IMG/VR virus record: IMGVR_UViG_3300012848_000031
Direction: 5' to 3' (one strand)
Length of the DNA: 64,000 nucleotides
Source: a virus
Shown here piece after piece: positions 1 through 64,000 of the stretch; within the stretch, counting starts at the first letter, position 1, and every line of letters begins with the position of its first letter. The notes beneath the pieces were generated by a model. That model did no database searches. It saw only the letters and a list, made by a program, of their open reading frames with translations, and was not told the DNA's origin. Position numbers and translations under genes: made by a program.

Positions 1-1500
1 TAGCATCCTGGCTGCCTCGACCTCCGCCTTCCTCAAGAGCTCCAGCAGCCGCCCAGCGGTCTCCCGGTGGATCTGCTCTGCCTGGAACAGCACCTCGGCA
101 GCCGCCGAGGCTGGCAGCCGCTCCTGAGCCCGCAGCACCGCAGCGCGCTCCCGGTGTGCCTTCTCCAGGGCCGCCCCGGCAACCGCCGAGGACAGCACCC
201 CAGAGCGCACCAGGCGCTCGAGCTCCCGGATCTCCCGGTCGAGCCGCTGGACGTCCGGTATCCGGTCGATGTCCGGCGCGCTTTGTTCCTCGATCCAGAG
301 CTTGCGCATCTGACGGACGGTGTACTCAACCGCCTCGGGCGCGAGCACCTCTGTGTGCAGCGGCTCCAGGATGAGTTCCTCGGCGAGATCTCGGCGTACG
401 GTGCGGTCATTCATGCACGCGTGGTCGCCCCCGCCGTGGTTCGTGCCGCAGCGATAGAAGTTGCGCGAGGACGAACCCGTCACGATGAGCTTCGCGCTGC
501 AGATCGCGCACTCGAGCAAGCCTGAGAGCAGGAACTTCGGCTTGCCGCCGCGGCGGCGCTTGCCCGGCTGGAACGCCTGCGCCCGGGCCTGGATGAGCCG
601 CTGCACGCGGTCCCACACGTCACGCGCGACGATCGCGAGCTCGGGCATGTCGCTCACGATCCATTGCGATTGCGGACGCAGCCTTCTGATCCGCCGGCGG
701 GTATCCGGGTCGCGGACCCATTCGCTTCTGTTCCATACGTAGCGACCGACATAGAGCTCATTGCGCAGGATCGTGTGGATAGACGAAACGAGCCATCGAC
801 CATCGGTCCGGCGAACCTTCCGATTCCACGTGGAGCCCGGCGACGGCACGCCGCGCGCATTCAAGTCCCACACGATTGCTCGCATGCTCTCGCCACCATC
901 CACGCGCGCGAAGATCTCGCGCACGATCTCTGCCTGCTCTGGATGGATATCCTTCCGGTACCCGAGCACCGCGGCCGCGCCGTGTACATCAACGCGCGCG
1001 GGATCCAGCACGGGCACCGGCCGATAGCCGTAGGCCTTGCCGCCGGCCGAGTACTGCTTCAGCGCCTGGCCGGTCAATCCACGGTGTGTGCGCTCGCGCA
1101 GGTGATCGAGATCGAGCTCGTCCTTCAGATTGTGGATGGCGCGCAGCGTCTTGCGTGCCTTGAGCTTCGAGTCGTATCCATCGGTGAGCGTGATGATGCG
1201 GATGCCGCGGAACTCCAGGCGGCGGATCACGCTTTCACGCTCGACGCCATCGCGGCCGAGTCGGGAGAGCTCGTCCATGACCAGGACATCGAGTTCGCCA
1301 GCCTCGGCCGCCCGCAGCATGCGCCGGTATCCGTCGCGCTCGTGCGTGTCGCCGGAGACGGCGGCGTCTGAGAAACGGCCGACGAGTTCCCATCCCTCGA
1401 CGCCGATGCGTTGGCCGGTCTTACGGTCCTGATCGTCGATCGAAGCGTCGCGCTGCTTGTCGGATGAGAAGCGGGCGTAAGTGGCGGCGCGCGTCGTCAT
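1..1500 (-). CDS. Large serine recombinase (integrase 1), 3' end runs off window
   Basis: Manual translation from ATG 1500: MTTRAATYARFSSDKQRDASIDDQ (catalytic Ser motif), DELSRLGRD, Zn-ribbon LLSGLLECAIC...YRC; open to position 1; absent from ORF track because no stop in window. Confidence 0.93.
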   Translation of the reverse strand, partial: MTTRAATYARFSSDKQRDASIDDQDRKTGQRIGVEGWELVGRFSDAAVSGDTHERDGYRRMLRAAEAGELDVLVMDELSRLGRDGVERESVIRRLEFRGIRIITLTDGYDSKLKARKTLRAIHNLKDELDLDHLRERTHRGLTGQALKQYSAGGKAYGYRPVPVLDPARVDVHGAAAVLGYRKDIHPEQAEIVREIFARVDGGESMRAIVWDLNARGVPSPGSTWNRKVRRTDGRWLVSSIHTILRNELYVGRYVWNRSEWVRDPDTRRRIRRLRPQSQWIVSDMPELAIVARDVWDRVQRLIQARAQAFQPGKRRRGGKPKFLLSGLLECAICSAKLIVTGSSSRNFYRCGTNHGGGDHACMNDRTVRRDLAEELILEPLHTEVLAPEAVEYTVRQMRKLWIEEQSAPDIDRIPDVQRLDREIRELERLVRSGVLSSAVAGAALEKAHRERAAVLRAQERLPASAAAEVLFQAEQIHRETAGRLLELLRKAEVEAARML

Positions 1501-1594
1501 GGTCTGAGGCTTTCAGTCAATGCATCGCGTCGCTTCACGCAGCGATGCGTTTCGGTAAGCACGGCTTGGCGCTCCCGCGCTGTGCTGTTGTTCT

Positions 1595-1816
1595 TTATCC
1601 GGGTCCAGTGCTCCGCAAGCTCGAGGATGCGGGCCTCGACGCCGACGAGCTCGGTGAAGCCGGCGCTCCACCTGGGCCAGTCGGATTGCGGGATTCGGGT
1701 CGGACGGCGGAGTCTAGGCACGCGCTGGGGTCGGCAGCAACTTTCGTGCGCCGGCGGGCCTCCTCGAGGGCGGCTCGGGCCAGGAAGTCGAGGAGCGGCT
1801 TCAGCTCGGGCCTCAC
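1595..1816 (-). CDS. Small hypothetical protein next to integrase
   Basis: GTG start overlapping upstream stop (GTGA); MRPELKPLLDFLARAALEEARRR. Confidence 0.5.
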   Translation of the reverse strand: MRPELKPLLDFLARAALEEARRRTKVAADPSACLDSAVRPESRNPTGPGGAPASPSSSASRPASSSLRSTGPG

Positions 1817-2079
1817 CGCTCATCCTCGTACGGCTTCATCCTTGTCACAACGTACTTGCCGGCACGGATCCTCTTGGCCAGATTCTTCGCGACGCGCTCG
1901 ACTTCGCGCGCTGCCTTTTGGTTGTCGTCCTGCGCTCCATCCAGGACGAAGGAGGCCATGATCTGGAGCAGTACGTCGCCCGCATGGGCCGGGCAGCACG
2001 TGCGCTCCTGGATCTGCGCGCGCAGCTCATTCGAGAGCGCGTCAACCTCGTCCGAGGTCATAGAAGCACGGCGGTTCAC
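1813..2079 (-). CDS. Hypothetical protein
   Basis: GTGA overlaps at both ends; GC3-rich codons. Confidence 0.6.
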   Translation of the reverse strand: MNRRASMTSDEVDALSNELRAQIQERTCCPAHAGDVLLQIMASFVLDGAQDDNQKAAREVERVAKNLAKRIRAGKYVVTRMKPYEDER

Positions 2080-2549
2080 GCTGCCCCCTTCATGCGCTGC
2101 GCCTTCACCCATTGCCGGATGCCGCCGGCGTCGATACGCTCGGCCTCGATCACGTCAATCACCCGCTGGCACTGCGCCTCATCGAACATTCCGATGTGCG
2201 TGTCGTCGACCTGGACGCCGAGCTGCACGGACAGCCACGCATACGCGCGCGAGCGCATGATCCGCTTCAGCTTGCTGTTGGGCCGGCTCTCTTCTGGGTA
2301 CGCCAACTGTTGGGCCGCGAAGGTCGCCCAGAGCGGATCGAACGCAGCATGCGCGGCCTGCTTCATCCGGCGGAGCGCGGCATTGGCGAGGCGGCCCATC
2401 GGTCGCCCGTCGGGATGGCAACCCACGTACGCGTGGCAGGGCGCGCAATGGAAGAAGGACAGGTCGGACAGATCTGGGCGGTGCGGATAGATCACACGGC
2501 CGCCGACGCGCTTCGCCTGGCGTAGGCAGTACGGACATTGCACGGTCAC
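2076..2549 (-). CDS. Zinc-finger phage protein (DUF3268-like)
   Basis: CPYC...YPHRPDL...CAPCHAYVGCHPDG...AHAAFDPLW...AYAWLS...HIGMFD pattern. Confidence 0.8.
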   Translation of the reverse strand: MTVQCPYCLRQAKRVGGRVIYPHRPDLSDLSFFHCAPCHAYVGCHPDGRPMGRLANAALRRMKQAAHAAFDPLWATFAAQQLAYPEESRPNSKLKRIMRSRAYAWLSVQLGVQVDDTHIGMFDEAQCQRVIDVIEAERIDAGGIRQWVKAQRMKGAA

Positions 2550-2938
2550 GTGACCGGCTCCGCCTTCGCCGCTGTAGCGCGCACGGCGTTCCAGAAGCGC
2601 AGCTTCTCCTCCCACGGCATCTTGTTGTGTGCACTCAAGATTGAATCCGCATCGCTCGACGTCATGTCCCAGCCGCGAGCACGGCATTCGCGGTAGAAGT
2701 TCTGCGCCACCTCGACCGCGCGCTCGCGGCTCGCGGCATTCGTGTAACCGTGCCGATGCACCATGAAGCCGGTCGGGATGTGCGTGATGTACCAGTCCGC
2801 AGCCTCCCCGGTCTCGACGTTCGCCTCGTACCGCAGGTCAACCGCCAGCAGCTCGTCGGTGTCGGGAACGAACCAGCCCGGGACCTCTTCCGGGATCTCG
2901 CCCTCGCCGCAGCGAATTTTTATGACGGTAGCTTTCAT
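2546..2938 (-). CDS. Hypothetical protein
   Basis: ORF coupled at both ends. Confidence 0.65.
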   Translation of the reverse strand: MKATVIKIRCGEGEIPEEVPGWFVPDTDELLAVDLRYEANVETGEAADWYITHIPTGFMVHRHGYTNAASRERAVEVAQNFYRECRARGWDMTSSDADSILSAHNKMPWEEKLRFWNAVRATAAKAEPVT

Positions 2939-4644
2939 GAGAAGAGATCCTCAGATGCACGCAACTCACCGCGACCGCGCACCAGCTCGAGCGTGCGCAG
3001 CCGCGAGAGCGCATTGTTGAAACCGCCGCCGCCGGCGTCGTAGCCCGTCGCCTCGGCGAGCTGATACTTGGAGAGCGCCTGCGGATACACGTGAGCGAGC
3101 GTGTCCAGGGCGGCCCGCTCCGCTTTTCCAAGCTGCCCGAGCCAGTGCTGCAGGAGGGCGCGGCCGCGCGGGAGGGGTTCGTAGCTACCGAGCGCTTCTA
3201 GCCCGGCGGTTGCGATTGTGATGAGCCCGCCGACGTGGTCGTGGATTCGCCCCTTGGAGCGCAGCGCCGAGAGCGCGTTATTGAAGCCTCCTCCGGTCGA
3301 TGCGTAGCCGGTGAGGATCGCGATCTGCGTCTTCGTTCGGCCCTTTGAGTGCTGCGCCAGTGCGGTGAGGACGAGCCGCTCGGCCTTCGGCATCGGCTCC
3401 CCCGAGCCGCTTGCCTGCTGCCTGGTTAAGTGGCGCGCCGTCTCGATCAGAGCGTCGCGCGTAGCTGGCTTCAGCGTGCTCGCAGGCGGATGCGTAGTGA
3501 CCATGACCTGATCGGGCAGCGGGGCCGCCGCGATCGACTCGGCGATCTCCCGCAGCGATGCCATGAACTCGTCGCCCGCCTTTACGATGCCGTGGATCTT
3601 TCCGCCAATCGCGGCAGTCGCGGCCGCGTAACCGTCCTCGAGGCCCCGACGCCGCTCCGCCACCAGGAGCGCCTGGTCGACAACCGGATCCGAGATCTGC
3701 GGCCGCGCCTCCAGCTCCTTGATGCGAGCCTTCAGCGCCTCGACGTCGTTGCCTTCCGCGTCCTTCACCGCGTCGCCGATGAGCGCACGCAGCTGCTTCA
3801 CGTCGACCTGCGCCGTCACCACGGGCCCGCGATGCGAGTCGTCTTCCGGCGTCGCGCTGTTGTCGTACGTCTGGATCCGCGGGAACTGCATCCGCAGCAG
3901 CAGATTGTCTTTGCCGCCCGAGCAGATCCAGCCTTCCCCGTCCGCCAGGTTCGGCATCGAGCCCTCGATCTCTTCGCGAAGCGACTTATCCTTCACGGAC
4001 CCCTTCAGCCACTTCGCGACTGGCTCTTGATCGGCTGGATACATCACTCGGTGCACGATCACCGTCTCGCAGCTGCTGAGCACGGCGTTGTGCAGCGCCT
4101 GCACCCGCTGTGTCGCCACGACCAGGCGCACACCCTTCGAGCGGCCGGCCGTCGCGAGCTGCTTCGCGTAGTAGACCGACATGCTCTCGCCCGTGACGCC
4201 TGACTTCTCCTTCGGGCAGAACTCGTGCGCCTCCTCGATCACGAGGTACAGCACGCCGCGCAGCTTGCTCATCAGCGCCGGCGCGAAGTCATTGAAGAAC
4301 CGCTGCAGGCCTCCAGGTCCGAAGCCGGCCATGTCGATGATCGACAGCGGCAGCTTCCCGGTGGCCACGAGCTCTCCGATCGCGCCGCCGGCGCCGGCGT
4401 GAAGCGGCACGTGACCATGCGGCCCGCCCAGGATCTGGAACGGCAGGCCGGGGCCATCGCCAGCCTTATTCGACGTCAGACCCCACCAGTCCGACTTCAG
4501 CGGATCGAGGATGCATACGCGCGAGCCCTCGGCGGCGACCTGCTCGATGAGCAGTTTGCTCGTGCTCGATTTGCCGCTGCCGGTCATGCCGACGACCGCG
4601 ATATGCTTCTTCCGGATTGCGGCTTCTGGGATCGCGTGCGTCAT
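2935..4644 (-). CDS. HerA/FtsK-like (DUF87) P-loop ATPase with two C-terminal winged-helix-like repeats
   Basis: Walker [13 protein letters not shown], Walker B LVIEEAH, GRSKG, ATQR; start ATG 4644 overlaps csrA stop. Confidence 0.8.
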
Positions 4645-4838
4645 GTCGTCGGTCCGTCCGCCTCGCCGCCCTGCTGCTCGCGCTGGATCCGCTCGAAGAT
4701 CTCCTCGCGGTGAACCGCGATGTTCCTCGGCGCGTTGACGCCGATCTTCACCTGGTTGCCTTTTACGCCCAGGATGGTGAGCGTGATGTCGGCGCCGATC
4801 ATTATGGTTTCGCCTGTACGTCTGGTGAGGATGAGCAT
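4641..4838 (-). CDS. csrA: Carbon storage regulator CsrA/RsmA homolog
   Basis: [54 protein letters not shown] closely follows the CsrA consensus. Confidence 0.95.
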
Positions 4839-5235
4839 GTCGGGTCTCCCTGTTGTATTGGTGCCAGCCGGTCAAGGCTGGCAATGAATTCCGCCAGTTG
4901 CCGCGCCTCTCCGCGCGAGAGCCAGATCGCTGCGTCTCCGTCGCTCGTGGTCTGCTCGATCACGACGTCGCCGGCCTGCAGTGAAGCCTGAAACCCGATG
5001 GTCGGTGAGGAGACGATTCGCGGCCCGCCGGAGTCTGTCGGCGCTGTATCTTCCCGCCCCCCCCCTTTTTTTTTTCGGCCTTCTCTGCGCGCAGCCGCTT
5101 CTTGCAGGCTCTGCAATCCTTCATGTACCCGTCGCCGCCGAAGTTGGTCGTTGCGCGACCAAAGGCATCGACTGCCTTCGTGTGGCCGCACGTGCGGCAC
5201 TTCTTCTCGGTGATCTCGGCGATCGCGTCCATCAT
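4802..5235 (-). CDS. Zn-finger protein split over two frames at an A10G9 tract
   Basis: 0-frame 4960..5235 (CRTC...CRAC) stops at 4960; -1 frame continues with coding-like codons to 4802. Confidence 0.5.
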
Positions 5236-5537
5236 CCCCCCCGCAGGTTTCTGAGTGTTTCGTCGTAGCCGAAATCCCCGGGCAAGAGCAGGCTCGGCTC
5301 ATCCTCGTCGTCCGGAGAAATCCACTCGCGGTGACGCTCCTCGTTCACCTCGAGGGCGGCTTCGCTCGGGTGCGTATCGCCTGCATCCCAGCGCGCAATA
5401 TGGTCGGTGCAGACGGAGCACACGCCCCAGCCCGTCTCTCGATCTACGCGCAACCAGGTGCAGCCCTGGCCGGTCGTTGTGTCGAGGCAGGCGTGCTCGT
5501 CGTCGCAGCCGCAGCCGATGCAGAGGGCGACGTTCAT
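5232..5537 (-). CDS. Cys-rich hypothetical protein
   Basis: CIGCGCDDEHAC...CTW...CSVC; coupled ORF. Confidence 0.7.
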   Translation of the reverse strand: MNVALCIGCGCDDEHACLDTTTGQGCTWLRVDRETGWGVCSVCTDHIARWDAGDTHPSEAALEVNEERHREWISPDDEDEPSLLLPGDFGYDETLRNLRGG

Positions 5538-5719
5538 GACCGCGCCGCTCGCTTCGCCTTCGCCAACCAGACCCGGTTCTCACGGACCTCAGTCGCGATC
5601 GACGCCGGCTCGATCCGCTTCGTCTTCGGATTCATGTAGCTCGCCGCCAGCACGTCGGTCTCCGCAGCGATGCGGCGGATTGCGAAGCGCAGCAGGTCCC
5701 GTGTCACGTTCTGGCTCAT
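5534..5719 (-). CDS. Hypothetical protein
   Basis: Coupled ORF (ATGA overlaps). Confidence 0.6.
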   Translation of the reverse strand: MSQNVTRDLLRFAIRRIAAETDVLAASYMNPKTKRIEPASIATEVRENRVWLAKAKRAARS

Positions 5720-5937
5720 GTGCGCGCCTTCCTGAAATGGTCAGCCTTCGGGCACGTGCTGAAGTGCGACACATGCCGCTTGAGATCGAGCTGGTGCTCG
5801 GCGTCCGTCGGCTTCGTGGTTTCCGCGTTCACCGGCATGCGCTTGCCGGTGGGCGTGCGGAACCACACGACGAGCGCTTCGCAGCCGCTGCACTTCGTCT
5901 CGAACGGGTGATGGCGGTACGTGGTCGACGAGATCAC
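5716..5937 (-). CDS. Small Zn-finger phage protein
   Basis: GTG start; CSGCEALVVWFRTPTGKRMPVNA...HFSTCP. Confidence 0.7.
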   Translation of the reverse strand: MISSTTYRHHPFETKCSGCEALVVWFRTPTGKRMPVNAETTKPTDAEHQLDLKRHVSHFSTCPKADHFRKART

Positions 5938-6233
5938 TTGCCCTCCGCCTTCTTGATCGCCGCGCGCGCCGCGAGGATCCTGCTGCAACGGTTGCAGCGC
6001 TCCATGCTGCAAATCCCTTTGTGGCACGCTGCATCCTTGTCGATGTACTCACTCTCGAAGAGCTTGAGCGCTTCGAGGAGATCCGGCGCGGCGGCGACGA
6101 GTTGAGCGTCGGCGAGTTCCTCGCAAGCCGCGACCTCAACCGACCGCGGCTCGGAGCAGATCGAGTAGTAGCCCGGAAACTGGCGCTCCACGTCGTCGGC
6201 GATATGCCATGGACCAGTGGTGTGGGTGCTCAT
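5934..6233 (-). CDS. Hypothetical phage early protein
   Basis: HTTGPW...DAQLVAAAPDLLEALK motif common in phage early proteins. Confidence 0.7.
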   Translation of the reverse strand: MSTHTTGPWHIADDVERQFPGYYSICSEPRSVEVAACEELADAQLVAAAPDLLEALKLFESEYIDKDAACHKGICSMERCNRCSRILAARAAIKKAEGK

Positions 6234-7825
6234 GACCGCGCCGCCCTCTTCTTCGAGGCCTTCGCCGGCTTCTTCGCCTTCTCGGCTGCGGCCAGATTGC
6301 TGCGGATCTTCGCCGCGTCGACCTTGTAACGCTTTGCCGCAGCATGCAGGAGCGCCGGGTTGTCCTGCCCGTAAGTAAAGAACGGCAGATCACTCGCGAG
6401 CGTCAACGCGCGCAGGAACGTCCAGCGCTCAGCGACGCTCATCTTGTCGATGTAGGGCTTCGCATCGGTGTCATAGCCGCCCACGTACTTCCCCGTACGC
6501 TTCTTCGGCACCCATCCGAGAGCCTTGAAAAGGCGCCTCTGCGTATCGGAGTCGAGCCGCTCGAACCACTCCTCACAGGTGATGTGGAGGATTTCATCCT
6601 TGTCGGTGGCCGGTGTCTTGTGGATCTCCTGGAACAACGCCAGTCGGTACGCGAGCGCGCGCCGACGCCGCTTGTCTGCAGCGGCCTCAGGGTTGCTCGA
6701 GGACGCGCGCTCCGGCTTGCGGCCGCGAGCCTTGTCGACGTCGCGTTCGGCCGCGACCTCGATCATCTTTCCGCTCTCGGGATCCTGCAGCAGCGTTGGG
6801 ACGAAGTCCTTGCCGAGCGTCTGCCGGTAGGTGCGCGAGCCCCCAGTAGTGGAGTAGTCCTTCGCGTCGAGGCGCACGTACCCCTGCAGGTTGTGGTTCT
6901 CCACACCGTAGCGCGCGACCTCCTTTGCCGCATTGCCTGTCAGAACCTTCTGGCCAGTCTTCTCCGCCTCCGCCACCACGCGCGCCGCATGCGCAGCAAT
7001 CTTCGCGCGGAAGCACGCGACGTCTGTGCAGACGTCTGCACCCTTCACGTCACCGAAGAGTTCGGGCTGGTTGCCGGTCCGTTTCGGGCACGGACCGCAG
7101 GCGCCAGCGGCCGGAAGCAATGTCGCATCTTCCGTCTTGAACCCCGCGCTCGACAGGCGAAGCATGTACTCAGTCTGGATGTGCTTCGCGGCTTCGCGCA
7201 CACTCATCTGCTCGCCTTCGCTGCCGCCCCAATTCTTCTTAGGGGTCGTAATTTCCTTCAGCGCCTTCTTCTGCAGCTCGGCGTCCGGGATCCGCGCGAG
7301 CAGTAGCGCCGTCGATGCGTTGAGCTTGCCGTCATAGAAGGACTTGCGCCCATCCTTCCCGAGCGCGAGGAGCTTCAGGCGCGCGTAGACATAGCCCTTC
7401 GATTTGCCGACCTTGTCGCCCAGTTCGTCGGCGTGGTGGCCGTGCAGCTTCATGAGCTGCTCGTAACCTTCCGCCTCCTGTAGCGGATGCAGATCTACCC
7501 GCTGTAGATTCTCGATGAGCTGCACTTCGAGCACCTGCTCATCGTTCCAGGCGCCGACGAGCGCCGGGATGTCGCTAAGCCCCGCCCGCTGAGCGCCAAG
7601 GTATCGGCGCTCGCCGGCGATGATCTCGAACTTGTCCCGTGCCGCTTCTTCCGTCACCGCCCGCACGACGATCGGCTGCAGAACGCCGTGCGCCGCGATG
7701 CTCTCGGCCAGCTCCGCGAGTTCAGCCTTCTCGAAGTGCGCGCGGCGCGCCACCTGCGGGCCAGTCTTCGAGAGGACGAGCGCGGTGAGCGGGATACGGC
7801 GGATATCAGAATGGGAGGTCGTCAT
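6230..7825 (-). CDS. ParB/RepB/Spo0J family protein with long C-terminal extension
   Basis: HGVLQPIVVR...EIIAGERRY...QLIENLQRVDLHPLQEA motifs. Confidence 0.9.
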   Translation of the reverse strand: MTTSHSDIRRIPLTALVLSKTGPQVARRAHFEKAELAELAESIAAHGVLQPIVVRAVTEEAARDKFEIIAGERRYLGAQRAGLSDIPALVGAWNDEQVLEVQLIENLQRVDLHPLQEAEGYEQLMKLHGHHADELGDKVGKSKGYVYARLKLLALGKDGRKSFYDGKLNASTALLLARIPDAELQKKALKEITTPKKNWGGSEGEQMSVREAAKHIQTEYMLRLSSAGFKTEDATLLPAAGACGPCPKRTGNQPELFGDVKGADVCTDVACFRAKIAAHAARVVAEAEKTGQKVLTGNAAKEVARYGVENHNLQGYVRLDAKDYSTTGGSRTYRQTLGKDFVPTLLQDPESGKMIEVAAERDVDKARGRKPERASSSNPEAAADKRRRRALAYRLALFQEIHKTPATDKDEILHITCEEWFERLDSDTQRRLFKALGWVPKKRTGKYVGGYDTDAKPYIDKMSVAERWTFLRALTLASDLPFFTYGQDNPALLHAAAKRYKVDAAKIRSNLAAAEKAKKPAKASKKRAARS

Positions 7826-8609
7826 CGTCGTCTCCTGATGTGGCGGCGGCCGGCGCCGCGGTCGGTGCCGGGCGCGGGGGATACCGCGCTTCGAGCACGC
7901 GCTCCAGGCCCTGCCGGTAATACGGATAGTCCTGATCGAGCCAAGGTTGCCTCAGGCACCAGAAGATGAAGCCCTCGTCGAGGTCCTCGAGCAGCACGCC
8001 CCTGTACTTGGCCATCGGGCACGTGCGCGGGATGCGGCACTTCTCGGACAGCTCCCACAGGCCCGACCAGGTGCGCACGGTCGGATGGGCGTTGAGGAGG
8101 AAGCCGAGTAGCGCGAGATTGTTCTTCGCGTCGACCGCGGCACCGTGCGCATGGCGCAGCTGCGAGCGCGTGTAGTCGTCCGCACCCTGCAAGTAGTAGA
8201 GGAGTGCGGACTGCGAGTAGCTGTCGGCCTCCGTCCAGGTCCACTTCGCGATCGCGCACGTGTCGATGCGCTTCACATCCTTCGGTGAACCGGCGGCCTC
8301 CCAATCGAAGTCGATGGAGTGGCCGATCAGATAGGTCGTGTCGGACGGCAGCTTGAACTCCGTGCACGGGGGGGCATTGGCGAGATCGCTCGGCAGGATG
8401 TGGTGTACGGCCATCGCGCCGTAGGTGAGCGACCGCGTGACCGGCCGGTAGCGCGAGCAGAAGAACTCATCAAAGGCCAGGAACTCGGGGATCGAGTCCG
8501 TGCCGCCCAGGAGATCCGGCTCGGAGCGCAGTTTCAGCCAGGCGGCCTCGATGATCTCGCGGCCCGGCTCTCTGTCGGTCGTCTCAGTGTCGAAGATCAG
8601 GACGTTCAT
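7806..8609 (-). CDS. DEDDh 3'-5' exonuclease (ExoX-like) with short C-terminal domain
   Basis: IFDTETT, IGHSIDFD, HGAAVDA; C-terminal KYRGVLLEDL...WC. Confidence 0.85.
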   Translation of the reverse strand: MNVLIFDTETTDREPGREIIEAAWLKLRSEPDLLGGTDSIPEFLAFDEFFCSRYRPVTRSLTYGAMAVHHILPSDLANAPPCTEFKLPSDTTYLIGHSIDFDWEAAGSPKDVKRIDTCAIAKWTWTEADSYSQSALLYYLQGADDYTRSQLRHAHGAAVDAKNNLALLGFLLNAHPTVRTWSGLWELSEKCRIPRTCPMAKYRGVLLEDLDEGFIFWCLRQPWLDQDYPYYRQGLERVLEARYPPRPAPTAAPAAATSGDDDDDLPF

Positions 8610-8624
8610 GGTGTGTGCGACCTT

Positions 8625-8822
8625 TCAATCGAAAAGGGTTGCATCGAGCCAGCAGCTGCGGGTGTCGGCTTCGAGCTTGATGAAGTCGTCTTCGGAGTAC
8701 TTCGGCGGCAAGCCGCGGTGCTCGCAGCTGATGTTGGCGGCAATCATTCCGGCGCGTCGCGTGGCGTAGGCTTCCAGCTCGATTCGCTGGTTGAGAATGA
8801 TGGCGTCGTGGCGGGCGCTCAT
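8625..8822 (-). CDS. Hypothetical protein
   Basis: ORF in early-left operon. Confidence 0.55.
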   Translation of the reverse strand: MSARHDAIILNQRIELEAYATRRAGMIAANISCEHRGLPPKYSEDDFIKLEADTRSCWLDATLFD

Positions 8823-9091
8823 ACCTGAACCCCCGTCGGCTCTATGCTGAGCCCCACGTACCCCGGCTGAAGCCCCGGCAAGTTGTAGACGCCCACGACG
8901 TTGACGTAGAGCGGCGCGTAGCCTTGCGCGAACTCTCCGCGTATCGTGTCCCAGGCCTGCAGCTCCAGGATGTCGCCGGCCTGGAAGACACGGTCGGTCG
9001 TGTCACGGACCTGGAAGGTCATGCGGCCGGACTGCACTTCGCTGTACCAGTGCTTCCAGATTTTCAGCGTGTGGACTTTCTGAGCCATCAC
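8819..9091 (-). CDS. ASCH/PUA-like (DUF3850-like) protein
   Basis: HTLKIW...V.SG...F.VR..DR.FQ.GD.L.L pattern. Confidence 0.75.
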   Translation of the reverse strand: MMAQKVHTLKIWKHWYSEVQSGRMTFQVRDTTDRVFQAGDILELQAWDTIRGEFAQGYAPLYVNVVGVYNLPGLQPGYVGLSIEPTGVQV

Positions 9092-9870
9092 GGCACCGCC
9101 GTCTCGCTAGCGACTGCCTTGCTCGCACCACCGAACGTCATCTGCATTCGCGTCAGCCAGTCCTCGACCCATTCGGCCGCGAGCTTCGCGCGCGGGCTGG
9201 TCTCAGGCGTGTCGCCGCGGCCGATACCCATGAAGAACACCTCGGCGGGCCGGCCCGAATTCGGCGCAAGGCCCTGGAGGTCACTGAAGTCGACGCCGCG
9301 CACATTCGCGATCGTGCCGACGAGGCACGCGCACTCGCCCGTGTACGTCGAGCCATCGACCCGGCCATCGCGCAGAGCCGCGAGCAGCCCGGGCACTTCG
9401 GCGGGCGCCGAAGAGAGCACGGCCCAGATGTCATCGCGGATCGGCGTGAGGTCGGCGCCCGTGAGGTCGGCGCCCGTGAGGACGGCGCCCGTGAGGTCGG
9501 CGTCCGTGAGGTCGGCGCCCGTGAGGACGGCGCGCGTGAGGTCGGCGCCCGTGAGGACGGCGCGCGTGAGGTCGGCGCCCGTGAGGACGGCGCGCGTGAG
9601 GTCGGCGCCCGTGAGGTCGGCGCCCGTGAGGACGGCGTCCGTGAGGACGGCGCGCGTGAGGTCGGCGTCCGTGAGGACGGCGCGCGTGAGGTCGGCGCCC
9701 GTGAGGTCGGCGCCCGTGAGGACGGCGCCCGTGAGGACGGCGCGCGCCTCGATCGCCTTCTTCACTGCGAACCCGAGCCGCAGGCCGTAACTCCAGCCTG
9801 CGACCTCGCCCTCCAATTCGCACTCGAACTGGACTGCCCCGCTCCATCGATTCTTGATCTGAAACTCCAT
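9088..9870 (-). CDS. Pentapeptide-repeat protein
   Basis: 20 x A(D/V)LT(G/R/D/P); ATG 9870 preceded by GAGGGAG. Confidence 0.92.
   Translation of the reverse strand: MEFQIKNRWSGAVQFECELEGEVAGWSYGLRLGFAVKKAIEARAVLTGAVLTGADLTGADLTRAVLTDADLTRAVLTDAVLTGADLTGADLTRAVLTGADLTRAVLTGADLTRAVLTGADLTDADLTGAVLTGADLTGADLTPIRDDIWAVLSSAPAEVPGLLAALRDGRVDGSTYTGECACLVGTIANVRGVDFSDLQGLAPNSGRPAEVFFMGIGRGDTPETSPRAKLAAEWVEDWLTRMQMTFGGASKAVASETAVP
9442..9741 (-). repeat. 20 x 15-bp tandem repeat
   Basis: Minus-strand unit GCCG(A/T)CCTCACG followed by GGC/CGC/GAC (CCG in the last unit). Confidence 0.97.
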
Positions 9871-9986
9871 GGAAGACTCCCTCGTTAGTGATCCGCCCCG
9901 CCTGCCGGCCCGGTGACTCTCTGTCGGAGTGAAAGCCACCAACCCACTTGCTACCGGCAGACGAGGCAGAAGCTGTTGTTCTGTTG

Positions 9987-10853
9987 CTAGCGGCTCGTCT
10001 TCGAGGCAAACGTCGTGTCGGGGAACACGCGCACGCCGGGAATGTTGGCCTGCGGGCCGAGCGCATTGACGACGCGGCGGATCTTCGTCTCGTCGACGCT
10101 CAGGTACTCGCGCGGGATCTTCGACTCGTCCTGGATCTCGAAGCCCCAGCCCTTGCGCTTGCTGAGCCCGGAGACTGCCGGCGCGGAACGCTGCGCAATG
10201 GGCGCCACGATCTGCGCGGCCACGGTCGCGACCTTCTCCTGCGCTTTGCTCTCGGTGGCTTCGGCCTTGTTTTCGAGTTTGGCCGCGCTCGTCGCGAGCT
10301 TGCTGGCTTCACGCTCTGCGGCCCTGGCCGCTTCCGCGTCGCCAGCCTTGCGGGCCTCTTCAGCCTCGCGGCGCTTTTGCTCTTCGGCCTGGCGCTGCCG
10401 CTCGGCTTCGGCACGCTCGGCATCCGCCTTCTCGCGCGCCTTGCGCTCGATCTCGCGGGCCTCGGCCTCCTTCCGCTCGCGTTCCTGGCGCGCGAGCTCG
10501 TCGAGGCGGGCCTGCTCGGCCTTACGCAACTCCTCCTGCTGCTTGTCCCAGGCCTTGAGCTTGCCTTCCAGCAGTTCCTTGGCCTGCTTCAAGTACGTCA
10601 GTGGGGCGCGGAAAAAGTTATCGACGCGCCGACAGGCTTCTAGCGATGGCGCCTTCAGCTCCTCGCGCTCCGCGTCGACCTCCTTCCAACGCGCCTTGAT
10701 CGCGGCGAGGTCGGTGGCGGCCGTTACATAGTCAGCGTTCGTACGGATCTCGAAGGCGCGAACGCGCTCGAGGTCCTGTTCGGTGCGGCTTACGATGCTC
10801 GCATCGGGCATCGGCGTGCGTACATCAACCAGCAGGTTTGTTGCGGCGTCCAT
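9987..10853 (-). CDS. Coiled-coil phage protein in the recombination module
   Basis: E/K/R/A-rich helical centre; C-terminal IPREYL.VDE.KIR motif. Confidence 0.75.
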   Translation of the reverse strand: MDAATNLLVDVRTPMPDASIVSRTEQDLERVRAFEIRTNADYVTAATDLAAIKARWKEVDAEREELKAPSLEACRRVDNFFRAPLTYLKQAKELLEGKLKAWDKQQEELRKAEQARLDELARQERERKEAEAREIERKAREKADAERAEAERQRQAEEQKRREAEEARKAGDAEAARAAEREASKLATSAAKLENKAEATESKAQEKVATVAAQIVAPIAQRSAPAVSGLSKRKGWGFEIQDESKIPREYLSVDETKIRRVVNALGPQANIPGVRVFPDTTFASKTSR

Positions 10854-11424
10854 ATATCTCTCGGAATCGGTAGATGTTGAGGGCGCTCACGAACCACGAG
10901 TAATCGCGGGAGTCGGTGAGCGGGATGAGCTTGTAGTCGTCGGGCTTCAGCCAGAGGCAGGCGCGCTTGCGCTCGCGGCCGCCACGCATTTCGCGGTACA
11001 GCTGCTCATAGCCCGCCGTCTGCAGACCAACGGTTGATGGCACGACCGATGTGAACTTCGCGTCGATGATCCACTCGGCGCCGCCGAGCATCACGGCAAG
11101 GTCGAGCATGCCGGCGCAGCGGAGCTTCTGAGAGTGAACGCGGTACTCACTGGCGATCACGACGCAGCCGGATTCTTTGATGAAGCGCTGCGCGCCGCGC
11201 AGATAGGGTGTCAGCGCGGGATGGAGCGCGTACCAGTCCAGCTCCCCCCGCACCATGAGGTGCAGCGCCTCGTGCCCGTGTGTGCCGAAGACGCGCGCCG
11301 CCTCGAGGACGTCTGGCGGGATGCCGTCGAGTTCGATCAGCGGGTCGAGCACCTGCGTGACGCTCGGCACTCTCTCGCCGCCGAGCGTGTAGGTGTGACT
11401 CGCTGAATCGAACTCGATGCGCAT
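10825..11424 (-). CDS. PD-(D/E)XK (RecB/Cas4-like) exonuclease
   Basis: PSVTQVL, GTHGH, AGMLD, IDAK, LQTAGY; adjacent to Bet. Confidence 0.8.
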   Translation of the reverse strand: MRIEFDSASHTYTLGGERVPSVTQVLDPLIELDGIPPDVLEAARVFGTHGHEALHLMVRGELDWYALHPALTPYLRGAQRFIKESGCVVIASEYRVHSQKLRCAGMLDLAVMLGGAEWIIDAKFTSVVPSTVGLQTAGYEQLYREMRGGRERKRACLWLKPDDYKLIPLTDSRDYSWFVSALNIYRFREIYGRRNKPAG

Positions 11425-11428
11425 CGGA

Positions 11429-12277
11429 TCAGCGACCCTTCTTCTCGACCCAGGCCAGGAAGTCAGGCACCTGGTCAAATGTCAGGGCTTCGAGCTGCTC
11501 GAGCTTGAACTCCCCGCAGGCATCGCACTCCGGGACCTCGGCGTCGCTGAGCTTCTCGCGCAGGAGCTTCAGCTGTTCTTCGTTGATCAGCGCCGGCTGC
11601 CCGCTCGCGATCGGGCGCGGTGGCTCCGTCGCCGGCTTCTGCCCGGGCTTCTCGGACGTGACATCGATGATCCGCTCGCCCTCATCGGGATCGGAGATCC
11701 CGGACAGGCCGAACGCCTTTCGGCCGCACTGGATGATCGTCTTCCACTCCAGCATGCGGCGCGGCTTCGCGTTCCAGGGATCCGTGTTCACGTAGCACTC
11801 TGTGAACCACTCGATATGGCGAGTAGGCTTCTTCCGGTCTTTGCGCCAGATCACAACTTCGACCCAGGCGTAGTTCTTCTCGGATTCCTCCGGCGGCGGA
11901 TAGATGATTTCCCAGTCCTGAAACTGGGGATGGTTCTGGATGATCTTGATCCAGCCATCAATCGGAACGATCGGCTCGATCCCGCCTGCCTTATTCGGAA
12001 AGGCGTAGATCTGTTTCACGAATGGGTCGAGGTCATAGCGCTCGGCGACGATCAGCAGCGCGACCATCTGCTCATTGGTGATCTCCGGAGGTGGGCCGCC
12101 ATTCCGGCCGCGCTGTCGAAACGCCGTCGCCTTCAGAGTGTCCAGCATGTTTTTTTCTTCGATGCCGTAGCGCGCGGCGGTGCGCATCAGCAGGCTCGGA
12201 CGACCGTTGCGCAAGTGGGCGTTCGCGACCGCCTGCGTGGGCGCTTTCTGTGCAACGTTTGTTCTCGCTGAGGCCAT
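11429..12277 (-). CDS. bet: Bet/RecT family single-strand annealing protein
   Basis: YDLDPFVKQIYAFP...PIVPIDGWIKI...PRRML..K..IQC.R.AFG.SGI.D.DEGERI. Confidence 0.88.
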   Translation of the reverse strand: MASARTNVAQKAPTQAVANAHLRNGRPSLLMRTAARYGIEEKNMLDTLKATAFRQRGRNGGPPPEITNEQMVALLIVAERYDLDPFVKQIYAFPNKAGGIEPIVPIDGWIKIIQNHPQFQDWEIIYPPPEESEKNYAWVEVVIWRKDRKKPTRHIEWFTECYVNTDPWNAKPRRMLEWKTIIQCGRKAFGLSGISDPDEGERIIDVTSEKPGQKPATEPPRPIASGQPALINEEQLKLLREKLSDAEVPECDACGEFKLEQLEALTFDQVPDFLAWVEKKGR

Positions 12278-12351
12278 GTGTCAGATCTCCGCCCGGCGGC
12301 GCACCCTCATCGGGCGGGCGTGGTTGGTTGCGCCGATTTCGATGCGCGTGT

Positions 12352-12648
12352 TCAGTCCGTTGCCGTGTCGGCAATCCGTTCGTAGGAGATCGCGGGATTG
12401 CGTTTGATGTGCTTGCCGAAGTACGCGCCAACCGAGCCTTCGTGGCCGTCCGTCTGCACGAGTCGGGCTTGCTCGGCCATCAGTGACTCGAAGTGACCCT
12501 TCAGCCCCGGACCCATGTAGCGATACACCGGCCCGCGCACGCCCGGCTCCGCGCCCCGCCGCGGCGGGAACTCCGCCTCGAGCACGTCGAGGTCCGCGTC
12601 GTAGCCGACTGAGACGAGCTGTGATGAATCGACTGTGTGGCGTTTCAT
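12352..12648 (-). CDS. KTSC domain protein
   Basis: VDSSQLVSVGYD.....LE.EF...YRY...SVGAYF..HIK. Confidence 0.8.
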   Translation of the reverse strand: MKRHTVDSSQLVSVGYDADLDVLEAEFPPRRGAEPGVRGPVYRYMGPGLKGHFESLMAEQARLVQTDGHEGSVGAYFGKHIKRNPAISYERIADTATD

Positions 12649-12686
12649 TGGTCCGTGGCCTTTCTGGTTAGAATTCTCGGCAGCGC

Positions 12687-12899
12687 TCACTCCGCCTGCC
12701 GCCGCAAAATCGATGGCGTCTCGTACTGCGCGAAGTACTTCTGCAGGTCCCGCTGATCCGGCGAGAAGCGCTTGTCGCAGAAGCGGCGGGCCCGGCGGGC
12801 GCGCCGGCGGTCAAGCCAGTCGTGCACGTGCGTGAACAGCCAGGCCATCAGGCACACAGCGAGCAGGAAGAGAAAGGCGCCGACGGCTGCTTCCTTCAT
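12687..12899 (-). CDS. Small membrane protein
   Basis: N-terminal hydrophobic helix. Confidence 0.55.
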   Translation of the reverse strand: MKEAAVGAFLFLLAVCLMAWLFTHVHDWLDRRRARRARRFCDKRFSPDQRDLQKYFAQYETPSILRRQAE

Positions 12900-13093
12900 C
12901 ACGCGCACCCCTCGCAGCAGTCCATCCCGGGCGCCACGGGCTCGCCGCACTGGCACGTCCACACCACATCGCAGCCGCAGGGCTGCGAACCTTCATCCGC
13001 AAACGAGAGATCGAGGCCGTGAGGACAAAGCTCATCGGGCTCGGCTTGCCCGAGCAGATCCAGGACGCCGGCGATCGCGGGGTGCACGGTCAT
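12899..13093 (-). CDS. Cys-rich hypothetical protein
   Basis: Coupled ORF with CxC/CxxC motifs. Confidence 0.55.
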   Translation of the reverse strand: MTVHPAIAGVLDLLGQAEPDELCPHGLDLSFADEGSQPCGCDVVWTCQCGEPVAPGMDCCEGCA

Positions 13094-13539
13094 GGCGTCA
13101 CCTCGATGCCGAGGCGGCGCTGCTCAGCGTTGACCTCGTCTTTCGTGAACGGGCCATAGCCAGCCGGCACGTCCTCGTCTTCCCACTCCGGGCCGCAATG
13201 AGCCCACCACTGCAGGCAGACGCGGCAGCGACACGTGTAAGGATGATCGCTGGCGACTTCGAGAGCGGCGAGCGCGGCCGCGCCGTGCTCCTGCGTGATG
13301 GCCGAGCCCAGCTCGTCCTTCAGCTCCTGCAGCTCGTCGCCCTCGAATGTGAGCACGACGACGTCGCTGCTGTTTTCTTGAGAGTGGCTCACAGCGGCGA
13401 CCTCGAAGAACTGCTCATCGGCGTACGGGTCATCACCGTAAAGAAGTCCTCGCGCTTCCAGCACGGCATCGCTGCTTGTGGATTCGCAGCCATGAAAGAG
13501 CGCGCGTCGTCCTCCGAGCCAGCGCTGAACATCGCCCAA
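13090..13539 (-). CDS. Hypothetical protein (start uncertain)
   Basis: Strong codon bias in the 3' two-thirds; 5' part overlaps alternative ORF 13389..13628. Confidence 0.5.
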   Translation of the reverse strand: MGDVQRWLGGRRALFHGCESTSSDAVLEARGLLYGDDPYADEQFFEVAAVSHSQENSSDVVVLTFEGDELQELKDELGSAITQEHGAAALAALEVASDHPYTCRCRVCLQWWAHCGPEWEDEDVPAGYGPFTKDEVNAEQRRLGIEVTP

Positions 13540-13624
13540 CCTGCAGCTGTCTCCCCGGCGCGAACCGGACGCAACGGGAAACCATGCGCCACCAGCGCAG
13601 GGATACTGATGCTCTGCGAGTTGT

Positions 13625-13849
13625 TCATGACAGCGCCTCGTATTCGGCCATCGCGTGCTGATCGATCGCGCCCGTGCTCGGGTTCTTGAACCAGTAGCTG
13701 GGGTGCTCGCGCTTCAGGTCACGAAGTTCGCCGACCGTCTTCTCGACGGTGCCGGTGCCTCGCGACTCACAGCACATGAAGATGCCGTGCCAGCACGACG
13801 CCTGTAGGCAGTGACCGCACACCGTGATACGGCGATCCAGAATTCTCAT
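13625..13849 (-). CDS. Hypothetical protein
   Basis: TGATG coupling; CGHCLQASCWHGIFMC. Confidence 0.65.
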   Translation of the reverse strand: MRILDRRITVCGHCLQASCWHGIFMCCESRGTGTVEKTVGELRDLKREHPSYWFKNPSTGAIDQHAMAEYEALS

Positions 13850-14214
13850 CAGAACTCTCCCTGAAACGGTAGCCCGCTGTAGTGCCGGAAGGACGCCGGC
13901 GAGCGATCGTCGTCGAGATCTCGCAGCTCCAGCTCGCGCTCGACGTCCTCCGCCACCAGATGCCGCGCCTGCCTCTGAATCGAGGCGGTCACGAGCCGCG
14001 TGATTTCGCGCGCGCCCGCATCTGCAGACGTCTGCAAGGCATTCGCGAACGCATGCAGATCGTTCGGGTCTAGCAGGTCCCATTCGTGGTCGTCGTACTG
14101 GCGCACGACAATGGCGAGCTGCTCGACGGTCAGCTCGGCGTTCGGGCTGTTGCGGTCTGCCAGCTCATCGATGAGCGTGCGGTAGGCTGGGGTGAGGATG
14201 CGGGGGCCGCTCAT
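13849..14214 (-). CDS. Hypothetical protein
   Basis: Coupled ORF. Confidence 0.65.
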   Translation of the reverse strand: MSGPRILTPAYRTLIDELADRNSPNAELTVEQLAIVVRQYDDHEWDLLDPNDLHAFANALQTSADAGAREITRLVTASIQRQARHLVAEDVERELELRDLDDDRSPASFRHYSGLPFQGEF

Positions 14215-14510
14215 GACAACTCCACGCCATGCTGCGCGGCCAGTGCCCTGCCTGCCGCAGTGAACTGGACCCAGGAGAGTGATCGGTCGTCATAGTCGAC
14301 GAACGTCGTCACCAGCCTCGCGCGTTTGAGCTTCGTCAGGTGGCCCTTGGACTCGGGCGACCCACCGACATTGCCGCCGAACAGCGGCGTGCCGGACCAG
14401 TTCCCGGCGTCGCGGGCAAGAGCGAGAAAGAGGGTCAGCGCTTCGGGGCTGAGATTGACGTCAGCGGCGATCGACTGCTGAGGCGTCGATTCGTGGGTCG
14501 TGGTGCTCAT
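14211..14510 (-). CDS. Hypothetical protein, possible winged-helix
   Basis: GHLTKLKRARLV...WVQFTAAGRALA resembles a wHTH end. Confidence 0.6.
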   Translation of the reverse strand: MSTTTHESTPQQSIAADVNLSPEALTLFLALARDAGNWSGTPLFGGNVGGSPESKGHLTKLKRARLVTTFVDYDDRSLSWVQFTAAGRALAAQHGVELS

Positions 14511-14650
14511 CGCAGCACCGCCCGGCCGCTGCAGCCGATCTGTGCGAGTCGCTCCACGAAGCTTGCGGCCATGCTGGCCCGCGGGAACCAGAGCAGGTAC
14601 ACGACGCCGGGCCGTTCCGGGTCGCGCGCGACCACGCGGTAGCGGATCAC
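14507..14650 (-). CDS. Small hypothetical protein
   Basis: GTGA/ATGA coupling. Confidence 0.4.
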   Translation of the reverse strand: MIRYRVVARDPERPGVVYLLWFPRASMAASFVERLAQIGCSGRAVLR

Positions 14651-15048
14651 GACGCGCTCTCCTTCCGCTCGATCCGCAGGCCGTGGGGCGCGAAGGTCTC
14701 TTCGATGCGCTCGGCTTCGTCTCGGTCGAGCGGGACGCGCGTCCCGCCGATCCACAGAAGCGGGTCGTGGTACTGCAGATCGAGGTACGAGCGCTCACCT
14801 CCGCAATCGACGCCCATGCACAGCGAGATTTCATGTGCTCGTGTGCGCGTCTTCGGGAGCAGCAACTGCGCGAGATACGACGGCTCGATCCGGCCGCCAT
14901 ATTCACGGCGGAAGGAAAGATTGATCTCGAGGATGCACGGACGCTCGCGCGTCGCGGGCAGCGTCAACTGGATACTGGGCGGCATGGCGGGCTGGGCCGC
15001 AGTCTCTGTTCCGCCGGCCTGCGCGGTGCTCGTGCTGAGCGTGTTCAT
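14647..15048 (-). CDS. First gene of early-left operon, hypothetical
   Basis: ATG 15048 preceded by GGAGG, just downstream of PL-like promoter. Confidence 0.6.
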   Translation of the reverse strand: MNTLSTSTAQAGGTETAAQPAMPPSIQLTLPATRERPCILEINLSFRREYGGRIEPSYLAQLLLPKTRTRAHEISLCMGVDCGGERSYLDLQYHDPLLWIGGTRVPLDRDEAERIEETFAPHGLRIERKESAS

Positions 15049-15088
15049 GGTTCCGACCTCCAACGCAGTGGGTGATGCGTTGAAGCGG

Positions 15089-15132
15089 AAACTATACCCA
15101 TTCGTGGGTAGCGTCAACCCATAGATGGGTAT
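15089..15132 (-). promoter_or_regulatory. PL-like promoter with two 18-bp operators
   Basis: TTGACG(15117-15112)-17 bp-TAGTTT; operators ATACCCAT-TC-GTGGGTAG (15094-15111) and CAACCCAT-AG-ATGGGTAT (15115-15132). Confidence 0.8.
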
Positions 15133-15177
15133 TCTTGAACCAAGTCGCGCGTCGCAGGCCGGATCAGGCCAGTCGGG

Positions 15178-15801
15178 TCAGCGTCTTGGGGTGTCCAGTT
15201 TCAGCCGCATGGAGGCGGGATTAGCGATATACGCCCCCGACTGAATCATCGAGCTGCAGCGCTGCAGATCTTGCAGCTGGCCCGCGGCAGAAACAGGGCA
15301 AGCGTCTTCGATGGCGGTGATGCACCTGGCGGCGAGCGCGAGCTCGTGCGCGATCTCCTGGGAGCACAGCAGCCAGGCCGCCTGCGGAATGACGCTGCGC
15401 TTCGCCCGGGCGACCAGGTACTCATCCGCGTTGAGCAACTCGTCACGGCAGGCCTTCGCGAGCGGCTCGTTTCTCGCCGCGGTGAAGTCATCACAGCGAG
15501 CGAGCTGTACGCGCAGCAGGTTCTCGCGGATCGACAGGTACCAATCGCCGGCACCCTCATGCACAGGCCTGCCATCGCGAGCCGGAGCGGGCTGACATTG
15601 CTTCCAGATCTTGTCGACCCGGCACCATCCCAAGGTCAGAAGGTGGCCCTGTATCGTATCCCGCAGATGGCAAGCACCGATCTGGGTGCGGCATAGCTCG
15701 TTCGCCGCTTCCGCCTGGTGCATGTACTCCTGAGGCGTGAAGTCCGCCGGCGTGGCACTCGAGGCCCCGAGTAGCAGAACAGCGATCGATAGTCGCTTCA
15801 T
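15178..15801 (-). CDS. Secreted Cys-rich protein downstream of repressor
   Basis: Signal-peptide-like MKRLSIAVLLLGASSATPA; 10 Cys. Confidence 0.7.
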   Translation of the reverse strand: MKRLSIAVLLLGASSATPADFTPQEYMHQAEAANELCRTQIGACHLRDTIQGHLLTLGWCRVDKIWKQCQPAPARDGRPVHEGAGDWYLSIRENLLRVQLARCDDFTAARNEPLAKACRDELLNADEYLVARAKRSVIPQAAWLLCSQEIAHELALAARCITAIEDACPVSAAGQLQDLQRCSSMIQSGAYIANPASMRLKLDTPRR

Positions 15802-15861
15802 GTTGGCCGCCTCGGTCTGGGTGAACGGTCGCCCCCCGGCCGGAATATGTCCGGCCCCGTT

Positions 15862-16287
15862 CTAGCGAGTAACTCGTCCACTTGAAGGTCGTTGAAGCTC
15901 CTGGTCATCGATGGGCGGTGCCAGCGGCCCTCTGAGCGACGTCTGGTGCGCAAAGTTCGGCGTGAGCAGATCCGCCGCGCTCACCCCGAAGACCACCGCG
16001 AGGTCCGCGATAGTGTCGATCTTCGTGCCAATCCCCTCCGACCCATCCTCGTCCGGCGTCTGCCCCCTGCGTTTCACGTGTGTCTTGATGGGAGCCAGCA
16101 CCCGCTGAATCGTCGACCATGAGCAGCCTGCCTCTTTCGCCAATTCTTTCTCGCGGTCGCTCGCCGTCCGATAGCGCGCCGCGGGAAATCTTCTCTCCAT
16201 GAGCAGCAGGACGTTCTCCGCGACTTTCTGTCGCAGCAGTAGCGCCGCCCTCGATACAGGCTTGTGTTCCTTGGTTTTTTTCGACAT
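15862..16287 (-). CDS. CI-like XRE repressor
   Basis: KELAKEAGCSWSTIQRVL...TIADLAVVFGVSAADLL; divergent from cro. Confidence 0.8.
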   Translation of the reverse strand: MSKKTKEHKPVSRAALLLRQKVAENVLLLMERRFPAARYRTASDREKELAKEAGCSWSTIQRVLAPIKTHVKRRGQTPDEDGSEGIGTKIDTIADLAVVFGVSAADLLTPNFAHQTSLRGPLAPPIDDQELQRPSSGRVTR

Positions 16288-16311
16288 CCAACACAAGCGT
16301 ATGCGCAATCC

Positions 16312-16355
16312 CTCCCCATCGCCGGGTTGCGAATACCCATCGATGGGTATACTTT
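16312..16355 (+). promoter_or_regulatory. PR-like promoter and operators
   Basis: Perfect palindrome ATACCCATCGATGGGTAT (16333-16350); degenerate copy 16312-16329; TTGCGA-17-TACTTT. Confidence 0.8.
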
Positions 16356-16361
16356 CAGGCG

Positions 16362-16592
16362 ATGGACGCAACACCTGAGTCGCCCCTTCTCGCGTACGTA
16401 CTGGAACAGCTGCAGGCCTCGAAGGGCCGCTGGCCGGCTGTGGCGGAAGGGTCGGGAGTGTCGAAACGCACCATCGAGAAAATCGCCTCTGGTGAGATCG
16501 ATGACCCAGGGGTCAAGAAGCTCGAGAAGCTGGCCGCGTTCTTCCGTGCCGACAGCTCGCAGCACGCGCCCCACACCGCCGCCCACGGCTGA
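16362..16592 (+). CDS. Cro-like HTH protein
   Basis: VAEGSGVSKRTIEKIASGEIDDPGVKKLEKLAAFF. Confidence 0.8.
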   Translation: MDATPESPLLAYVLEQLQASKGRWPAVAEGSGVSKRTIEKIASGEIDDPGVKKLEKLAAFFRADSSQHAPHTAAHG

Positions 16593-16674
16593 CGCCAGAA
16601 CACGGGACCCGCGCGGTGCTCATCAGACGCTTTCGCACGCACGACCTGACGACATATTCCAGCGGGAGCGCCGT

Positions 16675-16938
16675 ATGAGCGTTCCCCTCAAGGATTTCAG
16701 ACTGGGCATCACCGAGAGCATCGACATCTGGCTCGATGCGGTTGCAACCGCGCGCGGCGTCGACAAGGCCGCGGTGGCGCGTGAAGTACTGCGTGAGTGG
16801 GCGAAGGTGAAGGCGCATGAGCACAAGGTAGCGATGCGCCGGATGCAGGCGAATGGATTGCAGCCGGAGTTGGACGGCCTCGAGCCGGAAGATGATGGAG
16901 CCAGCCGGAGTGAAACCGGTAGGGCGCCGCGACGATGA
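16675..16938 (+). CDS. Small regulator (RHH-like, cII position)
   Basis: DFRLGIT...LDAVATARGVDKAAVAREVLREWA. Confidence 0.6.
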   Translation: MSVPLKDFRLGITESIDIWLDAVATARGVDKAAVAREVLREWAKVKAHEHKVAMRRMQANGLQPELDGLEPEDDGASRSETGRAPRR

Positions 16939-16972
16939 GTTTTCAAAGCTTTAGCTGATAGACGAACGAATG

Positions 16973-16997
16973 CCGGCTTCGCACGCCGGTTTTTTTT
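16973..16997 (+). terminator. Intrinsic terminator (tR1-like)
   Basis: CCGGC-ttcgcac-GCCGG followed by T8. Confidence 0.7.
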
Positions 16998-17042
16998 GTG
17001 CTGGGGGAGTTTCTTGACGACGCTGAAGCGGGCGGTCTGCCA

Positions 17043-18011
17043 ATGAGTGGCGACGAACTGCCACCACCACCCATAGCCGCGGAGGTTGATCTCCGCGATT
17101 TCCAATTCATGCCTCTCGATGTGGTGCGCTTGCGCGACAGCGACCTGGCGTCGCTCGAGACGGCCGAGGCCTGTTGGGCCGCGGTGCTGCTGTGGTGCTA
17201 CTCCTGGCACCAGGTCCCGGCCGCCTCGATCCCCGACGACGATCGCGTGCTGTCGAAACAGGCCGGCTACGGCCGCGTCATTGCAGAGTGGCGACGCGTC
17301 AGGCCCGGCGCTTTGCGCGGTTGGATCAAATGCTCCGATGGACGCCTTTATCACCCTGTTGTCGTCGAGAAGGCGATAGAAGCATGGCGTTCGAAGCTGG
17401 AGTACGCCTACGACCGCGAGTGCGATCGCATCCGCAAGGCCAACAAAAAGCGGCTCCAGGACAAACAACCGCAACTGCCGTTCCCGACCTTCGAAGAGTG
17501 GGACGCGGTCCGCAATTCCGCCGGAAGCGGTCCTGCTTCCGATGGAACGTCAGGCGAATCCGCTGGATCTGGCGACCGTTCCGCCGGAAACGAAGTCAAT
17601 TCCGCCGGAAACACGCCCTTCGGCGATGGAATTCCGGCGGAAAATGCTCTTAAGGGACAGGGACAGGGACAGGGAGACTCTAAGAACCCCCCTTACCCCC
17701 CTGAACGGGGGGCGGCGGCGCTGACGCGCATCGGGAAAAAGCCGCGGGAACTCCGCGATCACAGCCTGACCACCTGGCTCGCCGTGTGCGATGTCGTGGA
17801 CGAGACCGGCAAAACAGACGGCCTCACCTGGGACCACGCCCGGCAGAAGCTCGGCGAACAAGCCCATCAGGCCATCGAGCGCATCGGCGGCTATCGCGTG
17901 ATCTTCGCTCGCGACCGGTTCACGACCGGGGATCTCAAGAGCCGCTTTCGCGAGCACTACGAACGCCAACTCGAAACTCCACCGCCTGCCAAGGCCGGGA
18001 GTGCTGCATGA
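17043..18011 (+). CDS. DUF1376/YdaU-type replication initiator
   Basis: DLRDFQFMPLDVVRLRDSDL, LLWCYSWHQVPA.SIPDDD..L, GRLYHPVV; GQGQGQG linker. Confidence 0.8.
   Translation: MSGDELPPPPIAAEVDLRDFQFMPLDVVRLRDSDLASLETAEACWAAVLLWCYSWHQVPAASIPDDDRVLSKQAGYGRVIAEWRRVRPGALRGWIKCSDGRLYHPVVVEKAIEAWRSKLEYAYDRECDRIRKANKKRLQDKQPQLPFPTFEEWDAVRNSAGSGPASDGTSGESAGSGDRSAGNEVNSAGNTPFGDGIPAENALKGQGQGQGDSKNPPYPPERGAAALTRIGKKPRELRDHSLTTWLAVCDVVDETGKTDGLTWDHARQKLGEQAHQAIERIGGYRVIFARDRFTTGDLKSRFREHYERQLETPPPAKAGSAA
17516..17642. repeat. Putative origin iterons
   Basis: (T/A)TCCGNNGGA(A/T) at 17516, 17537, 17558, 17579, 17600 (21-bp period) plus a copy at 17632. Confidence 0.75.
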
Positions 18012-18421
18012 GAACCAGGACAGAGCGCAAGCCCCCCAAGCCGCACGCCCCCGCGCCCCCTCAGACGACTTCCGAGGTCCGCGCCTACTGGCGAAGCCTC
18101 ATCGTCTCGACGACCTGCATCCATGCCTCGCTCCTGGAATGGCTGCCGCAGCGAGAGACGGACCTGCGCAAGCTCCCGCTGCAGGTCTTCGAGCCGACAC
18201 GCGGTAAGTGCGCCCAGCTCCTGGATCGCTGCTGCCAGGCGGAAGCGCTGGGCCAGGGCCGCCGGCGCATCGAGCAGCGCATGAACGCCGAGCTCTGGAA
18301 TTTCATGAAGCAGCTGGCGCCGAGCCGGCTGTTCCCGGCCCACGCCCAGCCCGGCGTGCTGCGCACGGCCGATCTCTTCGACTCACACGACGACACGGCC
18401 TGGCCGGAGGGTCCGACCTGA
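18008..18421 (+). CDS. Hypothetical protein
   Basis: ATGA coupling to initiator. Confidence 0.65.
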   Translation: MRTRTERKPPKPHAPAPPQTTSEVRAYWRSLIVSTTCIHASLLEWLPQRETDLRKLPLQVFEPTRGKCAQLLDRCCQAEALGQGRRRIEQRMNAELWNFMKQLAPSRLFPAHAQPGVLRTADLFDSHDDTAWPEGPT

Positions 18422-18493
18422 TGGCGCCTTGTCACCACTACGCGAGAAACGTGCAGACGTCTGCACATGCACCAATCACCCGAGGAAGCTCAC

Positions 18494-19339
18494 ATGGCCA
18501 ATAGCAAACCCGTAATTCCGCTGCAGCTCACCGGCGAGGATGTGCTGCTCAAGCGCGTCGCTGGCAACTTCGAGCGGCACGGCGATGATCATGTGCCCGT
18601 GCTCGACATCACGTGCGAGGCGGTCGTGCCGCCGGCAGTGATGGTCGGGCTCCTGGGCACGTACTGCGATCGCACGCTGTTCAACCTGAAAGGCGAGCTG
18701 CCGGAGCCTGCGGACGTTTTCAAGCACACCGATATGCCGCTGCCGCTCGAGCAGGACCTCGTCGCGCAGTTCGTGAGCTTCACGCTCTCCGACAACATCG
18801 AGCGCGAGTTCGGTGAACAGCCGGAGGAAGGCGACGATCCTGCGCCCTCGCAGCTGTGCCCGATCACGAACATCCGCTATGAGCCGAAGGTGGGCGGTTG
18901 TGTGTGGCTCGGGTTCAGTATTCGCATTCGCCCGCGCGATGGCGCGGAATACTGGGCGTTCCTCGAGCACCAGCAGCGCCACGCGAAGCTCACCATCGCG
19001 GACTCTGCGATCAAGGTCGGCAACGGCAAGCAGCAGTCGCTGCCGCTGAATGGTGGCGGGCGACCGGAACCTGCGATGGACAGCGCCGACCAGGACGAGA
19101 GCACGCCCGCCAACTACGACCAGCGCTCCACGATCGAGAACGGCGACGGCACCACGACCGAGCTCAAGAGCGGCAAGGAGATCGACGACGCGATGCTCGC
19201 GGAGAACCCGGGTGGAGAAACGATGGGCTCGAGCGGCTCGTCGCTCGAAGAGATCGGGCCGGAGACGCGCAAGGCGATCGAGCAGGCGAAGAACCGCCGC
19301 CGGCGTCGGCCGATCGATGGGCGCAAGGGAGCGCACTGA
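18494..19339 (+). CDS. Hypothetical protein
   Basis: ATG 18494 after GAGGAAG; strong codon bias. Confidence 0.75.
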   Translation: MANSKPVIPLQLTGEDVLLKRVAGNFERHGDDHVPVLDITCEAVVPPAVMVGLLGTYCDRTLFNLKGELPEPADVFKHTDMPLPLEQDLVAQFVSFTLSDNIEREFGEQPEEGDDPAPSQLCPITNIRYEPKVGGCVWLGFSIRIRPRDGAEYWAFLEHQQRHAKLTIADSAIKVGNGKQQSLPLNGGGRPEPAMDSADQDESTPANYDQRSTIENGDGTTTELKSGKEIDDAMLAENPGGETMGSSGSSLEEIGPETRKAIEQAKNRRRRRPIDGRKGAH

Positions 19340-19665
19340 TGATCAGCCTCATCGCCTCGATTGTGGCGCTCGCACTCAGCGTCGCTGCGTTGACGATCAC
19401 CGCGGGCACCAGGCGCCACAGGGGGCCCGCGCACATCCACCCGACCGATAAGCACGAGGTGAAAGCCGTCGGCGGCATCGTGCACATGAAGCCGTCGGCG
19501 CCGTCAGTCGTGTACGCGTGCATCAATCCTGATTGCCGTGCGATCTGGGCAACTGAGCCGCCTCTGGGTTGCCCGAGCTGCTTCACTGGAGTGAGCACCA
19601 GTCATGGCTTGTCTGGCGCCTACTACGGCACGGTGAAGCGCCAGGTGCAGAGGGTGCCGCTGTGA
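19339..19665 (+). CDS. Membrane-anchored Zn-ribbon-like protein
   Basis: N-terminal TM helix; CINPDC...CPSC. Confidence 0.55.
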   Translation: MISLIASIVALALSVAALTITAGTRRHRGPAHIHPTDKHEVKAVGGIVHMKPSAPSVVYACINPDCRAIWATEPPLGCPSCFTGVSTSHGLSGAYYGTVKRQVQRVPL

Positions 19666-20180
19666 CGCCACGCCAGGTCGAGCTCCTCGAGGCTGAGTTC
19701 CCACCGCCCGGCCCCGTCGCGCGCGGCCGGAGTAAGGGCAGCGGGGTCGATCCCAAGGAGCTCCTGCTCTCACAGATCCGCTCGTATCGCCTGCCGCCGG
19801 CCGTGCCCGAGTTGCGCTTCGCCAAGAGCATCGGCCGCCAGTGGCGCTTCGATGTCGCGTTCCCCGACTTCATGCTCGCAGTGGAGATCGAGGGCATCGT
19901 GCCGCGCCAGTTGTGGGAGGCGAAGCTCGAGGGCGGTGGGCCCGTCACCGTCAACGGCTACGTGCGCAACGTCACGAGCGTCGAGCGCACATTCGTCGTG
20001 TTCGGCCGTCACGCAAGTGTCACGGGTCTCATCGAGGACATGGAGAAATACAACACGGCCGCCATGCTCGGCTGGACCGTGATCCGCTTCCCGCCGAAAC
20101 AGATCAAGCCACTCACCGCGATCGAAATGATTCAGCGCGTGCTCGCGGCCAAGGGCTGGAAACCAGCGCACGCAACGTAG
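19662..20180 (+). CDS. Vsr/DUF559-like endonuclease
   Basis: WRFDVAFP...AVEIEG...GRH...EDMEKYN.A.MLGW.VIRF. Confidence 0.75.
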   Translation: MTPRQVELLEAEFPPPGPVARGRSKGSGVDPKELLLSQIRSYRLPPAVPELRFAKSIGRQWRFDVAFPDFMLAVEIEGIVPRQLWEAKLEGGGPVTVNGYVRNVTSVERTFVVFGRHASVTGLIEDMEKYNTAAMLGWTVIRFPPKQIKPLTAIEMIQRVLAAKGWKPAHAT

Positions 20181-20214
20181 GTCTCACAAACAACACACGC
20201 ACCAGGGGTCTGCC

Positions 20215-20358
20215 ATGAAGAAGCTATTCCAAATCGCGCAGAGCATCCGTCACTACTGGACCGAGTACTACAGCAACGCCCAGCGCGCGATGCGCCGGGC
20301 TGTCGAGGAAGACGCACGCCGCCTGGGCGGCCGAGTCGTGTGGGAGGACACGCAGTAA
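20215..20358 (+). CDS. Small hypothetical protein
   Basis: 47 aa, manual translation. Confidence 0.45.
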   Translation: MKKLFQIAQSIRHYWTEYYSNAQRAMRRAVEEDARRLGGRVVWEDTQ

Positions 20359-20361
20359 CGC

Positions 20362-20598
20362 ATGAAGACGATCACACGCCCGCGCTCGTTCGTGTTTGCC
20401 ATCACCGTCGCCTGGATCCGCTACTACTGGACCGGCAACTACGACCGCGAGGGCAAGCTCGAGCGATCGGCCCATCGGGCAGATGCATTCAAGTTTCCGA
20501 GCTCAGAGACCGCGCTCCTGTGCGCGCAGACGCACGTGGAGCTGCGCGACTCGGATGCGTGGAAACTCGTGCCGCTGAGCGAGAAGGTGCACGCATGA
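20362..20598 (+). CDS. Hypothetical protein
   Basis: Coupled ORF. Confidence 0.55.
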   Translation: MKTITRPRSFVFAITVAWIRYYWTGNYDREGKLERSAHRADAFKFPSSETALLCAQTHVELRDSDAWKLVPLSEKVHA

Positions 20599-21224
20599 AC
20601 GCCGAGGAGCTGATCCTGCTCGCGGCCGCGAAGGGCATCGACCTCAAGCGTGTCGCCGGCGCGTCGAGCCCGGACAGAGGACCCACCGTGCGCCATCGCC
20701 GACGCTCCAAGGACGAGCTGAAGGAAGCTCAAGGCCGGCCGATCTTCGAGACGGTCAATGGACGCGCGACGATTGTGCATCGGTTTCCGTACTGGTCGCT
20801 CGCCGAGCTCGGCCAGGCCGCAGCCTGTGTGCCGCGAGTGCCGTGGCTCGCCGCCTGCTTCTCGTTCGCCGGCGATCGCGCGCCGGGGGTCTACTGGGAG
20901 CTGCACAACGCGCTCACCTGGAACGCGTATCGCCTGCAGAGGCGTCACGGCTGGGCGCCGCAGATCACCGGCATCGGTGGCCATCCGCGGTTCTACCTCC
21001 TGGAGCTCGCGCAGCTCGTCCTGGACGAGGACCAGCACGCGCACCTGTTCAACGCGCACCCGGGCCTGTACGCCGCGTATCTGCACATCGAGCCCGATCT
21101 GTGGCGCCACAAGATCTTCGAACGCTTCGACCTGCTGAAGCTGCGCTATCTCAACTGGCTCGAGACGGCGCGATGGACCATCAACGACAAACTCGGAGGA
21201 GCGACCTACGATGAAGCGGGATAA
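20595..21224 (+). CDS. Hypothetical protein, possible Q-like late antiterminator
   Basis: Position just before late promoter/terminator; helical C-terminus; function inferred from synteny only. Confidence 0.45.
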   Translation: MNAEELILLAAAKGIDLKRVAGASSPDRGPTVRHRRRSKDELKEAQGRPIFETVNGRATIVHRFPYWSLAELGQAAACVPRVPWLAACFSFAGDRAPGVYWELHNALTWNAYRLQRRHGWAPQITGIGGHPRFYLLELAQLVLDEDQHAHLFNAHPGLYAAYLHIEPDLWRHKIFERFDLLKLRYLNWLETARWTINDKLGGATYDEAG

Positions 21225-21441
21225 CACCGAGCGCGACGGCAATATCTGCGTGCTGTTCAAGTCAGGGCGCACCCTGATCTCGATCGGCGAGCAGTTCGGA
21301 CTGTGCGACGAGCGCGTGCGCCAGATCGTGCGCAAGGCGGGTCTCACGGTGGCGGATGGAGGCAAAAACATCCTCCGTGCACGAAAACTCCAAACCTCCG
21401 GAGTTGGAGAAAACGACCCCTTCGCTAAGTCATTGACTTGA
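21211..21441 (+). CDS. HTH protein (sigma-70 region-4-like)
   Basis: GRTLISIGEQFGLCDERVRQIVRK. Confidence 0.65.
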   Translation: MKRDNTERDGNICVLFKSGRTLISIGEQFGLCDERVRQIVRKAGLTVADGGKNILRARKLQTSGVGENDPFAKSLT

Positions 21442-21465
21442 CGGCCCGGAAAATTCCGATAATCT
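21438..21465 (+). promoter_or_regulatory. Putative late promoter (PR'-like)
   Basis: TTGACG-16 bp-TAATCT. Confidence 0.55.
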
Positions 21466-21495
21466 CTCGCCCCGCAGGAAAGGTGCGTCCATCGG

Positions 21496-21530
21496 AAACC
21501 CAGCCCCCAAAAGGCTGGGTTTTTTTGTTT
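21496..21530 (+). terminator. Intrinsic terminator (tR'-like) before terS
   Basis: AAACCCAGCC-cccaaaa-GGCTGGGTTT plus T tract. Confidence 0.8.
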
Positions 21531-21545
21531 CCGGGCATCCCCCAT

Positions 21546-22028
21546 GTGAGCAAGTACGTCCGCTACAACGCGCGTCTGGTCCAGGAGATCTGCGATGCCA
21601 TCGGTGAAGGCAAATCACTTCGCAGCATCTGTGCGGATCCACGCATGCCGACGGCTCGCAATTTTCTGCGCTGGGTCGCGCGACGGCCCTTTGTGCAGAA
21701 ACGGTACCGTGAAGCGCTTGAGCTGCGTGGGGAGCATCACGCCGAAGCGATCATCGACATCGCCGACGAGCTACCGCCCCGGCGGGTAGCGATGGGTGTC
21801 GCGTTCCTCGCGCCCGAGGACGTGAAGGCGTGGATTGCCAGGCAGCGTCTGCGGATCGACGCGCGCAAGTGGACCGCAGCGCGTTTGTTGCCCAAGAAGT
21901 ACGGCGACAAGCTTGCCCTCACCGACGGCGACGGCAAGCCGCTCGTGCCGCCGAACATCGGTATCACCTTCGAGGACGGTGGGCCCGGAGCCGCGGCACC
22001 CGACGATGGCGTTGAAACCAGCTCATGA
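21546..22028 (+). CDS. terS: Terminase small subunit
   Basis: EICDAIGEGKSLRSIC...RLRIDARKWTAARLLPKKYGDK. Confidence 0.85.
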   Translation: MSKYVRYNARLVQEICDAIGEGKSLRSICADPRMPTARNFLRWVARRPFVQKRYREALELRGEHHAEAIIDIADELPPRRVAMGVAFLAPEDVKAWIARQRLRIDARKWTAARLLPKKYGDKLALTDGDGKPLVPPNIGITFEDGGPGAAAPDDGVETSS

Positions 22029-23316
22029 GCTGCTGTCGCCGAAGCTGCGGAATCTGTTCTTTCGCCCTGGCGCAGACGGCTCAGCGATCTGGGTGCCGAG
22101 CCGCTACAAGGTCGCCAAGGGCGGCCGTGGAGGATCGAAGAGCTGGGGATTCGTCGGCGTCGCTGTAACACTCGGCGCGCTGCGGCCGCTGCGCATCCTG
22201 TGGGTGCGTGAAACGCAGAGCTCGATCAAGGAATCGGTCCACGCGCTGTTGAAGAACCGCATCGAGTCCCTGGAGCTCGAGCGCTACTACGACCCCGGCG
22301 AGTCGGTGATCAAGGGCAAGAACGGCACGGAGCACGTGTTCGCCGGCATCAAGACTGATCCCGGCAAGATCAAGTCCGCTGAGGGTTTCGACATCTGCGT
22401 CGTCGTCGAGGCGGAGAAGGTCAGCAAGCAGAGCTGGAAGACGCTGATCCCGACGATTCGCGCTCGCGGCTCCGAGATCTGGGTGGAGTTTAATCCGCGC
22501 GAGAAGACGGACCCCACGTCTGCAATGTTCATCGAGCGCATGCCGCCGCGCTGCCGGCGCGTACATGTGAACTGGGCCGACAACCCCTGGTTTCCGCCGG
22601 AGCTCGAGCTCGAGCGGCAATACGCACTGCAGCTGGTCCGCGATGCACAGGACGATGACGAGCGCGTCCAGCTCCAGGCGGACTACGACCACGTCTGGGA
22701 GGGCGCCTACCAGACACGCAGCGATGCCGCCGTGTTCCGCCGGCGCGTGGTGTTCGACTCGTTCGAGGATCCGCCCGAGAGCGCGAAGACGCGCTTCCAC
22801 TACGGCGCCGACTGGGGCTTCGCGAACGATCCGACCGCGCTCATCCGCTTCTGGATCACGGACCACACCGACGAGCGTGGCCAGGCCTACCAGGAGCTCT
22901 GGATCAGCCACGAGGCGTATGGCTACCGCTGCGAGATCGACGAGACGCCAGCGCTCTTCGACACGGTGCCGGGCGCGCGCGCCTGGCCGATCAAGGGTGA
23001 CGCCGCGCGGCCCGAGACGATCAGCTACCTGCGCCGCCAGGGCTTCAACATCGACGCCGCGGAGAAGTGGCAGGGCTCCGTCGAAGACGGCATCGCTCAC
23101 ATCAAGGGCTTTCGCAGGATCCACATCCATGAGCGTTGCAAACGTCTGCAAGAGGAAGCGCGCCTGTACTCGTACAAGATCGATCGCCTCACCCACCAGG
23201 TACTGCCGATCATCGTCGATGCGTACAACCACGGATGGGACGCGGTGCGCTACGGCCTGGATGGCTACATCCAGCGCCGCGGCGGCCATGGTGTCTGGGC
23301 GAAACTTGCGGGCTGA
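22006..23316 (+). CDS. terL: Terminase large subunit (PBSX type)
   Basis: GGRGGSKS, VRETQSSIKES, EAEKVS, FNPR, DWGF..DP, NHGWDAVRY. Confidence 0.93.
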   Translation: MALKPAHELLSPKLRNLFFRPGADGSAIWVPSRYKVAKGGRGGSKSWGFVGVAVTLGALRPLRILWVRETQSSIKESVHALLKNRIESLELERYYDPGESVIKGKNGTEHVFAGIKTDPGKIKSAEGFDICVVVEAEKVSKQSWKTLIPTIRARGSEIWVEFNPREKTDPTSAMFIERMPPRCRRVHVNWADNPWFPPELELERQYALQLVRDAQDDDERVQLQADYDHVWEGAYQTRSDAAVFRRRVVFDSFEDPPESAKTRFHYGADWGFANDPTALIRFWITDHTDERGQAYQELWISHEAYGYRCEIDETPALFDTVPGARAWPIKGDAARPETISYLRRQGFNIDAAEKWQGSVEDGIAHIKGFRRIHIHERCKRLQEEARLYSYKIDRLTHQVLPIIVDAYNHGWDAVRYGLDGYIQRRGGHGVWAKLAG

Positions 23317-23322
23317 GCGCGC

Positions 23323-24786
23323 GTGAGCAAGCGCTCGAAGGCGGCGGACGCTGCGGTGGCTGCCGCTCCTGGCGTCTGGAAGTCCTTCATCGGCGACAGC
23401 TTCCAGAACTTTCTCGCGCGGATCGGGATAGGCGCAGGCAGCGCGAACGATGCGTCGACGTACGGGTTCAACCCCGTCACCCGCAATCGTGTGCTGATGG
23501 AGCGCATGTATCGCGGCTCCTGGGTCGCTGGCATTTCGGTGGACGCCCGAGCCGAAGACATGACGCGCGAGGGCGTCGAGATCCGTTCGGACGACAAGCC
23601 CGATGCCATCGAGGCGATCGCGAAGGAAGCCGAGCGCCTGCAGATCTGGGACGCACTGTGCGACGCGCTCAAGTGGTCTCGCCTGTACGGCGGCGCCGTG
23701 GGTCTGATGCTCATCGAAGGGCAGCAACTGAACACGCCCCTGCGCATGGAGACGGTGTCCGCGGGGCAGTTCCGAGGCATCAAGGCGCTCGATCGCTGGG
23801 TCGTGCAGCCGAATCTGCAGGACCTGATCACCGAATACGGCCCGCACCTGGGCCTGCCGAAGTTCTACAGGATCGTCGACAACACAATCGGTCTGCCGTT
23901 GATGGACGTCCATCACTCGCGCCTGATGCGCCTCGAAGGCGTGAAGCTGCCGCACTACCAGCGCATCGCCGAGAACCTGTGGGGTCAATCGATCTGTGAG
24001 CGGCTATGGGATCGCCTCATCGCGTTCGACTCGACGACTGCCGGCGCAGCGCAGCTCGTCTACAAGGCGCACCTGCGCACGGTGAAGATCAAGGGACTGC
24101 GAGACATCGTTGCCACCGGCGGCAAGGTGCTCGATGGCCTCTTGGCGCAGATCAACATGATGCGCCTGATGCAAACGAACGAGGGATTGACCGTCCTCGA
24201 CCTCGAGGACGATTTCGATGCGAAGCAGTACACGTTCAGCGGGCTCTCCGATGTGCTGCTTCAGTTCGGTCAGCAGCTCGCCGGTGCGACGCAGATCCCG
24301 CTCGTCCGATTCTTCGGCCAATCGCCCGCTGGCTTGAACAGCACCGGTGATTCCGACTGGCGCAACTACTACGACAGCATCCGTGCCGAGCAGGAGTCGC
24401 GGCTGCGGCCCGGCATCGAGACTGTGTATCGCCTGCTCTACCGGTCGGTGCATGGCCGTGAGGTGCCTGAATCCTACGGGCTGCACTTCCGCCCGCTGTG
24501 GCAGATGACCGAGCCCGAACGGGCCACGGTGACGAACACGATGACGGCCGCCGTGGTGGCGCCGTTCACCGCGCAGATCATCGACCGCGGCACCGCCCTG
24601 CGAGAGCTGCGGAAGATCTCCGAAGTGACCGGCGCGTTCAGCAGCATCACCGACCAGCAGATCAACGAGGCCGAGAGTGAAGGGCCACCCCCCAGCGCAA
24701 GAGAAGTCCTCGAGTCCTCCACTGATCCTGACGCTGGACCGGGAGAGAAAGGCGGGAAGTCGGAGGGGGAAGACGCCGACCAGTAG
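23323..24786 (+). CDS. Portal protein (DUF1073/HI1409-like)
   Basis: After terL; WSRLYGGAV, IPLVRFFGQSPAGLNSTG.SD..NYYD. Confidence 0.85.
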   Translation: MSKRSKAADAAVAAAPGVWKSFIGDSFQNFLARIGIGAGSANDASTYGFNPVTRNRVLMERMYRGSWVAGISVDARAEDMTREGVEIRSDDKPDAIEAIAKEAERLQIWDALCDALKWSRLYGGAVGLMLIEGQQLNTPLRMETVSAGQFRGIKALDRWVVQPNLQDLITEYGPHLGLPKFYRIVDNTIGLPLMDVHHSRLMRLEGVKLPHYQRIAENLWGQSICERLWDRLIAFDSTTAGAAQLVYKAHLRTVKIKGLRDIVATGGKVLDGLLAQINMMRLMQTNEGLTVLDLEDDFDAKQYTFSGLSDVLLQFGQQLAGATQIPLVRFFGQSPAGLNSTGDSDWRNYYDSIRAEQESRLRPGIETVYRLLYRSVHGREVPESYGLHFRPLWQMTEPERATVTNTMTAAVVAPFTAQIIDRGTALRELRKISEVTGAFSSITDQQINEAESEGPPPSAREVLESSTDPDAGPGEKGGKSEGEDADQ

Positions 24787-25471
24787 GGCCGAGCGTGAAT
24801 ACGCGCGATCGCTGAAACAGGTCGGCGCGCAGGTCGGGGAGATCATCAGCGGGTTCACGCCGGGAGACATCGGGGCGGTCCCGTCTCTGCACCAACTGCT
24901 CGCGCGATACGCCGAGGCCTTGACGCCCTGGGCGGAGCGCGTGGCCGGGCGGATGCTCGGCGAGGTGAACGATCGCGACCGCGAGGCCTGGCGCGCGCTC
25001 GGCAACAACCTTTCGAGGGGCCTGCGGGATCTGCTGACGAATGCGCCCGTCGGGCAGCGGATCCACGAGCTGCTCGGCGAGCAGGTCACGCTCATCAAGT
25101 CGCTGCCAATCGAGGCAGGCCGGCGCGTGCACGAGCTCACGCTCAAAGGCCTCACCGATTCCACCCGGGCGCGGGAGATCGCCCAGGAGATCGAGCGCTC
25201 GAGCGAGGTGACGCAGAACCGCGCGCTTCTGATTGCGCGCACTGAGGTCTCGCGCACCGCTGAAGTGCTCGTCGAGACACGCGCCGTGTACGTCGGTAGC
25301 GAGGGCTATCTCTGGCGAACGAGCCGCGATGGAGCGGTGCGGCCCTCACACCGCGCGATGGAAGGCAAGTTCGTTCGGTGGATCTCGCCGCCCACCGTCG
25401 ATGATTTAACGGCGCACGCCGGCTGCTTGCCCAACTGCAGATGCTGGACGGAAGTCGTCCTGCCCGAGTGA
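24677..25471 (+). CDS. Head morphogenesis protein (Mu F/SPP1 gp7-like); start uncertain
   Basis: LIARTE...W.TSRDG.VRPSH...G.FV.W..PP...HAG..PNCRC. Confidence 0.85.
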   Translation: MKGHPPAQEKSSSPPLILTLDRERKAGSRRGKTPTSRAEREYARSLKQVGAQVGEIISGFTPGDIGAVPSLHQLLARYAEALTPWAERVAGRMLGEVNDRDREAWRALGNNLSRGLRDLLTNAPVGQRIHELLGEQVTLIKSLPIEAGRRVHELTLKGLTDSTRAREIAQEIERSSEVTQNRALLIARTEVSRTAEVLVETRAVYVGSEGYLWRTSRDGAVRPSHRAMEGKFVRWISPPTVDDLTAHAGCLPNCRCWTEVVLPE

Positions 25472-25498
25472 CCTGATCCGCGTTCTTTCACCACATCC

Positions 25499-25521
25499 GC
25501 CCGCTTCATGCGGGCTTTTTT
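25499..25521 (+). terminator. Intrinsic terminator inside late region
   Basis: GCCCGC-ttcat-GCGGGC-T6 immediately before an RBS. Confidence 0.7.
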
Positions 25522-25535
25522 CTTTGGAGAGTCAC

Positions 25536-26057
25536 ATGAAGCTGATGAATCGAGTCTTCGGACCCATGCTCGTGGTGGCGGCCGTCCTGATGACGGCAGT
25601 GCCGCAGCTGTCCTTCGCGACGGCGATGAGCGACTACCTCGAGAACCGCCTGATCGACGCGTTCCTCCGCGGCCAGTCGTACACGATGCCGACGACGGTG
25701 TACGTGGCACTTGCGACCACGACCGGCAGCGATACCTCCTGCGGCACCGAAGTGACCGGCGGCTCCTACGCGCGCGTGTCGGTGACGAGCTCGCTGGCGA
25801 ACTGGGCCGGCACGCAGAGCTCCGGTAGCACCGTTGCCTCCACAGGCACGAACGGCACCACGAGCAACAACAACGCGATCACGTTCCCGGCGCCGACCGG
25901 CAACTGGGGCACGGTCTCGGAGGTGTGCGTCTTCGACGCGAGCACCTCGGGGAACATGCTGTTCCGAACCGCGCTCACCGTGAGCAAGACCGTGAACAAC
26001 GGCGACGCGGCTCCGAGCTTCGCGGCGGCGGCCCTCACGTTCCAGATCGACAACTGA
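25536..26057 (+). CDS. Phage fibre-associated small protein with signal-peptide-like N-terminus
   Basis: MSDYLEN..ID..LRG...VYVAL.T...GTEV.GGSYAR...I.FP..TGNWGTV..FDA.T.GNML; preceded by ~30-aa hydrophobic leader. Confidence 0.65.
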   Translation: MKLMNRVFGPMLVVAAVLMTAVPQLSFATAMSDYLENRLIDAFLRGQSYTMPTTVYVALATTTGSDTSCGTEVTGGSYARVSVTSSLANWAGTQSSGSTVASTGTNGTTSNNNAITFPAPTGNWGTVSEVCVFDASTSGNMLFRTALTVSKTVNNGDAAPSFAAAALTFQIDN

Positions 26058-26115
26058 TCTGCGTACACCACACGCAGATCTGCGCGCCCTTCACACAGTT
26101 TCGAGGTCCCCATCC

Positions 26116-26505
26116 ATGAAGCGATCCCTGATGATCGCCCTCGTGTCGGTGCTGCTTTCGGGCACTGCCATGGCGGCCAATCCCATTGATGCCCAGGCGG
26201 ATGCCGGCGGCATCGATCTCTCCGCAACGCTCGCGCCCTTCAACAGTTTCGAATGGCAGGCAGCGCCGAGCTTCACGCAGCTCGCGGTGAAGCGACGGCA
26301 GGCGACGGCCGCCCTGCGCAAGGGAGCGATCTCGATCGAGCAGTTCGAGTCGGTGCTCAAGCAGACCGACCGCATTCGCTCTCTGCTCGACCAGGCGCTC
26401 GAGGCCTGCGGTCAGAACGACCGCACGGGCAAATGCACGAAGAGCACGCGCACCGCTCAGCGTCTGCTCGACCAGGCGAACGCGGAGCTCGCGCGGCTCC
26501 AGTAA
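26116..26505 (+). CDS. Secreted helical protein
   Basis: MKRSLMIALVSVLLSGTAMA signal peptide. Confidence 0.65.
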   Translation: MKRSLMIALVSVLLSGTAMAANPIDAQADAGGIDLSATLAPFNSFEWQAAPSFTQLAVKRRQATAALRKGAISIEQFESVLKQTDRIRSLLDQALEACGQNDRTGKCTKSTRTAQRLLDQANAELARLQ

Positions 26506-26549
26506 GCCAGCGCACCCATCCGCCCCCCACTATCCGGAGAACGACGTCC

Positions 26550-26732
26550 ATGAAGATCAGCGTGACGAATGCACGAGCCCTCGCCGAGGCGCTCATCCAG
26601 GGCGCCGACCAGGCAATGTCCGTCGGCCACTACGAGTTCGAGCTCACCGACGCGGTGCAGGCGGTGGACAACGCCGCACGCGATGAAATGCTGAGCGCGC
26701 TCCAGGAAGCGAAGGCGAAGGCCGCGAGCTGA
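26550..26732 (+). CDS. Small hypothetical protein
   Basis: ATG after GGAG. Confidence 0.6.
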   Translation: MKISVTNARALAEALIQGADQAMSVGHYEFELTDAVQAVDNAARDEMLSALQEAKAKAAS

Positions 26733-26749
26733 CCTGAGGAGCGGCGGCC

Positions 26750-28429
26750 ATGGCCAACCGTCCATCGCGGATCGTCATCCCTGTGTATCAACCGAGCTTC
26801 GATGGCCGGTACTGGGGGCGCTACCCCAACGGTGACAAGCCGGCGAGCGATCCGGACATTGCGGCATCGGCCGCCGCGGCGGCTGCGGCAGCTGCGGGAC
26901 TGACCACTGGCATCCGGCCGAGAGGAACAGCAAGCGCCGTGGCGAGTGCAGGCGCTGGTCTTTCGACGGCGATCCGCCTCGGGGCTGGCGCGCAGGGTCG
27001 TGTTGCTGCTGGTGCGACATTCGAGGCGAACGTCATCAACGCCTCAGCGCTTACCCCGGCAGCAGTGCAAGCCGCCATCAACACCGCCTCGAATGGCCAG
27101 ATCGTCCAACTACCCGCTGGCAATGCAACGTGGACCAGCGGCGTTACCGTGACCGGCAAGTACGTCCACATTCGAGGAGCCGGCGGCGGCCGCGTAGAGG
27201 GCACGAGCACCAGCAGCGTTGCGGTGAGCGGCAGCGGTAGCAAGTCATTCACGGTGCGCGCCGGATCGACGATCACGGGATTCCTGGTCGGCGAAGTCGT
27301 CAGGGCACGGCACAAGTACAACTCGGCCAACTGGATCGAGGGCACGGTGTCGTCGTGGAACGGGACGACGCTCGTGATGGTGGCGACCAGTTCGAACGGC
27401 AGCGGAACGCAGAACCGGTGGGTCTTCGAGATTTCGCCCCAGACCAATATCGTCCATAGCGCGGGCGGCGGTGTGCTGTTCACACTGAACGAGCACGCTG
27501 CAGGGCACGTAGAGCTGTCTGAGGTGCGCCTCCAGAACGGCTCTGGCAGCGGCTACGGGATTCTGGTCAACGGCAATGGATTGCCGGTAAAGGTCCACGA
27601 TCTTCGCCTCTCCGGAATACATCAGGGCTACCGGAACAACACGTGCCGCGGCATCTGCTGGCGCATCTACGCCGATGCCGGGTTCAACATCAGCGCCAAC
27701 CACACGAACAACAACAACGCCATCCAAGTGACTGGTGGCAGCTCGTCCTCGTGGACCAGCGCAAACTCCATGGGCACCCGGGACACGACCGGGCGCCAGA
27801 ACTTCTACATCGAAGACTCGTACTTCTGCGGGCTCGTGTTGGGATGCATCGATTTCGGCGACAACGTGCGCGGCGTGTTCCGCCACAACGTGCTCGACTG
27901 CAGCGCCCTGACGCTTCATGGTTCAGACACGGACGTCTGGGGGTGCCGCCATCTTGAGGTCTATGACTGCCTTCTTGTTGACGACGCGCTCCCAGAGCCC
28001 GGCCTCAGCGCGAACCTCAATTACTGGATGACGTGGCGCGGCGGCTCCGGCGTGATCACGGACAACCAGTGCGACAACATCACGTCGTGGGCTTGGGGAA
28101 ACAAGCCAGAGTTGACACTGGAAGTGCAGCAGATCCGGCGCAACGCGGGCCCCTTCGCGTGCTGGACGGGCGGTTATCCGGTGCCGCGTCAGACGGGCCA
28201 AGGCCACAACGGCACCAGCTCGATCGTTGAGGGCGTCTACTACTGGAACAACTCCGGCACCTTCATTGCTCAGGCGAGCCAGTACAACCCGGACGAGTGT
28301 GGCAACGGCCTCTCCATCGGCACGTACATCCAGGTCAACCGCGATCACTTCGCGCGCGCGCCGCAGTCCGGGGATGCGATCCATCCTTGGACAAAGTATC
28401 CCTATCCGCATCCGCTGAGGACTAACTAA
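26750..28429 (+). CDS. Right-handed beta-helix (pectin-lyase-like) protein, possible tailspike/depolymerase
   Basis: VQAAINTASNGQIVQLPAG...IRGAG start motif; N/D-rich beta-strand repeats. Confidence 0.6.
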   Translation: MANRPSRIVIPVYQPSFDGRYWGRYPNGDKPASDPDIAASAAAAAAAAAGLTTGIRPRGTASAVASAGAGLSTAIRLGAGAQGRVAAGATFEANVINASALTPAAVQAAINTASNGQIVQLPAGNATWTSGVTVTGKYVHIRGAGGGRVEGTSTSSVAVSGSGSKSFTVRAGSTITGFLVGEVVRARHKYNSANWIEGTVSSWNGTTLVMVATSSNGSGTQNRWVFEISPQTNIVHSAGGGVLFTLNEHAAGHVELSEVRLQNGSGSGYGILVNGNGLPVKVHDLRLSGIHQGYRNNTCRGICWRIYADAGFNISANHTNNNNAIQVTGGSSSSWTSANSMGTRDTTGRQNFYIEDSYFCGLVLGCIDFGDNVRGVFRHNVLDCSALTLHGSDTDVWGCRHLEVYDCLLVDDALPEPGLSANLNYWMTWRGGSGVITDNQCDNITSWAWGNKPELTLEVQQIRRNAGPFACWTGGYPVPRQTGQGHNGTSSIVEGVYYWNNSGTFIAQASQYNPDECGNGLSIGTYIQVNRDHFARAPQSGDAIHPWTKYPYPHPLRTN

Positions 28430-30736
28430 GTGGCTGTCGGTTTTCCCTCGTCAACGTCCGCGACCTCGACGGACGCGGCCGGCGGTGGGTCAGTCAGCGT
28501 CGACGTCAATCCGCCACCCGGCCTCGCGCCCGGTGAGGCGTGGGGGATAGTTGCGATACTCGATACAGATGGCGGCACGATAGCAACGCCATCCGACTTC
28601 GAGCCTGCGCACGCGCAAATCAACGGGAATCCCGGATACCCGGCCCTCCGGACGTTCGTGAAGGCCGCTGGCGATGATGAGTCGGCCGTCACTGTGTCCG
28701 CGAGCGGCGGCCAGAACTACGTTCTGTGGTGCGCATCGATCCGCATTTCTGGCGCGGATGTGGATACCCCGATCGGAAACGTCTCTACGCCCTCAGTGCC
28801 GTCGGGTACTGGGGTGACGATCGAGGCGCCAGGTATCACGGTTCAGAAAGCAGGATCCGCAGCGCTCATGATTGTGGCGGCCTCGCCGACCGAAGGCGTC
28901 CTGTCGATTGCGCAGCCGGGCACTTCGACGCTCTTGCAAGCGCGCCATACGCCCAACGAGTATCCCTCGGGCGCCGTCGCATACGAGCTGCGAAACGCCG
29001 GTGCCTACACCCCTGGCACCTGGTCGCTCCATACCTCGAACGAGAGCGAGGGCCGTGTGGCCATCACGCTCGAGATCTCGCCGGCGGCGGGCGCTCCTGC
29101 CGAACTCGCAGGTGCCGCACAGGCGGTCGCCGCTGCATCGGGCACCCTCACCACACAGATCCGCGCTGCCGCTGCAGCCGCTGACGTCGCGAGTGCGACG
29201 GCCGCGATGACCACGAGCATTCGTCTCTCGGCCGCAGCCACCAACACTGCGGCCGCGACGGCGATCTTCGCCGCTGGGGCGGTCATGAACGCGGCCGCGC
29301 TCGACGTCGCGACGGCGACGGCAGCGCTCAGCACAGCGATTCGCGCGCAAGGCCATGCCGTTGACACCGCGATTGCAAGTGGCACGCTCACGAACTGGGC
29401 GACGGTCACTTTGGCCGGGGATCTCTACACAGGTCCGGGCGGCGCGTTGGCTCCCGACTTCTGGCTCGACTCCGCACCCGGGCCCGGCACCACGCTCTAC
29501 TACGACGCCCAGCACATCCAGATCTACCCGTCTGGGGAAATCAGCTCCGACACGAACGATTGTGTCGCCGTCGTGCAGTTCTTCGACGGGACGAGCTGGG
29601 CACTCGGCGTCATCGTTCTCACACCGCACCTGGCCGCTGCGGCAGAGGGCAGTGCCGCGGCCGCGGGACAGCTCACCACTGCTGTGCAGCTCGCCGCGGC
29701 GGCGTCAGCCCTCGCCACAACAACCGCTGCGTTCTCCACCGGCGCAGGACTGTCGGCGGACGCGACGGGTCAGGCCACTGCGGCAGGTGACCTCGCGACG
29801 CAGATCCCGTTGAGCGCCCTGGCGCAAGCCGTGTCTGCCGCCGCCGGGAACCTGAGCACGCAGATACAACTCGCCGCCGCAGCGACCGGGCGAGCAAGCG
29901 CTGATGGGAACCTCAATGGAGTGATCGCGCTGAACGCGGCGGCTGAAGCACTTGCCGCGTCACTTGCCGCACTGACCACCGGTGTGCCGCTCGGGGCCGC
30001 GGCACAAGGCTCGGCCGGTGCCACCGGCTCACTCACTACTGCGGTTCGCTTGTCGGGTGTTGCGGGAGCCGCGGTAAGCGCAATCGCGTCGTTGTCCACC
30101 CAGATCTCACTGGGCGGTGCTGCACAGAGCGCCGTGTCGTCGACCGGAGATCTCACGACCGCACGCCTACTGGTCGCCGCCGCGATCGATGCCGCGACCG
30201 CTACTGCGATCCTGGCCACCGGGATCTCGCTTCGGGCGAACGCGCTGGGCGTGTCGAGCGCCAGTGTCGAGCTCAGTACGGCCTCCGCGGCAATGGCGGA
30301 CGCCGCCGCCCAGACAACCGTCACCGCGCTACTGAGCGATGTCATCGAGTCCCCGCCCATCGGCGCGTATGTCCTCGATCCGGCCTATGTCGTCTCCAGG
30401 GCAGCTGCCGGCTTCGGTACGCGCAAGACGGCGCGCTTCAGGCCAAAGTTCCCGGATCAGGTCGCGGTGCTGACATTCGACGTGTCCGATCAACTCGCTC
30501 CCGATGAAAAACTGCAGGGCAAAGTCACCCTGCAGATCGCGTGCATCGCCGGCATGGACGCCGCCGCCACGAGTCTCTTTCGCGGCGTGCCCTCGTACGA
30601 CCCGACGTACAGGCGAATCCTGCAGCCCGTGCGCGGCGGCATCGACGCGTCGACTTACTACATCAAGGTTTCCGCGGCGACCACGAACCCCGAGAGGGAC
30701 GTGGCGCTCGCCGCGCTGCTGCCGGTGAAAGCATGA
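28430..30736 (+). CDS. Multidomain putative virion protein: N-terminal ~220-aa domain, 20-aa Ala-rich repeats, C-terminal domain
   Basis: See findings; C-terminal LTFDVSDQL...G...Y.IKV..ATT. Confidence 0.75.
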   Translation: MAVGFPSSTSATSTDAAGGGSVSVDVNPPPGLAPGEAWGIVAILDTDGGTIATPSDFEPAHAQINGNPGYPALRTFVKAAGDDESAVTVSASGGQNYVLWCASIRISGADVDTPIGNVSTPSVPSGTGVTIEAPGITVQKAGSAALMIVAASPTEGVLSIAQPGTSTLLQARHTPNEYPSGAVAYELRNAGAYTPGTWSLHTSNESEGRVAITLEISPAAGAPAELAGAAQAVAAASGTLTTQIRAAAAAADVASATAAMTTSIRLSAAATNTAAATAIFAAGAVMNAAALDVATATAALSTAIRAQGHAVDTAIASGTLTNWATVTLAGDLYTGPGGALAPDFWLDSAPGPGTTLYYDAQHIQIYPSGEISSDTNDCVAVVQFFDGTSWALGVIVLTPHLAAAAEGSAAAAGQLTTAVQLAAAASALATTTAAFSTGAGLSADATGQATAAGDLATQIPLSALAQAVSAAAGNLSTQIQLAAAATGRASADGNLNGVIALNAAAEALAASLAALTTGVPLGAAAQGSAGATGSLTTAVRLSGVAGAAVSAIASLSTQISLGGAAQSAVSSTGDLTTARLLVAAAIDAATATAILATGISLRANALGVSSASVELSTASAAMADAAAQTTVTALLSDVIESPPIGAYVLDPAYVVSRAAAGFGTRKTARFRPKFPDQVAVLTFDVSDQLAPDEKLQGKVTLQIACIAGMDAAATSLFRGVPSYDPTYRRILQPVRGGIDASTYYIKVSAATTNPERDVALAALLPVKA

Positions 30737-31980
30737 GAATCCAAACGTTCGACAAGCCGTCCGCGTTCTGGGCGCCGCAGGCGCTGGGAAAATCACGGCG
30801 AATGACCCCGGAAGGCTTCCTGCTCTGTGAGGGCGTGCCGGTCGCGCGTACCGGCGTGCAACTCTACAGCGCGAAGGAACTCGGCCTGCCGGGCGACCCC
30901 ATGCGCGTGATTCGCATCGAGCGCACGGCCGATGAAGTGTTCAAGCCGGAGTCGCTCGCGAGCTACAACGGCAAGCCGTTCACCCTCCACCATCCTGGTG
31001 AGTTCGTGACAGCGGAGAACTGGCACCAGCTCGCCAAGGGCACCGCGCACAACGCCAGGCGCGGCGAGGGCCTCGAGAGCGATTGCGTGGTCGCGGATCT
31101 GCTCATCACCGAGGCGCACGCGATCAAGTACGTCAACGACGAGCTGCCCCAGGTCTCGGCGGGGTACGAGGCCGAGTACGACATGCTCGATGATTCGCAC
31201 GGCATCCAGCGCAACATCATCGTCAACCACATTGCAGGGGTGAAGCACGGCCGCGCCGGTTCCCGCTGCGCTATCAAAGACGGAGAGCCCGACATGAAAG
31301 ACAAGCCCCTGCTGACGCGCATCCTCACGACCTTTGGGGTGAAGGATCCCGAGGCTGCTGCTGAGGTGATCGCGAACGCGAGCGGCCCAGGCCCTCAGCA
31401 GACGACCGATGCGGCCGCAGGCAGTGCGATCGTGACGACGCTGCAAACCGACGTCGCGACGCTGAAGACGGACCTCGCCGAGATCAAGAAGCTCCTGACG
31501 AAAGACGCGAAGACCCCGGAGCAAGTTGCGGCGGAGGCGGCCGCCGCCGCAGCTGCCACGAAGAGGTTCACCGACGCGGATGCCACGACGGCGATCTCGC
31601 GCGCGGAGATCCTCGCACCTGGCATCACGATCCCGACGAAGGATTCGCTGCACACCGAAGACGGGATGAAGGCCTTCATGGTGTCGGCGATCGAGCGCGC
31701 GGACGCGTCCGACGCCGGCAAGGCGCACCTCGCGCCGTTCGGTGGGGCGCAGGCCGTGAAGGCGCTCACTCTGGATGCGCTGTCCGGTGTGTTCATCGGG
31801 GCCGCGGAGCTCGCTCGCCTGAAGAACTCGAGCACCGCGAGCACACCGAACCCCTTCACCATGGCAAACAACGTTTTCGTCTCCGCGACGAAGGACGGCA
31901 AGCCCCGGACGATGGCTGATCAGCTGCGCGATCAGCAGAAGGCGAACGACGACTTCTGGTCGAAGCAGCGCGCCTCCTGA
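30733..31980 (+). CDS. DUF2213 capsid maturation/scaffold-like protein
   Basis: TPEGFLLCEGVPVARTG.Q.Y, DEVF..ESLASY.GKP.T..HP, NH.A.V..GRAG..C.I.D. Confidence 0.85.
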   Translation: MRIQTFDKPSAFWAPQALGKSRRMTPEGFLLCEGVPVARTGVQLYSAKELGLPGDPMRVIRIERTADEVFKPESLASYNGKPFTLHHPGEFVTAENWHQLAKGTAHNARRGEGLESDCVVADLLITEAHAIKYVNDELPQVSAGYEAEYDMLDDSHGIQRNIIVNHIAGVKHGRAGSRCAIKDGEPDMKDKPLLTRILTTFGVKDPEAAAEVIANASGPGPQQTTDAAAGSAIVTTLQTDVATLKTDLAEIKKLLTKDAKTPEQVAAEAAAAAAATKRFTDADATTAISRAEILAPGITIPTKDSLHTEDGMKAFMVSAIERADASDAGKAHLAPFGGAQAVKALTLDALSGVFIGAAELARLKNSSTASTPNPFTMANNVFVSATKDGKPRTMADQLRDQQKANDDFWSKQRAS

Positions 31981-32021
31981 TCCACCCCTCACCCGATCCA
32001 CTTCACACAGGAACCTGAAAC

Positions 32022-32510
32022 ATGAATCCGATCCTCTATCGGATGCCCTACGGCATCCCGGGTGACGTGACCCGGCGCGAGCACTCGACGATCGAGAGCC
32101 AGCTCTTCGGTGCAACCGCGTTCTCCGCGTACGGTCTGCCGGCGAAGTTCTCCTCCGGAAAGATCGTGCCTATGGGCGCTGGCGATGCGGGCACTGACCT
32201 GCGCGGCTTCTTGGTTCGGCCGTACCCCATCACGGGCGCGAACGCATCGGATCCGCTCGGAACGTCGGTGCCACCGACTGCAGGCGCCGCGGACCTCATG
32301 AAGCGCGGCTACATGACCGTGAAGTGCAATGTCGGGACCCCGGCCCTCGACGGCACGGTCTACATGCGCATCACGGCGAACGGTGGCAACACCATCATTG
32401 GCGGCATCGAAGCCACGGCGGACGGCGCCAACACCATCACGCTGCCGACCACCAAGTTCGCCGGCCCGGCCGACGCGAACGGCAACGTCGAGATCGCCTT
32501 CAACATCTGA
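32022..32510 (+). CDS. Capsid decoration/cement protein
   Basis: Between DUF2213 and capsid; MP.GIPGDVTR, MKRGYMTV. Confidence 0.7.
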   Translation: MNPILYRMPYGIPGDVTRREHSTIESQLFGATAFSAYGLPAKFSSGKIVPMGAGDAGTDLRGFLVRPYPITGANASDPLGTSVPPTAGAADLMKRGYMTVKCNVGTPALDGTVYMRITANGGNTIIGGIEATADGANTITLPTTKFAGPADANGNVEIAFNI

Positions 32511-32540
32511 CGCCGCAAGGCTTCTTCCCTCTCTCCCTCG

Positions 32541-32568
32541 AATCCGCCCGCTGAGGCGGATTTTTTTT
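32541..32568 (+). terminator. Intrinsic terminator before major capsid gene
   Basis: AATCCGCC-cgctga-GGCGGATT plus T tract, then GGAG RBS. Confidence 0.75.
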
Positions 32569-32579
32569 GGAGCTGCACA

Positions 32580-33635
32580 ATGGAAAATCCGAAGTCCCTG
32601 ACTCCGGCGCGCAAGTTCGTGCGCCGGCGTATCCGCTTCACCGACCACGCGATGATGACGTTCGATCGCGCCTTCATCGATTCCTCCGGCGTCTTTCTGA
32701 TCGGCGAGCTCGAGCGGCTCGATCAGCGCCTCAACATGCCACTGGCTGCCTACACCTGGTCGCGGGATGTCCCGCTGCGCACCGACGTGAGCATGGGCGA
32801 TGAGTCCGCCTCGTTCACGAACTCCACCTTCGCCGCGCCGCCCGGCGTCGCTGGATCAGGCAAGGCGTGGATCAGCAAGGATGCAACGGCGATCAGCGGT
32901 ATCTCGCTCGATATCGGCAAGACGGCCCAGCCGGTGCCCCTGTGGGGCATGCAGCTCGGCTGGACCCTGCCGGAACTCGCCTCGGCCGCCCAACTCGGCC
33001 GCCCGGTCGACTCGCAGAAGTACGAGGGCATGTTGCTCAAGTACAATATGGACGTGGATGAGCAGGCCTATATCGGTGACACCGCCTTCGGCACGAAGGG
33101 TCTGCTCAATCACGCGGCGGTGACGAACAACACGAACGTCGCCGGCACCACGTGGCCCGGCCTCATCACGGCGAACGCGGTGACCGCGCCGGACTTGATC
33201 CTCGCCGACATCAACGAGCTGCTCACGAGCGTGTACGCGGCGAGCGCCTTCACCACGCCGCCCAGCCGCCTGCTGCTGCCGCCGCTCAAGTACACACTGC
33301 TCGCCAGCACGAAGGTGAGCAGCGCCGGCAACATGAGCATCCTCGAGTACGTGCGGACGAACAACGCTTCGCGCGCGCTTGGTGTGCCGCTCGACATCCA
33401 GCCGGCGAAGTACTGCATCGGCACCACGAACGGCGGAGTGGGCCCGGGCGCCGCGGGCAAGGATCGCATGTGCGCCTACACCCCAGCCGAGCGCTTCGTG
33501 CGCCTGCCGCTCGTGCCGCTGCAGCGCACCCCGCTCGAGTATCGCGGCATCCATCAGCTGACGACCTACTACGGTCGTCTCGGCTCGATCGAGACGCCGT
33601 ATCCGGAGACGATCGGCTACCGCGACGGCGTGTGA
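32580..33635 (+). CDS. Major capsid protein (DUF2184 family)
   Basis: ELERLD, TWSRD.PLR, EL..A.QLGRP.D.QK, YIGD....GL.N. Confidence 0.85.
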   Translation: MENPKSLTPARKFVRRRIRFTDHAMMTFDRAFIDSSGVFLIGELERLDQRLNMPLAAYTWSRDVPLRTDVSMGDESASFTNSTFAAPPGVAGSGKAWISKDATAISGISLDIGKTAQPVPLWGMQLGWTLPELASAAQLGRPVDSQKYEGMLLKYNMDVDEQAYIGDTAFGTKGLLNHAAVTNNTNVAGTTWPGLITANAVTAPDLILADINELLTSVYAASAFTTPPSRLLLPPLKYTLLASTKVSSAGNMSILEYVRTNNASRALGVPLDIQPAKYCIGTTNGGVGPGAAGKDRMCAYTPAERFVRLPLVPLQRTPLEYRGIHQLTTYYGRLGSIETPYPETIGYRDGV

Positions 33636-33664
33636 CGGCACGAGGCACCGAGGAAACACGAGAC

Positions 33665-33937
33665 ATGAAAACCATCACCGTCACACAGGCCTTCACCCTG
33701 CAGCTCGCCAGTGGCACGAAAGTGCCGTTTGCTGCCGGCACCCAGGAGGTCGAGGACGCGATCGCCGCGCACTGGTACGTCCAGGCGCACTCAACGCCTG
33801 CGACAGCGCAGAAGCAGGCGCAGGGCGATGCGGAGGCCGAGCGCCTTGCCGCCGAGAAGGCCGCCGCGGAGAAGGCGGAAGCCGAGCGCCTTGCCGCCAA
33901 GGAGGCGGCAGCGACCAGCGGCAAGAAGGCGAAGTAG
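33665..33937 (+). CDS. Small head-associated protein
   Basis: F.AG.QEVED.IA.HWYVQAH; EAERLAA repeats. Confidence 0.7.
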   Translation: MKTITVTQAFTLQLASGTKVPFAAGTQEVEDAIAAHWYVQAHSTPATAQKQAQGDAEAERLAAEKAAAEKAEAERLAAKEAAATSGKKAK

Positions 33938-33949
33938 AATCGCCCGGCC

Positions 33950-34333
33950 ATGGACATCCCAGCCTTCCGTCAGGCCTTCCCAGAGTTCATCGATCCGGAG
34001 GCCTATCCGGATTTCGCGATGAACTTCTGGGCTGACGTCGCCGCACGCTCACTGCGGCCGGATCGCTGGGACGACCTGCTCACGCATGGCACGCAGCTAT
34101 TCGTCGCGCATCACCTGGTACTGGGTAAGCGCAACGAGATCACGGCGGACGCCGGCGGAGTGCCGGGCGAAGTGAAGGGTATCGTCGCCTCCAAGACCGT
34201 CGACAAGGCCTCGGCCAGCTACGACACCAAAGCCGTCACGTCGGAGAACGCGGCCTTCTGGAACCAGACGACCTACGGCCAGGCGTTCTGGCGGCTTGTG
34301 CGCATGGCCGGGGCGGGGCCGATCCAGCTATGA
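33950..34333 (+). CDS. Head-tail adaptor (DUF4054-like)
   Basis: FR..FPEF.D...YPD, LF.AH.L, W..T.YG..F. Confidence 0.8.
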   Translation: MDIPAFRQAFPEFIDPEAYPDFAMNFWADVAARSLRPDRWDDLLTHGTQLFVAHHLVLGKRNEITADAGGVPGEVKGIVASKTVDKASASYDTKAVTSENAAFWNQTTYGQAFWRLVRMAGAGPIQL

Positions 34334-34905
34334 GCAATATCCGGATCACGGTCACGAAGGACACGGTCTCCCAGGTCGTGGCCTCGATCAACGATCTCGT
34401 GCGCAAGCAGGTGCTCATCGGCATCCCGGACAGCACGACGAGCCGCGAGCAGGAAGTCGCCGGCGAAATGACGAACGCGACCCTCGGCTACATCCACGAG
34501 CACGGCAGCCCAGCCGCGAACATTCCGGCGCGGCCCTTCCTGGTGCCAGGCGTGCAGAAGGTCGAGGACAAGGCCGTCGAGAGCCTCAAGAAGGCGGCGC
34601 AGGCGACGCTGCGCGGCGATACCCGGAAGGCGGATCAGCATCTGCAGACCGCCGGCATCATCGGCATGGGCGGCGCGAAGGGCGAGATCTCGTGGGGAGA
34701 CTTCGAGCCACTGAAGCCTTCGACGGTCCGCGATCGCCGCAAGAGCCGCGGCACGCAGTCCATGCGTGATTCCGAGCGCATCTATCTGTCGATGATCGAG
34801 CGCGGCGTATCGCCGGAAGAGGCGCAGTCGGTGGCGGGGATCCGCCCGCTCATCAATACCGGGCAGCTGCGTAATGCGCTGACCTACGTCGTTCGCAAGA
34901 AGTAG
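34330..34905 (+). CDS. Neck/virion morphogenesis protein
   Basis: VLIGIP, HE.GSP..NIPARPFL, PLINTGQLRN. Confidence 0.75.
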   Translation: MSNIRITVTKDTVSQVVASINDLVRKQVLIGIPDSTTSREQEVAGEMTNATLGYIHEHGSPAANIPARPFLVPGVQKVEDKAVESLKKAAQATLRGDTRKADQHLQTAGIIGMGGAKGEISWGDFEPLKPSTVRDRRKSRGTQSMRDSERIYLSMIERGVSPEEAQSVAGIRPLINTGQLRNALTYVVRKK

Positions 34906-35274
34906 ATGGCTCTCCTCGACGTCTCCGAAGTCCTGCTCGATCCGGACTTCGCGGACCCGCTCGTTTGTGAGCGCGCCCTGCAGACAATCGGCAATGACGG
35001 CATCGCGGTCAACATTCCGCAGGAGATCCCGATCGTCGGCGTGGTCACAACCGCAGACGGCGCTCTACTGGATCGCGCGGCCGCTGGCGAGCGCATCCTC
35101 GAAACGATCATCGTCCACACGATCTTCCGGCTCATCGCCGGCGAACCGGGCATCACGGCCGACGTGATCCTGTGGGCGGGCCGCCGCTACACGGTATCAG
35201 CCGTTGGCAGGAACTCTCACTTCGGCCGCGGCTTCACCGCCGCGCGATGCGACCTCATCCCGCTCTCAGGCTGA
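34906..35274 (+). CDS. Head closure protein
   Basis: Synteny; D.I.W.GR.Y.V. Confidence 0.65.
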   Translation: MALLDVSEVLLDPDFADPLVCERALQTIGNDGIAVNIPQEIPIVGVVTTADGALLDRAAAGERILETIIVHTIFRLIAGEPGITADVILWAGRRYTVSAVGRNSHFGRGFTAARCDLIPLSG

Positions 35275-35277
35275 TCC

Positions 35278-35877
35278 ATGGCAGAAGTCGACTCCTCCAC
35301 CGGCGGGATCCTGGCGCCGGCGGGGTCGCCTGCGCCTGAAGAAGACGCCGAGCTCGTCGCGATCTTCCAGCAGCTGTTCGCCCAGATCGTTGGGATCACT
35401 GGGATGCTCGTGCGGCCGCGCTGGCAGGCGATCCCGCCGAAGCAGCCCGAGGCCTCGGTCACATGGTGCGCACTCGGCGTTACGGTTAGCGGGATCGACG
35501 GTGGCCCCATGCTCGAGCACATCAGCGCCGGCGAAGGCGCCACGCGCTACGTCACCCATGAGCAGATCGACGTGGCGACGACCTTCTACGGCCCGCTCGC
35601 CCGGGCGGCCGCCGCGCGGCTGCGCGATGGTCTGGCGATCCGGCAGAACATCGAGCCGCTCACGGCCAAGGCGATGGCGTTCATCGATACCGGCGTCATC
35701 CGCATCGTGCCAGAGATCGTCAACCAGACCTGGATCCATCGCTACGACATGCTCGCGCGCTTCCGCCGCAAGGTGACGCGCGTGTATCCGGTGAGGAACG
35801 TCCTCGCCGCCGACATTCATCTGTTCGACGACAGCACGCACGTCGAGGAGACCATCCATGTGCCCCCGCACCCTTAA
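35278..35877 (+). CDS. Tail terminator/neck protein
   Basis: Synteny before sheath; VRPRWQ..PP..P. Confidence 0.65.
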   Translation: MAEVDSSTGGILAPAGSPAPEEDAELVAIFQQLFAQIVGITGMLVRPRWQAIPPKQPEASVTWCALGVTVSGIDGGPMLEHISAGEGATRYVTHEQIDVATTFYGPLARAAAARLRDGLAIRQNIEPLTAKAMAFIDTGVIRIVPEIVNQTWIHRYDMLARFRRKVTRVYPVRNVLAADIHLFDDSTHVEETIHVPPHP

Positions 35878-35892
35878 TCGGAGCGTCATTCC

Positions 35893-37377
35893 ATGACCGA
35901 CCTCTCGGTGAGCAGCATCGTCAACGTACAGATTGCGCTGGCGCCGATCGCGGCGCAGGCCCGCAATTTCGGCAGCTTCCTCATCGTCACCGACTCAGAC
36001 GTCATCGACACGCAGGAGCGGCTGCGGCTCTACAATTCGATCGACTCCATCGCGGCCGACTCGGGCATGGAATCTCCGGAGTATCAGGCGGCGCGGCTCT
36101 ACTACTCGCAGAATCCGCAGCCGCTCAACTGCTACGTCGGGCGCTGGGCGCGGACCGCGACGCACGCCACACTACGCGGCGGTGTGCTGTCGGCCGCCCA
36201 GCAGGCGATCGCGAACTTCAACCCGATCGTCAACGGCGGCATGAACATCACGATCGACGGCGTCGTGCGAAACCTCACCGCGCTGGACTTCAGCGGCGCA
36301 ACCAACCTCAACGGGGTTGCCTCGATCATCCAGGCGGCGCTCGCGACGTTCGCCACCGTCACCTGGGACGCGCACAACGGCCGGTTCGTGGTGCGGGCGA
36401 TCTCCACCGGCGCGGCCTCCGGTGTCAGCTTCGCGTCCGCACCGGGCGCCGGGACCGACATTTCAAATCTGGTCCGGCTGCGCTCGAACTCCGGCGGCTA
36501 CTCGGTGGGTGGTATCGAGGCCGAGACACTGCCGGAGGCCGTGCAGCTCCTGGGCGAGCTGTCGAACGACTGGTATGGCCTGCAGGTCGCCGCATCGGTG
36601 ACGCCCTCCGACGAGGAACTCCTGGAGGTATCGGCTTACATTGAAGCCGCTTCGGTGTCGCGCATCTTTGGCATCACGAGCCAGGATGCCGAGACACTCA
36701 TCGGCGGGCTCACGAACGATCTCGCGAGCACGCTCAAGAGCCTCGGCCGCAAGCGAACGTTCGTGCAGTACTCGAGCAGCTCGGCGCAGGCGAGCGCCTC
36801 CATCTTCGGCCGCGCGTTCACGGTGAACTTCGATGGTGCGAACACGACCATCACCCTGAAGTTCAAGCAGCAGCCGAGCGTGACGCCTGAGGCGCTCACT
36901 GCCACGCAGGCCGCTGCCCTCAACGGGAAGAACTGCAACGTCTTCGTACGCTACAACAACGACACGGCCATCCTTCAGGAAGGCGTGATGGCGAACGGCT
37001 ATTTCTTCGATGAGGTGCACGGGACCGATTGGCTGCAGAACGACCTGCAGACCGACGTCTACAACCTCATGTATACGAGCCCGACGAAGATTCCCCAGAC
37101 GGACCAGGGCATCACCCGCATCGTCGCGCGCATCGAATCGCGACTCGACCAGGCGGTCACGAACGGGCTCATTGCACCCGGGGTCTGGACCGGCCCGCCG
37201 GTCGGCCCGCTCGCAACCGGTGACACGCTGAGCAAGGGCTACTTCGTCTACGCACCGCCCATCGCCACGCAGTCACAGGCCGATCGGGAAGCTCGCAAGG
37301 CGCCGCTCGTCCAGATCGCCGTCAAGCTCGCCGGCGCCGTGCACTTCGCGAACATCCTCGTCAACGTCAACCGCTAA
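35893..37377 (+). CDS. Tail sheath (DUF3383 family)
   Basis: SPEYQAA..YYSQ.P.P, KQQP.VT, FFDEVHG.DWL, KIPQTD.G, LAGAVH. Confidence 0.88.
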   Translation: MTDLSVSSIVNVQIALAPIAAQARNFGSFLIVTDSDVIDTQERLRLYNSIDSIAADSGMESPEYQAARLYYSQNPQPLNCYVGRWARTATHATLRGGVLSAAQQAIANFNPIVNGGMNITIDGVVRNLTALDFSGATNLNGVASIIQAALATFATVTWDAHNGRFVVRAISTGAASGVSFASAPGAGTDISNLVRLRSNSGGYSVGGIEAETLPEAVQLLGELSNDWYGLQVAASVTPSDEELLEVSAYIEAASVSRIFGITSQDAETLIGGLTNDLASTLKSLGRKRTFVQYSSSSAQASASIFGRAFTVNFDGANTTITLKFKQQPSVTPEALTATQAAALNGKNCNVFVRYNNDTAILQEGVMANGYFFDEVHGTDWLQNDLQTDVYNLMYTSPTKIPQTDQGITRIVARIESRLDQAVTNGLIAPGVWTGPPVGPLATGDTLSKGYFVYAPPIATQSQADREARKAPLVQIAVKLAGAVHFANILVNVNR

Positions 37378-37395
37378 CTCCGGAGTTTCGCCTCA

Positions 37396-37836
37396 ATGAG
37401 CACCTACAGTTTCATGGAGGTCGCGGCGACGCTCGTCGGCCCGACCGGGGAAGTCGATCTCGGCTATGGCGCCGGCGTGGCTGAGGAAGGCATCGATGTC
37501 GATCCGTCCGCCCAGACCAACACGATGACGGTCGGCGCCGACGGCGAAGGGATGCATAGCCTGCATGCCGACAAGTCCGGCACCGTCACCGTGCGCCTGC
37601 TGAAGACATCGGACACGAACGCGCGGCTCCAGGCAATGTACGACGCGCAGCGACTCACGCCCTCGCTGTGGGGCAAGAATGTGATCGTCGTACGTATGCC
37701 GAATGTCGGTGACATCCACACCGCACGCAGCTGCGCCTTCCAGCGCAACCCGAAGAAGGTGTACAAAAAAGTCGGTGACTTCATCGAGTGGGTGTTCGAC
37801 GCGGTCAAGATCGACTCGATCCTCGGCAAGTACTGA
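37396..37836 (+). CDS. Tail tube (DUF3277-like)
   Basis: YSF..V.A...GP, GADGEGMHS.HA.KSG..TV.LL.TS. Confidence 0.8.
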   Translation: MSTYSFMEVAATLVGPTGEVDLGYGAGVAEEGIDVDPSAQTNTMTVGADGEGMHSLHADKSGTVTVRLLKTSDTNARLQAMYDAQRLTPSLWGKNVIVVRMPNVGDIHTARSCAFQRNPKKVYKKVGDFIEWVFDAVKIDSILGKY

Positions 37837-37847
37837 GGCCGCCACCG

Positions 37848-38351
37848 ATGACCGAATTCGAGCTCGACGGAAAGCAGTACCGCATCCAGAAGTTGAACGC
37901 GCTCCAGCAGTTCAACCTGCAGCGGAAGATCGCGCCTCTCATTCCGCCCCTGATTCCGGCCTTTGTGGAGATCGGCAAGCAGAAGAAAGGGATCGAGAGC
38001 ATCACGCCGGAGGCGGTCGTCGCCATGGCGCCGTTGCTCCAGCCGTTCGCCGATGCGATCGCGGGCCTGCCCGATGCGGCCGCGGAATACGTGCTCAGCA
38101 CGAGCCTCTCCGCCCTCCAACGCAATCAAGGCGGCAACTGGGCGCCGATCTGGAGCGCCAGGCACTCGACCGTGATGTTCAGCGACATCGACGATATGAG
38201 CACACTGCTGCCGCTCGTCGTCCGCGTCATCCTGGACAGCCTCGGCCCTTTTATTCGCGGTCTCCTTACGAGCCAGGAGGAGACCTCGGACGCAGCAAGT
38301 TCGCCGACGTCAAATGGCATCAGCTCCCGGGCGGTGAAGACTGGCTCCTAG
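37848..38351 (+). CDS. Tail assembly chaperone (gpG-like)
   Basis: Between tube and tape measure; slippery CCCTTTT near 3' end. Confidence 0.8.
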   Translation: MTEFELDGKQYRIQKLNALQQFNLQRKIAPLIPPLIPAFVEIGKQKKGIESITPEAVVAMAPLLQPFADAIAGLPDAAAEYVLSTSLSALQRNQGGNWAPIWSARHSTVMFSDIDDMSTLLPLVVRVILDSLGPFIRGLLTSQEETSDAASSPTSNGISSRAVKTGS

Positions 38352-38503
38352 CCCCGGTGAAGGCCGGCATGTGCCGCTATGAGTCGCTGAAGGACGGGAC
38401 GCTCGATCTCGCCGACGTCGCGCTGATGAACGACGCGCTGGCCGTCAGTGCTGACAACGAGCTCCTCGCCAGGGAGATCGCGGAGAAGAACCGTGGCAGC
38501 TGA
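38246..38503 (+). CDS. gpT-like -1 frame extension of the chaperone
   Basis: C CCT TTT heptamer at 38246-38252; -1 frame open to 38503 (WLLAPV..G.CRYESLKDG.LDLADVALMNDAL). Confidence 0.7.
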   Translation, partial: PFYSRSPYEPGGDLGRSKFADVKWHQLPGGEDWLLAPVKAGMCRYESLKDGTLDLADVALMNDALAVSADNELLAREIAEKNRGS

Positions 38504-40172
38504 GACCAGCATCATCCGCGAGTTCCTCGTCGCGCTCGGATTCCAGAGCGACGAGGCGGCGCTCAAGAAGTTCGAGACCGGCATCGACCAGGCGACGAAG
38601 GCCGCGGTGCGGCTGGCGACGGCCGTTACGGCGACCGCGGTCGCGGTGAGCCTGGGTGTCACACGGGTCGCGTCCAACCTCGAGCGGCTCTACTTCGCCT
38701 CCATCAAAGCCAACGACTCGGCCGCGAACCTGAAGGCCTTCGACCGGGCGGCGCAGAATTTCGGCACGGAGGCTGGTGAAGCGCTGGGGTCAGCGGAGGC
38801 CCTCGCGCGCTTCCTGCGTGAGAACCCGGGCGGGGAAGGCCTGCTTGCCTCTCTGGGCGTACAAACCCGCGACGCGAACCAGCAGCTGCGCGGCACGACG
38901 GATCTGATGCTCGAGCTCGGCCAGCAGCTCGCGCAGCGACCGTACTACCTTGCGCGTCAGTACGCCGGAATGTTCGGGATCTCCGAGGACACGCTCCGCG
39001 CGCTGCGCACCGGGGACTTCGAACGCGAAGTGCTGCGCATGCGTGAGCAGTTGAAGGATGCCGGGTTCTCGCAGGCGACGAAGGACGCACACGCCTTCAT
39101 GATCGAGCTGCGCGACCTGACGACGGTCCTTCAGACCTTCGGCATCCAGGTCTACAACGCGCTGTCGCAGCGGCTCGGTGTCAGCCTCGCGAGCTTCACG
39201 GCCTGGCTCCGGGAGAACGGGCCAACGCTCGCCGGGCGTACGGCCGAGATCCTCGAGCGCATCCTGGATGTCGCCGAGCGGGCCGGCGCCGCGATCACCT
39301 GGATCGTCGACAAGCTCATCGAGTGGGACCGGCAAACTGACGGCTGGAGCACTCGTATCCTCGTGCTCACGGCTGTCCTCAAGGCGCTCGGCGGGTTCGC
39401 GATCATCGGCGGCGTCATATCGCTCGCCGGGGCGTTCGCGAAGCTCGCCGTCGGAATCACGGCGGCCGCTGGCGCCGGCACGGGCTTCCTGGGCGTCCTC
39501 GGCAAGCTCGGTGTGGTGGGCGCGACGGGCGCGGCCGCGTACGGTGCCGGAACGCTGATACAGCAGGCGCTGCCCGAGAGCGCGAACGACGCGATCGGCC
39601 GCTGGATCGCCAAGGCGCTCATGCTCTTCAGCAACCGGGGCGCGGCGGAGGCCCTCGCCCAGAATGACCCGATCGAGTACTTCCGCATGCTCGGCTGGTC
39701 GAGGGAGCAGGCCACCGGCATCGTCGCGAACCTGCAGGCCGAGAGCGGAATGGATCCGCAGGCGACGGGTGACAACGGCCAGGCCGTCGGCGTCGCCCAA
39801 TGGCATCCCGATCGCCAGCAGGTCTACTACGACCGCATGGGCAAGGGGCTCGAGGAGTCCACGCTCGCCGAGCAGCTCGACTTTGTGGATTACGAAATGC
39901 GCTTCGGTGCCGAGCGGGCCGCCGGCGCGCTCCTCATGGCCGCCACCTCCGCGCGACAGGCGGCCGAGATTGTCGCCCGCCACTACGAGCGCCCCGCCAA
40001 TGTCGACCAGGAAGCAGCCAAGCGAGGCGAGCTCGCGGTGCAGCTGTCTCAGGAGACGAACATCCACTTGCATGGCGGTCCCAACTCTGCGACGAACGCG
40101 CGCGACGTTGCGAACGAGCAGAAGGATGTGAACGCGCAGCTGGTGCGCAACTTCAGCTCCCTGGTGCAGTAA
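38493..40172 (+). CDS. Tape measure protein with C-terminal lysozyme-like domain
   Basis: IREFLV.LGF start; GI.ANL.AESG..P...GDNG.A.G.AQWH.DR. Confidence 0.85.
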   Translation: MAAETSIIREFLVALGFQSDEAALKKFETGIDQATKAAVRLATAVTATAVAVSLGVTRVASNLERLYFASIKANDSAANLKAFDRAAQNFGTEAGEALGSAEALARFLRENPGGEGLLASLGVQTRDANQQLRGTTDLMLELGQQLAQRPYYLARQYAGMFGISEDTLRALRTGDFEREVLRMREQLKDAGFSQATKDAHAFMIELRDLTTVLQTFGIQVYNALSQRLGVSLASFTAWLRENGPTLAGRTAEILERILDVAERAGAAITWIVDKLIEWDRQTDGWSTRILVLTAVLKALGGFAIIGGVISLAGAFAKLAVGITAAAGAGTGFLGVLGKLGVVGATGAAAYGAGTLIQQALPESANDAIGRWIAKALMLFSNRGAAEALAQNDPIEYFRMLGWSREQATGIVANLQAESGMDPQATGDNGQAVGVAQWHPDRQQVYYDRMGKGLEESTLAEQLDFVDYEMRFGAERAAGALLMAATSARQAAEIVARHYERPANVDQEAAKRGELAVQLSQETNIHLHGGPNSATNARDVANEQKDVNAQLVRNFSSLVQ

Positions 40173-40174
40173 GC

Positions 40175-40795
40175 ATGTCCGCGAACATCACGGAGGTCCT
40201 GATCCAGGGACGCGCCTTTCCGAACGTGCTGGCGCTGCCCAGGTCCACGCGGATCGGCGAGCTCGAGGTGGAGACGACGATCGAGGAGTCGCACACCGAT
40301 GATCTCGAGATCACCTCGCACCCGGTCGAGCGCGGCTCGGAGATCTCGGATCATAGCTACCGGCGACCGTCGGAGGTCGTGCTCACCTGCGGGTGGAGCA
40401 ACGCGAGCCTGAAGGCGCTGATCGGCATCGTGACCGGCTTCTTCGCCGGCGGCACGATGAGCAAGGGCGACTATGTGTCGGGCATCTACTCGCAGCTGCT
40501 GAAGCTGCAGCAGTCCCGCCAGCCGTTCTCTCTCAGCACCGGCCTGCGCACGTACGACAACATGCTGTTGCGGTCGCTGAACGTGACGCGGGACGCCACG
40601 ACGTCGCATGTCCTGATGGTGAAGGCGATCTGCCGCGAGGTGATCCTGGTCAGCACGCAATCGGTGGAGGGGCTGCCGCCGAAGGAAGCGCAGGCCGACC
40701 CGGCTTCGACCGCCGCGGTCGAGAGCTTGGGCAATGTGCAACCGATCACCGGATTCCCGGCGCCTGGCGGCACCGTCACACCGAACGATTGGTGA
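40175..40795 (+). CDS. Baseplate/tail initiator protein
   Basis: E.H.D.L.IT.HPVE.G..ISDH.Y..P. Confidence 0.7.
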   Translation: MSANITEVLIQGRAFPNVLALPRSTRIGELEVETTIEESHTDDLEITSHPVERGSEISDHSYRRPSEVVLTCGWSNASLKALIGIVTGFFAGGTMSKGDYVSGIYSQLLKLQQSRQPFSLSTGLRTYDNMLLRSLNVTRDATTSHVLMVKAICREVILVSTQSVEGLPPKEAQADPASTAAVESLGNVQPITGFPAPGGTVTPNDW

Positions 40796-41118
40796 CCGAC
40801 GTGCCGTCGTACTTTCATATCCCACTTCGCCCGGGCACGCCGCAACGCTTCTCGATCCGGCTCGGGCAGAAGGACTACGTTCTGACCCTGCGCTACCGGA
40901 ACATCGTCGAGGGTGGTTGGGTGCTCGATATCGAGGATGCCGTCGGCACCATGATCCTCGCCGGCGTGCCGCTCGTAACCGGCGCGGATCTGCTCGCGCA
41001 GTACAAGCACCTCGGGTTCGGCGGGCGGCTCTGGGTGCAGACGATGTCGGAGCCGGATGCGGCGCCGACGTTCGAGCACCTGGGCGAGGACGGGCGGCTG
41101 TACTGGGTGACGGGATGA
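40792..41118 (+). CDS. Baseplate plug-like protein
   Basis: GW.LDI.D.....I..G.PLVTG.DLL.QY..LG. Confidence 0.7.
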   Translation: MTDVPSYFHIPLRPGTPQRFSIRLGQKDYVLTLRYRNIVEGGWVLDIEDAVGTMILAGVPLVTGADLLAQYKHLGFGGRLWVQTMSEPDAAPTFEHLGEDGRLYWVTG

Positions 41119-42074
41119 GCGTGCGTCAGTACGACCGCAAGGTCTCGATCCTGGTCGGCAACGAGAGTAGCGCGATCGAGCTCTCGGCCTTGCGGGTGCA
41201 GTTCAAGATCCGCCGCAGCGACTTCCAGGAGCCCAACTCCGCGGACGTGCGCATCCTCAATGTCGCCGAAACCACCTCGAATCGGCTCACGAGGGAGTTC
41301 ACCCGCCTCGTGATCCAGGGAGGCTACGAGGGCAACTTCGGGCTGCTGTTCGACGGCGCCATCAAGCAGGCCCGCGTCGGCCGGGTCAACGCGCTCGACT
41401 CCTATGTCGACATCACGGCCGCCGATGGCGATGCGGCCTATAACTACTCGTACACCGCGCTCACGCTCGCCGCCGGCGCACAGCCGCAGAACGCGGTCGA
41501 GGCCTTCGTGCAGTCGATGGCGCAACAGGGCGTGGGGCTTGGCTACATGCCGGAGCTCTCGCAGAACGGCAGCCCGCGCGGCCGCGTGTACTACGGACTC
41601 ACGCGCGATGAGCTGCGGGAATGGGCCGAGGTGCAGGACTGCCTCTGGAGCATCCAGGACGGCAAGCTCACGCTGATCCCGAAAACCTCCTACATCCCGG
41701 GAGAATCGCCGCTGATCTCGCCGGCGACGGGCCTGGTCGGCGTGCCCGAGCAGACGCAGAACGGCATCAGCATGCGCGTGCTGCTGAACCCAGCGATCAA
41801 GATCGGGCAGTGCGTGAAGCTCGACGCGACGGTGAACCCGTTGCGCTACAGCCTGGATGTGCAATCGCAGGCGAACAACGCGCTCCTCGAGAGCTCGACG
41901 AGGCCGAACCCGGACGGGCTCTACTACGTCATGAGCGCGGACCACGTTGGCGATACGCGTGGCAATGAGTTCTATACGGACCTGACCTGCCTGTCCGTCG
42001 ACGCCACGATCCCGCCGAGCGCAGCTCCCCGGGCCGCGATCGCCCCTGAAGCAGCCAGCATCCGGCGGTACTGA
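41115..42074 (+). CDS. Baseplate hub protein
   Basis: Synteny; PRG...YG, WSIQDG.L, TGL.G.P.QT..GI. Confidence 0.75.
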   Translation: MSVRQYDRKVSILVGNESSAIELSALRVQFKIRRSDFQEPNSADVRILNVAETTSNRLTREFTRLVIQGGYEGNFGLLFDGAIKQARVGRVNALDSYVDITAADGDAAYNYSYTALTLAAGAQPQNAVEAFVQSMAQQGVGLGYMPELSQNGSPRGRVYYGLTRDELREWAEVQDCLWSIQDGKLTLIPKTSYIPGESPLISPATGLVGVPEQTQNGISMRVLLNPAIKIGQCVKLDATVNPLRYSLDVQSQANNALLESSTRPNPDGLYYVMSADHVGDTRGNEFYTDLTCLSVDATIPPSAAPRAAIAPEAASIRRY

Positions 42075-42076
42075 CG

Positions 42077-42745
42077 ATGGATCGACGCGAACGAGATGCG
42101 AAGCGCGAGGAGGCGATTCGGCTTGCGTTCCGCTCGATGCAGGCTCGCCTGTGGACCGCGTTGCCCGGGATCGTCGAGCGCTTCGACGCTGCGCAGATGA
42201 AGGTCGACGTGCAGCCGACCATCCACGGCCGTGTGATTGGTCCGGACCGGGAAGCATCGAGCATTCAGATGCCGAAGCTCGTCGACTGCCCGGTGCTCTG
42301 GCAGGGCGGCGGTGGCGTCACGCTCACCTACCCGATCAAGCCCGGGGATGAGTGCCTCGTCATCTTCTCTGCGCGCTGTATCGATGGCTGGTGGTCGCAG
42401 GGCGGGATCCAGGATCCGCCGGACATCCGCATGCACAACCTGTCCGATGGCTTCGCGCTCGTCGGCGTGCGCAGCCTGCCGCGGGCATTCGAGGTGAGCA
42501 CCACGGAGGCCGAGCTGCGATCGGACGATGGTGAGACCTTCATCCGGATGGATCCAGCAGGGCAACTCGTCCAGGTCACGGCCCCTGGCGGCATCGATCT
42601 CAACGGCGTCACGATCGATGCGAGCGGCAATGTGCATACGTCTGCAACGATCACTGCTGAAGAGGACGTCGTTGGTGGAGGCAAGCATCTGAAGACGCAT
42701 ACCCATCCGGCCGGGTCTCCAAACACAGGGCCGCCGAACTCATGA
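42077..42745 (+). CDS. Baseplate spike (Gp138-like)
   Basis: T..PI..GDECL..F..RCID.WW..GG, R.H.LSDG, C-terminal HTHP. Confidence 0.8.
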   Translation: MDRRERDAKREEAIRLAFRSMQARLWTALPGIVERFDAAQMKVDVQPTIHGRVIGPDREASSIQMPKLVDCPVLWQGGGGVTLTYPIKPGDECLVIFSARCIDGWWSQGGIQDPPDIRMHNLSDGFALVGVRSLPRAFEVSTTEAELRSDDGETFIRMDPAGQLVQVTAPGGIDLNGVTIDASGNVHTSATITAEEDVVGGGKHLKTHTHPAGSPNTGPPNS

Positions 42746-43086
42746 GATACCGAGCGCTCGATCCCCTGGGTGACTACACGATCGGCAAGCCCTTCCTGGT
42801 GGATTCCCCCGAGGCAGTCGCCCAGGCGATCTCGACGCGCCTGAAGCTCTGGCGCGGGGAGTGGTTCCTCGATACGACCGACGGCACGCCCTACAGCGGC
42901 GAGGTTCTCGGCAAGACGATGGCGCGCACCCCGGAGGTCGCCATCAAGCAGCGCATCCTGGGGACGCCGGGTGTCAATGCGATTACTGCGTTCTCCGCGC
43001 TCTATGACGGCAACTCGCGGGTGCTCACGATCAATGCGGCCGTGGACACCGCCTACGGCCCTGTAACCGTCTCCGAGGTCCTCTGA
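42742..43086 (+). CDS. Baseplate wedge / gp25-like protein
   Basis: RL.LW.GEWFLD...GTP, I..T.GV..I. Confidence 0.7.
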   Translation: MRYRALDPLGDYTIGKPFLVDSPEAVAQAISTRLKLWRGEWFLDTTDGTPYSGEVLGKTMARTPEVAIKQRILGTPGVNAITAFSALYDGNSRVLTINAAVDTAYGPVTVSEVL

Positions 43087-43089
43087 CGC

Positions 43090-44262
43090 ATGCACACCTA
43101 CGCGCCCACGATCGACGCGACCGGAGCTCGCGCCGACGATTTTCCGACGACGCTGGCGAAGCTGCAGGACGACTTCCGCTCGATCTACGGCGATGACGTC
43201 TACCTCGGGAACGACTCGCAGGATGGGCAATGGCTCGGTGTGCTGGCGAAGGCGATCTCCGACTGCGGCGCCGCGTTCGTGTCGGTCTACAACGCCTTCT
43301 CGCCGGCGACCGCCCAGGGCAATGGCCTCTCGAGCGTGGTGAAAATAAACGGTCTATCCCGGGCGCTGCCGTCGTTCTCCACCTGCGATCTCACGCTCGT
43401 GGGTGTTGCCACCACGCCGATCACGAATGGACTGGCGGAAGACACCAGCGGCAATGTCTGGGCGCTGCCCGCTCTGGTGACGATTCCAAGCGGCGGCGAG
43501 ATCACCGTGACGGCGACCTGCCGTAGCCCCGGCTCGATTGCCGCGGCCGCGGGCACGATCACGAAAATCAAGACGCCCGTGTTCGGCTGGCAGAGCGTGA
43601 CCAACGCCGGCGCCGCGGTACCTGGCAATCCGGTGGAAACCGATGCGGCGCTGCGTGCCCGTCAGACGGAATCTGTTGCCGGGCCTTCTCAGACAGTGCT
43701 CGACGGCGTGATGGCCTCCATTGCGGGCATCCCGGGCGTTGCGCGCAGGAAGGCCTACGAGAACAACACGAACGCGGCCGACGGCAACGGAATCCCTGCG
43801 AAGAACGTCGCAATCTTCGTGGAAGGGGGCGACCAGGATGCGATCCTCGATGTCATCGGCCTGAAGATGACGCCGGGCGTTCCCATGCAGGGCGCGATCA
43901 CGAAAACCTATGTGAGCCCCGGCGGCTCCTCCAAGGATGTTCGATTCGCAAGGCCGACGGCCGCGGTCATCCATGTCGCCCTGACCCTGCAGCCGCTCAC
44001 CGGGTGGTCCACGGACATTCAGCCCATCATCGCGCAGTCGGTGGCGGACTACATCAACACGCTGCCGATCGGTCAGGTCGTGCGCTACTTCGAAATGGTG
44101 CGGCCCGCAATGATTGTTGGCAGCCCCTACGCGAGCTCGTTCTCCATCAGCTCGATGACCATCCAGAAGAACGCCGGCGCGCCTGGCGCGACTGATCTTG
44201 CGATCGACTACCACGAAGTCCCGTCAGGCGAGACGGCGAACGTGACCTTCACGATCCTATGA
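43090..44262 (+). CDS. Baseplate J/gp47 family protein
   Basis: DSQDGQW, ETDAALRARQ, YENNT...D.NG.P. Confidence 0.85.
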   Translation: MHTYAPTIDATGARADDFPTTLAKLQDDFRSIYGDDVYLGNDSQDGQWLGVLAKAISDCGAAFVSVYNAFSPATAQGNGLSSVVKINGLSRALPSFSTCDLTLVGVATTPITNGLAEDTSGNVWALPALVTIPSGGEITVTATCRSPGSIAAAAGTITKIKTPVFGWQSVTNAGAAVPGNPVETDAALRARQTESVAGPSQTVLDGVMASIAGIPGVARRKAYENNTNAADGNGIPAKNVAIFVEGGDQDAILDVIGLKMTPGVPMQGAITKTYVSPGGSSKDVRFARPTAAVIHVALTLQPLTGWSTDIQPIIAQSVADYINTLPIGQVVRYFEMVRPAMIVGSPYASSFSISSMTIQKNAGAPGATDLAIDYHEVPSGETANVTFTIL

Positions 44263-44894
44263 CGACCGACTACACTTCGTTCATCACGAGCGAGCACGCG
44301 GACAAGCCGAAGTTCGTCGCGATGGTCCAGGCGACCGCCGGCGCGTTTGGCGCGATCGCCGAGGCCATGTGCTCGCTGCCGCACGCTTTCGACCTCGACA
44401 ACGCCGCCGGCGCGCAGCTCGACATCGTGGGGAAGTGGGTCGGGCAGCCGAGGGCGGTATCGGGCGTGCTGACGCTCGGCTACTTCGGATTCAGTGACAA
44501 CATCGTCGCGGAGCCATTCGGCGAGGAGGGTAACCCCTCGATCGGCGGCCGCTTCTATGAAGAGGGCGAACCCTTCACCTCGACGTCGGTGCTCGCGGAT
44601 CCGGAATATCGCACGGTGCTGCGTGCGAAGATCGTCCGCAATCACTACGACGGAAGAACCGACGAGATCGAGCAGGCGCTGGAGTACATCTTCGCCGCAC
44701 CCGCCCACGTGCGCGATGCCGGCAACCTGAGCATCGACATCGTCGTGAACGCGCCGATCTCGCTCGTCGGCCAATCACTACTCACGAACTTCGATCTGTT
44801 GCCGCGCCCCGCTGGCGTCTCCATCGGCGAGATCATCCACTCGGAACTCTCGGCCGAGGCGCGCGCGAAAGCCGCTGCCGCCGGCACGCTCTAA
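44259..44894 (+). CDS. Baseplate wedge protein (DUF2612-like)
   Basis: FDLD.A.G.QLD.VG.WVG..R, LL.RPAGV. Confidence 0.8.
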   Translation: MTTDYTSFITSEHADKPKFVAMVQATAGAFGAIAEAMCSLPHAFDLDNAAGAQLDIVGKWVGQPRAVSGVLTLGYFGFSDNIVAEPFGEEGNPSIGGRFYEEGEPFTSTSVLADPEYRTVLRAKIVRNHYDGRTDEIEQALEYIFAAPAHVRDAGNLSIDIVVNAPISLVGQSLLTNFDLLPRPAGVSIGEIIHSELSAEARAKAAAAGTL

Positions 44895-44924
44895 CCACTC
44901 TCGACTTTCTCACGGAGCTCCCTG

Positions 44925-46115
44925 ATGGCGATCACCAAGCCACCGGTTCTGCCTGTGTGGGCGGACGATGTCTCGACATCACCCGATCTCGTGCAGCCCA
45001 CCAACGAGCAGATCGCGGCTGGATGGCTCGAGAGCACGACCCCTCCGTCCCGAGGCCGGTTCAACTGGCTGTTCAAGTCCTTGACGAACGCTGTGCGCTA
45101 CTTCAGCCGGCGCGGCATCGTCGACTACGACGCGGACGAGACCTACATGACCGGCGACATCGTGCGCGGGAACAACGGGGCACTCTACCGCTCTCTCCAG
45201 GACAGCAACACAAATCACACGCCGAGCAGCTCGCCGGCGTGGTGGGGCTCGGTGATCGCCCCGACGCCGCCGGTCGACGACAACACCACCAAGGTCGCCA
45301 CGACCGCCTACGTGCTCGGACAGGTATCGACGACGACGCCAGTAATGGATGGTGCCGGTGCGATCGGCGTGTCCATGAAGTTCGCGCGAGCCGATCACGT
45401 GCACCCCTCTGACTCGAGCAAGGCGAACACGAGCGGGAGCTACCCGGGGCTGTCGGTTGGGTCTGCGGCGACCGCGGCCCTGGTGCCGTGGGCTGGCGTA
45501 TCGGCCAGGCCGAACACCGTCGCCGGCTACGGCATCATCGATGCAATCACGACAGCGAACATCGGCGTGCAGTCGGTAGCTTTCGCGAATAGCGCGGGCA
45601 ACGCGTATCCGCGCCGCTGGGACGGCCAGCCCATCCAGATCATCTGGTCTGGGCAAGGCGGCCAGCCGAACTGGCTGCTCGGCGGCAACGACGGCGTGCA
45701 GTTCCATGTCTACAACCCTGCCAACTTCAGCGTCAATTTCGCGTCCTCCGCAGGATCAGCAGTCAGCGCCCAAACCGCCACGACGCAGCCGGCGAACGCG
45801 TCGAACACGACGATCGCGACCACGGCATTCGCGAACCCAGGCGCATCGTTCCCCGGTGCTTCGGGATACGCGATCACGTCATCTTCGGATTCCAGCGGCC
45901 GCCGGCTGGTCATCCAGGCCGGATCGGCCGTGAGCGGCTTTGTGAGCTTCCCCATCGCATTCCCGACAGCATTCCTCGGCGGGGGCTGCTCGACCAACCG
46001 CGCGTTCGCCGGCAGCGGTGGCTACAACCATATCTCCAGTCCAACCCGCTTCGGCATGAACGTGCTCTTTGATCCCAACCCCAACAGCGGCTGGTGGTGG
46101 GCTATCGGCTACTGA
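44925..46115 (+). CDS. Tail fibre protein
   Basis: GW....PP....FNWL; ATTAYV; RADHVHP; C-terminal FP.AFP...W.AIGY. Confidence 0.8.
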   Translation: MAITKPPVLPVWADDVSTSPDLVQPTNEQIAAGWLESTTPPSRGRFNWLFKSLTNAVRYFSRRGIVDYDADETYMTGDIVRGNNGALYRSLQDSNTNHTPSSSPAWWGSVIAPTPPVDDNTTKVATTAYVLGQVSTTTPVMDGAGAIGVSMKFARADHVHPSDSSKANTSGSYPGLSVGSAATAALVPWAGVSARPNTVAGYGIIDAITTANIGVQSVAFANSAGNAYPRRWDGQPIQIIWSGQGGQPNWLLGGNDGVQFHVYNPANFSVNFASSAGSAVSAQTATTQPANASNTTIATTAFANPGASFPGASGYAITSSSDSSGRRLVIQAGSAVSGFVSFPIAFPTAFLGGGCSTNRAFAGSGGYNHISSPTRFGMNVLFDPNPNSGWWWAIGY

Positions 46116-46121
46116 GGTGCA

Positions 46122-46667
46122 GTGATGGACTATTTTTACTCGAAGACGACGCGCGGCTTCTATACGAAGGAGCTGCACGGCGAAGCGATCCCCGGCGATG
46201 CCGTTCCAGTGAGCGAGCAACAGCACGCCGGGCTGATGCAGGGCCAGAACAACGGCCAGCAGATCGTCCCGGATGAGCAAGGCCGGCCGGTGCTGCAGGT
46301 ACGTTCCGCCGCGGATCACATCGCTCGCATGACCGCGGCGATCAATGGTGAGCGCGACCGCCGCGTCGCCTCGAGCGGCTACCAGGTCAACGATAACTGG
46401 TATCCATCCGATGCGCTGTCCCGCGCGCAGCAGATGGCCTTCGTCATGATGGGCGCGAACATGCCACCAGATCTGCGTGTGCCGACGCTCAATGGTGCGG
46501 TGGTCCGCATGACCACTGTACTCGCCCAGCAGATCCTTGCGGCTGCGGCGGCAAGCGATGCGGCGCATTTCACGGCCGCGCAGGTTCACATCGCAGCGAT
46601 GGGGGCGAGCCCGGATCCTGCGCGATACGACTTCTCCAACGGCTGGCCAAAGGGCTTCGCAGGCTAA
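46122..46667 (+). CDS. Tail fibre assembly protein
   Basis: YFYS.TT.GFY, L..GQ..G..I.PD..G.PVL. Confidence 0.75.
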   Translation: MMDYFYSKTTRGFYTKELHGEAIPGDAVPVSEQQHAGLMQGQNNGQQIVPDEQGRPVLQVRSAADHIARMTAAINGERDRRVASSGYQVNDNWYPSDALSRAQQMAFVMMGANMPPDLRVPTLNGAVVRMTTVLAQQILAAAAASDAAHFTAAQVHIAAMGASPDPARYDFSNGWPKGFAG

Positions 46668-46680
46668 GAAAGGACAATGC

Positions 46681-46893
46681 GTGACCAGTGAAACGAAGTT
46701 CGACGTCCCACTCTCCGACCGCCAGATCGAGGCCATCGCCGAGCGCGCCGCAGAGAAGGCGCTCGAGAAGGTCTACGCCCAGGTCGGCAAGAGCGTGCTC
46801 ATCAAGGCGGCCTGGCTCGTTGGCCTGGTCGTCACCGGGCTACTGCTCTGGCTTGGCGGGAAAGGCTTCATCAAGCCGCCAACCATCCCGTAA
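46681..46893 (+). CDS. Small membrane protein (holin/antiholin-like)
   Basis: One C-terminal TM helix; precedes endolysin. Confidence 0.6.
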   Translation: MTSETKFDVPLSDRQIEAIAERAAEKALEKVYAQVGKSVLIKAAWLVGLVVTGLLLWLGGKGFIKPPTIP

Positions 46894-46907
46894 CGGGAGA
46901 TACCACT

Positions 46908-47453
46908 ATGAGTGCGTTCGATCGGGCCTTCGAGATCACCGTCGGTGTCGAGGGCGACTACTCAGACGACGCCACAGACCGTGGTGGCAAGACGCGGTTC
47001 GGCATCACCGAGCGCGTCGCGCGAGCACATGGTTATAGCGGGGACATGCGCTTGCTGCCCTTCGGCTTCGCGCGCGATATCTACCGCGATAGCTGGTGGA
47101 ACCTGATGCGGCTCGATCAGGTCGCGGGTGTGTCCGAACCCGTTGCGCGCGAGCTCTTCGATACGGGCGTCAACCGTGGCCAGTCCGTTGCCGTCATCTA
47201 CCTGCAGCGCCTGCTGAACGTCTTCAATAACAACGAGCAGTGGTACGCAGACATCACCACGGACGGGCTGATGGGCGCGCTCACGATCGCCGCGCTGCGC
47301 GCCTATCTCGCCCGACGCGGGAAAGAGGGCGAGCGGGTGCTGCTCGTGATGCTCAACGCCCTGCAGGGAAATGGGTACGTCGAGATCGCCGAGCGTGACA
47401 AGACTCAGGAGCGCTTTGTCTACGGGTGGGCGAAGGAGCGCGTGACGCCATGA
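46908..47453 (+). CDS. Endolysin, glycoside hydrolase family 108 with PG-binding domain
   Basis: EG.YSDD..DRGG.T.FGIT, FD.GVN.G, LQRLLN, F..GW. Confidence 0.88.
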   Translation: MSAFDRAFEITVGVEGDYSDDATDRGGKTRFGITERVARAHGYSGDMRLLPFGFARDIYRDSWWNLMRLDQVAGVSEPVARELFDTGVNRGQSVAVIYLQRLLNVFNNNEQWYADITTDGLMGALTIAALRAYLARRGKEGERVLLVMLNALQGNGYVEIAERDKTQERFVYGWAKERVTP

Positions 47454-47686
47454 TCTCGCAGCAATCGACCGAGCGCCTCGTCGGCTTCGCACAGATCACC
47501 CTGTCGCTGCTCTTCCTGCTGGGATACTTCGCGGTCCTGATCCTGTTCCTGCTGGGCCATGTGAAGACGGCTCCCGAGTGGCGCGATGCGCTGATCGCGC
47601 TGCTCGGCGTCATCACCGGCGCGGTCGGCACGATCATGGCCTTTTGGTTCTCTCGTGGGCGGCCGCGGGAGGCCGGGCAGCAGTGA
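47450..47686 (+). CDS. Holin (2 TM)
   Basis: Two hydrophobic helices, FWFS C-terminus. Confidence 0.7.
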   Translation: MISQQSTERLVGFAQITLSLLFLLGYFAVLILFLLGHVKTAPEWRDALIALLGVITGAVGTIMAFWFSRGRPREAGQQ

Positions 47687-48156
47687 TGTCGATCCTCGCC
47701 AGCATTTTCGGCAAAGCACTGGCCGCGCGGCTCGCGCCGTTCGTGCCAGCGATCGGCGTCGTCCTCCTGGTCATCGCGCTCCTGTTCTTCCTCTGGCTCG
47801 GCTTTGATCGCTGGCGCGACTCGCTCTTTCACGCCGGCGAGCTCGCCGAGCGGGCGAAGTGGGAAGCGCTCGACCTGGCGGTGAGGGCACGCAATGCCGA
47901 GGTCCGTGCGGCCCGCACCGAGGCCGCCCTCGAGGAGTCCCGCCGGAACGCCGCCACGAACGAGAGCCTGAAAGAGCTTGCCCAGGATCTCGTATCCCGC
48001 ATCGCTGCCCGCAATCGAGATCTCGAGCGCGCCTGGGCCGTCACTACCGGAGAACTTTTCGATGCACCGATGCCGCCTGACGACTGTCGCCTTGTCGTGT
48101 CTGATCGCTTCGTGCGCGAGCACGATTCAGCGGGGCGTGACGGCGCCCGAGACTGA
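47686..48156 (+). CDS. i-spanin (Rz-like)
   Basis: N-terminal TM plus coiled coil. Confidence 0.65.
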   Translation: MSILASIFGKALAARLAPFVPAIGVVLLVIALLFFLWLGFDRWRDSLFHAGELAERAKWEALDLAVRARNAEVRAARTEAALEESRRNAATNESLKELAQDLVSRIAARNRDLERAWAVTTGELFDAPMPPDDCRLVVSDRFVREHDSAGRDGARD

Positions 48157-48376
48157 GTGTCCGAAGCCTGCCGTCCAGGTGCGGTGTCCGATCGAGGTGC
48201 TGCAGGTCCCGCCGCTCGAGCTCATCGACATCGGCGACCGGGCCGCCTTCAACCGGCTCCGCGTCAACGAGCAGCTCGCGCGGCTCTGGTATCTCGACAT
48301 CCATCACCGCATCGAAGCCGCCGATCTGCACGATCGCCTGGAGCAGGCCGTCTCCTGCATCAGGTCGTTACAGTGA
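48062..48376 (+). CDS. o-spanin lipoprotein (Rz1-like)
   Basis: Lipobox-like LIASC; overlaps 3' end of Rz-like gene; Pro-rich. Confidence 0.6.
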   Translation: MHRCRLTTVALSCLIASCASTIQRGVTAPETECPKPAVQVRCPIEVLQVPPLELIDIGDRAAFNRLRVNEQLARLWYLDIHHRIEAADLHDRLEQAVSCIRSLQ

Positions 48377-48385
48377 CCGCCCACG

Positions 48386-48667
48386 TCAGAGCACCGGCGC
48401 GCCCTCGGTGGCGTTGCCGAATATCTGGAGTCGCGCCTCCCGCGTCTCGCGCGATGAAATCAGCAGACACCAGTACTCCCAGAGCGCCGGGTCCATGCGC
48501 CGCTGTCCGCCCTCCCAGTCCTGCCACGAGCGCAGCGTGCGGTAGATCAGCGCAGCGGCCTGCGTCTGCGTCAGCTCCGCCTCTTCGCGGGTCTGTGCGA
48601 TCTCGGCGGGGGTGGGGTTGCGTCCCGGAGCCTTGCGGCGCCGGGAACGGTTGGGATGTGAAGTCAT
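48386..48667 (-). CDS. XRE-family HTH protein
   Basis: ELTQTQAAALIYRTLRSWQDWEGGQRRM. Confidence 0.8.
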   Translation of the reverse strand: MTSHPNRSRRRKAPGRNPTPAEIAQTREEAELTQTQAAALIYRTLRSWQDWEGGQRRMDPALWEYWCLLISSRETREARLQIFGNATEGAPVL

Positions 48668-49008
48668 TCAATCCTCACTGACGGTAGCGCCCGGGCACGT
48701 CGAGCCGATGCACTCGTCGGCCAGTCCTCGCCGGCGAGCCATCGCCTGATTGTGCGATCGCTGACGCGGAGCGCCTGGGCGATCGCTCGGAGTGAGCGGC
48801 CACGATCCAGTGCCACGCGCACTCGAGCGACAACGGCTCGTTGCTCCTTCGGCCCGATGGTGCTGCGACGTTTGCCAAGCGGCCAATGCCCACGGCCGTC
48901 CTTCCGCTGGCTCACCGGAGTCTTCTTGCGGGCGCTCACTGGGATCAGCGAGGCGCGAACGCCGAACTTGCGCGTGATGAGCATGGCGGTCACTGGGCGC
49001 GCGCTCAC
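48664..49008 (-). CDS. HTH protein
   Basis: GRSLRAIAQALRVSDRTIRRWLAG. Confidence 0.7.
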   Translation of the reverse strand: MSARPVTAMLITRKFGVRASLIPVSARKKTPVSQRKDGRGHWPLGKRRSTIGPKEQRAVVARVRVALDRGRSLRAIAQALRVSDRTIRRWLAGEDWPTSASARRARALPSVRIE

Positions 49009-49283
49009 CAGCGGAGCCGATCGGTTGGCATCCCCCCGGGCGGGATGTACATCACGCCGCAGACGCGGTGGGCGTTCACATACACGGCGCGCACGAACTT
49101 GCCGGCAGAACGGCGAGCCTGCTCTTCCAGCTCTTGGAGCATTGCCTCTCCTTCACACGCGGGTACGTATTGGCCCTCGAAATCGGACCCCGCATACTTG
49201 TCCTGCGCGATGGCGCCGAGCACGTGCTCCCGCAGCGATTTGGTCACGCGACCCGTCGCGGTGTCGAGTTCGTAGTACAGCAT
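49005..49283 (-). CDS. Hypothetical protein
   Basis: ATG 49283 after GGAG. Confidence 0.6.
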   Translation of the reverse strand: MLYYELDTATGRVTKSLREHVLGAIAQDKYAGSDFEGQYVPACEGEAMLQELEEQARRSAGKFVRAVYVNAHRVCGVMYIPPGGMPTDRLRW

Positions 49284-49285
49284 CG

Positions 49286-49549
49286 TTAGCTCCCGATGGC
49301 CGCGTCGTGCTCGCGCGCCAGGCGCTCCCCATCGGGCAGCTCGCGAGTGAGGGCGTAGTACCCTGAGCGGCCCGGCTCGGACCAGTGCGCGCCCCATCCA
49401 GTGATCTCAGCCATATAGGGCGTGACGTGTGCAGTGTGACCGCCCCGGTCGCCGTGTCCGAAATCCTGCTCGCTCACGATGACGTGATCGCCGACTTTAA
49501 GGCGGGAATCCTGAGAAACACGGATTGCTTGCTCACGCGGCTTGTCCAT
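49286..49549 (-). CDS. Hypothetical protein
   Basis: ATG 49549 after GGAGGG. Confidence 0.6.
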   Translation of the reverse strand: MDKPREQAIRVSQDSRLKVGDHVIVSEQDFGHGDRGGHTAHVTPYMAEITGWGAHWSEPGRSGYYALTRELPDGERLAREHDAAIGS

Positions 49550-49610
49550 TTCGTCCCTCCGAGCCCCTGATCTGCGAGGCGCCAGCGGTAGTGCATCTAC
49601 CGTGAGCGAG

Positions 49611-49649
49611 AGAGTACACGCATTGCGTGCAGTACGCAAGGTGCGTGTA
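49611..49649 (-). promoter_or_regulatory. Sigma70-like promoter within a palindrome
   Basis: TTGCGT(49639-49634)-17 bp-TACTCT(49616-49611); inverted repeat TACACGCA-TTGCGT...ACGCAA-GG-TGCGTGTA. Confidence 0.65.
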
Positions 49650-49952
49650 TTAGCGCGACCACGCCCCCGGCTCCGGCCTGAACATCGGCGCATCCGGGTG
49701 CACGCGCTGGATCACGACCTGATGCCGCTCGCCTGCGCGCCGGCAGAAATAGAGCGGGATCGTCCCGGGCAACTCCTCCACCTCCCATCCCTCGCCGATG
49801 CTCCTCGCCATTTCCTCGATCATCACCATGCGCGGGTCTGTGTGCGGCGGTAACTCGCGAGCTCTCACGGCCTCGTGGTACTCGTTGTATTCCACGAGCC
49901 AGGTGGCCTCAGGCACGGGCTGCATGGCGTCGTGGCGGGTTCGTCGTCTCAT
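49650..49952 (-). CDS. Hypothetical protein
   Basis: ORF with coding-like codon bias. Confidence 0.55.
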   Translation of the reverse strand: MRRRTRHDAMQPVPEATWLVEYNEYHEAVRARELPPHTDPRMVMIEEMARSIGEGWEVEELPGTIPLYFCRRAGERHQVVIQRVHPDAPMFRPEPGAWSR

Positions 49953-50059
49953 GGTCGCGGAGCCTGCCCGGGCGGCCAGTAGCCCGTCCAGCCAGTGAGG
50001 ATTCTTAACGACGCTGTATAGCCGCCCAATCTGCGACGGCTATGCTACGCAGCTTTCCG

Positions 50060-50323
50060 TCACGTCACACAGGAGGTGACAAGCCAGCCGATACCGATCA
50101 GCAGCACACCGCAGATAGTCGCGACCGCCCAGCGCGGAACGGCTGGCGCGTTCTCGTGGCCGCATTGAGAGCAGATCCAGGCACGACCAGGGATAGCGAG
50201 CTCAACTGTCCCGCATCCGGCACAGCCGCGGAAGCGCCGCGCGTCTGACGTTGCTCCAGGTGATTTCTGTTCCTTCTCATCAGGTAGGGTTGGCGTGCCA
50301 CCTGCGTTCTGCGTGGGGCGCAT
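50060..50323 (-). CDS. Zn-ribbon membrane protein
   Basis: CAGC...CSQC plus C-terminal TM; GGAG RBS. Confidence 0.55.
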   Translation of the reverse strand: MRPTQNAGGTPTLPDEKEQKSPGATSDARRFRGCAGCGTVELAIPGRAWICSQCGHENAPAVPRWAVATICGVLLIGIGWLVTSCVT

Positions 50324-50432
50324 TCTTGTTCTCCATGGCTTTGCCGCCCGAGAGCTTCGGGCACGAGCATCGGGTGAAGTCGTGCCGCATCAGGCGCCCC
50401 TCCTGATGAGCGCCACGGGCCGCCGCAGAACC

Positions 50433-51998
50433 CTAGAGCGGTGGATGGCAGAGAACCCTGCCCCCGCTACCACACGTTCCTGTACTTGACAAAAGTGCAG
50501 AGGCGTGGCTCCAGCTCCAGTGCGCCATCAGGCCGCCACCAATCTCCGGCACCAGCCGGACCTCGCCGTTGAAGGCATCCCGCAGGATCACGCGTGCCTT
50601 GAGCGAGGCCCTAGAATCGCCGGCCAGCGCCGCAGTGATCTCCCGGCGAGCCACCTCGGCGGCCTTTGGGAGCATGGAAAGGACCCTGGCTGTCTTCTTC
50701 GCCGCCGGCTGCTGCGCGAGCAGCTCGCGGCGCTTGCCCTCAGCCAGGTCGATGGCCGCCTGCAACTCATCGGGCGTCATGTCGGGATCTCCATCTTTCA
50801 GGCGGGCACGCAGCCGTCCGATTCGTGCCTCGACGTCCTGGACTTCCCGGGGAGCCGTTTGCGTGCGACTCGCAGCGGCACGCTGCTGCTCGGCATACAC
50901 CGCCCGCATCTTCTCCGCGATCCGCCTCACGCTGTCCGGCCCGAGGTCCTCTCGGAGGCGACCCAGGAGCACATCCTCAGCCCGTTTGCGCCGGATGCGC
51001 ACGCCGTTCCCGCACAACCCGCCGCCGATGTGGTTCGAGCATGCGTAGCTGTGCGCATCCGCGATGACGTAGTGCGCCCCGCACGAATCGCACTTCAGGA
51101 GCCCCGACAGCAAATACTTGGGAGTACCGCCTGACGAGCGCTGCTCTGTGGCTGGGCGAAATCGCTTTTGCGCTCGCGCGAAGAGCTCATCGCTGACGAT
51201 CCGTAGCGACTCATCGTGATGAACGATCCACTCCGAGCGTGGCCGCGCAACGCGCTTGCGCTTCCCCGTGTCCGGATCCTTTCGCCACTCGCTCGTGTTC
51301 CAGTGGATCGCGCCGGTGTACCGCTCGTTGGTCAAAATTGCGCGGACGCCCGATCCCATCCAGCCAGCGGCACGGCGCACCGAGCGGTTCCAACTCGCAC
51401 CCGGTGAAGGAATCCGGCGAGCGTTAAGGTCGCTGGCGATAGTTCGGCAGCTCTCGCCATCGGCGAACCGGCCGAAGATCTCGCGCACGATGAAGGCCTC
51501 GCCCTTATCCACCTTGCCGTCGCGATATCCGTACGCGCGGCCGCCGGTCGGCTTGTGTTCCTTTGCGCGGCTCTCGAGCGCGGCGTACGTGCGGTCTTTC
51601 ACCATGTCGCGAAACGCCTCGCCGATGATCCCGGACAGTCCGGCCTGCAGCTTGTGACCGCGGCGGTTCGAGTCGTAGCCGTCCTGCACGCCGATGACGC
51701 GGATGCCTTTCGCGACCATCCGGTCGATCATCTTCGCAAGATCGCCCGTTGAGCGGCTCAGACGCGACAGGTCGGTGACGAGCACGACATCGAAACGGCG
51801 GGCGAGCGCAGCCTCCTGCAGGCGAAGCACGCCAGGTCGGTTGCCGAGGGCGGCGCCGCTGATACCTTCGTCGCTGAACTGTTCGACTACGCGCCAGCCT
51901 TCACGCGCGGCGTGCTCGACGCACACGCGCTGCTGATCAGTGATGCTGCTCTCGTTCTGACGATCGGTGCTGAAGCGGGTGTAGATAGTAGCTTTCAT
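50433..51998 (-). CDS. Large serine recombinase (integrase 2)
   Basis: IYTRFSTDRQ, DLSRLSR, recombinase domain, LLSGLLKCDSCG...Y.C, coiled coil. Confidence 0.95.
   Translation of the reverse strand: MKATIYTRFSTDRQNESSITDQQRVCVEHAAREGWRVVEQFSDEGISGAALGNRPGVLRLQEAALARRFDVVLVTDLSRLSRSTGDLAKMIDRMVAKGIRVIGVQDGYDSNRRGHKLQAGLSGIIGEAFRDMVKDRTYAALESRAKEHKPTGGRAYGYRDGKVDKGEAFIVREIFGRFADGESCRTIASDLNARRIPSPGASWNRSVRRAAGWMGSGVRAILTNERYTGAIHWNTSEWRKDPDTGKRKRVARPRSEWIVHHDESLRIVSDELFARAQKRFRPATEQRSSGGTPKYLLSGLLKCDSCGAHYVIADAHSYACSNHIGGGLCGNGVRIRRKRAEDVLLGRLREDLGPDSVRRIAEKMRAVYAEQQRAAASRTQTAPREVQDVEARIGRLRARLKDGDPDMTPDELQAAIDLAEGKRRELLAQQPAAKKTARVLSMLPKAAEVARREITAALAGDSRASLKARVILRDAFNGEVRLVPEIGGGLMAHWSWSHASALLSSTGTCGSGGRVLCHPPL
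50457..50472 (+). other. tRNA-3'-end-like sequence, candidate att junction
   Basis: CCTGCCCCCGCTACCA, within the last codons of integrase 2 (GSGGRV). Confidence 0.5.
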
Positions 51999-52342
51999 TC
52001 CGAAGCTCTCCGGCGCTCGATCTCCGCGCCTAGTTGGCCCTGTACATTCTTGCGCGCGCCGGACGCCATATCCGCTGATATTCGGTCGAACAACTCGGAA
52101 TAAGCCAACAACTCGACAACGCTTGCGTTACGCGGTGCCTTGTAAGTGGTAAGGAAGGAATGGAGGTTCACGTGATACTCGCGACCCAACCCATCGCCGG
52201 GACCTTGCATGATCGCAAGCGCCAAGGCATCGCCTCTTGAAGTCACAGCGCCCAGCCGCTCCAAAAAACCGCGAACATACTGCTTGCGTGCGTGGTGTTC
52301 GGCACGCCGTTCTTCGGTTGTCTTTTGTCGCGCCATGATCAC
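51995..52342 (-). CDS. Hypothetical protein
   Basis: ATGA-coupled to integrase; lower GC. Confidence 0.65.
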   Translation of the reverse strand: MIMARQKTTEERRAEHHARKQYVRGFLERLGAVTSRGDALALAIMQGPGDGLGREYHVNLHSFLTTYKAPRNASVVELLAYSELFDRISADMASGARKNVQGQLGAEIERRRASE

Positions 52343-52521
52343 TTCGCCTTCCGATACATCGCGAGCACGATGTCGACGCCCTCACGGATGTACGCCTGTT
52401 GCGGGACGCGCGTCGCGGCGCTCAGCGCTTTGAGTCCTTCGGCCTGCTCAGGGTCCAGATATGCCTGAACCGGTATCTTCTTCAATCGCAGGGTGTTTCG
52501 CTTTGTCTTCTTACGGGCCAC
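52339..52521 (-). CDS. Ribbon-helix-helix (CopG-like) regulator
   Basis: VQAYLDPEQAEGLKALSAATRVPQQAYIREGVD. Confidence 0.75.
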   Translation of the reverse strand: MARKKTKRNTLRLKKIPVQAYLDPEQAEGLKALSAATRVPQQAYIREGVDIVLAMYRKAK

Positions 52522-52537
52522 TGATGCGCCTTTGCAT

Positions 52538-52561
52538 TGCCACCACGTGCTAATGGTAGCA
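52538..52561. promoter_or_regulatory. Inverted repeat in divergent intergenic region
   Basis: TGCCACCA-N8-TGGTAGCA. Confidence 0.45.
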
Positions 52562-52570
52562 TAAGGAACT

Positions 52571-53146
52571 ATGAAGTCCAGGCGGTTTGACCGGGGCACG
52601 CCGATGAAGAAGAAAAACGTTCGAGTGAAGGTAGTTCAGTTGTCGGGCGGCAGGAGCGTGCGCGTCTGCGTCGCGCCTGATCTGATGCCGAACAAGTACG
52701 GGACCGCGTATACCCGCACCAAGCCGGCCGGGGGCGGATGGATCGTCGAGATCTTCGATATGCCGCCTGAGCAATTGATTGGTAATTACTTGGCTTTGCG
52801 ATCAAGGGGCCTTCCAGTGGAGGGCTTGCAAACGGAGATCGACGCGCTACTACGGCGATGGCTCAACGGAACTGATGCACGCACCGTCTTCTATCGTGAA
52901 AAGCAAAAGCGGAACATACGCTCGCCGGGGGAAAAGTTGGGCATGGCTATGTGCGCCGAAGTCATGCGACTCACTTCTAAGGGCATCGTTGAGGCTGAGG
53001 CCAAACGGGCCGTAGCCGACGCGTTTGGCGCGGAGGTTCGGACGGTCCAACGGCATTTCGCTCAGTATCAACCGAAGCTTGCACAGCAAGTCGACTTTAT
53101 GGGGGTCTACACGAAGAGGCTCATGTTCCGACGAGCGTTGGACTGA
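52571..53146 (+). CDS. Protein with C-terminal HTH (regulator)
   Basis: AEAKRAVADAFGAEVRTVQRHF. Confidence 0.6.
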   Translation: MKSRRFDRGTPMKKKNVRVKVVQLSGGRSVRVCVAPDLMPNKYGTAYTRTKPAGGGWIVEIFDMPPEQLIGNYLALRSRGLPVEGLQTEIDALLRRWLNGTDARTVFYREKQKRNIRSPGEKLGMAMCAEVMRLTSKGIVEAEAKRAVADAFGAEVRTVQRHFAQYQPKLAQQVDFMGVYTKRLMFRRALD

Positions 53147-53228
53147 ATCTGCGACACGAGATTTGTCAATAATTCTGTCGCGCCACCCAGAACGCTGACT
53201 ACTAACGTCCCACGTACCTAGGAGATAC

Positions 53229-53432
53229 GTGGACGAAATAGTGTATTTCTCGCTGGCCGTCGCAGCCGTGCGGATCGATCCGATACGCCCCCCGAGCATC
53301 GACACGATGCGTCGGTGGCATGACACCATTCACGGGCCGCGCGACACCTACGGACGGCGCATCTGGACGCCGGAGATCTGCGAGGCCGTCTGCCAAGCGC
53401 GTCTTGCCGCGCGGAACACGTCCACTACGTGA
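53229..53432 (+). CDS. Excisionase/AlpA-like small HTH protein
   Basis: SIDTMRRW...RDTYGRRIWT (MerR-type wing); GGAG RBS. Confidence 0.6.
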   Translation: MDEIVYFSLAVAAVRIDPIRPPSIDTMRRWHDTIHGPRDTYGRRIWTPEICEAVCQARLAARNTSTT

Positions 53433-53581
53433 GTTCCGCCGCATCGTTCCTTACGCCGGCCCAGCTCGACGAACTCGAGTGGGCCATCGCGCGCGCGGCA
53501 GTGCAGCGACTGATCAACGAAGCATCCGAAAACGAAAACGCCCCGCAGGACCGGCCAGGTGACTGCGGGGCGCGCGGATGA
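53429..53581 (+). CDS. Small protein coupled to helicase
   Basis: GTGA and ATGA overlaps; LEWAIARAAVQRL. Confidence 0.45.
   Translation: MSSAASFLTPAQLDELEWAIARAAVQRLINEASENENAPQDRPGDCGARG
53528..53572 (-). terminator. Hairpin with minus-strand T tail
   Basis: CGCCCCGCAG (53539-53548) / CTGCGGGGCG (53563-53572), minus-strand tail TTTTCGTTTT. Confidence 0.5.
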
Positions 53582-55269
53582 CGACGAGGATCGATGTCGT
53601 CCGCGAACAGCTTGTTGCAGCCGCCTCAGAGGAATATGTCCTCGGCAGCCTGCTGGTCGACGCGGCAACCTGGGCCGCCGCCCGGGACCTGACACCCACC
53701 CACTTCGCCAGACCCGCTCACAGCACCATTTACGCGGCGATTGCCGATCGCGCGTCCGCCGGGCGAGAAGTGGATCCGGTCCTTGTAGCAGAAAGCCTCC
53801 AAGCTGATGGGCACCTCGAGGAAGTAGGCGGCCTCGGATACATCGGCGATCTTGCGCGCAACACGACCAGCACCGCGAACATCCTGAGCCACGTCGAAGT
53901 GCTGAAGGAGTACGCGCAACGCCGGTGCCTGGCGGATCTGGGAGACCTCATCGCGCGGCGCGCCAGGTCCGCCGCCGCGGAATCAGTCGATCAGATCGCG
54001 AAGGAGGCGCTGGAGAGCATCCGGACTCTCGCGCCAGCCGCCCCCCATTCAATTCAGGCGCTCTCTCTGACGACCGATGACCTGCTCGGCACGGTGGAAC
54101 CCGAGCGCATGCTGCTCCCGGGAATCCCCACTGAAGCGTACTCGCTGATCGCCGGCGCCCTAAGCTCCTACAAATCAACTCTCCTGATTTACCTCGCGCT
54201 CTGGCGCGCCACAGGCTTCGATCTGCTGGACCTCGACCCGGGAGGCTCTGGTGTCGATATCGGTCCGGTGATGCTCGTGTTCTACGAGGACTCGGATCGC
54301 AGGATGGTGAATCGCTTCCGGCGCATCACTCAGGCCGCCCACGCGCAGATCCGAGCCGTTCACGGAATCGCCGATGCCGACAGGTTCATCCGGTGCGCCG
54401 CCGCCAACATCCGCCGGGTGCCACTGACCGGCCAGGCCGGTGCTACGATCGTGCGGAGGGCCGAATCAACCTGCGTGCCCAACTTCGGTCTGATAGACGA
54501 ACTCAAGCGCGCCGCTCACACATTCACTCAGTCGGACCTTCTGCTCGCGCTCGACCCTCTGAGACTCGCCATCGTCGGCAGCCAGAACGACGATGACGGT
54601 GCGGACGTTGTGGTCCACACACTTAACCATATGGCCACGATGATGCCCAACTCCGGCCTCGCGGTCGCCTCACACACGACCAAAGCCGAAGCTCGGGAAC
54701 CGGCCGAAGGCTACACCGCCGCCGCCTACGCTACCTCGGGCTCGGCGCTCTACAGCCAGCACGCCCGCAGCAACTTCCTCATGTTTCGGCTGCGGCCCGA
54801 TGCCGCCGCGCCCTTCGCGCCCAACCTCTCCCCGGCAGAGCTCGCACGGCAACCGATCGCGAAGCTGATCCACGGGCGGCTTAGCCATGGCGCCGAGTCC
54901 GGTGAACGCGTGCTCCAAATGAAGGACGGCATTCTCGTGCCGCTCGCCACCCGCAAGGAGCCCGACACCGCGAGCAAGATGGTGGAGTTCGGGCACATCG
55001 TCGCCCAGGCCCTCGAACGTCTCGCCGCCAGCGGCGTGCGCGCCTCGGCAACGGCCCTACGCGAGGACCCGGAGATACGGCGCTACGGCGGGTCAGACGG
55101 CAAGGTGCGCCGCCTACTCTCGCTCCTGGAAGAGAACGGCTACCTCGTGTTCGAGGGCAAGACCAAGGATCGCGTCGGTACGCTCACGCCGAATGGGCGG
55201 GCAATCTTCGCAGCCACGAATCATCACGAAACCCACCAAGGAGGGGGTCGCACTCATGGCGCCGACTGA
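53578..55269 (+). CDS. DnaB N-terminal domain fused to RepA/AAA_25-type helicase
   Basis: E..VLGSLL...HF..PAH..IY.AI...VDPV.V...L....LEEVGGL.YI.DL; GALSSYKST, YED, LDPL, SHTTK. Confidence 0.75.
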   Translation: MTTRIDVVREQLVAAASEEYVLGSLLVDAATWAAARDLTPTHFARPAHSTIYAAIADRASAGREVDPVLVAESLQADGHLEEVGGLGYIGDLARNTTSTANILSHVEVLKEYAQRRCLADLGDLIARRARSAAAESVDQIAKEALESIRTLAPAAPHSIQALSLTTDDLLGTVEPERMLLPGIPTEAYSLIAGALSSYKSTLLIYLALWRATGFDLLDLDPGGSGVDIGPVMLVFYEDSDRRMVNRFRRITQAAHAQIRAVHGIADADRFIRCAAANIRRVPLTGQAGATIVRRAESTCVPNFGLIDELKRAAHTFTQSDLLLALDPLRLAIVGSQNDDDGADVVVHTLNHMATMMPNSGLAVASHTTKAEAREPAEGYTAAAYATSGSALYSQHARSNFLMFRLRPDAAAPFAPNLSPAELARQPIAKLIHGRLSHGAESGERVLQMKDGILVPLATRKEPDTASKMVEFGHIVAQALERLAASGVRASATALREDPEIRRYGGSDGKVRRLLSLLEENGYLVFEGKTKDRVGTLTPNGRAIFAATNHHETHQGGGRTHGAD

Positions 55270-55393
55270 GCATTTGATTCGTGATACGCCCCTAACGGGG
55301 GGATGTCGTCACGAATCGAATGACGACTCCCCCCGCTGTCCCCCGTTTCGTGGCGAATCACGAGTATCACGAATCATCACGAATGCCCACGAA
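55215..55393. repeat. CACGAA iteron cluster (putative origin)
   Basis: CACGAA at 55215, 55225, 55310, 55368, 55378, 55388; CACGAG at 55359; inverted at 55278, 55347. Confidence 0.75.
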
Positions 55394-55583
55394 AGGAGGA
55401 AAGACCCTGCGCTCCCGACTTTCTCGGCCGCCTAAAAAAGGGCACGCCCTCGCATCGCCCCAATCTTTCGCATGCTGTGTTCGTCGGCGTGCAGGGTCAG
55501 GTGGTAGCGGGGACCCGATTTGTACGCCTACGGAGGAAGTTCAGTTGAGTCAGAGAGTTGCTCGAAATCATCACTCCGGGCGG

Positions 55584-55766
55584 ATGTTCCCTTCGGTTCC
55601 CCTGGCCGTGACGAAGCGTGGCCGCCGCTGGGCGCAGTGCCCGGAGTGCACGGCGATCTGCGCGCGGATCCCGCCCGGCGCGATGGACCACGTGTGCACT
55701 CACTGCCAGGCCGCATTTACGCTCGTCGCGGACGGCCGTAGCGCGTCTAGCGAGGTGCAGGCGTGA
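55584..55766 (+). CDS. Zn-ribbon protein
   Basis: CPEC...CTHC. Confidence 0.55.
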   Translation: MFPSVPLAVTKRGRRWAQCPECTAICARIPPGAMDHVCTHCQAAFTLVADGRSASSEVQA

Positions 55767-55852
55767 TCGCCCTCGCTGTCATCGCGGTGCTCCTGATACT
55801 GGTGGAGGCCGGGGCAACGGTTGCCTTGGTCTGGGAGGCGTGGCGCTCATGA
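55763..55852 (+). CDS. Tiny hydrophobic peptide
   Basis: GTGA/ATGA coupling; 29 aa single TM. Confidence 0.35.
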   Translation: MIALAVIAVLLILVEAGATVALVWEAWRS

Positions 55853-56298
55853 CGCGCAAGGTCACCACACCGCCCCCCGGGCCGCTCGTTGCGATTCACG
55901 GCCTCAAGAAGCAGCCGCCAACGGATGCCGCAGCCCGGATCGAGGAGTACGCCGCCGACGGTTTTACCGTGCCAGGAATCGCCGGGAAGCTCGGGGTTGC
56001 CAAGAGCACCCTCCAGAACTGGATGCAGGAGAACGCGGAGCTTGCCGACGCGCTTTCGCGCGGGCGAGCGAAGGAGGAGCACGCCCTATCCAAGCGCCTG
56101 TATCGGATTGCCATGGAATCCGACGACAAGGCGGCCGTCACCGCCTGCATCTTCCTGCTGAAGGGGAAGTTCGGTTGGCGCGAGGGCGAGCGCCCCGAGG
56201 AAGGCAACCGGGTGAACATCACCTTCAATCTGCCCGGTGCAATGTCGCGCGAGGACTTCTTGAAGACAGTTGTGCCGGCGGAGGTGACCCGTGACTGA
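55849..56298 (+). CDS. Terminase small subunit-like HTH protein
   Basis: GIAGKLGVAKSTLQNW...LSRGR...L...A...A.IFLLKGKFGWRE; overlaps terL start. Confidence 0.7.
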   Translation: MTRKVTTPPPGPLVAIHGLKKQPPTDAAARIEEYAADGFTVPGIAGKLGVAKSTLQNWMQENAELADALSRGRAKEEHALSKRLYRIAMESDDKAAVTACIFLLKGKFGWREGERPEEGNRVNITFNLPGAMSREDFLKTVVPAEVTRD

Positions 56299-57706
56299 GC
56301 CGGCCACTCAGATGCGCCTCTCACCACTTCAGCAGCGCGTGCTCGGCCTGCCGGAGCTGTACGACCTCTTCCTGGGCGGCGGGCGTGGAGGCGCCAAGAC
56401 CTACACGCTGCTGCTGCTCGCCTTGCGGTTCGTCGCGCAGTACACCGACCGCGCGCGCGTGCTGTTGCTGAGATTGACTTACAAGGGGCTCGCCGATATC
56501 GAGCTGCAGAGCCGCATGCTATTCGCGGAGGTCTTCGGCACCGACGCGAGATACAACCAGGCGGAACACACCTGGAGACTCCCGAACGGCGGATATCTGG
56601 AGTTCGGGCAACTCGAATCCGCCGCCGACTACACAAAGTATCAGGGCAGAAACTTTGGTCTGCTGCTGGTCGATGAAGCCGGCCAGTACGCCTCCCCCGA
56701 TCTGCTCGACCTCGTGCGCTCCAACCTGCGCGGCCCGAAGGATGTGCCGACTCGTGTGGTGATGAGCGCGAATCCGGGCGGGCCTGGGCATCACTGGCTC
56801 GCGCGGCGCTACGTGTTTCGTGCGGCTCCCTGGACGCCGTTCCACGAAGAAAAATCGAAGCGAGAGTGGATCTACTGCCCGACCACTTACCTCGACAACC
56901 CGTTCATCGATGCCCAGCAGTATCGTGATCAGCTCGAAAGCGCCTGCCCCTCAGACCCCGAGCTTCTCCGCGCGTGGCTCGAAGGTGACTGGGCAGTTGC
57001 ACGTGGTGCGTACTTCGCCAAGACGCTCGAGGAGTCGCGCATTGCCGTCGGACCGTTCACGCCGGGCAAGCTGCCAACGACGCGTGAGATCCCCAAGGGC
57101 AAGCACTACGCCGAAAGCGTTCCATGGGACATCTGGCTTGCGCTCGACCACGGAAGCGCCGCGCCGTCCGTGTGCTACCTGATGGCACGGAGCCCTGGCG
57201 CAAGCTACGAAGACAAATTCTACCCGCGCGACTCCATTCTGGTCCTCGATGAGTACGCGATATATCGGCGGGATAACCTGAATTTGGGCCTCGGCTGGAC
57301 TGCAGCCCAGACTGCGGAAGCCATTGTCGAGTGGTGCAGGACGTGGCACGTGAAGCCGCGTGGAGTGGCGGACGATGCGTGCTTCAGCAGCACCGGCCAT
57401 AACACGACGATCGCGGATGAATACGCGCGGTGCGGCGTGACACTCGAACCTGCTCGCAAGGGCGACCGTGTGTCAGGTTGGCACCGGATGCGCCGGATGC
57501 TCGCCGATGCCGGCAAGCCCGATGTGCCCGGGCTCTACGTCTCACGCGGCTGCGAGTACTTCTGGTCGACGGTCCCTTACCTTGCCCGCGACTCGAAGCG
57601 AATAGAAGACGTCGACTCGAGCGGCCCCGACCACGGTGCTGACGCGCTTAGGTATGGGCTTCTCCGCGTCAAACACGTTACGCGAATCACGCCCCTCCAC
57701 ATCTGA
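56291..57706 (+). CDS. terL: Terminase large subunit
   Basis: GGRGGAKT, LVDEAGQY, SANPGGPGHHWL, DNPF, WLEGDW, LDHG, DHGADALRYG. Confidence 0.9.
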   Translation: MTEPATQMRLSPLQQRVLGLPELYDLFLGGGRGGAKTYTLLLLALRFVAQYTDRARVLLLRLTYKGLADIELQSRMLFAEVFGTDARYNQAEHTWRLPNGGYLEFGQLESAADYTKYQGRNFGLLLVDEAGQYASPDLLDLVRSNLRGPKDVPTRVVMSANPGGPGHHWLARRYVFRAAPWTPFHEEKSKREWIYCPTTYLDNPFIDAQQYRDQLESACPSDPELLRAWLEGDWAVARGAYFAKTLEESRIAVGPFTPGKLPTTREIPKGKHYAESVPWDIWLALDHGSAAPSVCYLMARSPGASYEDKFYPRDSILVLDEYAIYRRDNLNLGLGWTAAQTAEAIVEWCRTWHVKPRGVADDACFSSTGHNTTIADEYARCGVTLEPARKGDRVSGWHRMRRMLADAGKPDVPGLYVSRGCEYFWSTVPYLARDSKRIEDVDSSGPDHGADALRYGLLRVKHVTRITPLHI

Positions 57707-57729
57707 CAATCCACACGAAGGAACCGATC

Positions 57730-57924
57730 ATGAAACTGAAACCCATCGCAACCAACGACGCCGCCATGGCCGCCCAGTCGGTCGCGGATGTCCAACGCGC
57801 TCGCGAAGCGGTCACGCAGCGCGAAACGGCGACCCAGCGCTTGCGTGACGAGGGCGATCGAATCGCCGATCAGCGCGCCGCCATCAACCGCCACTATTAC
57901 GCCACGAACGGCGGTGCGAAATGA
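57730..57924 (+). CDS. Small coiled-coil protein
   Basis: AAGGAA RBS; ATGA-coupled downstream. Confidence 0.6.
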   Translation: MKLKPIATNDAAMAAQSVADVQRAREAVTQRETATQRLRDEGDRIADQRAAINRHYYATNGGAK

Positions 57925-58793
57925 CCGCCCGATTTCGATACATCGATGGCAACGGCATCGAACAACCACTCATCCGAAGTGACTGGACCTTCCCGACGGA
58001 TGATGGCGACTTCGCGACTTTGTACAACGTCGCGAAGTCCAGCGCCGAGTTGGTCACGCAGTTTCACGCGAAGCGCGCGGCGCTGGGCGTGAACATCACG
58101 CCGGCCGAGCAGGCGGAGGCCATCAGAAAAGGTCCCACCGCGCTGGACGAGCTCTATCGCGCGCGGCGCGCACTGGCGGAGCGCGCCCTCGCGTTCCTGA
58201 CCCTGGAGACGCTCGCGACGCGCGAAGGCGGCCCAGTCACTGGGCTGCGCGCGATCGAAATGAGCCTTCCGGTGCGTGCGCGGGGGCTGGCGAAGATCGA
58301 GCCCTGGAACCCACAAACCCTGGCTATTGATCGGTGGCTCCTCGATGTGCTGATGAGCAAAGGCGCCACGGAACGAACTCAGTTCATGCTCGAAATGAAG
58401 GACGGCCAGCACAGCGCGACAGCTCGTGCACTACTGCGGACCGCGGACGTGCCCGAGTTGCTCCCCCTGAAGCTCGCCGAGCCAGACCTCACGGCCATCA
58501 CGAACGCCGTCGCGAGGTGCGAGGCGCCGCAACAGATGGCCGCGCTCGATGAGCTGCACCACGCGGCCGTCGTCGCACGCGCCACCTGGAAGGCATCGGT
58601 CTCGCGGATCGCGGAGGCCTCCGGCCTCGAGCGCGAAGACCTTGCGAAGACGTTGGGCGCCTCGCTGGTTCGCTACGAACAGCCGGGCCACGACGGCCTC
58701 AATGACCCGCACTGGGCCGAGTTCATCGGGACGGGGCGAAGGAGAGAAAGCGCTCCAGCCCCAGCTAATGCCCTGTCCTTCATCGCTAACTAA
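57921..58793 (+). CDS. Unknown helical protein (290 aa)
   Basis: Intact ORF with coding codon bias; no family recognised. Confidence 0.75.
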   Translation: MTARFRYIDGNGIEQPLIRSDWTFPTDDGDFATLYNVAKSSAELVTQFHAKRAALGVNITPAEQAEAIRKGPTALDELYRARRALAERALAFLTLETLATREGGPVTGLRAIEMSLPVRARGLAKIEPWNPQTLAIDRWLLDVLMSKGATERTQFMLEMKDGQHSATARALLRTADVPELLPLKLAEPDLTAITNAVARCEAPQQMAALDELHHAAVVARATWKASVSRIAEASGLEREDLAKTLGASLVRYEQPGHDGLNDPHWAEFIGTGRRRESAPAPANALSFIAN

Positions 58794-58921
58794 TGCAAGA
58801 GGGCGTTTTACTCGTGAGTCACGCCAAGCAACGAAGCAACCGCGAGCGCCCGCGGGGCTGGTCTGGTTTCGTACCTACTCCGCCGCCCGCGGCGGGCAAT
58901 TATTAACGAGGAGATCATTAC

Positions 58922-60667
58922 ATGGCGGTAGCTTTCCCATCGTCCACCCAGACGGCGTCGTCCGATGCGGCTGGCGGCGGTTCGGTCAACGTCAACGTCA
59001 ACCCGCCGTCAGGCCTCACGACCGGCGATGTGTGGGCGATTGTCGCTGTGCTCGACCACGACTCCTCGACGATCGCTACGCCTTCCGGCTTCACGCCCGC
59101 GCACGCACAGCTCGACGGCACGCCAGGGTATCCCGGTGTCCGGACATACTGGAAGATTGCAGGCGACAGCGAGTCGGCCGTCAACGTCTCATCGAGCGGT
59201 GGTCAGAACTACGTTCTGTGGTGCGCCTCGGTCCGCATCACCGGCGCGAACACGGCGAATCCGATCGGCAACGTCGCGACGACCACGCCGACCGGAACGG
59301 GCACGACGCTCGGCGCGCCGAGCGTCACGATCCAGAACGCTGGCTCAGGCGCGCTGCTCATCTTGGCAGCCTCACCGCCCTCAGGCTCACTATCGATCAC
59401 GCAGCCGAGTGGCTCGACGATGCTGCAGGCACGTCATCAGGGGAACGACTTTCCGTCGGGCGCCGTGGCGTACGAGTTGCGCAACGCGGGCTCGTACTCG
59501 CCCGGTACCTGGTCACTCCATGGGGCCAACGTTGGCGAAGGTCGCATCGGCGTAACGATCGAGATTCTGCCGGCTGGAGGAGGCGGCGGCGGCTCCGCGC
59601 TCCCCATACTCATTGCGAACCATCGAGGTCGCCAAATGTTCGACATCGTCAAGAAGGGCTCCACCGATCGGTCGGTCAAGGTCCACATCATGGACGCTAC
59701 CTCTGGAGCGCCAGAGACAGGCACCGTATACAACACTTCGGGCCTCGATCTGTGGTATCGCCGCGAGGGCGGTGCACGCACGGCTATCACTGAAGCGACA
59801 CTCGCTTCTCTCACAGCCGCGCACGCCGATGGCGGGTTTCTGCACATTTCGGACGGCGACTATCGTCTCGACATGCCAGACGCCGCATATTCCACCGGAG
59901 CGAACTTCTTCGACTTCGGCGGTACCGTCACCGGCAAGATCGTAATCGGTGGCCGCGTACGACTGGTCGACATCGATCCCGAGGACACGATACGCGCCGG
60001 CCTCACCGCGCTTCCGAACGCGGTGGCCTCCGCCAGCGGCGGCCTCTTCACGCGCGGCTCCGGCGCAGGTCAGATCAATCAGGACGCGAACGGACGCATC
60101 GACGTCAACATCGTAGCCGTCAGCGAGGATGCGACGGCCGCGCAGAACCTCGAATCCTACTGCGATGGCACGACGCCGATTCCTGCCAACGTCACGCAGT
60201 TCGGTGGCTCGAACGGCACGTTTGCGAGCGGGCGGCCGGAGGTCAACGTTTCGCACTACGGCGGCTCGGCCGGCACGTTCTCCGGCGGCATCCCTGCGGT
60301 GAACACGGTGCAGTGGCGCGGCGTGCAGCCGAGCAACCTCGCGAGCGGCCGGGTTGATGCGACCGTAGGGGCCATGCAGTCGGCGGTCGTGACCGCAACG
60401 GCGATCGCCGAGGATGCGATCGGGGCAAGCGAACTGGCCACCGACGCCGTGACGGAGATCGTGAACGCGATCAAGGCGGCGGTCGTTGAGACGCAGGGCT
60501 CCATCACGCTGCAACAGGCGCTGTCGGTGATGCTCGCGGTGCTCGCCGGCGAAAGCGAGAACGGCGGCAACACGTTCCTGTCGCCCAACGGCGAGGCGAC
60601 GCGTGTCACCGCGACGACGAACGGCAACAAGGAACGTACGGCGATGTCGCTGACGCCGAGCTCGTAA
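58922..60667 (+). CDS. Two-part protein: N-terminal domain shared with 28430..30736, C-terminal domain of unknown function
   Basis: GAGGAG RBS; manual alignment; GGGGGGS linker. Confidence 0.85.
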   Translation: MAVAFPSSTQTASSDAAGGGSVNVNVNPPSGLTTGDVWAIVAVLDHDSSTIATPSGFTPAHAQLDGTPGYPGVRTYWKIAGDSESAVNVSSSGGQNYVLWCASVRITGANTANPIGNVATTTPTGTGTTLGAPSVTIQNAGSGALLILAASPPSGSLSITQPSGSTMLQARHQGNDFPSGAVAYELRNAGSYSPGTWSLHGANVGEGRIGVTIEILPAGGGGGGSALPILIANHRGRQMFDIVKKGSTDRSVKVHIMDATSGAPETGTVYNTSGLDLWYRREGGARTAITEATLASLTAAHADGGFLHISDGDYRLDMPDAAYSTGANFFDFGGTVTGKIVIGGRVRLVDIDPEDTIRAGLTALPNAVASASGGLFTRGSGAGQINQDANGRIDVNIVAVSEDATAAQNLESYCDGTTPIPANVTQFGGSNGTFASGRPEVNVSHYGGSAGTFSGGIPAVNTVQWRGVQPSNLASGRVDATVGAMQSAVVTATAIAEDAIGASELATDAVTEIVNAIKAAVVETQGSITLQQALSVMLAVLAGESENGGNTFLSPNGEATRVTATTNGNKERTAMSLTPSS

Positions 60668-61287
60668 TGAGCACGACCTCCTGGTCGATCGACTTGCGTG
60701 CCTGGGCCGAGGGCGTGAAGGCCGATATCGACACCGTGGTTCGGGAGGTCGCTCTCGAGCTGCTCACGCGGATCGTCATGCGCTCCCCGGTGGGCAATCC
60801 CGAGATCTGGGCCGCGAACGCCGAGGTGATGCGCCAACGCGCCTCGTACAACGACAACGTGGCGCGCACAAACTCGCTGATCGATGCGCATCCCGAATGG
60901 CGTCTGAAGTACGGGCGACTGAAGAAGCAACGCACCGCGAGTGCGCGAACGATCAACCGGAAACTGCCGCTGCCGACTGGCAAGGGCTACGTCGGCGGAC
61001 GTTTCAGAGCGAATTGGCGAGTATCGATCGGTGCGCCGGACACTCGCACGTATCCCGAGACCGTGCTCGATCCGACGGGCCAGATATCGATCGGCGCCGG
61101 CATCGATGCGCTCGGCACGTACCGAACTTCAGATGGCACGATTCACATCATGAATTCGCTTCCGTATGCGCAAGCCTTGGAGTTTCAAAGTCATTCCAAG
61201 CAGGCGCCGGCCGGCATGGTGAGAGTGACAATCGCGGAGGTCGCACAGGTGGTCGCCGCGAAGGTGAGAGAAGTTTCCAACACATAG
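60667..61287 (+). CDS. HK97 gp10-like tail-completion protein
   Basis: IVMRSPVG...GGRFRANW.VS.G.P...NSLPYA..LE...S.QAPAGMVR. Confidence 0.75.
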   Translation: MSTTSWSIDLRAWAEGVKADIDTVVREVALELLTRIVMRSPVGNPEIWAANAEVMRQRASYNDNVARTNSLIDAHPEWRLKYGRLKKQRTASARTINRKLPLPTGKGYVGGRFRANWRVSIGAPDTRTYPETVLDPTGQISIGAGIDALGTYRTSDGTIHIMNSLPYAQALEFQSHSKQAPAGMVRVTIAEVAQVVAAKVREVSNT

Positions 61288-61298
61288 GAGATTCAACG

Positions 61299-61604
61299 AT
61301 GACTTTTAGACTCAATGCAGACCCGACGTTCCTGGCTACGGTGAAAATCCCGAAGGCTGGCACCAAGCCCGAAGCAATAAATTTCACCTTCAAACACCGA
61401 AAAAAGGGCGAGTTCGACGCCTTCCTCAAGGGCGCCAAGGATCTACCCGACGTCGACTACATTTTTGAGATCGCGCTGGGCTGGGATCTCGATGACGAAT
61501 TCAACAGGGAGAATGTCGCTCGGCTCCTCGAGAACTATCACGGGGCCGCACAGGCCATCACGCTCACGTACGTGAGCGAGCTCAGCGGCACCTCGTTGTC
61601 CTAA
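61299..61604 (+). CDS. Tail assembly chaperone
   Basis: F.L...PTF...VKIP..G...I.FTFKHR...GWDL.DEF..ENV..LL.NY. Confidence 0.8.
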   Translation: MTFRLNADPTFLATVKIPKAGTKPEAINFTFKHRKKGEFDAFLKGAKDLPDVDYIFEIALGWDLDDEFNRENVARLLENYHGAAQAITLTYVSELSGTSLS

Positions 61605-61625
61605 CCCAGAAGGGGGCGCTCCGCC

Positions 61626-64000
61626 ATGACGAACACCATCGCGGGTATCGGAGTCGTTATTGATGCTTCCCAAGCGAACGCTGCCAGCGTTGCACTCGAT
61701 CGGTTCGTCACGGCGACGGACCGAGCACAGGCAGGTGCGCGGGGGCTTGCCAGTTCGTCAAGCGCCTCGGCGGCCTCGCAGCGGGCGGTATCCACCGCGA
61801 GCCAACTCGTGGCGACTCAGCAGATACGCGCCACGCAGACGATGCAAGCCGCGACGCTGACCGCCGGACAGTATTCGCAAGCTCTGCGGATGCTGCCGGC
61901 GCAGATCACGGACATCGTGACGGGCTTGGCGAGCGGCCAGAGCGCATTCATGGTCGCCATCCAGCAGGGCGGCCAGCTTCGCGACATGTTCGGTGGAGTG
62001 GGCGCCGCCCTGCGTGCGGTCGGCACATTGCTCACCCCCGTGCGCCTCGCGATCGGGGGCACCGCGGCGGTCGGCGCCGTGTTCGCCAAGGTGCTCGCCG
62101 ACGGACAGCGCGAAGCGTTCGAGCTGAACCGCGCGCTGATCCTTTCGGGCAATTCCGCCGACGTCACGACCGGACAACTTGCGCTCATGGCGCGCGAGCT
62201 CGATCGGATATCCGGTACGCGTGCACAGGCGAGCGCCGCATTGACTGCCGTGCTGGCCGCCGGGATCAAAGGCAATGTGGCGCAACAGGTGGCTCAGGTT
62301 GCCGGCCAGCTCGAGCGCATCGCGGGCATCCCGATGGATGAGGTGATCGAGCAGTTCGCGGCGCTCGGAGAGCGACCGAGCGAGGCCGCCGTGAAACTCA
62401 CTCGGCAGTACAACTTCCTCACGGCCGAGCTCTATACGCAGATTCGGGCGCTCGAACGCGAGGGCCAGGTCGCCGAAGCGACCCGCATCGCGCAGGCGGC
62501 GCTGGCCGACACGCTGCAGACACGAGTCACGCAGCTCCAGGGACATCTGGGGGCCGTTCCACGGGCCTGGAAGGCCATCGCGGGTGCTGCAAAAGAAGCC
62601 TGGGATGCGATGCTCGACCTGGGGCGTGAGCGCACCCCGGAGGAAGAACTCGAACAGCTGCTGCGCGCACGCGCAGGACGTTTCAGAGCCCCGATGCGCG
62701 GCGGCGGGCCTGCGGTAGAAAATCCTCGCATCGCAGAGCTGAGGGCACTGGTCGCAGAGCGCCGGCGCCAGGCCGAGGCGGACGCGGCCAAGAGCGCAGA
62801 GCTCACTCAGGCGCTCGAAGACGAAGCACTGGCGGCGGTCCGCGCCGCATCGGCCGGGCAAGTGGCGGCGGCCGCGTTCCAGGCGAGCAACGCTGCGATC
62901 TCTCGCGAGCTCGAGGCACTGACGCAGGACGTGACCGCACGCGAACGCCTGTTACAGGCTCAGCGCGATGGGCGTCTCATCACCGAGGCCCAGTACTACG
63001 ACGAGCGGCGCAAACTCGTGGAAGCCGATCGGCACGCGCGCGTCGCCGCCCTGGAAGCCGAGAACCGCCTCCTCGAGGCCCAAGCCGCCCAGATCCGCAG
63101 GGCCGCTCAGGAGGCAGCAGAACGCGCGAAATCGCCCGCCGAACGGCTCACCGCGGAGCTCGCCGTCCAACCACAGATCATCGCGAACCAGTCACGCATC
63201 GCCGACAACACTGCCAGGATCGATCGCCTCAATGCCGAGGCGGCCGCGAGCGCAACGTTGTTCGGTGTGGAGCAGCAGAGCGCGGGCAGGAAGGCTGAGA
63301 TCACCTATAACGACGCGCGCGCGGCGGCGGAGGAGTACCTGGCGACGCTGCAGCGCCGGCAGCGCCTGGAACTCGAGGGGATAGGCGCCGGCGAGCGGAC
63401 GCGTGAGCGTAATGCGGGCCGCGCGGAACTGGAGCAGGACTATACCCGACAGCGCCAGCAGCTCGACCGCGACTTGCGGCGCGGGCAAATTACCAAGGAG
63501 GCCTACGATCGCGATTTGCGACTGACCGAGGAGTTCCAGCAGCGCGCGCTGGGCTCCTATGACCAATACTGGGATGAGCTGACCGAGAAACAGGGCAGCT
63601 TCTTCGTCGGTGCCTCCGAAGCCCTGCGCAACTACGTCGATGAATCACGGAACACAGCCGGCCAGGTCGGCGATGCGTTCTCGCGCGCACTCAACGGCGC
63701 GACGGACTCACTCGTGAAGTTCGCCATGACCGGTAAAGGCAGTTTCAAGGACCTCGCCAATTCGATCATCGCGGACCTGCTGCGCATAAGCCTTCAGAAA
63801 AGTATCGCAGGCGCCCTTGGCGGGGCGCTCGGCGGGATCTTCGGCGGAGGCGGCTCTGCGGCCGATGGCCTCTTCGGGGCTTCGAACATCGTTCAGGGCG
63901 AGAACGATTGGTGGAAAAAGATCGGCGGGGTTCTGGGGTTCGCGGCCGGAGGCAACCCTCCGGTTGGTCGTGTCTCACTCGTGGGCGAACGCGGCCCCGA
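61626..64000 (+). CDS. Lambda-type tape measure protein (3' end beyond window)
   Basis: Manual translation: LPAQITDIVTGLASGQ...QQGGQLRDMFGG at N-terminus; TG.G.FKD.A.SII.DL and FAAGG...VGERGP near window end. Confidence 0.9.
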   Translation, partial: MTNTIAGIGVVIDASQANAASVALDRFVTATDRAQAGARGLASSSSASAASQRAVSTASQLVATQQIRATQTMQAATLTAGQYSQALRMLPAQITDIVTGLASGQSAFMVAIQQGGQLRDMFGGVGAALRAVGTLLTPVRLAIGGTAAVGAVFAKVLADGQREAFELNRALILSGNSADVTTGQLALMARELDRISGTRAQASAALTAVLAAGIKGNVAQQVAQVAGQLERIAGIPMDEVIEQFAALGERPSEAAVKLTRQYNFLTAELYTQIRALEREGQVAEATRIAQAALADTLQTRVTQLQGHLGAVPRAWKAIAGAAKEAWDAMLDLGRERTPEEELEQLLRARAGRFRAPMRGGGPAVENPRIAELRALVAERRRQAEADAAKSAELTQALEDEALAAVRAASAGQVAAAAFQASNAAISRELEALTQDVTARERLLQAQRDGRLITEAQYYDERRKLVEADRHARVAALEAENRLLEAQAAQIRRAAQEAAERAKSPAERLTAELAVQPQIIANQSRIADNTARIDRLNAEAAASATLFGVEQQSAGRKAEITYNDARAAAEEYLATLQRRQRLELEGIGAGERTRERNAGRAELEQDYTRQRQQLDRDLRRGQITKEAYDRDLRLTEEFQQRALGSYDQYWDELTEKQGSFFVGASEALRNYVDESRNTAGQVGDAFSRALNGATDSLVKFAMTGKGSFKDLANSIIADLLRISLQKSIAGALGGALGGIFGGGGSAADGLFGASNIVQGENDWWKKIGGVLGFAAGGNPPVGRVSLVGERGP

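What the first reader, a model, noticed from the sequence alone, without database searches (positions are those of the whole stretch)
28430..29095. Prophage and neighbouring satellite share a ~220-aa domain (about 66% identical by hand)
Seen: MAVGFPSSTSATSTDAAGGGSV...PSGAVAYELRNAG.Y.PGTWSLH (28430) aligns almost without gaps to MAVAFPSSTQTASSDAAGGGSV... (58922). I counted about 147/221 identities. A 23-nt identical stretch occurs at 28712-28734 and 59204-59226. The C-terminal parts are unrelated, and I noticed no other such sharing between the two elements. Inference: domain exchange between phage and satellite. The domain may be a receptor-binding or docking module that lets the satellite attach its own protein to helper particles or compete with the helper's version.
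Basis: partly seen in the sequence, partly recalled or inferred. Interest (0 to 1): 0.8.

Follow-up and report, generated by a model that had tools for sequence, protein, structure and literature searches.

The report
Shared fibre-tip domain, prophage and island
A prophage and the small phage-like island next to it carry the same rare 220-residue domain, which most likely sits at the outer tip of neck-attached fibres and is swapped between phage elements as a ready-made cassette.

Summary
The N-terminal ~219 residues of the proteins at 28430-30736 (768 aa) and 58922-60667 (581 aa) are 65% identical (E 1e-91), and the rest is unrelated.

- **Rarity.** The sequence family is rare, about 70 clusters among 1.84 billion representatives. 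It has no Pfam or PHROG model and no convincing PDB relative. The two copies are sisters in the family tree (support 100/98).
- **Age.** dS is 1.1-1.7 and nucleotide identity about 70%, so the sharing is old, not a recent transfer inside this genome. Omega is about 0.14-0.21.
- **Fold.** An AlphaFold model (pLDDT 95) shows two beta-sandwiches. This fold is common in mycobacteriophage "minor tail proteins" and in bacterial surface or secreted multidomain proteins.
- **The prophage protein.** It reads as tip domain, then sixteen 20-residue "rope" repeats, then a Gp77-like collar domain. A Gp80-type fibre-monomer gene and a beta-helix depolymerase-like gene lie beside it. This resembles a GP4/Bas63-type collar-whisker fibre.
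- **A swapped cassette.** A related phage keeps the rope and collar (61-63% identical) but carries a different tip domain and a different enzyme domain. The junction is the same Gly/Ala linker where similarity to the island protein ends.
- **The island protein.** It is a common 240-320-residue phage structural protein that has gained this domain.

Best reading: an exchangeable distal specificity (probably glycan-binding) module, rather than a docking module. A helper-satellite link between these two elements is not shown.

The parts
28430..29086 (+). Shared N-terminal domain of P0001 (residues 1-219): two beta-sandwich halves, ending in the EI.PA-Gly/Ala junction
   Evidence: BLASTP 65% to P0002. 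AF2 model pLDDT 95.4, all-beta. Two jelly-roll halves, residues 1-108 and 110-220.
29087..29404 (+). P0001 rope block 1 (residues ~220-325): about five 20-residue Ala-rich repeats with an L-[ST]-T-x-I-x-L motif
   Evidence: Motif positions 240, 260 and 300, with spacings in multiples of 20. The same register is seen in P0073.
29405..29644 (+). Small non-repeat insert inside the rope (residues ~326-405)
   Evidence: It interrupts the 20-residue register (115-residue gap between motifs). It is conserved in P0073.
29645..30349 (+). P0001 rope block 2 (residues ~406-640): about eleven 20-residue repeats
   Evidence: Motif positions 415, 455, 475, 515, 535, 555 and 595.
30350..30736 (+). P0001 C-terminal Gp77-like (Ig-like collar / fibre-tail adaptor) domain: the proposed virion anchor
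   Evidence: Pfam PF23148 at E 0.019, covering 78 of 84 profile positions. The ortholog P0073 scores E 3e-5, 24.9 bits against a cut-off of 27. Atlas features score 0.92 with 215 shared; structure TM 0.71 and 0.58 to Gp77-bearing clusters.
58922..59575 (+). Shared N-terminal domain of P0002 (residues 1-218)
59576..59593 (+). Gly6 linker between the domain and the body of P0002
   Evidence: Read from the sequence. Relatives have the same Gly-rich junction.
59594..60667 (+). P0002 body: member of a large family of 240-320-aa phage structural proteins of unknown function, possibly neck or adaptor
   Evidence: 514 short homologs, up to 76% identical, none with the N-domain. Atlas structure TM 0.31 to SU10_adaptor and Phage_connect_1 clusters, which is a weak lead only. 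The gene lies directly upstream of a Neck1 gene here and two genes upstream of one in L020.
25524..26057 (+). Gp80-type chain-fibre (whisker) monomer gene with a signal-peptide-like N-terminus
   Evidence: PF23140 Gp80 at E 5.4e-44; phrog_240. Alignment.
26750..28429 (+). 559-aa protein, immediately followed by P0001 with no gap: N-terminal rope-like repeats followed by a right-handed beta-helix (depolymerase-like) domain
   Evidence: Atlas features 0.87-0.93 and TM 0.5-0.69 to Beta_helix, NosD and pectate-lyase clusters. Only the N-terminal part (residues 8-94) is clearly shared with the 890-aa protein of the related phage, at 55% identity; a looser BLAST setting stretches a 39% alignment to residue 171.
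27032..29066 (+). Cassette that differs from the related phage L007: enzyme domain of the 559-aa protein plus the shared N-domain, flanked by conserved sequence
   Evidence: Protein similarity to L007_890 is clear only to residue 94, so the left edge is approximate. DNA similarity to L007 starts at 29067.
60667..61287 (+). Neck1 / tail-completion (HK97 gp10-like) gene of the island, directly downstream of P0002
   Evidence: phrog_169 at E 7e-45.
50433..64000 (.). The neighbouring island; it runs past the window end
   Evidence: Gene list from L001: serine recombinase, DnaB-like helicase, TerS, TerL, 64 aa, 290 aa, P0002, Neck1, TAC, lambda-type tape measure, then host genes. It has no portal, capsid, tube, baseplate or lysis genes.

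Best explanation
The shared ~219-residue region is a self-contained two-beta-sandwich module. It is displayed at the outer (distal) end of neck-associated virion appendages and acts as a host-specificity element. It most probably binds a surface polysaccharide alongside a depolymerase.

In the prophage it caps a collar-whisker or chain-like fibre. The C-terminal Gp77-like Ig domain would anchor the protein on the neck. The sixteen 20-residue repeats would form the 'rope' on which Gp80-type dimers are threaded. The N-terminal domain would then lie at the free tip.

In the island the same module is joined by a Gly6 linker to a widespread structural protein encoded next to the neck gene.

The module moves between phage elements by recombination at its conserved EI.PA-Gly/Ala junction. 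The two copies here descend from one such event, or from one gene pool tied to this host, long ago. Both are kept under purifying selection.

Shown: the homology, the sister relation, the fold, the common junction, the cassette swap, and the architecture at sequence level. Inferred: virion location, polarity, and glycan binding.
For: 1. Both comparisons give one module boundary. P0001 matches P0002 up to 29085. P0001 matches the related phage's P0073 from 29067 onward.
2. The phage L007 is related to the prophage: MCP 53%, cement 70%, neck genes 62-70% identical. It keeps the rope and collar at 61-63% but has replaced the N-domain together with the adjacent enzyme domain of the upstream gene. 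That is one contiguous ~2-kb cassette. This is the pattern expected of host-range determinants, not of virion anchors.
3. Anchor-like features are C-terminal. The Gp77-like domain is supported, and a Gp80-family gene lies in the same cluster. In GP4, Bas63 and A1002 an Ig-like collar or nozzle holds a rope on which Gp80-like dimers sit, and in A1002 the rope's N-terminus is distal (PMC12609058; PMC13730344).
4. The stalk has strict 20-residue periodicity.
5. The family gene lies directly downstream of a carbohydrate-active enzyme in four contexts. These are apiosidase-like GH in L002, L005 and L008 and the beta-helix protein here. It is fused to that GH in P0036.
6. The fold recurs at TM 0.7-0.85 in extracellular bacterial proteins carrying PKD, FN3, cellulase, LamG or cell-wall-anchor domains. 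It also recurs in phage minor tail proteins.
7. Family members sit in several virion modules: after the capsid gene (P0007), in a lambda-like tail-tip cluster (P0040), and between portal and capsid (L011). This is typical of a promiscuous decoration module.
8. Relatives of P0002's body lack the domain.
9. Omega of 0.14-0.21 shows that both copies are maintained.
Against: - No binding, virion location or ligand has been shown.
- The Gp77 assignment is below Pfam's threshold.
- The identity of P0002's body as a neck or adaptor protein rests on gene position and a TM of 0.31 only.
- No PDB structure with a known ligand matches the domain. The best VIA Z is 5.8, over half the domain.
- In P0036 the domain is N-terminal to a glycosidase. 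That is the usual place of a virion anchor in tailspikes and fits docking better.
- In GP4 the chain-like fibre folds up and docks on the capsid, so a rope-tip domain could be a capsid-docking piece.
- Stand-alone ~240-aa family members need some way to attach, and I could not identify it.
Confidence: 0.5

Rival explanations
1. Docking module. The N-domain is a protein-protein interface. It would fasten its carrier to the virion, for example the rope tip onto the capsid as in GP4. Alternatively it would serve as a platform that recruits the separately encoded depolymerase. The island's P0002 would then plug into, or compete for, the same partner made by a helper phage.
For: - The family gene and a glycosidase or beta-helix gene are neighbours in four contexts and fused in P0036, with the domain N-terminal as in tailspike anchors.
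- GP4 fibres dock on the capsid.
- Many family members are domain-only proteins that could act as adaptors.
- The N-domain and the enzyme domain are swapped together between the prophage and L007. This would also be expected of two interacting partners.
Against: - L007 keeps capsid, cement and neck proteins at 53-70% identity yet carries an N-domain that is barely recognisable as related (hhalign E 0.004). This argues against a capsid or neck partner.
- The same fold sits in many non-viral extracellular proteins.
- The island has no depolymerase gene and shares no other structural gene with the prophage.
Confidence: 0.25
2. Helper-satellite co-adaptation. The island is a satellite of this very prophage. 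It keeps a copy of the helper's tip domain so that particles carrying the island adsorb like, or compete with, helper particles.
For: - The two elements are adjacent, and each domain is the other's closest known relative.
- The island lacks capsid, portal, tube and lysis genes but has intact packaging and neck genes.
- Both elements use paralogous serine recombinases.
Against: - dS of 1.1-1.7 shows no ongoing homogenisation.
- Terminase, neck or tail genes are not related between the two.
- The island's chaperone and tape measure are lambda/siphovirus-type, while the prophage is a sheathed myovirus.
- No second genome could be found in which to test co-variation.
Confidence: 0.2
3. The domain is itself an enzyme acting on a surface polymer, not a binding module.
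For: - Several charged or aromatic positions are nearly invariant across 60 members: W38, D45, K78, E84 and R105.
- The domain travels with carbohydrate-active enzymes.
- The weak Foldseek rows include two-jelly-roll enzymes such as PNGase F and PHM.
Against: Those structural rows have TM of about 0.2 and are not significant. There is no match to any enzyme family in Pfam or PHROGs. In cellular proteins the fold appears as an accessory domain beside recognisable catalytic domains.
Confidence: 0.08

Closest known systems
Collar-whisker / chain-like fibre systems: Ralstonia podophage GP4 (Gp77 fibre-tail adaptor, rope protein, Gp80 Fiber-1 dimers; Zheng et al., J Mol Biol 2023, as cited in PMC12609058), E. 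coli myophage Bas63 (PMC12609058), Pseudomonas podophage A1002 nozzle-rope fibre (PMC13730344)
   Same: - A Gp80-family gene is present (PF23140, E 5e-44).
- There is a Gp77-like Ig domain, and a long periodic polypeptide that could serve as a rope.
- Rope and collar are fused in one chain, as in Bas63.
- The system sits on a myovirus, as in Bas63.
   Different: - The rope here is much longer: 16 repeats, against 2 dimers in Bas63, 5 in GP4 and 11 in A1002.
- It ends in a 219-residue globular N-terminal domain. The descriptions I read mention no such domain.
- A beta-helix depolymerase-like protein with rope-like repeats is encoded in the same cluster.
- Rope-dimer binding was not shown here.
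Mosaic exchange of receptor-binding or decoration modules among phages of one host, for example swapped tail-fibre tips, Ig-like domains and carbohydrate-binding modules added to Dit, Tal or neck-passage proteins of lactococcal phages
   Same: A discrete module with a conserved linker junction, found on different scaffold proteins at different virion positions. It is swapped between otherwise related phages.
   Different: The module is at the N-terminus rather than the C-terminus. Its fold has no solved representative, and no ligand is known.
Phage satellites that bring their own virion parts: capsid-forming PICIs with their own connectors, and PLE of Vibrio cholerae
   Same: A small integrase-bearing island with its own terminase and neck or tail-assembly genes, and with no capsid or lysis genes.
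   Different: No helper is identified. The island carries a tape measure but no tube. The N-domain fusion to its structural protein was found in no other protein of comparable length (422-1344 aa) in the 5.8-billion-cluster search, and all 514 shorter relatives of the body lack it.
Mycobacteriophage 'minor tail proteins' and Rhizobium/Sinorhizobium phage proteins with the same predicted fold (BFVD)
   Same: The same two-sandwich fold (TM 0.6-0.75, E down to 1e-9), either stand-alone (~200-250 aa) or as a domain of larger tail proteins. One such protein carries a glycerophosphodiesterase.
   Different: Sequence identity is only 12-21%, the hosts are different, and the function of those proteins is also unknown.

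Membership tests
GP4/Bas63-type collar-whisker (chain-like fibre) system | Gp80-family fibre monomer encoded with it | tested here: met
   Window 25524-26057 hits PF23140 at E 5.4e-44, 150 bits against a cut-off of 27. The same is true in related locus L008 and in L026.
GP4/Bas63-type collar-whisker (chain-like fibre) system | Gp77-type Ig-like collar / fibre-tail adaptor domain | tested here: inconclusive
   P0001 C-terminus hits PF23148 at E 0.019, 15.9 bits, below the cut-off of 27. Ortholog P0073 scores E 3e-5, 24.9 bits, still just below. Atlas features 0.92 and TM 0.71 to Gp77-bearing clusters.
GP4/Bas63-type collar-whisker (chain-like fibre) system | Rope polypeptide with repeated docking strands for fibre dimers | tested here: inconclusive
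   About sixteen repeats of exactly 20 residues with a beta-strand-like motif. Whether Gp80-like dimers bind them is not known.
GP4/Bas63-type collar-whisker (chain-like fibre) system | Mounted on the connector of the virion | not testable with these tools
   Needs cryo-EM or proteomics of particles.
Phage satellite of the neighbouring prophage | Lacks genes for a complete virion but has its own integration, replication and packaging genes | tested here: met
   Gene list of L001; PHROG hits.
Phage satellite of the neighbouring prophage | Structural or packaging compatibility with that helper (shared or matching portal-binding, neck or tail parts) | tested here: not met
   Apart from the N-domain and the recombinase, no gene of the island resembles one of the prophage. 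The tail parts are of siphovirus type, while the prophage is sheathed.
Phage satellite of the neighbouring prophage | Mobilised on helper induction | not testable with these tools
   Experimental.
Carbohydrate-binding / adhesin decoration module | Fold or sequence match to a module with a known glycan ligand | tested here: inconclusive
   No Pfam hit. PDB Foldseek gives nothing at E <= 0.001. VIA Z <= 5.8 to TNF/C1q-like jelly rolls and a lactococcal RBP head, over half the domain only. AFDB and Atlas matches are to unannotated domains of extracellular proteins.
Carbohydrate-binding / adhesin decoration module | Occurs beside carbohydrate-active enzymes and on varied scaffold proteins | tested here: met

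The most novel reading that the evidence does not exclude
The capsid-less island has captured the specificity tip of a resident phage's neck fibre and welded it onto its own neck-proximal structural protein. Particles that carry the island would then display the same host-adhesion module as, or compete with, the helper. This would be a satellite that tunes adsorption rather than only capsid size or packaging. The domain itself would define a new, unsolved fold family of phage adhesins that is swapped together with depolymerase domains as a two-gene host-range cassette.
Probability: 0.2. Interest if true: 0.75.

Novelty: new variant of a known kind. Interest (0 to 1): 0.5.

Why it matters
Chain-like, collar-anchored fibres were described structurally only in 2023-2026, and what their ends do is open. 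Here a rope-collar fusion carries a well-folded, exchangeable tip domain that is co-swapped with a depolymerase domain. That gives a concrete candidate for the host-recognising part of such fibres. It also gives a defined cassette boundary for host-range engineering in laboratory phages.

The domain has no Pfam model and no solved structure, although its fold is common in phage "minor tail proteins" and in bacterial surface proteins. A structure with a ligand would annotate many proteins at once.

If the island is a satellite, its fusion of this domain to a neck-side protein would be a new kind of satellite adaptation. If not, the case is an ordinary but clean example of phage mosaicism.

Tried and rejected
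- **Single-sequence AlphaFold of whole P0002.** pLDDT was 33, so the model was unusable. This spent one of two fold jobs, so the bodies of P0001 and P0002 could not be modelled.
- **Complex prediction.** I folded two Gp80-like chains with a 66-residue rope segment. The result was no verdict (score 0.12, mark 0.32). It counts neither for nor against binding.
- **Foldseek against PDB.** Nothing at E <= 0.001.
- **VIA-align wide.** Only Z <= 5.8 to TNF/C1q-like jelly rolls, covering half the domain. I therefore did not file the domain as a TNF-like trimeric head.
- **Searches that found no relative.**
  - Two genome-contig scans.
  - tblastn of the N-domain and of the P0001 C-terminus against 50,697 phage records.
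  - Profile searches of PDB sequences with the P0001 C-terminus and with the P0002 body.
- **Scans that added little.** The metagenome scan gave only three short loci. The viral scan with the 60-sequence alignment failed for lack of conserved stretches. Repeated with 9 sequences, it gave five loci.
- **No whole genome is held for this window**. The organism was therefore not named, and no relatives could be surveyed for co-variation.
- **Readings considered and dropped.**
  - The prophage as a transposable Mu-like phage: it has no transposase. It has a serine recombinase, RecT and an exonuclease instead. Only the head module is Mu-like.
  - P0002's body as capsid protein or portal: there are no Pfam or PHROG hits, and homologs co-occur with complete lambda-type head genes in L023.
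  - Recent gene conversion between the copies: identity is even along the domain at 60-83% per 60-nt window, with a single 23-nt exact run.
Full report
**1. The observation**

Two ORFs on the + strand, 28430-30736 (768 aa, P0001) and 58922-60667 (581 aa, P0002), share their N-terminal ~219 residues. BLASTP gives 143/219 identical, 79% positives and one gap, with E 1e-91. Nothing else in the two proteins aligns.

At DNA level, 58923-59574 matches 28431-29085 at 69.8%. The flanks are unrelated.

The only other similarity between the two elements is a modest one between their large serine recombinases, at 1-1500 and 50433-51998, both on the minus strand.

**2. The two elements**

The first element runs from before the window start to about 49.9 kb and is a temperate myovirus. 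Its genes are:
- serine recombinase, ParB-like, exonuclease and RecT;
- TerL, portal, Mu-F-like head morphogenesis protein, DUF2213 protease/scaffold, cement protein and major capsid protein;
- sheath, tape measure, baseplate, a conventional tail fibre and endolysin.

P0001 lies in a five-gene insertion between the Mu-F-like gene and the protease. That insertion holds:
- a Gp80-family gene (PF23140, E 5e-44);
- a 129-aa protein with a signal-peptide-like start;
- a 60-aa ORF;
- a 559-aa protein;
- P0001, which starts at the base after the 559-aa gene's stop codon.

The second element was read to its end on a 615-kb metagenome contig (L001). It consists of serine recombinase, two small genes, DnaB-like helicase, TerS, TerL, a 64-aa and a 290-aa protein, P0002, a Neck1/tail-completion gene (phrog_169), a TAC_4 chaperone and a lambda-type 860-aa tape measure. 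Host genes follow. It has no portal, capsid, tube, baseplate or lysis genes.

It is either a satellite-like island or a heavily deleted siphovirus prophage. I confirmed its gene content but not its mobility.

**3. How rare the domain is**

- Neither protein hits Pfam or PHROGs.
- An exhaustive HMMER search of 1.84 billion cluster representatives found 70 clusters at E <= 0.001, the nearest 55% identical.
- A word-index search of 5.8 billion clusters, limited to proteins of 422-1344 aa, found only the two window proteins.
- 50,697 phage genomes gave no hit.
- IMG/VR gave five loci, the best 52% identical.
- The JGI metagenome scan gave three loci.

In a maximum-likelihood tree of 63 members the two window copies are sisters (100/98). 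The next clade is P0004 plus the IMG/VR locus L008 (100/94).

Caveat: short relatives more than 50% identical to P0001 would be hidden inside its cluster. They were not sought with the word index.

**4. Age and selection**

dN is 0.23-0.27, dS is 1.1-1.7, omega is 0.14-0.21 and third-position identity is 49%. The copies have been apart for a long time, and both are under purifying selection. A recent transfer inside this genome is excluded.

**5. Fold**

With a 60-sequence alignment, AlphaFold2 gives pLDDT 95.4 and pTM 0.92. The model is all-beta. It consists of two sandwich halves, residues 1-108 and 110-220.

No solved structure matches convincingly. Predicted structures do match:
- **AFDB clusters:** TM 0.7-0.81, E 1e-9. 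The fold appears as a domain of bacterial proteins annotated Ig-like, PKD, FN3, LamG, cellulase or 'mannose-sensitive agglutinin'.
- **ESM Atlas:** TM 0.79-0.85. Matches include cell-wall-anchor, PKD, metallophosphatase and DUF6701 proteins, and 230-aa viral proteins.
- **BFVD:** 69 viral hits. Many are mycobacteriophage 'minor tail proteins', and one is a Microbacterium phage tail protein with a glycerophosphodiesterase domain.

So the fold is widespread and unannotated, while the sequence family is rare.

**6. Architecture of P0001**

After the domain comes a stalk whose L-[ST]-T-x-I-x-L motif recurs at spacings that are exact multiples of 20 residues. There are about 16 repeats, in two blocks separated by an ~80-residue insert.

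The last ~100 residues resemble Pfam Gp77, the Ig-like fibre-tail adaptor (collar) of podophage GP4:
- E 0.019 for P0001, covering 78 of 84 profile positions;
- E 3e-5 and 24.9 bits for its 63%-identical ortholog P0073;
- Atlas feature score 0.92, and TM 0.71 and 0.58 to Gp77-bearing clusters.

In GP4, Bas63 and A1002 an Ig-like collar or nozzle holds a 'rope' polypeptide. Dimers of Gp80-like protein are threaded onto it by beta-augmentation. In Bas63 the rope is an N-terminal extension of the collar protein. In A1002 the N-terminus of the rope is the distal end (PMC12609058; PMC13730344).

P0001, with a Gp80-family gene two genes upstream, fits this plan as collar plus rope plus an extra tip domain.

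In the IMG/VR phage L008 the same parts seem to be separate genes. They are Gp80-like, apiosidase-like GH, a stand-alone 248-aa family member, a 252-aa Ala-rich periodic protein and a 105-aa protein.

**7. The module is swapped as a cassette**

P0073 (774 aa, locus L007) is 61-63% identical to P0001 from about residue 190 to the end. Its N-terminal 190 residues are only marginally related to the family (hhalign E 0.004).

L007 is a relative of the prophage: cement protein 70%, capsid 53% and three neck genes 62-70% identical.

The gene upstream of P0073 (890 aa) clearly shares only its first 87 residues with the 559-aa protein here, at 55% identity. Those residues include rope-like repeats. 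A looser BLAST setting extends a 39% alignment to residue 171, so this edge is approximate.

The rest of the 559-aa protein is a right-handed beta-helix of pectate-lyase type according to the Atlas (features 0.87-0.93, TM 0.5-0.69).

At DNA level the similarity between window and L007 starts at 29067, while the similarity to P0002 ends at 29085.

So one contiguous segment differs between two related phages. It runs from about 27032 to 29066 and holds the enzyme domain plus the N-domain. Its right-hand junction is the conserved EI.PA-Gly/Ala linker, the same junction used in P0002. The family alignment shows this Gly-rich junction in all close members.

**8. P0002**

Its body (residues 228-581) has more than 514 homologs of 30-318 aa, typically 240-318 aa. 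They are up to 76% identical over the first ~170 residues, and none carries the N-domain.

These homologs lie in structural gene clusters:
- two genes upstream of a Neck1 gene in L020, with the same gene order in L027;
- inside a ~10-kb block between portal and protease of a lambda-like head module in L023;
- between portal and capsid in phage MW202621.1.

The Atlas model gives only TM 0.31 to SU10-adaptor and Phage_connect_1 clusters. A neck or adaptor role is therefore a lead, not a finding.

P0002 is thus a common structural protein that has acquired the domain through a Gly6 linker.

**9. Gene neighbourhoods of family members**

| Member | Context |
|---|---|
| L002, L005, L008 | apiosidase-like GH (PF13204) directly upstream |
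| P0036 | fused to that GH |
| P0007 | after an HK97-type capsid gene |
| P0040 | in a lambda-like tail-tip cluster after the tape measure |
| L011 | between portal/adaptor and capsid, next to a minor-tail-like gene |
| L005 | followed by a Neck1 gene |

Several long members (P0006, P0018-20, P0040) have the same plan as P0001. That plan is domain, Gly linker, many ~20-residue repeats and a small C-terminal domain.

**10. Interpretation**

In both window proteins the conserved, lineage-matched parts are C-terminal and look like virion anchors. The N-domain is the part that is exchanged, and it is exchanged together with a depolymerase-like domain. The fold is otherwise found on extracellular proteins and tail proteins.

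I therefore read it as a distal specificity module, probably glycan-binding, with confidence 0.5.

Docking is the main rival, at 0.25. The partner could be the capsid, as GP4 fibres dock there, or the depolymerase.

That the island is a satellite of this particular prophage, and keeps the domain for that reason, is possible at 0.2. It is unsupported by any other shared part, and the two have different tail types.

**11. Verdict**

This is a clean case of module exchange involving an uncharacterised but widespread fold. It sits on what looks like a new variant of the recently described collar-whisker fibres. Interest is moderate, at 0.5.

Noticed in passing
window 25524-25625 and 26116-26180: The Gp80-like protein and the 129-aa protein both start with a signal-peptide-like hydrophobic segment. 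In phage A1002 the first ~30 residues of a Gp80-like fibre protein are missing from the virion (PMC13730344), which suggests a processed leader.
   Followed up: partly
window 26750-27031 versus L007 2-262: The 559-aa beta-helix protein has two rope-like repeats at its N-terminus (GLTTGIRP, GLSTAIRL). This part is 55% identical over 87 residues to the 890-aa protein of the related phage. The enzyme may therefore be tied into the same fibre through this conserved end.
   Followed up: partly
window 1-1500 (-) and 50433-51998 (-): Both elements carry a large serine recombinase at their left ends. The two are paralogs (35-63% identity in tblastx segments, and one 136-nt patch of 69% nt identity). 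The two elements lie in tandem.
   Followed up: partly
P0002 residues 228-400 (window 59603-60121): This stretch is 70-76% identical to hundreds of ~241-aa proteins from many metagenomes. That is unusually high conservation for a phage structural protein with no Pfam or PHROG family.
   Followed up: partly
L014 821-2634: In an IMG/VR contig whose TerL is 63% identical to the island's TerL, a Neck1-like gene (29% identical to window 60667-61287) lies directly upstream of TerL. This is an unusual gene order.
   Followed up: no
L023 6658-16613: A lambda-like head module (GpA terminase, portal_2, ClpP protease, gpD-like, gpE-like) is interrupted between portal and protease. The ~10-kb interrupting block has no Pfam hits and includes a homolog of the P0002 body. 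This echoes the accessory insertion in the prophage here.
   Followed up: no
P0021 (455 aa): This protein carries two modules in tandem. An N-terminal ~190 residues resemble, by eye, the divergent P0073-type domain. A canonical family domain follows at residues 194-398.
   Followed up: no
P0004 and P0008 C-termini: After the Gly-rich linker, stand-alone family members end in a similar short hydrophobic tail (…NLMLLGVG, …KLLLLGVGC). This may be their attachment peptide.
   Followed up: no
window 57921-58793: The 290-aa helical protein between TerL and P0002 has no relative in IMG/VR by pattern scan and no Pfam or PHROG hit.
   Followed up: partly

Follow-up and report, generated by a model that had tools for sequence, protein, structure and literature searches.

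Gene content of the locus

The window, by which we mean the whole 64,000-nucleotide stretch of DNA that was analysed, holds at its right-hand end most of an integrative island, whose features are collected in Table 1. Its leftmost gene encodes a protein with Resolvase, Recombinase and Zn-ribbon domains, which together fulfil the definition of a large serine recombinase; the island integrase is thus not a tyrosine recombinase. The rightward operon is opened by the gene for a 191-aa protein, which is divergent from the RHH regulator gene, and is continued by a DnaB-like helicase gene (55% identical to that of the related island L064), a probable replication origin in the form of an iteron cluster, a terminase pair and a set of tail-assembly genes. 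The first-pass annotation of this DNA had named an integrase, a helicase and iterons, terS and terL, and a gp10-like gene, a tail chaperone and a tape measure, all of which were borne out by Pfam or PHROG profile matches and, for the iterons, by the clustering of the CACGAAW motif. It had also called an excisionase-like HTH protein, which found no support, as neither the 67-aa protein (the candidate) nor an 80-aa ORF matched any family. The GTGA, ATGA and TAATG overlaps from which it had inferred intact, coupled genes are real, and the gene frames are backed by GC3 frame analysis.

Table 1 Features of the island inside the window, with positions counted from the first letter of the window.
Feature	Position	Strand	Basis
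Large serine recombinase (integrase), 521 aa	50433..51998	-	Pfam Resolvase 3e-29, Recombinase 1e-21, Zn_ribbon_recom 2e-7
Left att core (CCTGCCCCCGCTACCA), prophage/satellite junction	50457..50472	+	Copy of tRNA-Met 3' end
115-aa protein, function unknown	51995..52342	-	4-nt overlap with recombinase gene; no Pfam/PHROG match
RHH regulator, 86 aa	52339..52599	-	Pfam RHH_3, E 1e-11
191-aa protein, function unknown	52571..53146	+	Gene call on source contig; no family match
67-aa small protein, function unknown	53229..53432	+	Gene call on source contig; no family match
DnaB-like replicative helicase, 563 aa	53578..55269	+	Pfam DnaB N-terminal domain 4e-22, AAA_25; phrog_19
Iteron cluster, CACGAAW in both orientations	55215..55394	.	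8 of the 23 copies in the 64-kb window inside 180 bp
TerS, 149 aa	55849..56298	+	phrog_309, E 1e-17
TerL, 471 aa, intact	56291..57706	+	Pfam Terminase_3, Terminase_6N; phrog_2
64-aa protein, function unknown	57730..57924	+	ORF, GC3, ATGA coupling to next gene
P0001, 290-aa all-helical protein	57921..58793	+	AF2 model; conserved accessory gene among relatives
P0002, 581 aa, LamG-like domain fused to 345-aa phage protein (Ig-like sandwich and fibrous part)	58922..60667	+	Homology, fold hints
HK97-gp10-like tail-completion/Neck1 protein, 206 aa	60667..61287	+	phrog_169, E 7e-45; phrog_17193, E 1.5e-11
Tail assembly chaperone (TAC), 101 aa	61299..61604	+	Pfam Phage_TAC_4 (PF08748), E 1e-23; gene call
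Tape measure protein (TMP), 860 aa in full	61626..64000, ends 208 bp past window	+	TMP_2 3e-56, Tape_meas_lam_C 5e-25; phrog_24, E 1e-141

TerL scored 49.5 bits against Terminase_3 (cut-off 23.2) and has all of the many columns that are invariant in 22 homologues (e.g. G30, G31, R32, G33, K36 and E129). Apart from its PHROG assignment, TerS gave only weak matches (GP3_package, Sf6_terminase and HTH_23), and in most of the relative loci that were fetched a TerS homologue precedes TerL. A TerL without a portal of its own would need to be compatible with a foreign portal, and there is no proof that it is.

Of the tail-assembly proteins, Neck1 had no Pfam match, and homologues with 42–48% identity are encoded in the related islands L001, L004 and L064. 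No long frameshift extension of the TAC gene was found in the -1 or +1 frame. The TMP, the full length of which was read from contig L091 (12705-15287), reached 190.8 bits for TMP_2 and 87.9 bits for Tape_meas_lam_C, both above the cut-offs, and was accordingly classed as a lambda-H-type tape measure.

Two large proteins of unknown function are encoded between the terminase and the tail genes. P0001 was modelled as helical bundles (pLDDT 87, pTM 0.80), without a specific match in PDB, BFVD or Atlas and with matches in AFDB only to uncharacterised proteins; just 10 cluster representatives were found in 1.84 billion proteins. Its homologues adjoin gp10-like, TAC or TMP genes in L004, L031 and L064, and in L006 and L007 they are preceded by an 83-aa gene. 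The confident all-helical model ruled P0001 out as a capsid, portal or tube protein. Residues 1-220 of P0002, the product of the shared-domain gene of the first-pass annotation, match prophage gene 28430 at 67% identity, and residues 225-581 reach up to 73% identity with 345-aa proteins that stand alone and in complete phages come after a Laminin_G_3 gene. P0002 is probably a virion-surface or fibre protein; a role as a hidden head or tube protein was rejected, as the phages in which its homologues are found encode a portal and a capsid themselves.

Boundaries of the island and absence of head genes

The contig L091 is identical to the window across 15,079 bp and supplied the DNA past position 64000, where the 208-bp remainder of the TMP gene is succeeded by three small genes and an att repeat, beyond which lie host genes for Ank, bactofilin, LacI and RecQ. 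The island thus does not end with the window but extends to window-equivalent position ~65395. Its left att core is repeated exactly, over 16 nt, at L091 16459-16474 (window-equivalent 65380-65395), and also repeats the 3' end of a tRNA-Met(CAT) gene (L094 14957-15033) over 16-22 nt. This gene is located 118 bp ahead of the window start, and together with three copies of its 3' end it brackets a prophage and the island in tandem, giving an island length of 14,907 bp between direct copies of the tRNA-Met 3' end. The serine recombinase ORF runs across the left att core. With att sites and an integrase at its left end, the island fulfils one generic criterion for a phage satellite, that of being small and equipped for its own integration. 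An empty integration site was looked for and none was found.

When every ORF of the island was scanned against Pfam and PHROG, genes for portal, capsid, protease, tube, terminator, baseplate and lysis proteins were all missing, and the island thereby also fulfils the satellite criterion of an incomplete virion and lysis gene set. The absence of recognisable portal, protease, capsid, terminator and major tail genes had been noted at first pass, together with the proposal that the sequence beyond 64,000 be checked for them; the absence held in the ORF scans, in the folds of P0001 and P0002 and in the downstream DNA, which contains no capsid, portal or tube genes. The same was seen on a wider scale in 102 ORFs from eight such islands, in which the TMP and TerL families were matched in all eight, while a recurrent family for portal, capsid, tube or lysis proteins was absent from the 25 commonest Pfam families, as were protease and head-tail adaptor families.

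Related islands

At least seven other islands (L001/L002, L004/L005, L012, L013, L031, L064 and L072) have terminase and TMP in common with the window at 41–70% identity (30% for the L013 TMP), and several of them have the gp10-like and TAC genes in common with it as well. These islands are ~15 kb or less, adjoin host genes and carry varied integrases and replicases. In a TerL tree, the window falls inside a clade of six TMP-type islands (SH-aLRT 99%), and the TerL proteins nearest to its own are encoded in genomes of Steroidobacteraceae and Burkholderiales. More than 1,200 TerL homologues were found, the best 120 of which are 62–71% identical.

The TerL clade was found in ~77 small islands from many phyla, among which no portal gene was seen. 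About 36 of these, including L008, L016, L019 and L053, encode a scaffold and a Gp13-like capsid protein, with TerL 53–66% identical to that of the window and TerS from the same clade. They share the layout of the window (integrase, replicase, variable module, TerS, TerL) and likewise lack a portal, but have scaffold and capsid genes, and not Neck1, TAC and TMP, in the slot upstream of terS. Scaffold and capsid genes were never seen together with TMP among the islands of the TerL clade.

These relatives bear on whether the island is a functional element at all. Terminase, Neck1, TAC and TMP all belong to ordinary phage families, homologues of the TMP are plentiful in lambda-like phages (at 34–36% identity or less), and only the integrated form, never an excised one, was seen in the three public runs that hold this DNA, as could be expected if a lambda-like siphovirus prophage had lost the block from portal to tail tube by deletion, had become immobile and were now decaying. 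We nevertheless regard such a remnant as very improbable: every gene is intact and translationally coupled, the island spans exactly 14.9 kb between clean att repeats and has an integrase at one end, and the same reduced gene set recurs in the other islands, which are small and not full siphoviruses themselves, in combination with different integrases and replicases. Furthermore, the order of TerL, accessory genes, Neck1, TAC and TMP varies among the relatives by rearrangement and not by nested deletions. The TerL clade was not found in 50,697 phage genomes, in which the best match is only ~30% identical, and the island is therefore not viewed as a deleted siphovirus, in line with the streamlining over decay that the first-pass annotation had favoured.

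Defence-like cargo follows TerL in some relatives: DruA and HATPase genes are located close to P0017, and L004 has a Gp49/HTH pair. The island might accordingly serve mainly for defence or interference, with its terminase and tail parts poisoning the assembly of an infecting phage (a decoy TerL on the portal, tails of wrong length or dead-end tails) rather than spreading the island. Satellites are known to block their helpers via packaging and tail assembly, Rta of PLE11 targets the TMP (PMC12987554), and the Tai systems are reported as another example (PMC11364771); in addition, P0001 is conserved without belonging to a known fold family, which is also how Rta is described. A mainly interfering role is still unlikely in our view, since the integrase, the helicase-iteron replicon and the full TerS-TerL pair are what a self-packaged element needs, and TerS has been kept beside TerL in most relative loci, which points to specific recognition of the island's own DNA. 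Interference and spread are moreover not mutually exclusive among known satellites. The locus is thus probably most of a complete and intact 14.9-kb integrative phage satellite with helper-dependent spread, of which excision, packaging and transfer are inferred.

Comparison to known satellites

The island was compared to the described satellite types, with the closest likeness in tail-gene content found in the PLEs of Vibrio cholerae, satellites of ICP1 (Mathur, Boyd et al., Nature 2026, PMC12987554). These are also small, integrative and capsid-less and encode their own TMP, TAC and one further tail part; they take the remaining tail from the helper, as is inferred for the island. The comparison was already drawn at first pass for the chaperone and tape measure and is in print (PMC12987554); the likeness is one of gene content, without homology data. 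The third tail part is a baseplate hub in PLEs and a Neck1/tail-completion protein in the island. PLEs have a RepA_N replicon, a virulent myovirus helper and a Vibrio host, in contrast to the DnaB-like helicase replicon of the island. PLEs also lack a terminase of their own and are reported to manipulate the packaging motor of the helper (PMC11417361), whereas the island has both TerS and TerL.

Both terminase subunits are found in cf-PICIs (Alqurainy et al. 2023; SatelliteFinder model, PMC10085698), and putative tmp genes have been reported for some of these elements (PMC12987554, Extended Data Fig. 10). However, the defining genes of cf-PICIs are those for capsid, protease, portal and head-tail adaptor/connector, and only tails are stolen; the island has TerL but no capsid, protease, portal or adaptor, and it carries the tail genes that are forbidden in the SatelliteFinder model (PMC10085698). 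Classical PICIs and SaPIs resemble the island in their size of ~15 kb, integrase, regulatory switch, own replication module, TerS and, by inference for the island, dependence on a helper for virion proteins, but they lack the TerL and tail genes that the island has, as well as its serine recombinase. The corresponding model has an integrase, an AlpA-type regulator, Pri-Rep and TerS as its core and forbids tail and holin genes (PMC10085698); the island does not fit it, having the integrase and TerS with RHH and DnaB-like genes in place, no family match to AlpA or Pri-Rep in the Pfam and PHROG scans, and TAC, TMP and Neck1 present. The same ORF scans gave no match to a P4-type Psu-Delta-Sid operon or an alpha-type primase, although very distant analogues would escape them.

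A small size and a tape measure gene are further shared with the EPIP satellites of Mycolicibacterium (PMC12822802), which like the island also have a serine integrase and TerS, and with putative E. coli satellites encoding RepA_N replication-initiator homologues (Barth et al. 2023, PMC10448857), in both cases by gene content and without homology data. Unlike the island, which has TerL and no capsid, both groups possess a major capsid protein, have no reported TerL and belong to other phyla or host groups. The combination of TerS-TerL with TMP, TAC and Neck1 in the absence of head genes is thus new with respect to both PLEs, which have their own TMP and TAC, and cf-PICIs, which have their own TerL.

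The adjacent prophage and a possible mode of spread

The neighbour of the island, in tandem with it at one tRNA gene, is a full myovirus prophage of 50,574 bp with a contractile (sheath-type) tail. The helper phage has not been identified; this prophage is the only phage in view, and any helper identity is inferred only. That it is the helper, with the island using its heads, sheath and tube and swapping in its own Neck1, TAC and TMP, is possible but doubtful. The two elements use the same tRNA-Met att core with related recombinases (39% identical), and the LamG domain is the sole stretch common to both (67% amino-acid and ~70% nucleotide identity). The prophage has counterparts of exactly these three island genes, i.e. 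Neck1 (phrog_222), TAC (phrog_1688) and a TMP of 574 aa, in parallel to the pairing of PLE with ICP1, another myovirus. The island/prophage size ratio of 0.29 is close to those of P4/P2 and SaPI1/80alpha. On the other hand, the TMP and TAC of the island are of the lambda-H type, typical of non-contractile tails, and no similarity to the prophage was detected for Neck1 at sequence or profile level or, by tblastn against the prophage DNA, for TAC and TMP. Unrelated elements also commonly insert in tandem at tRNA genes, and the island relatives lack such a neighbour within the 10-kb flanks examined.

Whichever phage serves as helper, its growth in the cell would be expected to lead to excision and replication of the satellite. 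The TerS-TerL pair of the island may then recognise the island's own DNA and pack it into procapsids built from portal and capsid proteins of the helper, and the island TMP, TAC and Neck1 could substitute for their helper counterparts, giving chimeric tails that would consist for the most part of tube and tip proteins from the helper. The first-pass reading of an element that borrows head and tube but controls DNA packaging and tail assembly itself is supported, while the borrowing as such is inferred. Experimental precedent for chimeric tails from satellite and helper parts comes from the Vibrio PLEs, for which incorporation of the satellite TMP, TAC and hub was demonstrated (PMC12987554).

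The island most likely represents a widespread and apparently undescribed family of satellites, which standard satellite finders reject by design, as tail genes are forbidden in their PICI and cf-PICI models.

Gene content of the island

The window is GC-rich (~65%), and its reading frames are clearly marked by third-position GC. The gene set that the first-pass annotation had observed on the island, including the gene overlaps GTGA, ATGA and TAATG quoted there, was borne out with two corrections: the integrase is present, its class being that of the serine recombinases, and the "excisionase-like HTH" found no support in any family search made. The genes are listed from left to right in the table below. 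A frameshifted portal gene across 57.9–60.7 kb was considered and ruled out, as GC3 backs two separate frames. A canonical G/GT frameshift in the chaperone gene was likewise rejected, no long alternative frame being present; the middle of this gene contains an A AAA AAG heptamer, after which the −1 frame closes at ~20 codons, making a GT-type fusion unlikely. A promoter and terminator scan returned nothing above chance.

Positions of the features discussed, in window coordinates unless a locus is named
Feature	Position	Size	Family or remark
Neighbouring prophage	1–50456	50,574 bp	Fills this part of the window
Prophage CsrA	4641–4838		Pfam CsrA
Prophage LamG domain	28430–29095		Gene 28430
Left att copy	50457–50472	16 nt	CCTGCCCCCGCTACCA, just inside 3' end of recombinase gene
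Large serine recombinase		521 aa	Island left end, minus strand; Resolvase, Recombinase, Zn_ribbon_recom domains
Gene without assigned function		115 aa	After serine recombinase
RHH regulator			After 115-aa gene
Two genes without assigned function		191 and 67 aa	Head of rightward operon
DnaB-like helicase		563 aa	Rightward operon
CACGAAW repeats (n=8)	At helicase stop	180 bp	23 copies in whole 64-kb window
Zinc-ribbon ORF		Small	Between CACGAAW cluster and TerS
TerS			phrog_309, E 1e-17
TerL			Terminase_3; after TerS
64-aa gene		64 aa	After TerL, before P0001
P0001	57921–58793 (+)	290 aa	Between 64-aa gene and P0002
P0002	58922–60667 (+)	581 aa	Between P0001 and Neck1
P0002 LamG region	58922–59580		Variable position 59203
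Tail-completion/Neck1 protein		206 aa	HK97-gp10-like; phrog_169, E 7e-45
Tail chaperone (TAC)		101 aa	Phage_TAC_4
A AAA AAG heptamer	61400–61406		Within chaperone gene
Tape measure (TMP)			Two lambda-H domains; last gene within window
Right att copy	65380–65395 (window-equivalent)		CCTGCCCCCGCTACCA, after last small gene
tRNA-Met(CAT) gene	L094, 14957–15033		Left-flank locus
Lambda-J-like tip protein	L003, 8274–11135	953 aa	Island relative
Gp49 (HigB-like)/HTH pair	L004, 11073–11878		Island relative
Main-branch layout	L016, 7884–11365		Island relative
Capsid, gp10-like and I-like genes	L057, 7380–9560		Lysobacter island
LamG and 345-aa protein genes	L089, 509–2301; L090, 9295–11038		Complete phages
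TnpB gene between TerL and portal	L090, 14630–15802 and 17206–19284		OrfB_IS605/Cas12f-like TnpB; positions cover TnpB and MuF-like genes

Boundaries and flanking DNA

The island protein P0002 was found on a 615-kb metagenome contig, in which locus L091 is identical to the window over 15,079 bp (zero mismatches) and extends it to the right. The tape measure gene stops there 208 bp beyond the window end, giving a full protein of 860 aa, and is followed by three small leftward genes (96, 66 and 62 aa) without any family match and, beyond a gap, by host genes (ankyrin, bactofilin, AtaL, LacI and RecQ). A source of head or tail-tube proteins, whose discovery downstream could have overturned the first-pass view of the element as capsid-less, is absent from the DNA past position 64000.

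The att core CCTGCCCCCGCTACCA is present at both ends of the island and corresponds to the 3' end of a tRNA-Met(CAT) gene, which directly adjoins the serine recombinase of the neighbouring prophage. The order is thus tRNA-Met, the prophage, an att copy, the 14,907-bp island, an att copy and host genes. Prophage and island, each with its own large serine recombinase, are integrated in tandem into a single tRNA-Met(CAT) gene, and both recombinase ORFs run through the att core into the flank, that of the prophage overlapping the tRNA gene by 44 nt. Serine recombinases aimed at the 3' end of a tRNA seem unusual. A look-up of the empty site via the flanking Ank gene gave occupied sites only, and in three public insect-metagenome runs containing this DNA (contigs only), which may be its source, the integrated form alone was seen, with no joint at the att sites; no RNA data set was listed as containing it. 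Two of the three runs have C instead of T at position 59203, inside the LamG region common to the prophage, which may reflect either strain variation or mixing of the two LamG copies during assembly.

Relatives of the island

The protein collection contains more than 1,200 TerL homologs, the best 120 at 62–71% identity, and all readable contexts of these relatives are small islands. The one at L001/L002 has genes for a DUF3987 primase and a tyrosine integrase, followed by a gp10-like protein, TAC, a 1001-aa TMP, TerS and TerL, then a few small genes and host ABC-transporter genes. The L004/L005 island encodes LamG-like, gp10-like and P0001-like proteins, TMP, TerS and TerL, and in L003 (same record as L073) TerS and TerL are directly followed by a 953-aa protein resembling the lambda-J central tail fiber (phrog_31, phrog_469) and then host genes; this island would be a satellite with its own host-recognition tip. 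Among 50,697 phage genomes, the best match to the island TerL reached only ~30% identity and that to its TMP 36%, and megablast of the element against phages gave no match. That the island is a recent deletion derivative of a siphovirus, the alternative named in the first-pass annotation, is very unlikely on this sequence evidence, because the relatives proved to be small islands with reduced gene sets, not full siphoviruses, and no close phage TerL or TMP was found. The Ralstonia "phage" records with the best TMP matches were set aside as uninformative, being unverified and unannotated and containing TAC and TMP without this TerL.

A further island, the context of P0017, combines a serine recombinase and a D5-type primase with TerS, TerL and cargo of a defence-like kind; the genes downstream of its TerL encode DruA, a sigma factor and two proteins of the HATPase_c_3 family. 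In L004, a Gp49 (HigB-like)/HTH pair lies downstream of TerL. Such genes fit defence or addiction cargo on satellites.

Using an alignment-based TerL profile, 80 loci were recovered from species-representative genomes of six phyla (Pseudomonadota, Acidobacteriota, Bacteroidota, Balneolota, Thermodesulfobacteriota and Verrucomicrobiota); a single-protein TerL scan of genome contigs had given none. Clustering of every ORF of 77 loci revealed a common plan, with a tyrosine integrase ~6.8 kb and a replicase ~4.2 kb upstream of TerL, and neither a conserved gene after TerL nor a conserved portal-sized gene. In ~36 loci, a 189-aa coiled-coil protein and a ~333-aa Gp13-like major capsid protein precede TerS and TerL. 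Eight loci, including that of the window, encode a tape measure instead, the capsid/scaffold pair being found in none of them. A Pfam scan of the 102 ORFs of these eight loci detected TMP and TerL families in all eight and TAC in three, and the 25 commonest Pfam families included no recurrent portal, capsid, protease, tube or lysis family. In a TerL tree, built from a quick search only, the window falls within a clade of six TMP-type islands (99% SH-aLRT support), and TMP-type content arose on at least three occasions among islands of the capsid type.

The main branch of the TerL clade (L008, L016, L019, L053, L077 and ~30 more) comprises ~8–10-kb islands with an integrase, a replicase, a coiled-coil scaffold-like protein, a Gp13-like major capsid protein, TerS and TerL, and no portal. 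It seems to represent a portal-less satellite type of the "capsid plus terminase" kind, for which no description was found. One Lysobacter island (L057) has capsid, gp10-like and lambda tail-assembly-protein-I-like genes upstream of terS, and capsid and tail parts are thus not strictly exclusive.

Proteins P0001 and P0002

Only ten cluster representatives of P0001 were found among 1.84 billion proteins. Its AlphaFold model, with 13 family members aligned, is confident (pLDDT 87, pTM 0.80) and consists of long helical bundles and two short N-terminal hairpins, which rules out a portal as well as the HK97 capsid fold and the beta-rich fold of a tail tube; a disguised head or tube gene was accordingly rejected. 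The fold had no specific match in the PDB (Foldseek), BFVD or ESM Atlas, a wide PDB structure search returned generic helical bundles only (Z 9 or less), and its AFDB cluster matches are uncharacterized proteins throughout.

In P0002, residues 1–220 form a LamG-like jelly roll, and residues 225–581 share up to 73% identity with free-standing 345-aa proteins, which in complete phages follow a separate Laminin_G_3 gene just upstream of terS. These phages encode a DUF4055 portal and a Gp13-like capsid protein of their own. The first domain of the C-terminal part is an Ig-like sandwich with a weak likeness to siphophage baseplate proteins (Z 5.6–7.1), values that are within the chance range for Ig-like folds, and the model of this part is poor (pLDDT 64). 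P0002 is most likely a surface or fiber protein, not a structural core protein.

In the complete phages L089 and L090, LamG and the 345-aa protein are encoded by two separate adjacent genes, which are fused in the island; the LamG copy of the neighbouring prophage is joined to a different tail, 470 aa long. Judged from sequence, this is clear domain shuffling at a conserved N-terminal module. L090, a related complete phage, also carries a TnpB gene between TerL and portal, and its MuF-like gene has an intein-splicing domain match.

The neighbouring prophage as a potential helper

The neighbouring prophage is a complete contractile-tail phage. Its genes encode a Terminase_3 TerL, a Phage_portal_3 portal, a MuF-like protein, a DUF2213 protein, a major capsid protein, a DUF3383 sheath-like protein, Neck1 (phrog_222), TAC (phrog_1688), a 574-aa TMP and a baseplate hub. 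It also encodes a near-canonical CsrA, with a Pfam CsrA match on the source contig, in agreement with another first-pass observation. That this prophage serves as the helper of the island is conceivable, if somewhat unlikely. The two share the tRNA-Met att core, their serine recombinases are 39% identical, and their LamG domains share 67% amino-acid and ~70% nucleotide identity, the sole similarity between them apart from the recombinase genes; the prophage moreover has a counterpart for each of the three tail parts of the island, recalling PLE and ICP1. However, the island TMP and chaperone belong to the lambda-H type, the two Neck1 proteins could not be aligned by BLASTP or hhalign, and tblastn of the island TAC and TMP against the prophage DNA gave no similarity.

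Comparison with known satellites

Incorporation of a satellite's own TMP, TAC and hub into the tails of its helper has been shown for PLEs alone, and some cf-PICIs and PLE-like elements have predicted tmp genes (PMC12987554). In cf-PICIs, TerL is accompanied by capsid, protease, portal and connector genes (PMC10085698), whereas the island encodes TerL without these. EPIPs (PMC12822802) and the E. coli islands of Barth et al. (PMC10448857) differ in combining TMP with a capsid gene; the latter are stated to be without terminase genes (PMC10448857), and the EPIP gene list has TerS as the only terminase (PMC12822802). No satellite with TerS, TerL and Neck1/TAC/TMP and without capsid genes was described in the literature searched. 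Satellites are usually recognized by missing functions, and SatelliteFinder counts tail genes as forbidden components, taking them as proof of a phage, so that such islands are rejected by design and the family of the island cannot be reported by this tool (PMC10085698).

Proposed mechanism and implications

The gene content of the island, the intactness of its genes, its boundaries and its family were established here; excision, replication, packaging and helper use are inferred from established satellite biology, and there is no evidence of activity. Upon growth of a helper, the island would be derepressed, excised by its serine recombinase, perhaps with a small protein as directionality factor, and replicated via the helicase and iterons. 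TerS would bind the island's own pac or cos site and TerL would dock on procapsids made by the helper; with the island at 14.9 kb and a helper at perhaps 45–50 kb, several copies might be packed into one head of normal size, or a small head might be made. The chaperone-TMP pair may initiate tail assembly from the tip and tube proteins of the helper, with Neck1 capping them for head joining, and the conserved helical P0001 is, as a guess, a candidate redirector of head or tail assembly. Escape from exclusion or defence targeting the helper TMP is a possible benefit, which is speculative and without direct evidence.

As a joint reading, which we consider unlikely and offer only tentatively, the island would belong to a large undescribed portal-less satellite lineage built on a private TerS-TerL pair and one exchangeable virion-part slot, holding either scaffold and capsid or Neck1, chaperone and tape measure, in some cases with a J-like tip or I-like protein. 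The tail version would build its own tape measure and neck into helper tails and may evade TMP-directed exclusion or defence in helper-carrying cells, and P0001 may divert helper assembly to satellite parts.

The combination of a private packaging motor without portal or capsid and of tail-length and head-tail-joining parts without a tube appears to be new, and implies that a satellite may take over two virion-assembly steps while making neither head nor tail. Genome annotation probably counts islands of this kind wrongly as "incomplete prophages". The family provides a natural experiment on the adaptation of a terminase to a foreign portal, and would extend the chimeric-tail idea, shown so far for Vibrio PLEs only, to many soil and water bacteria.
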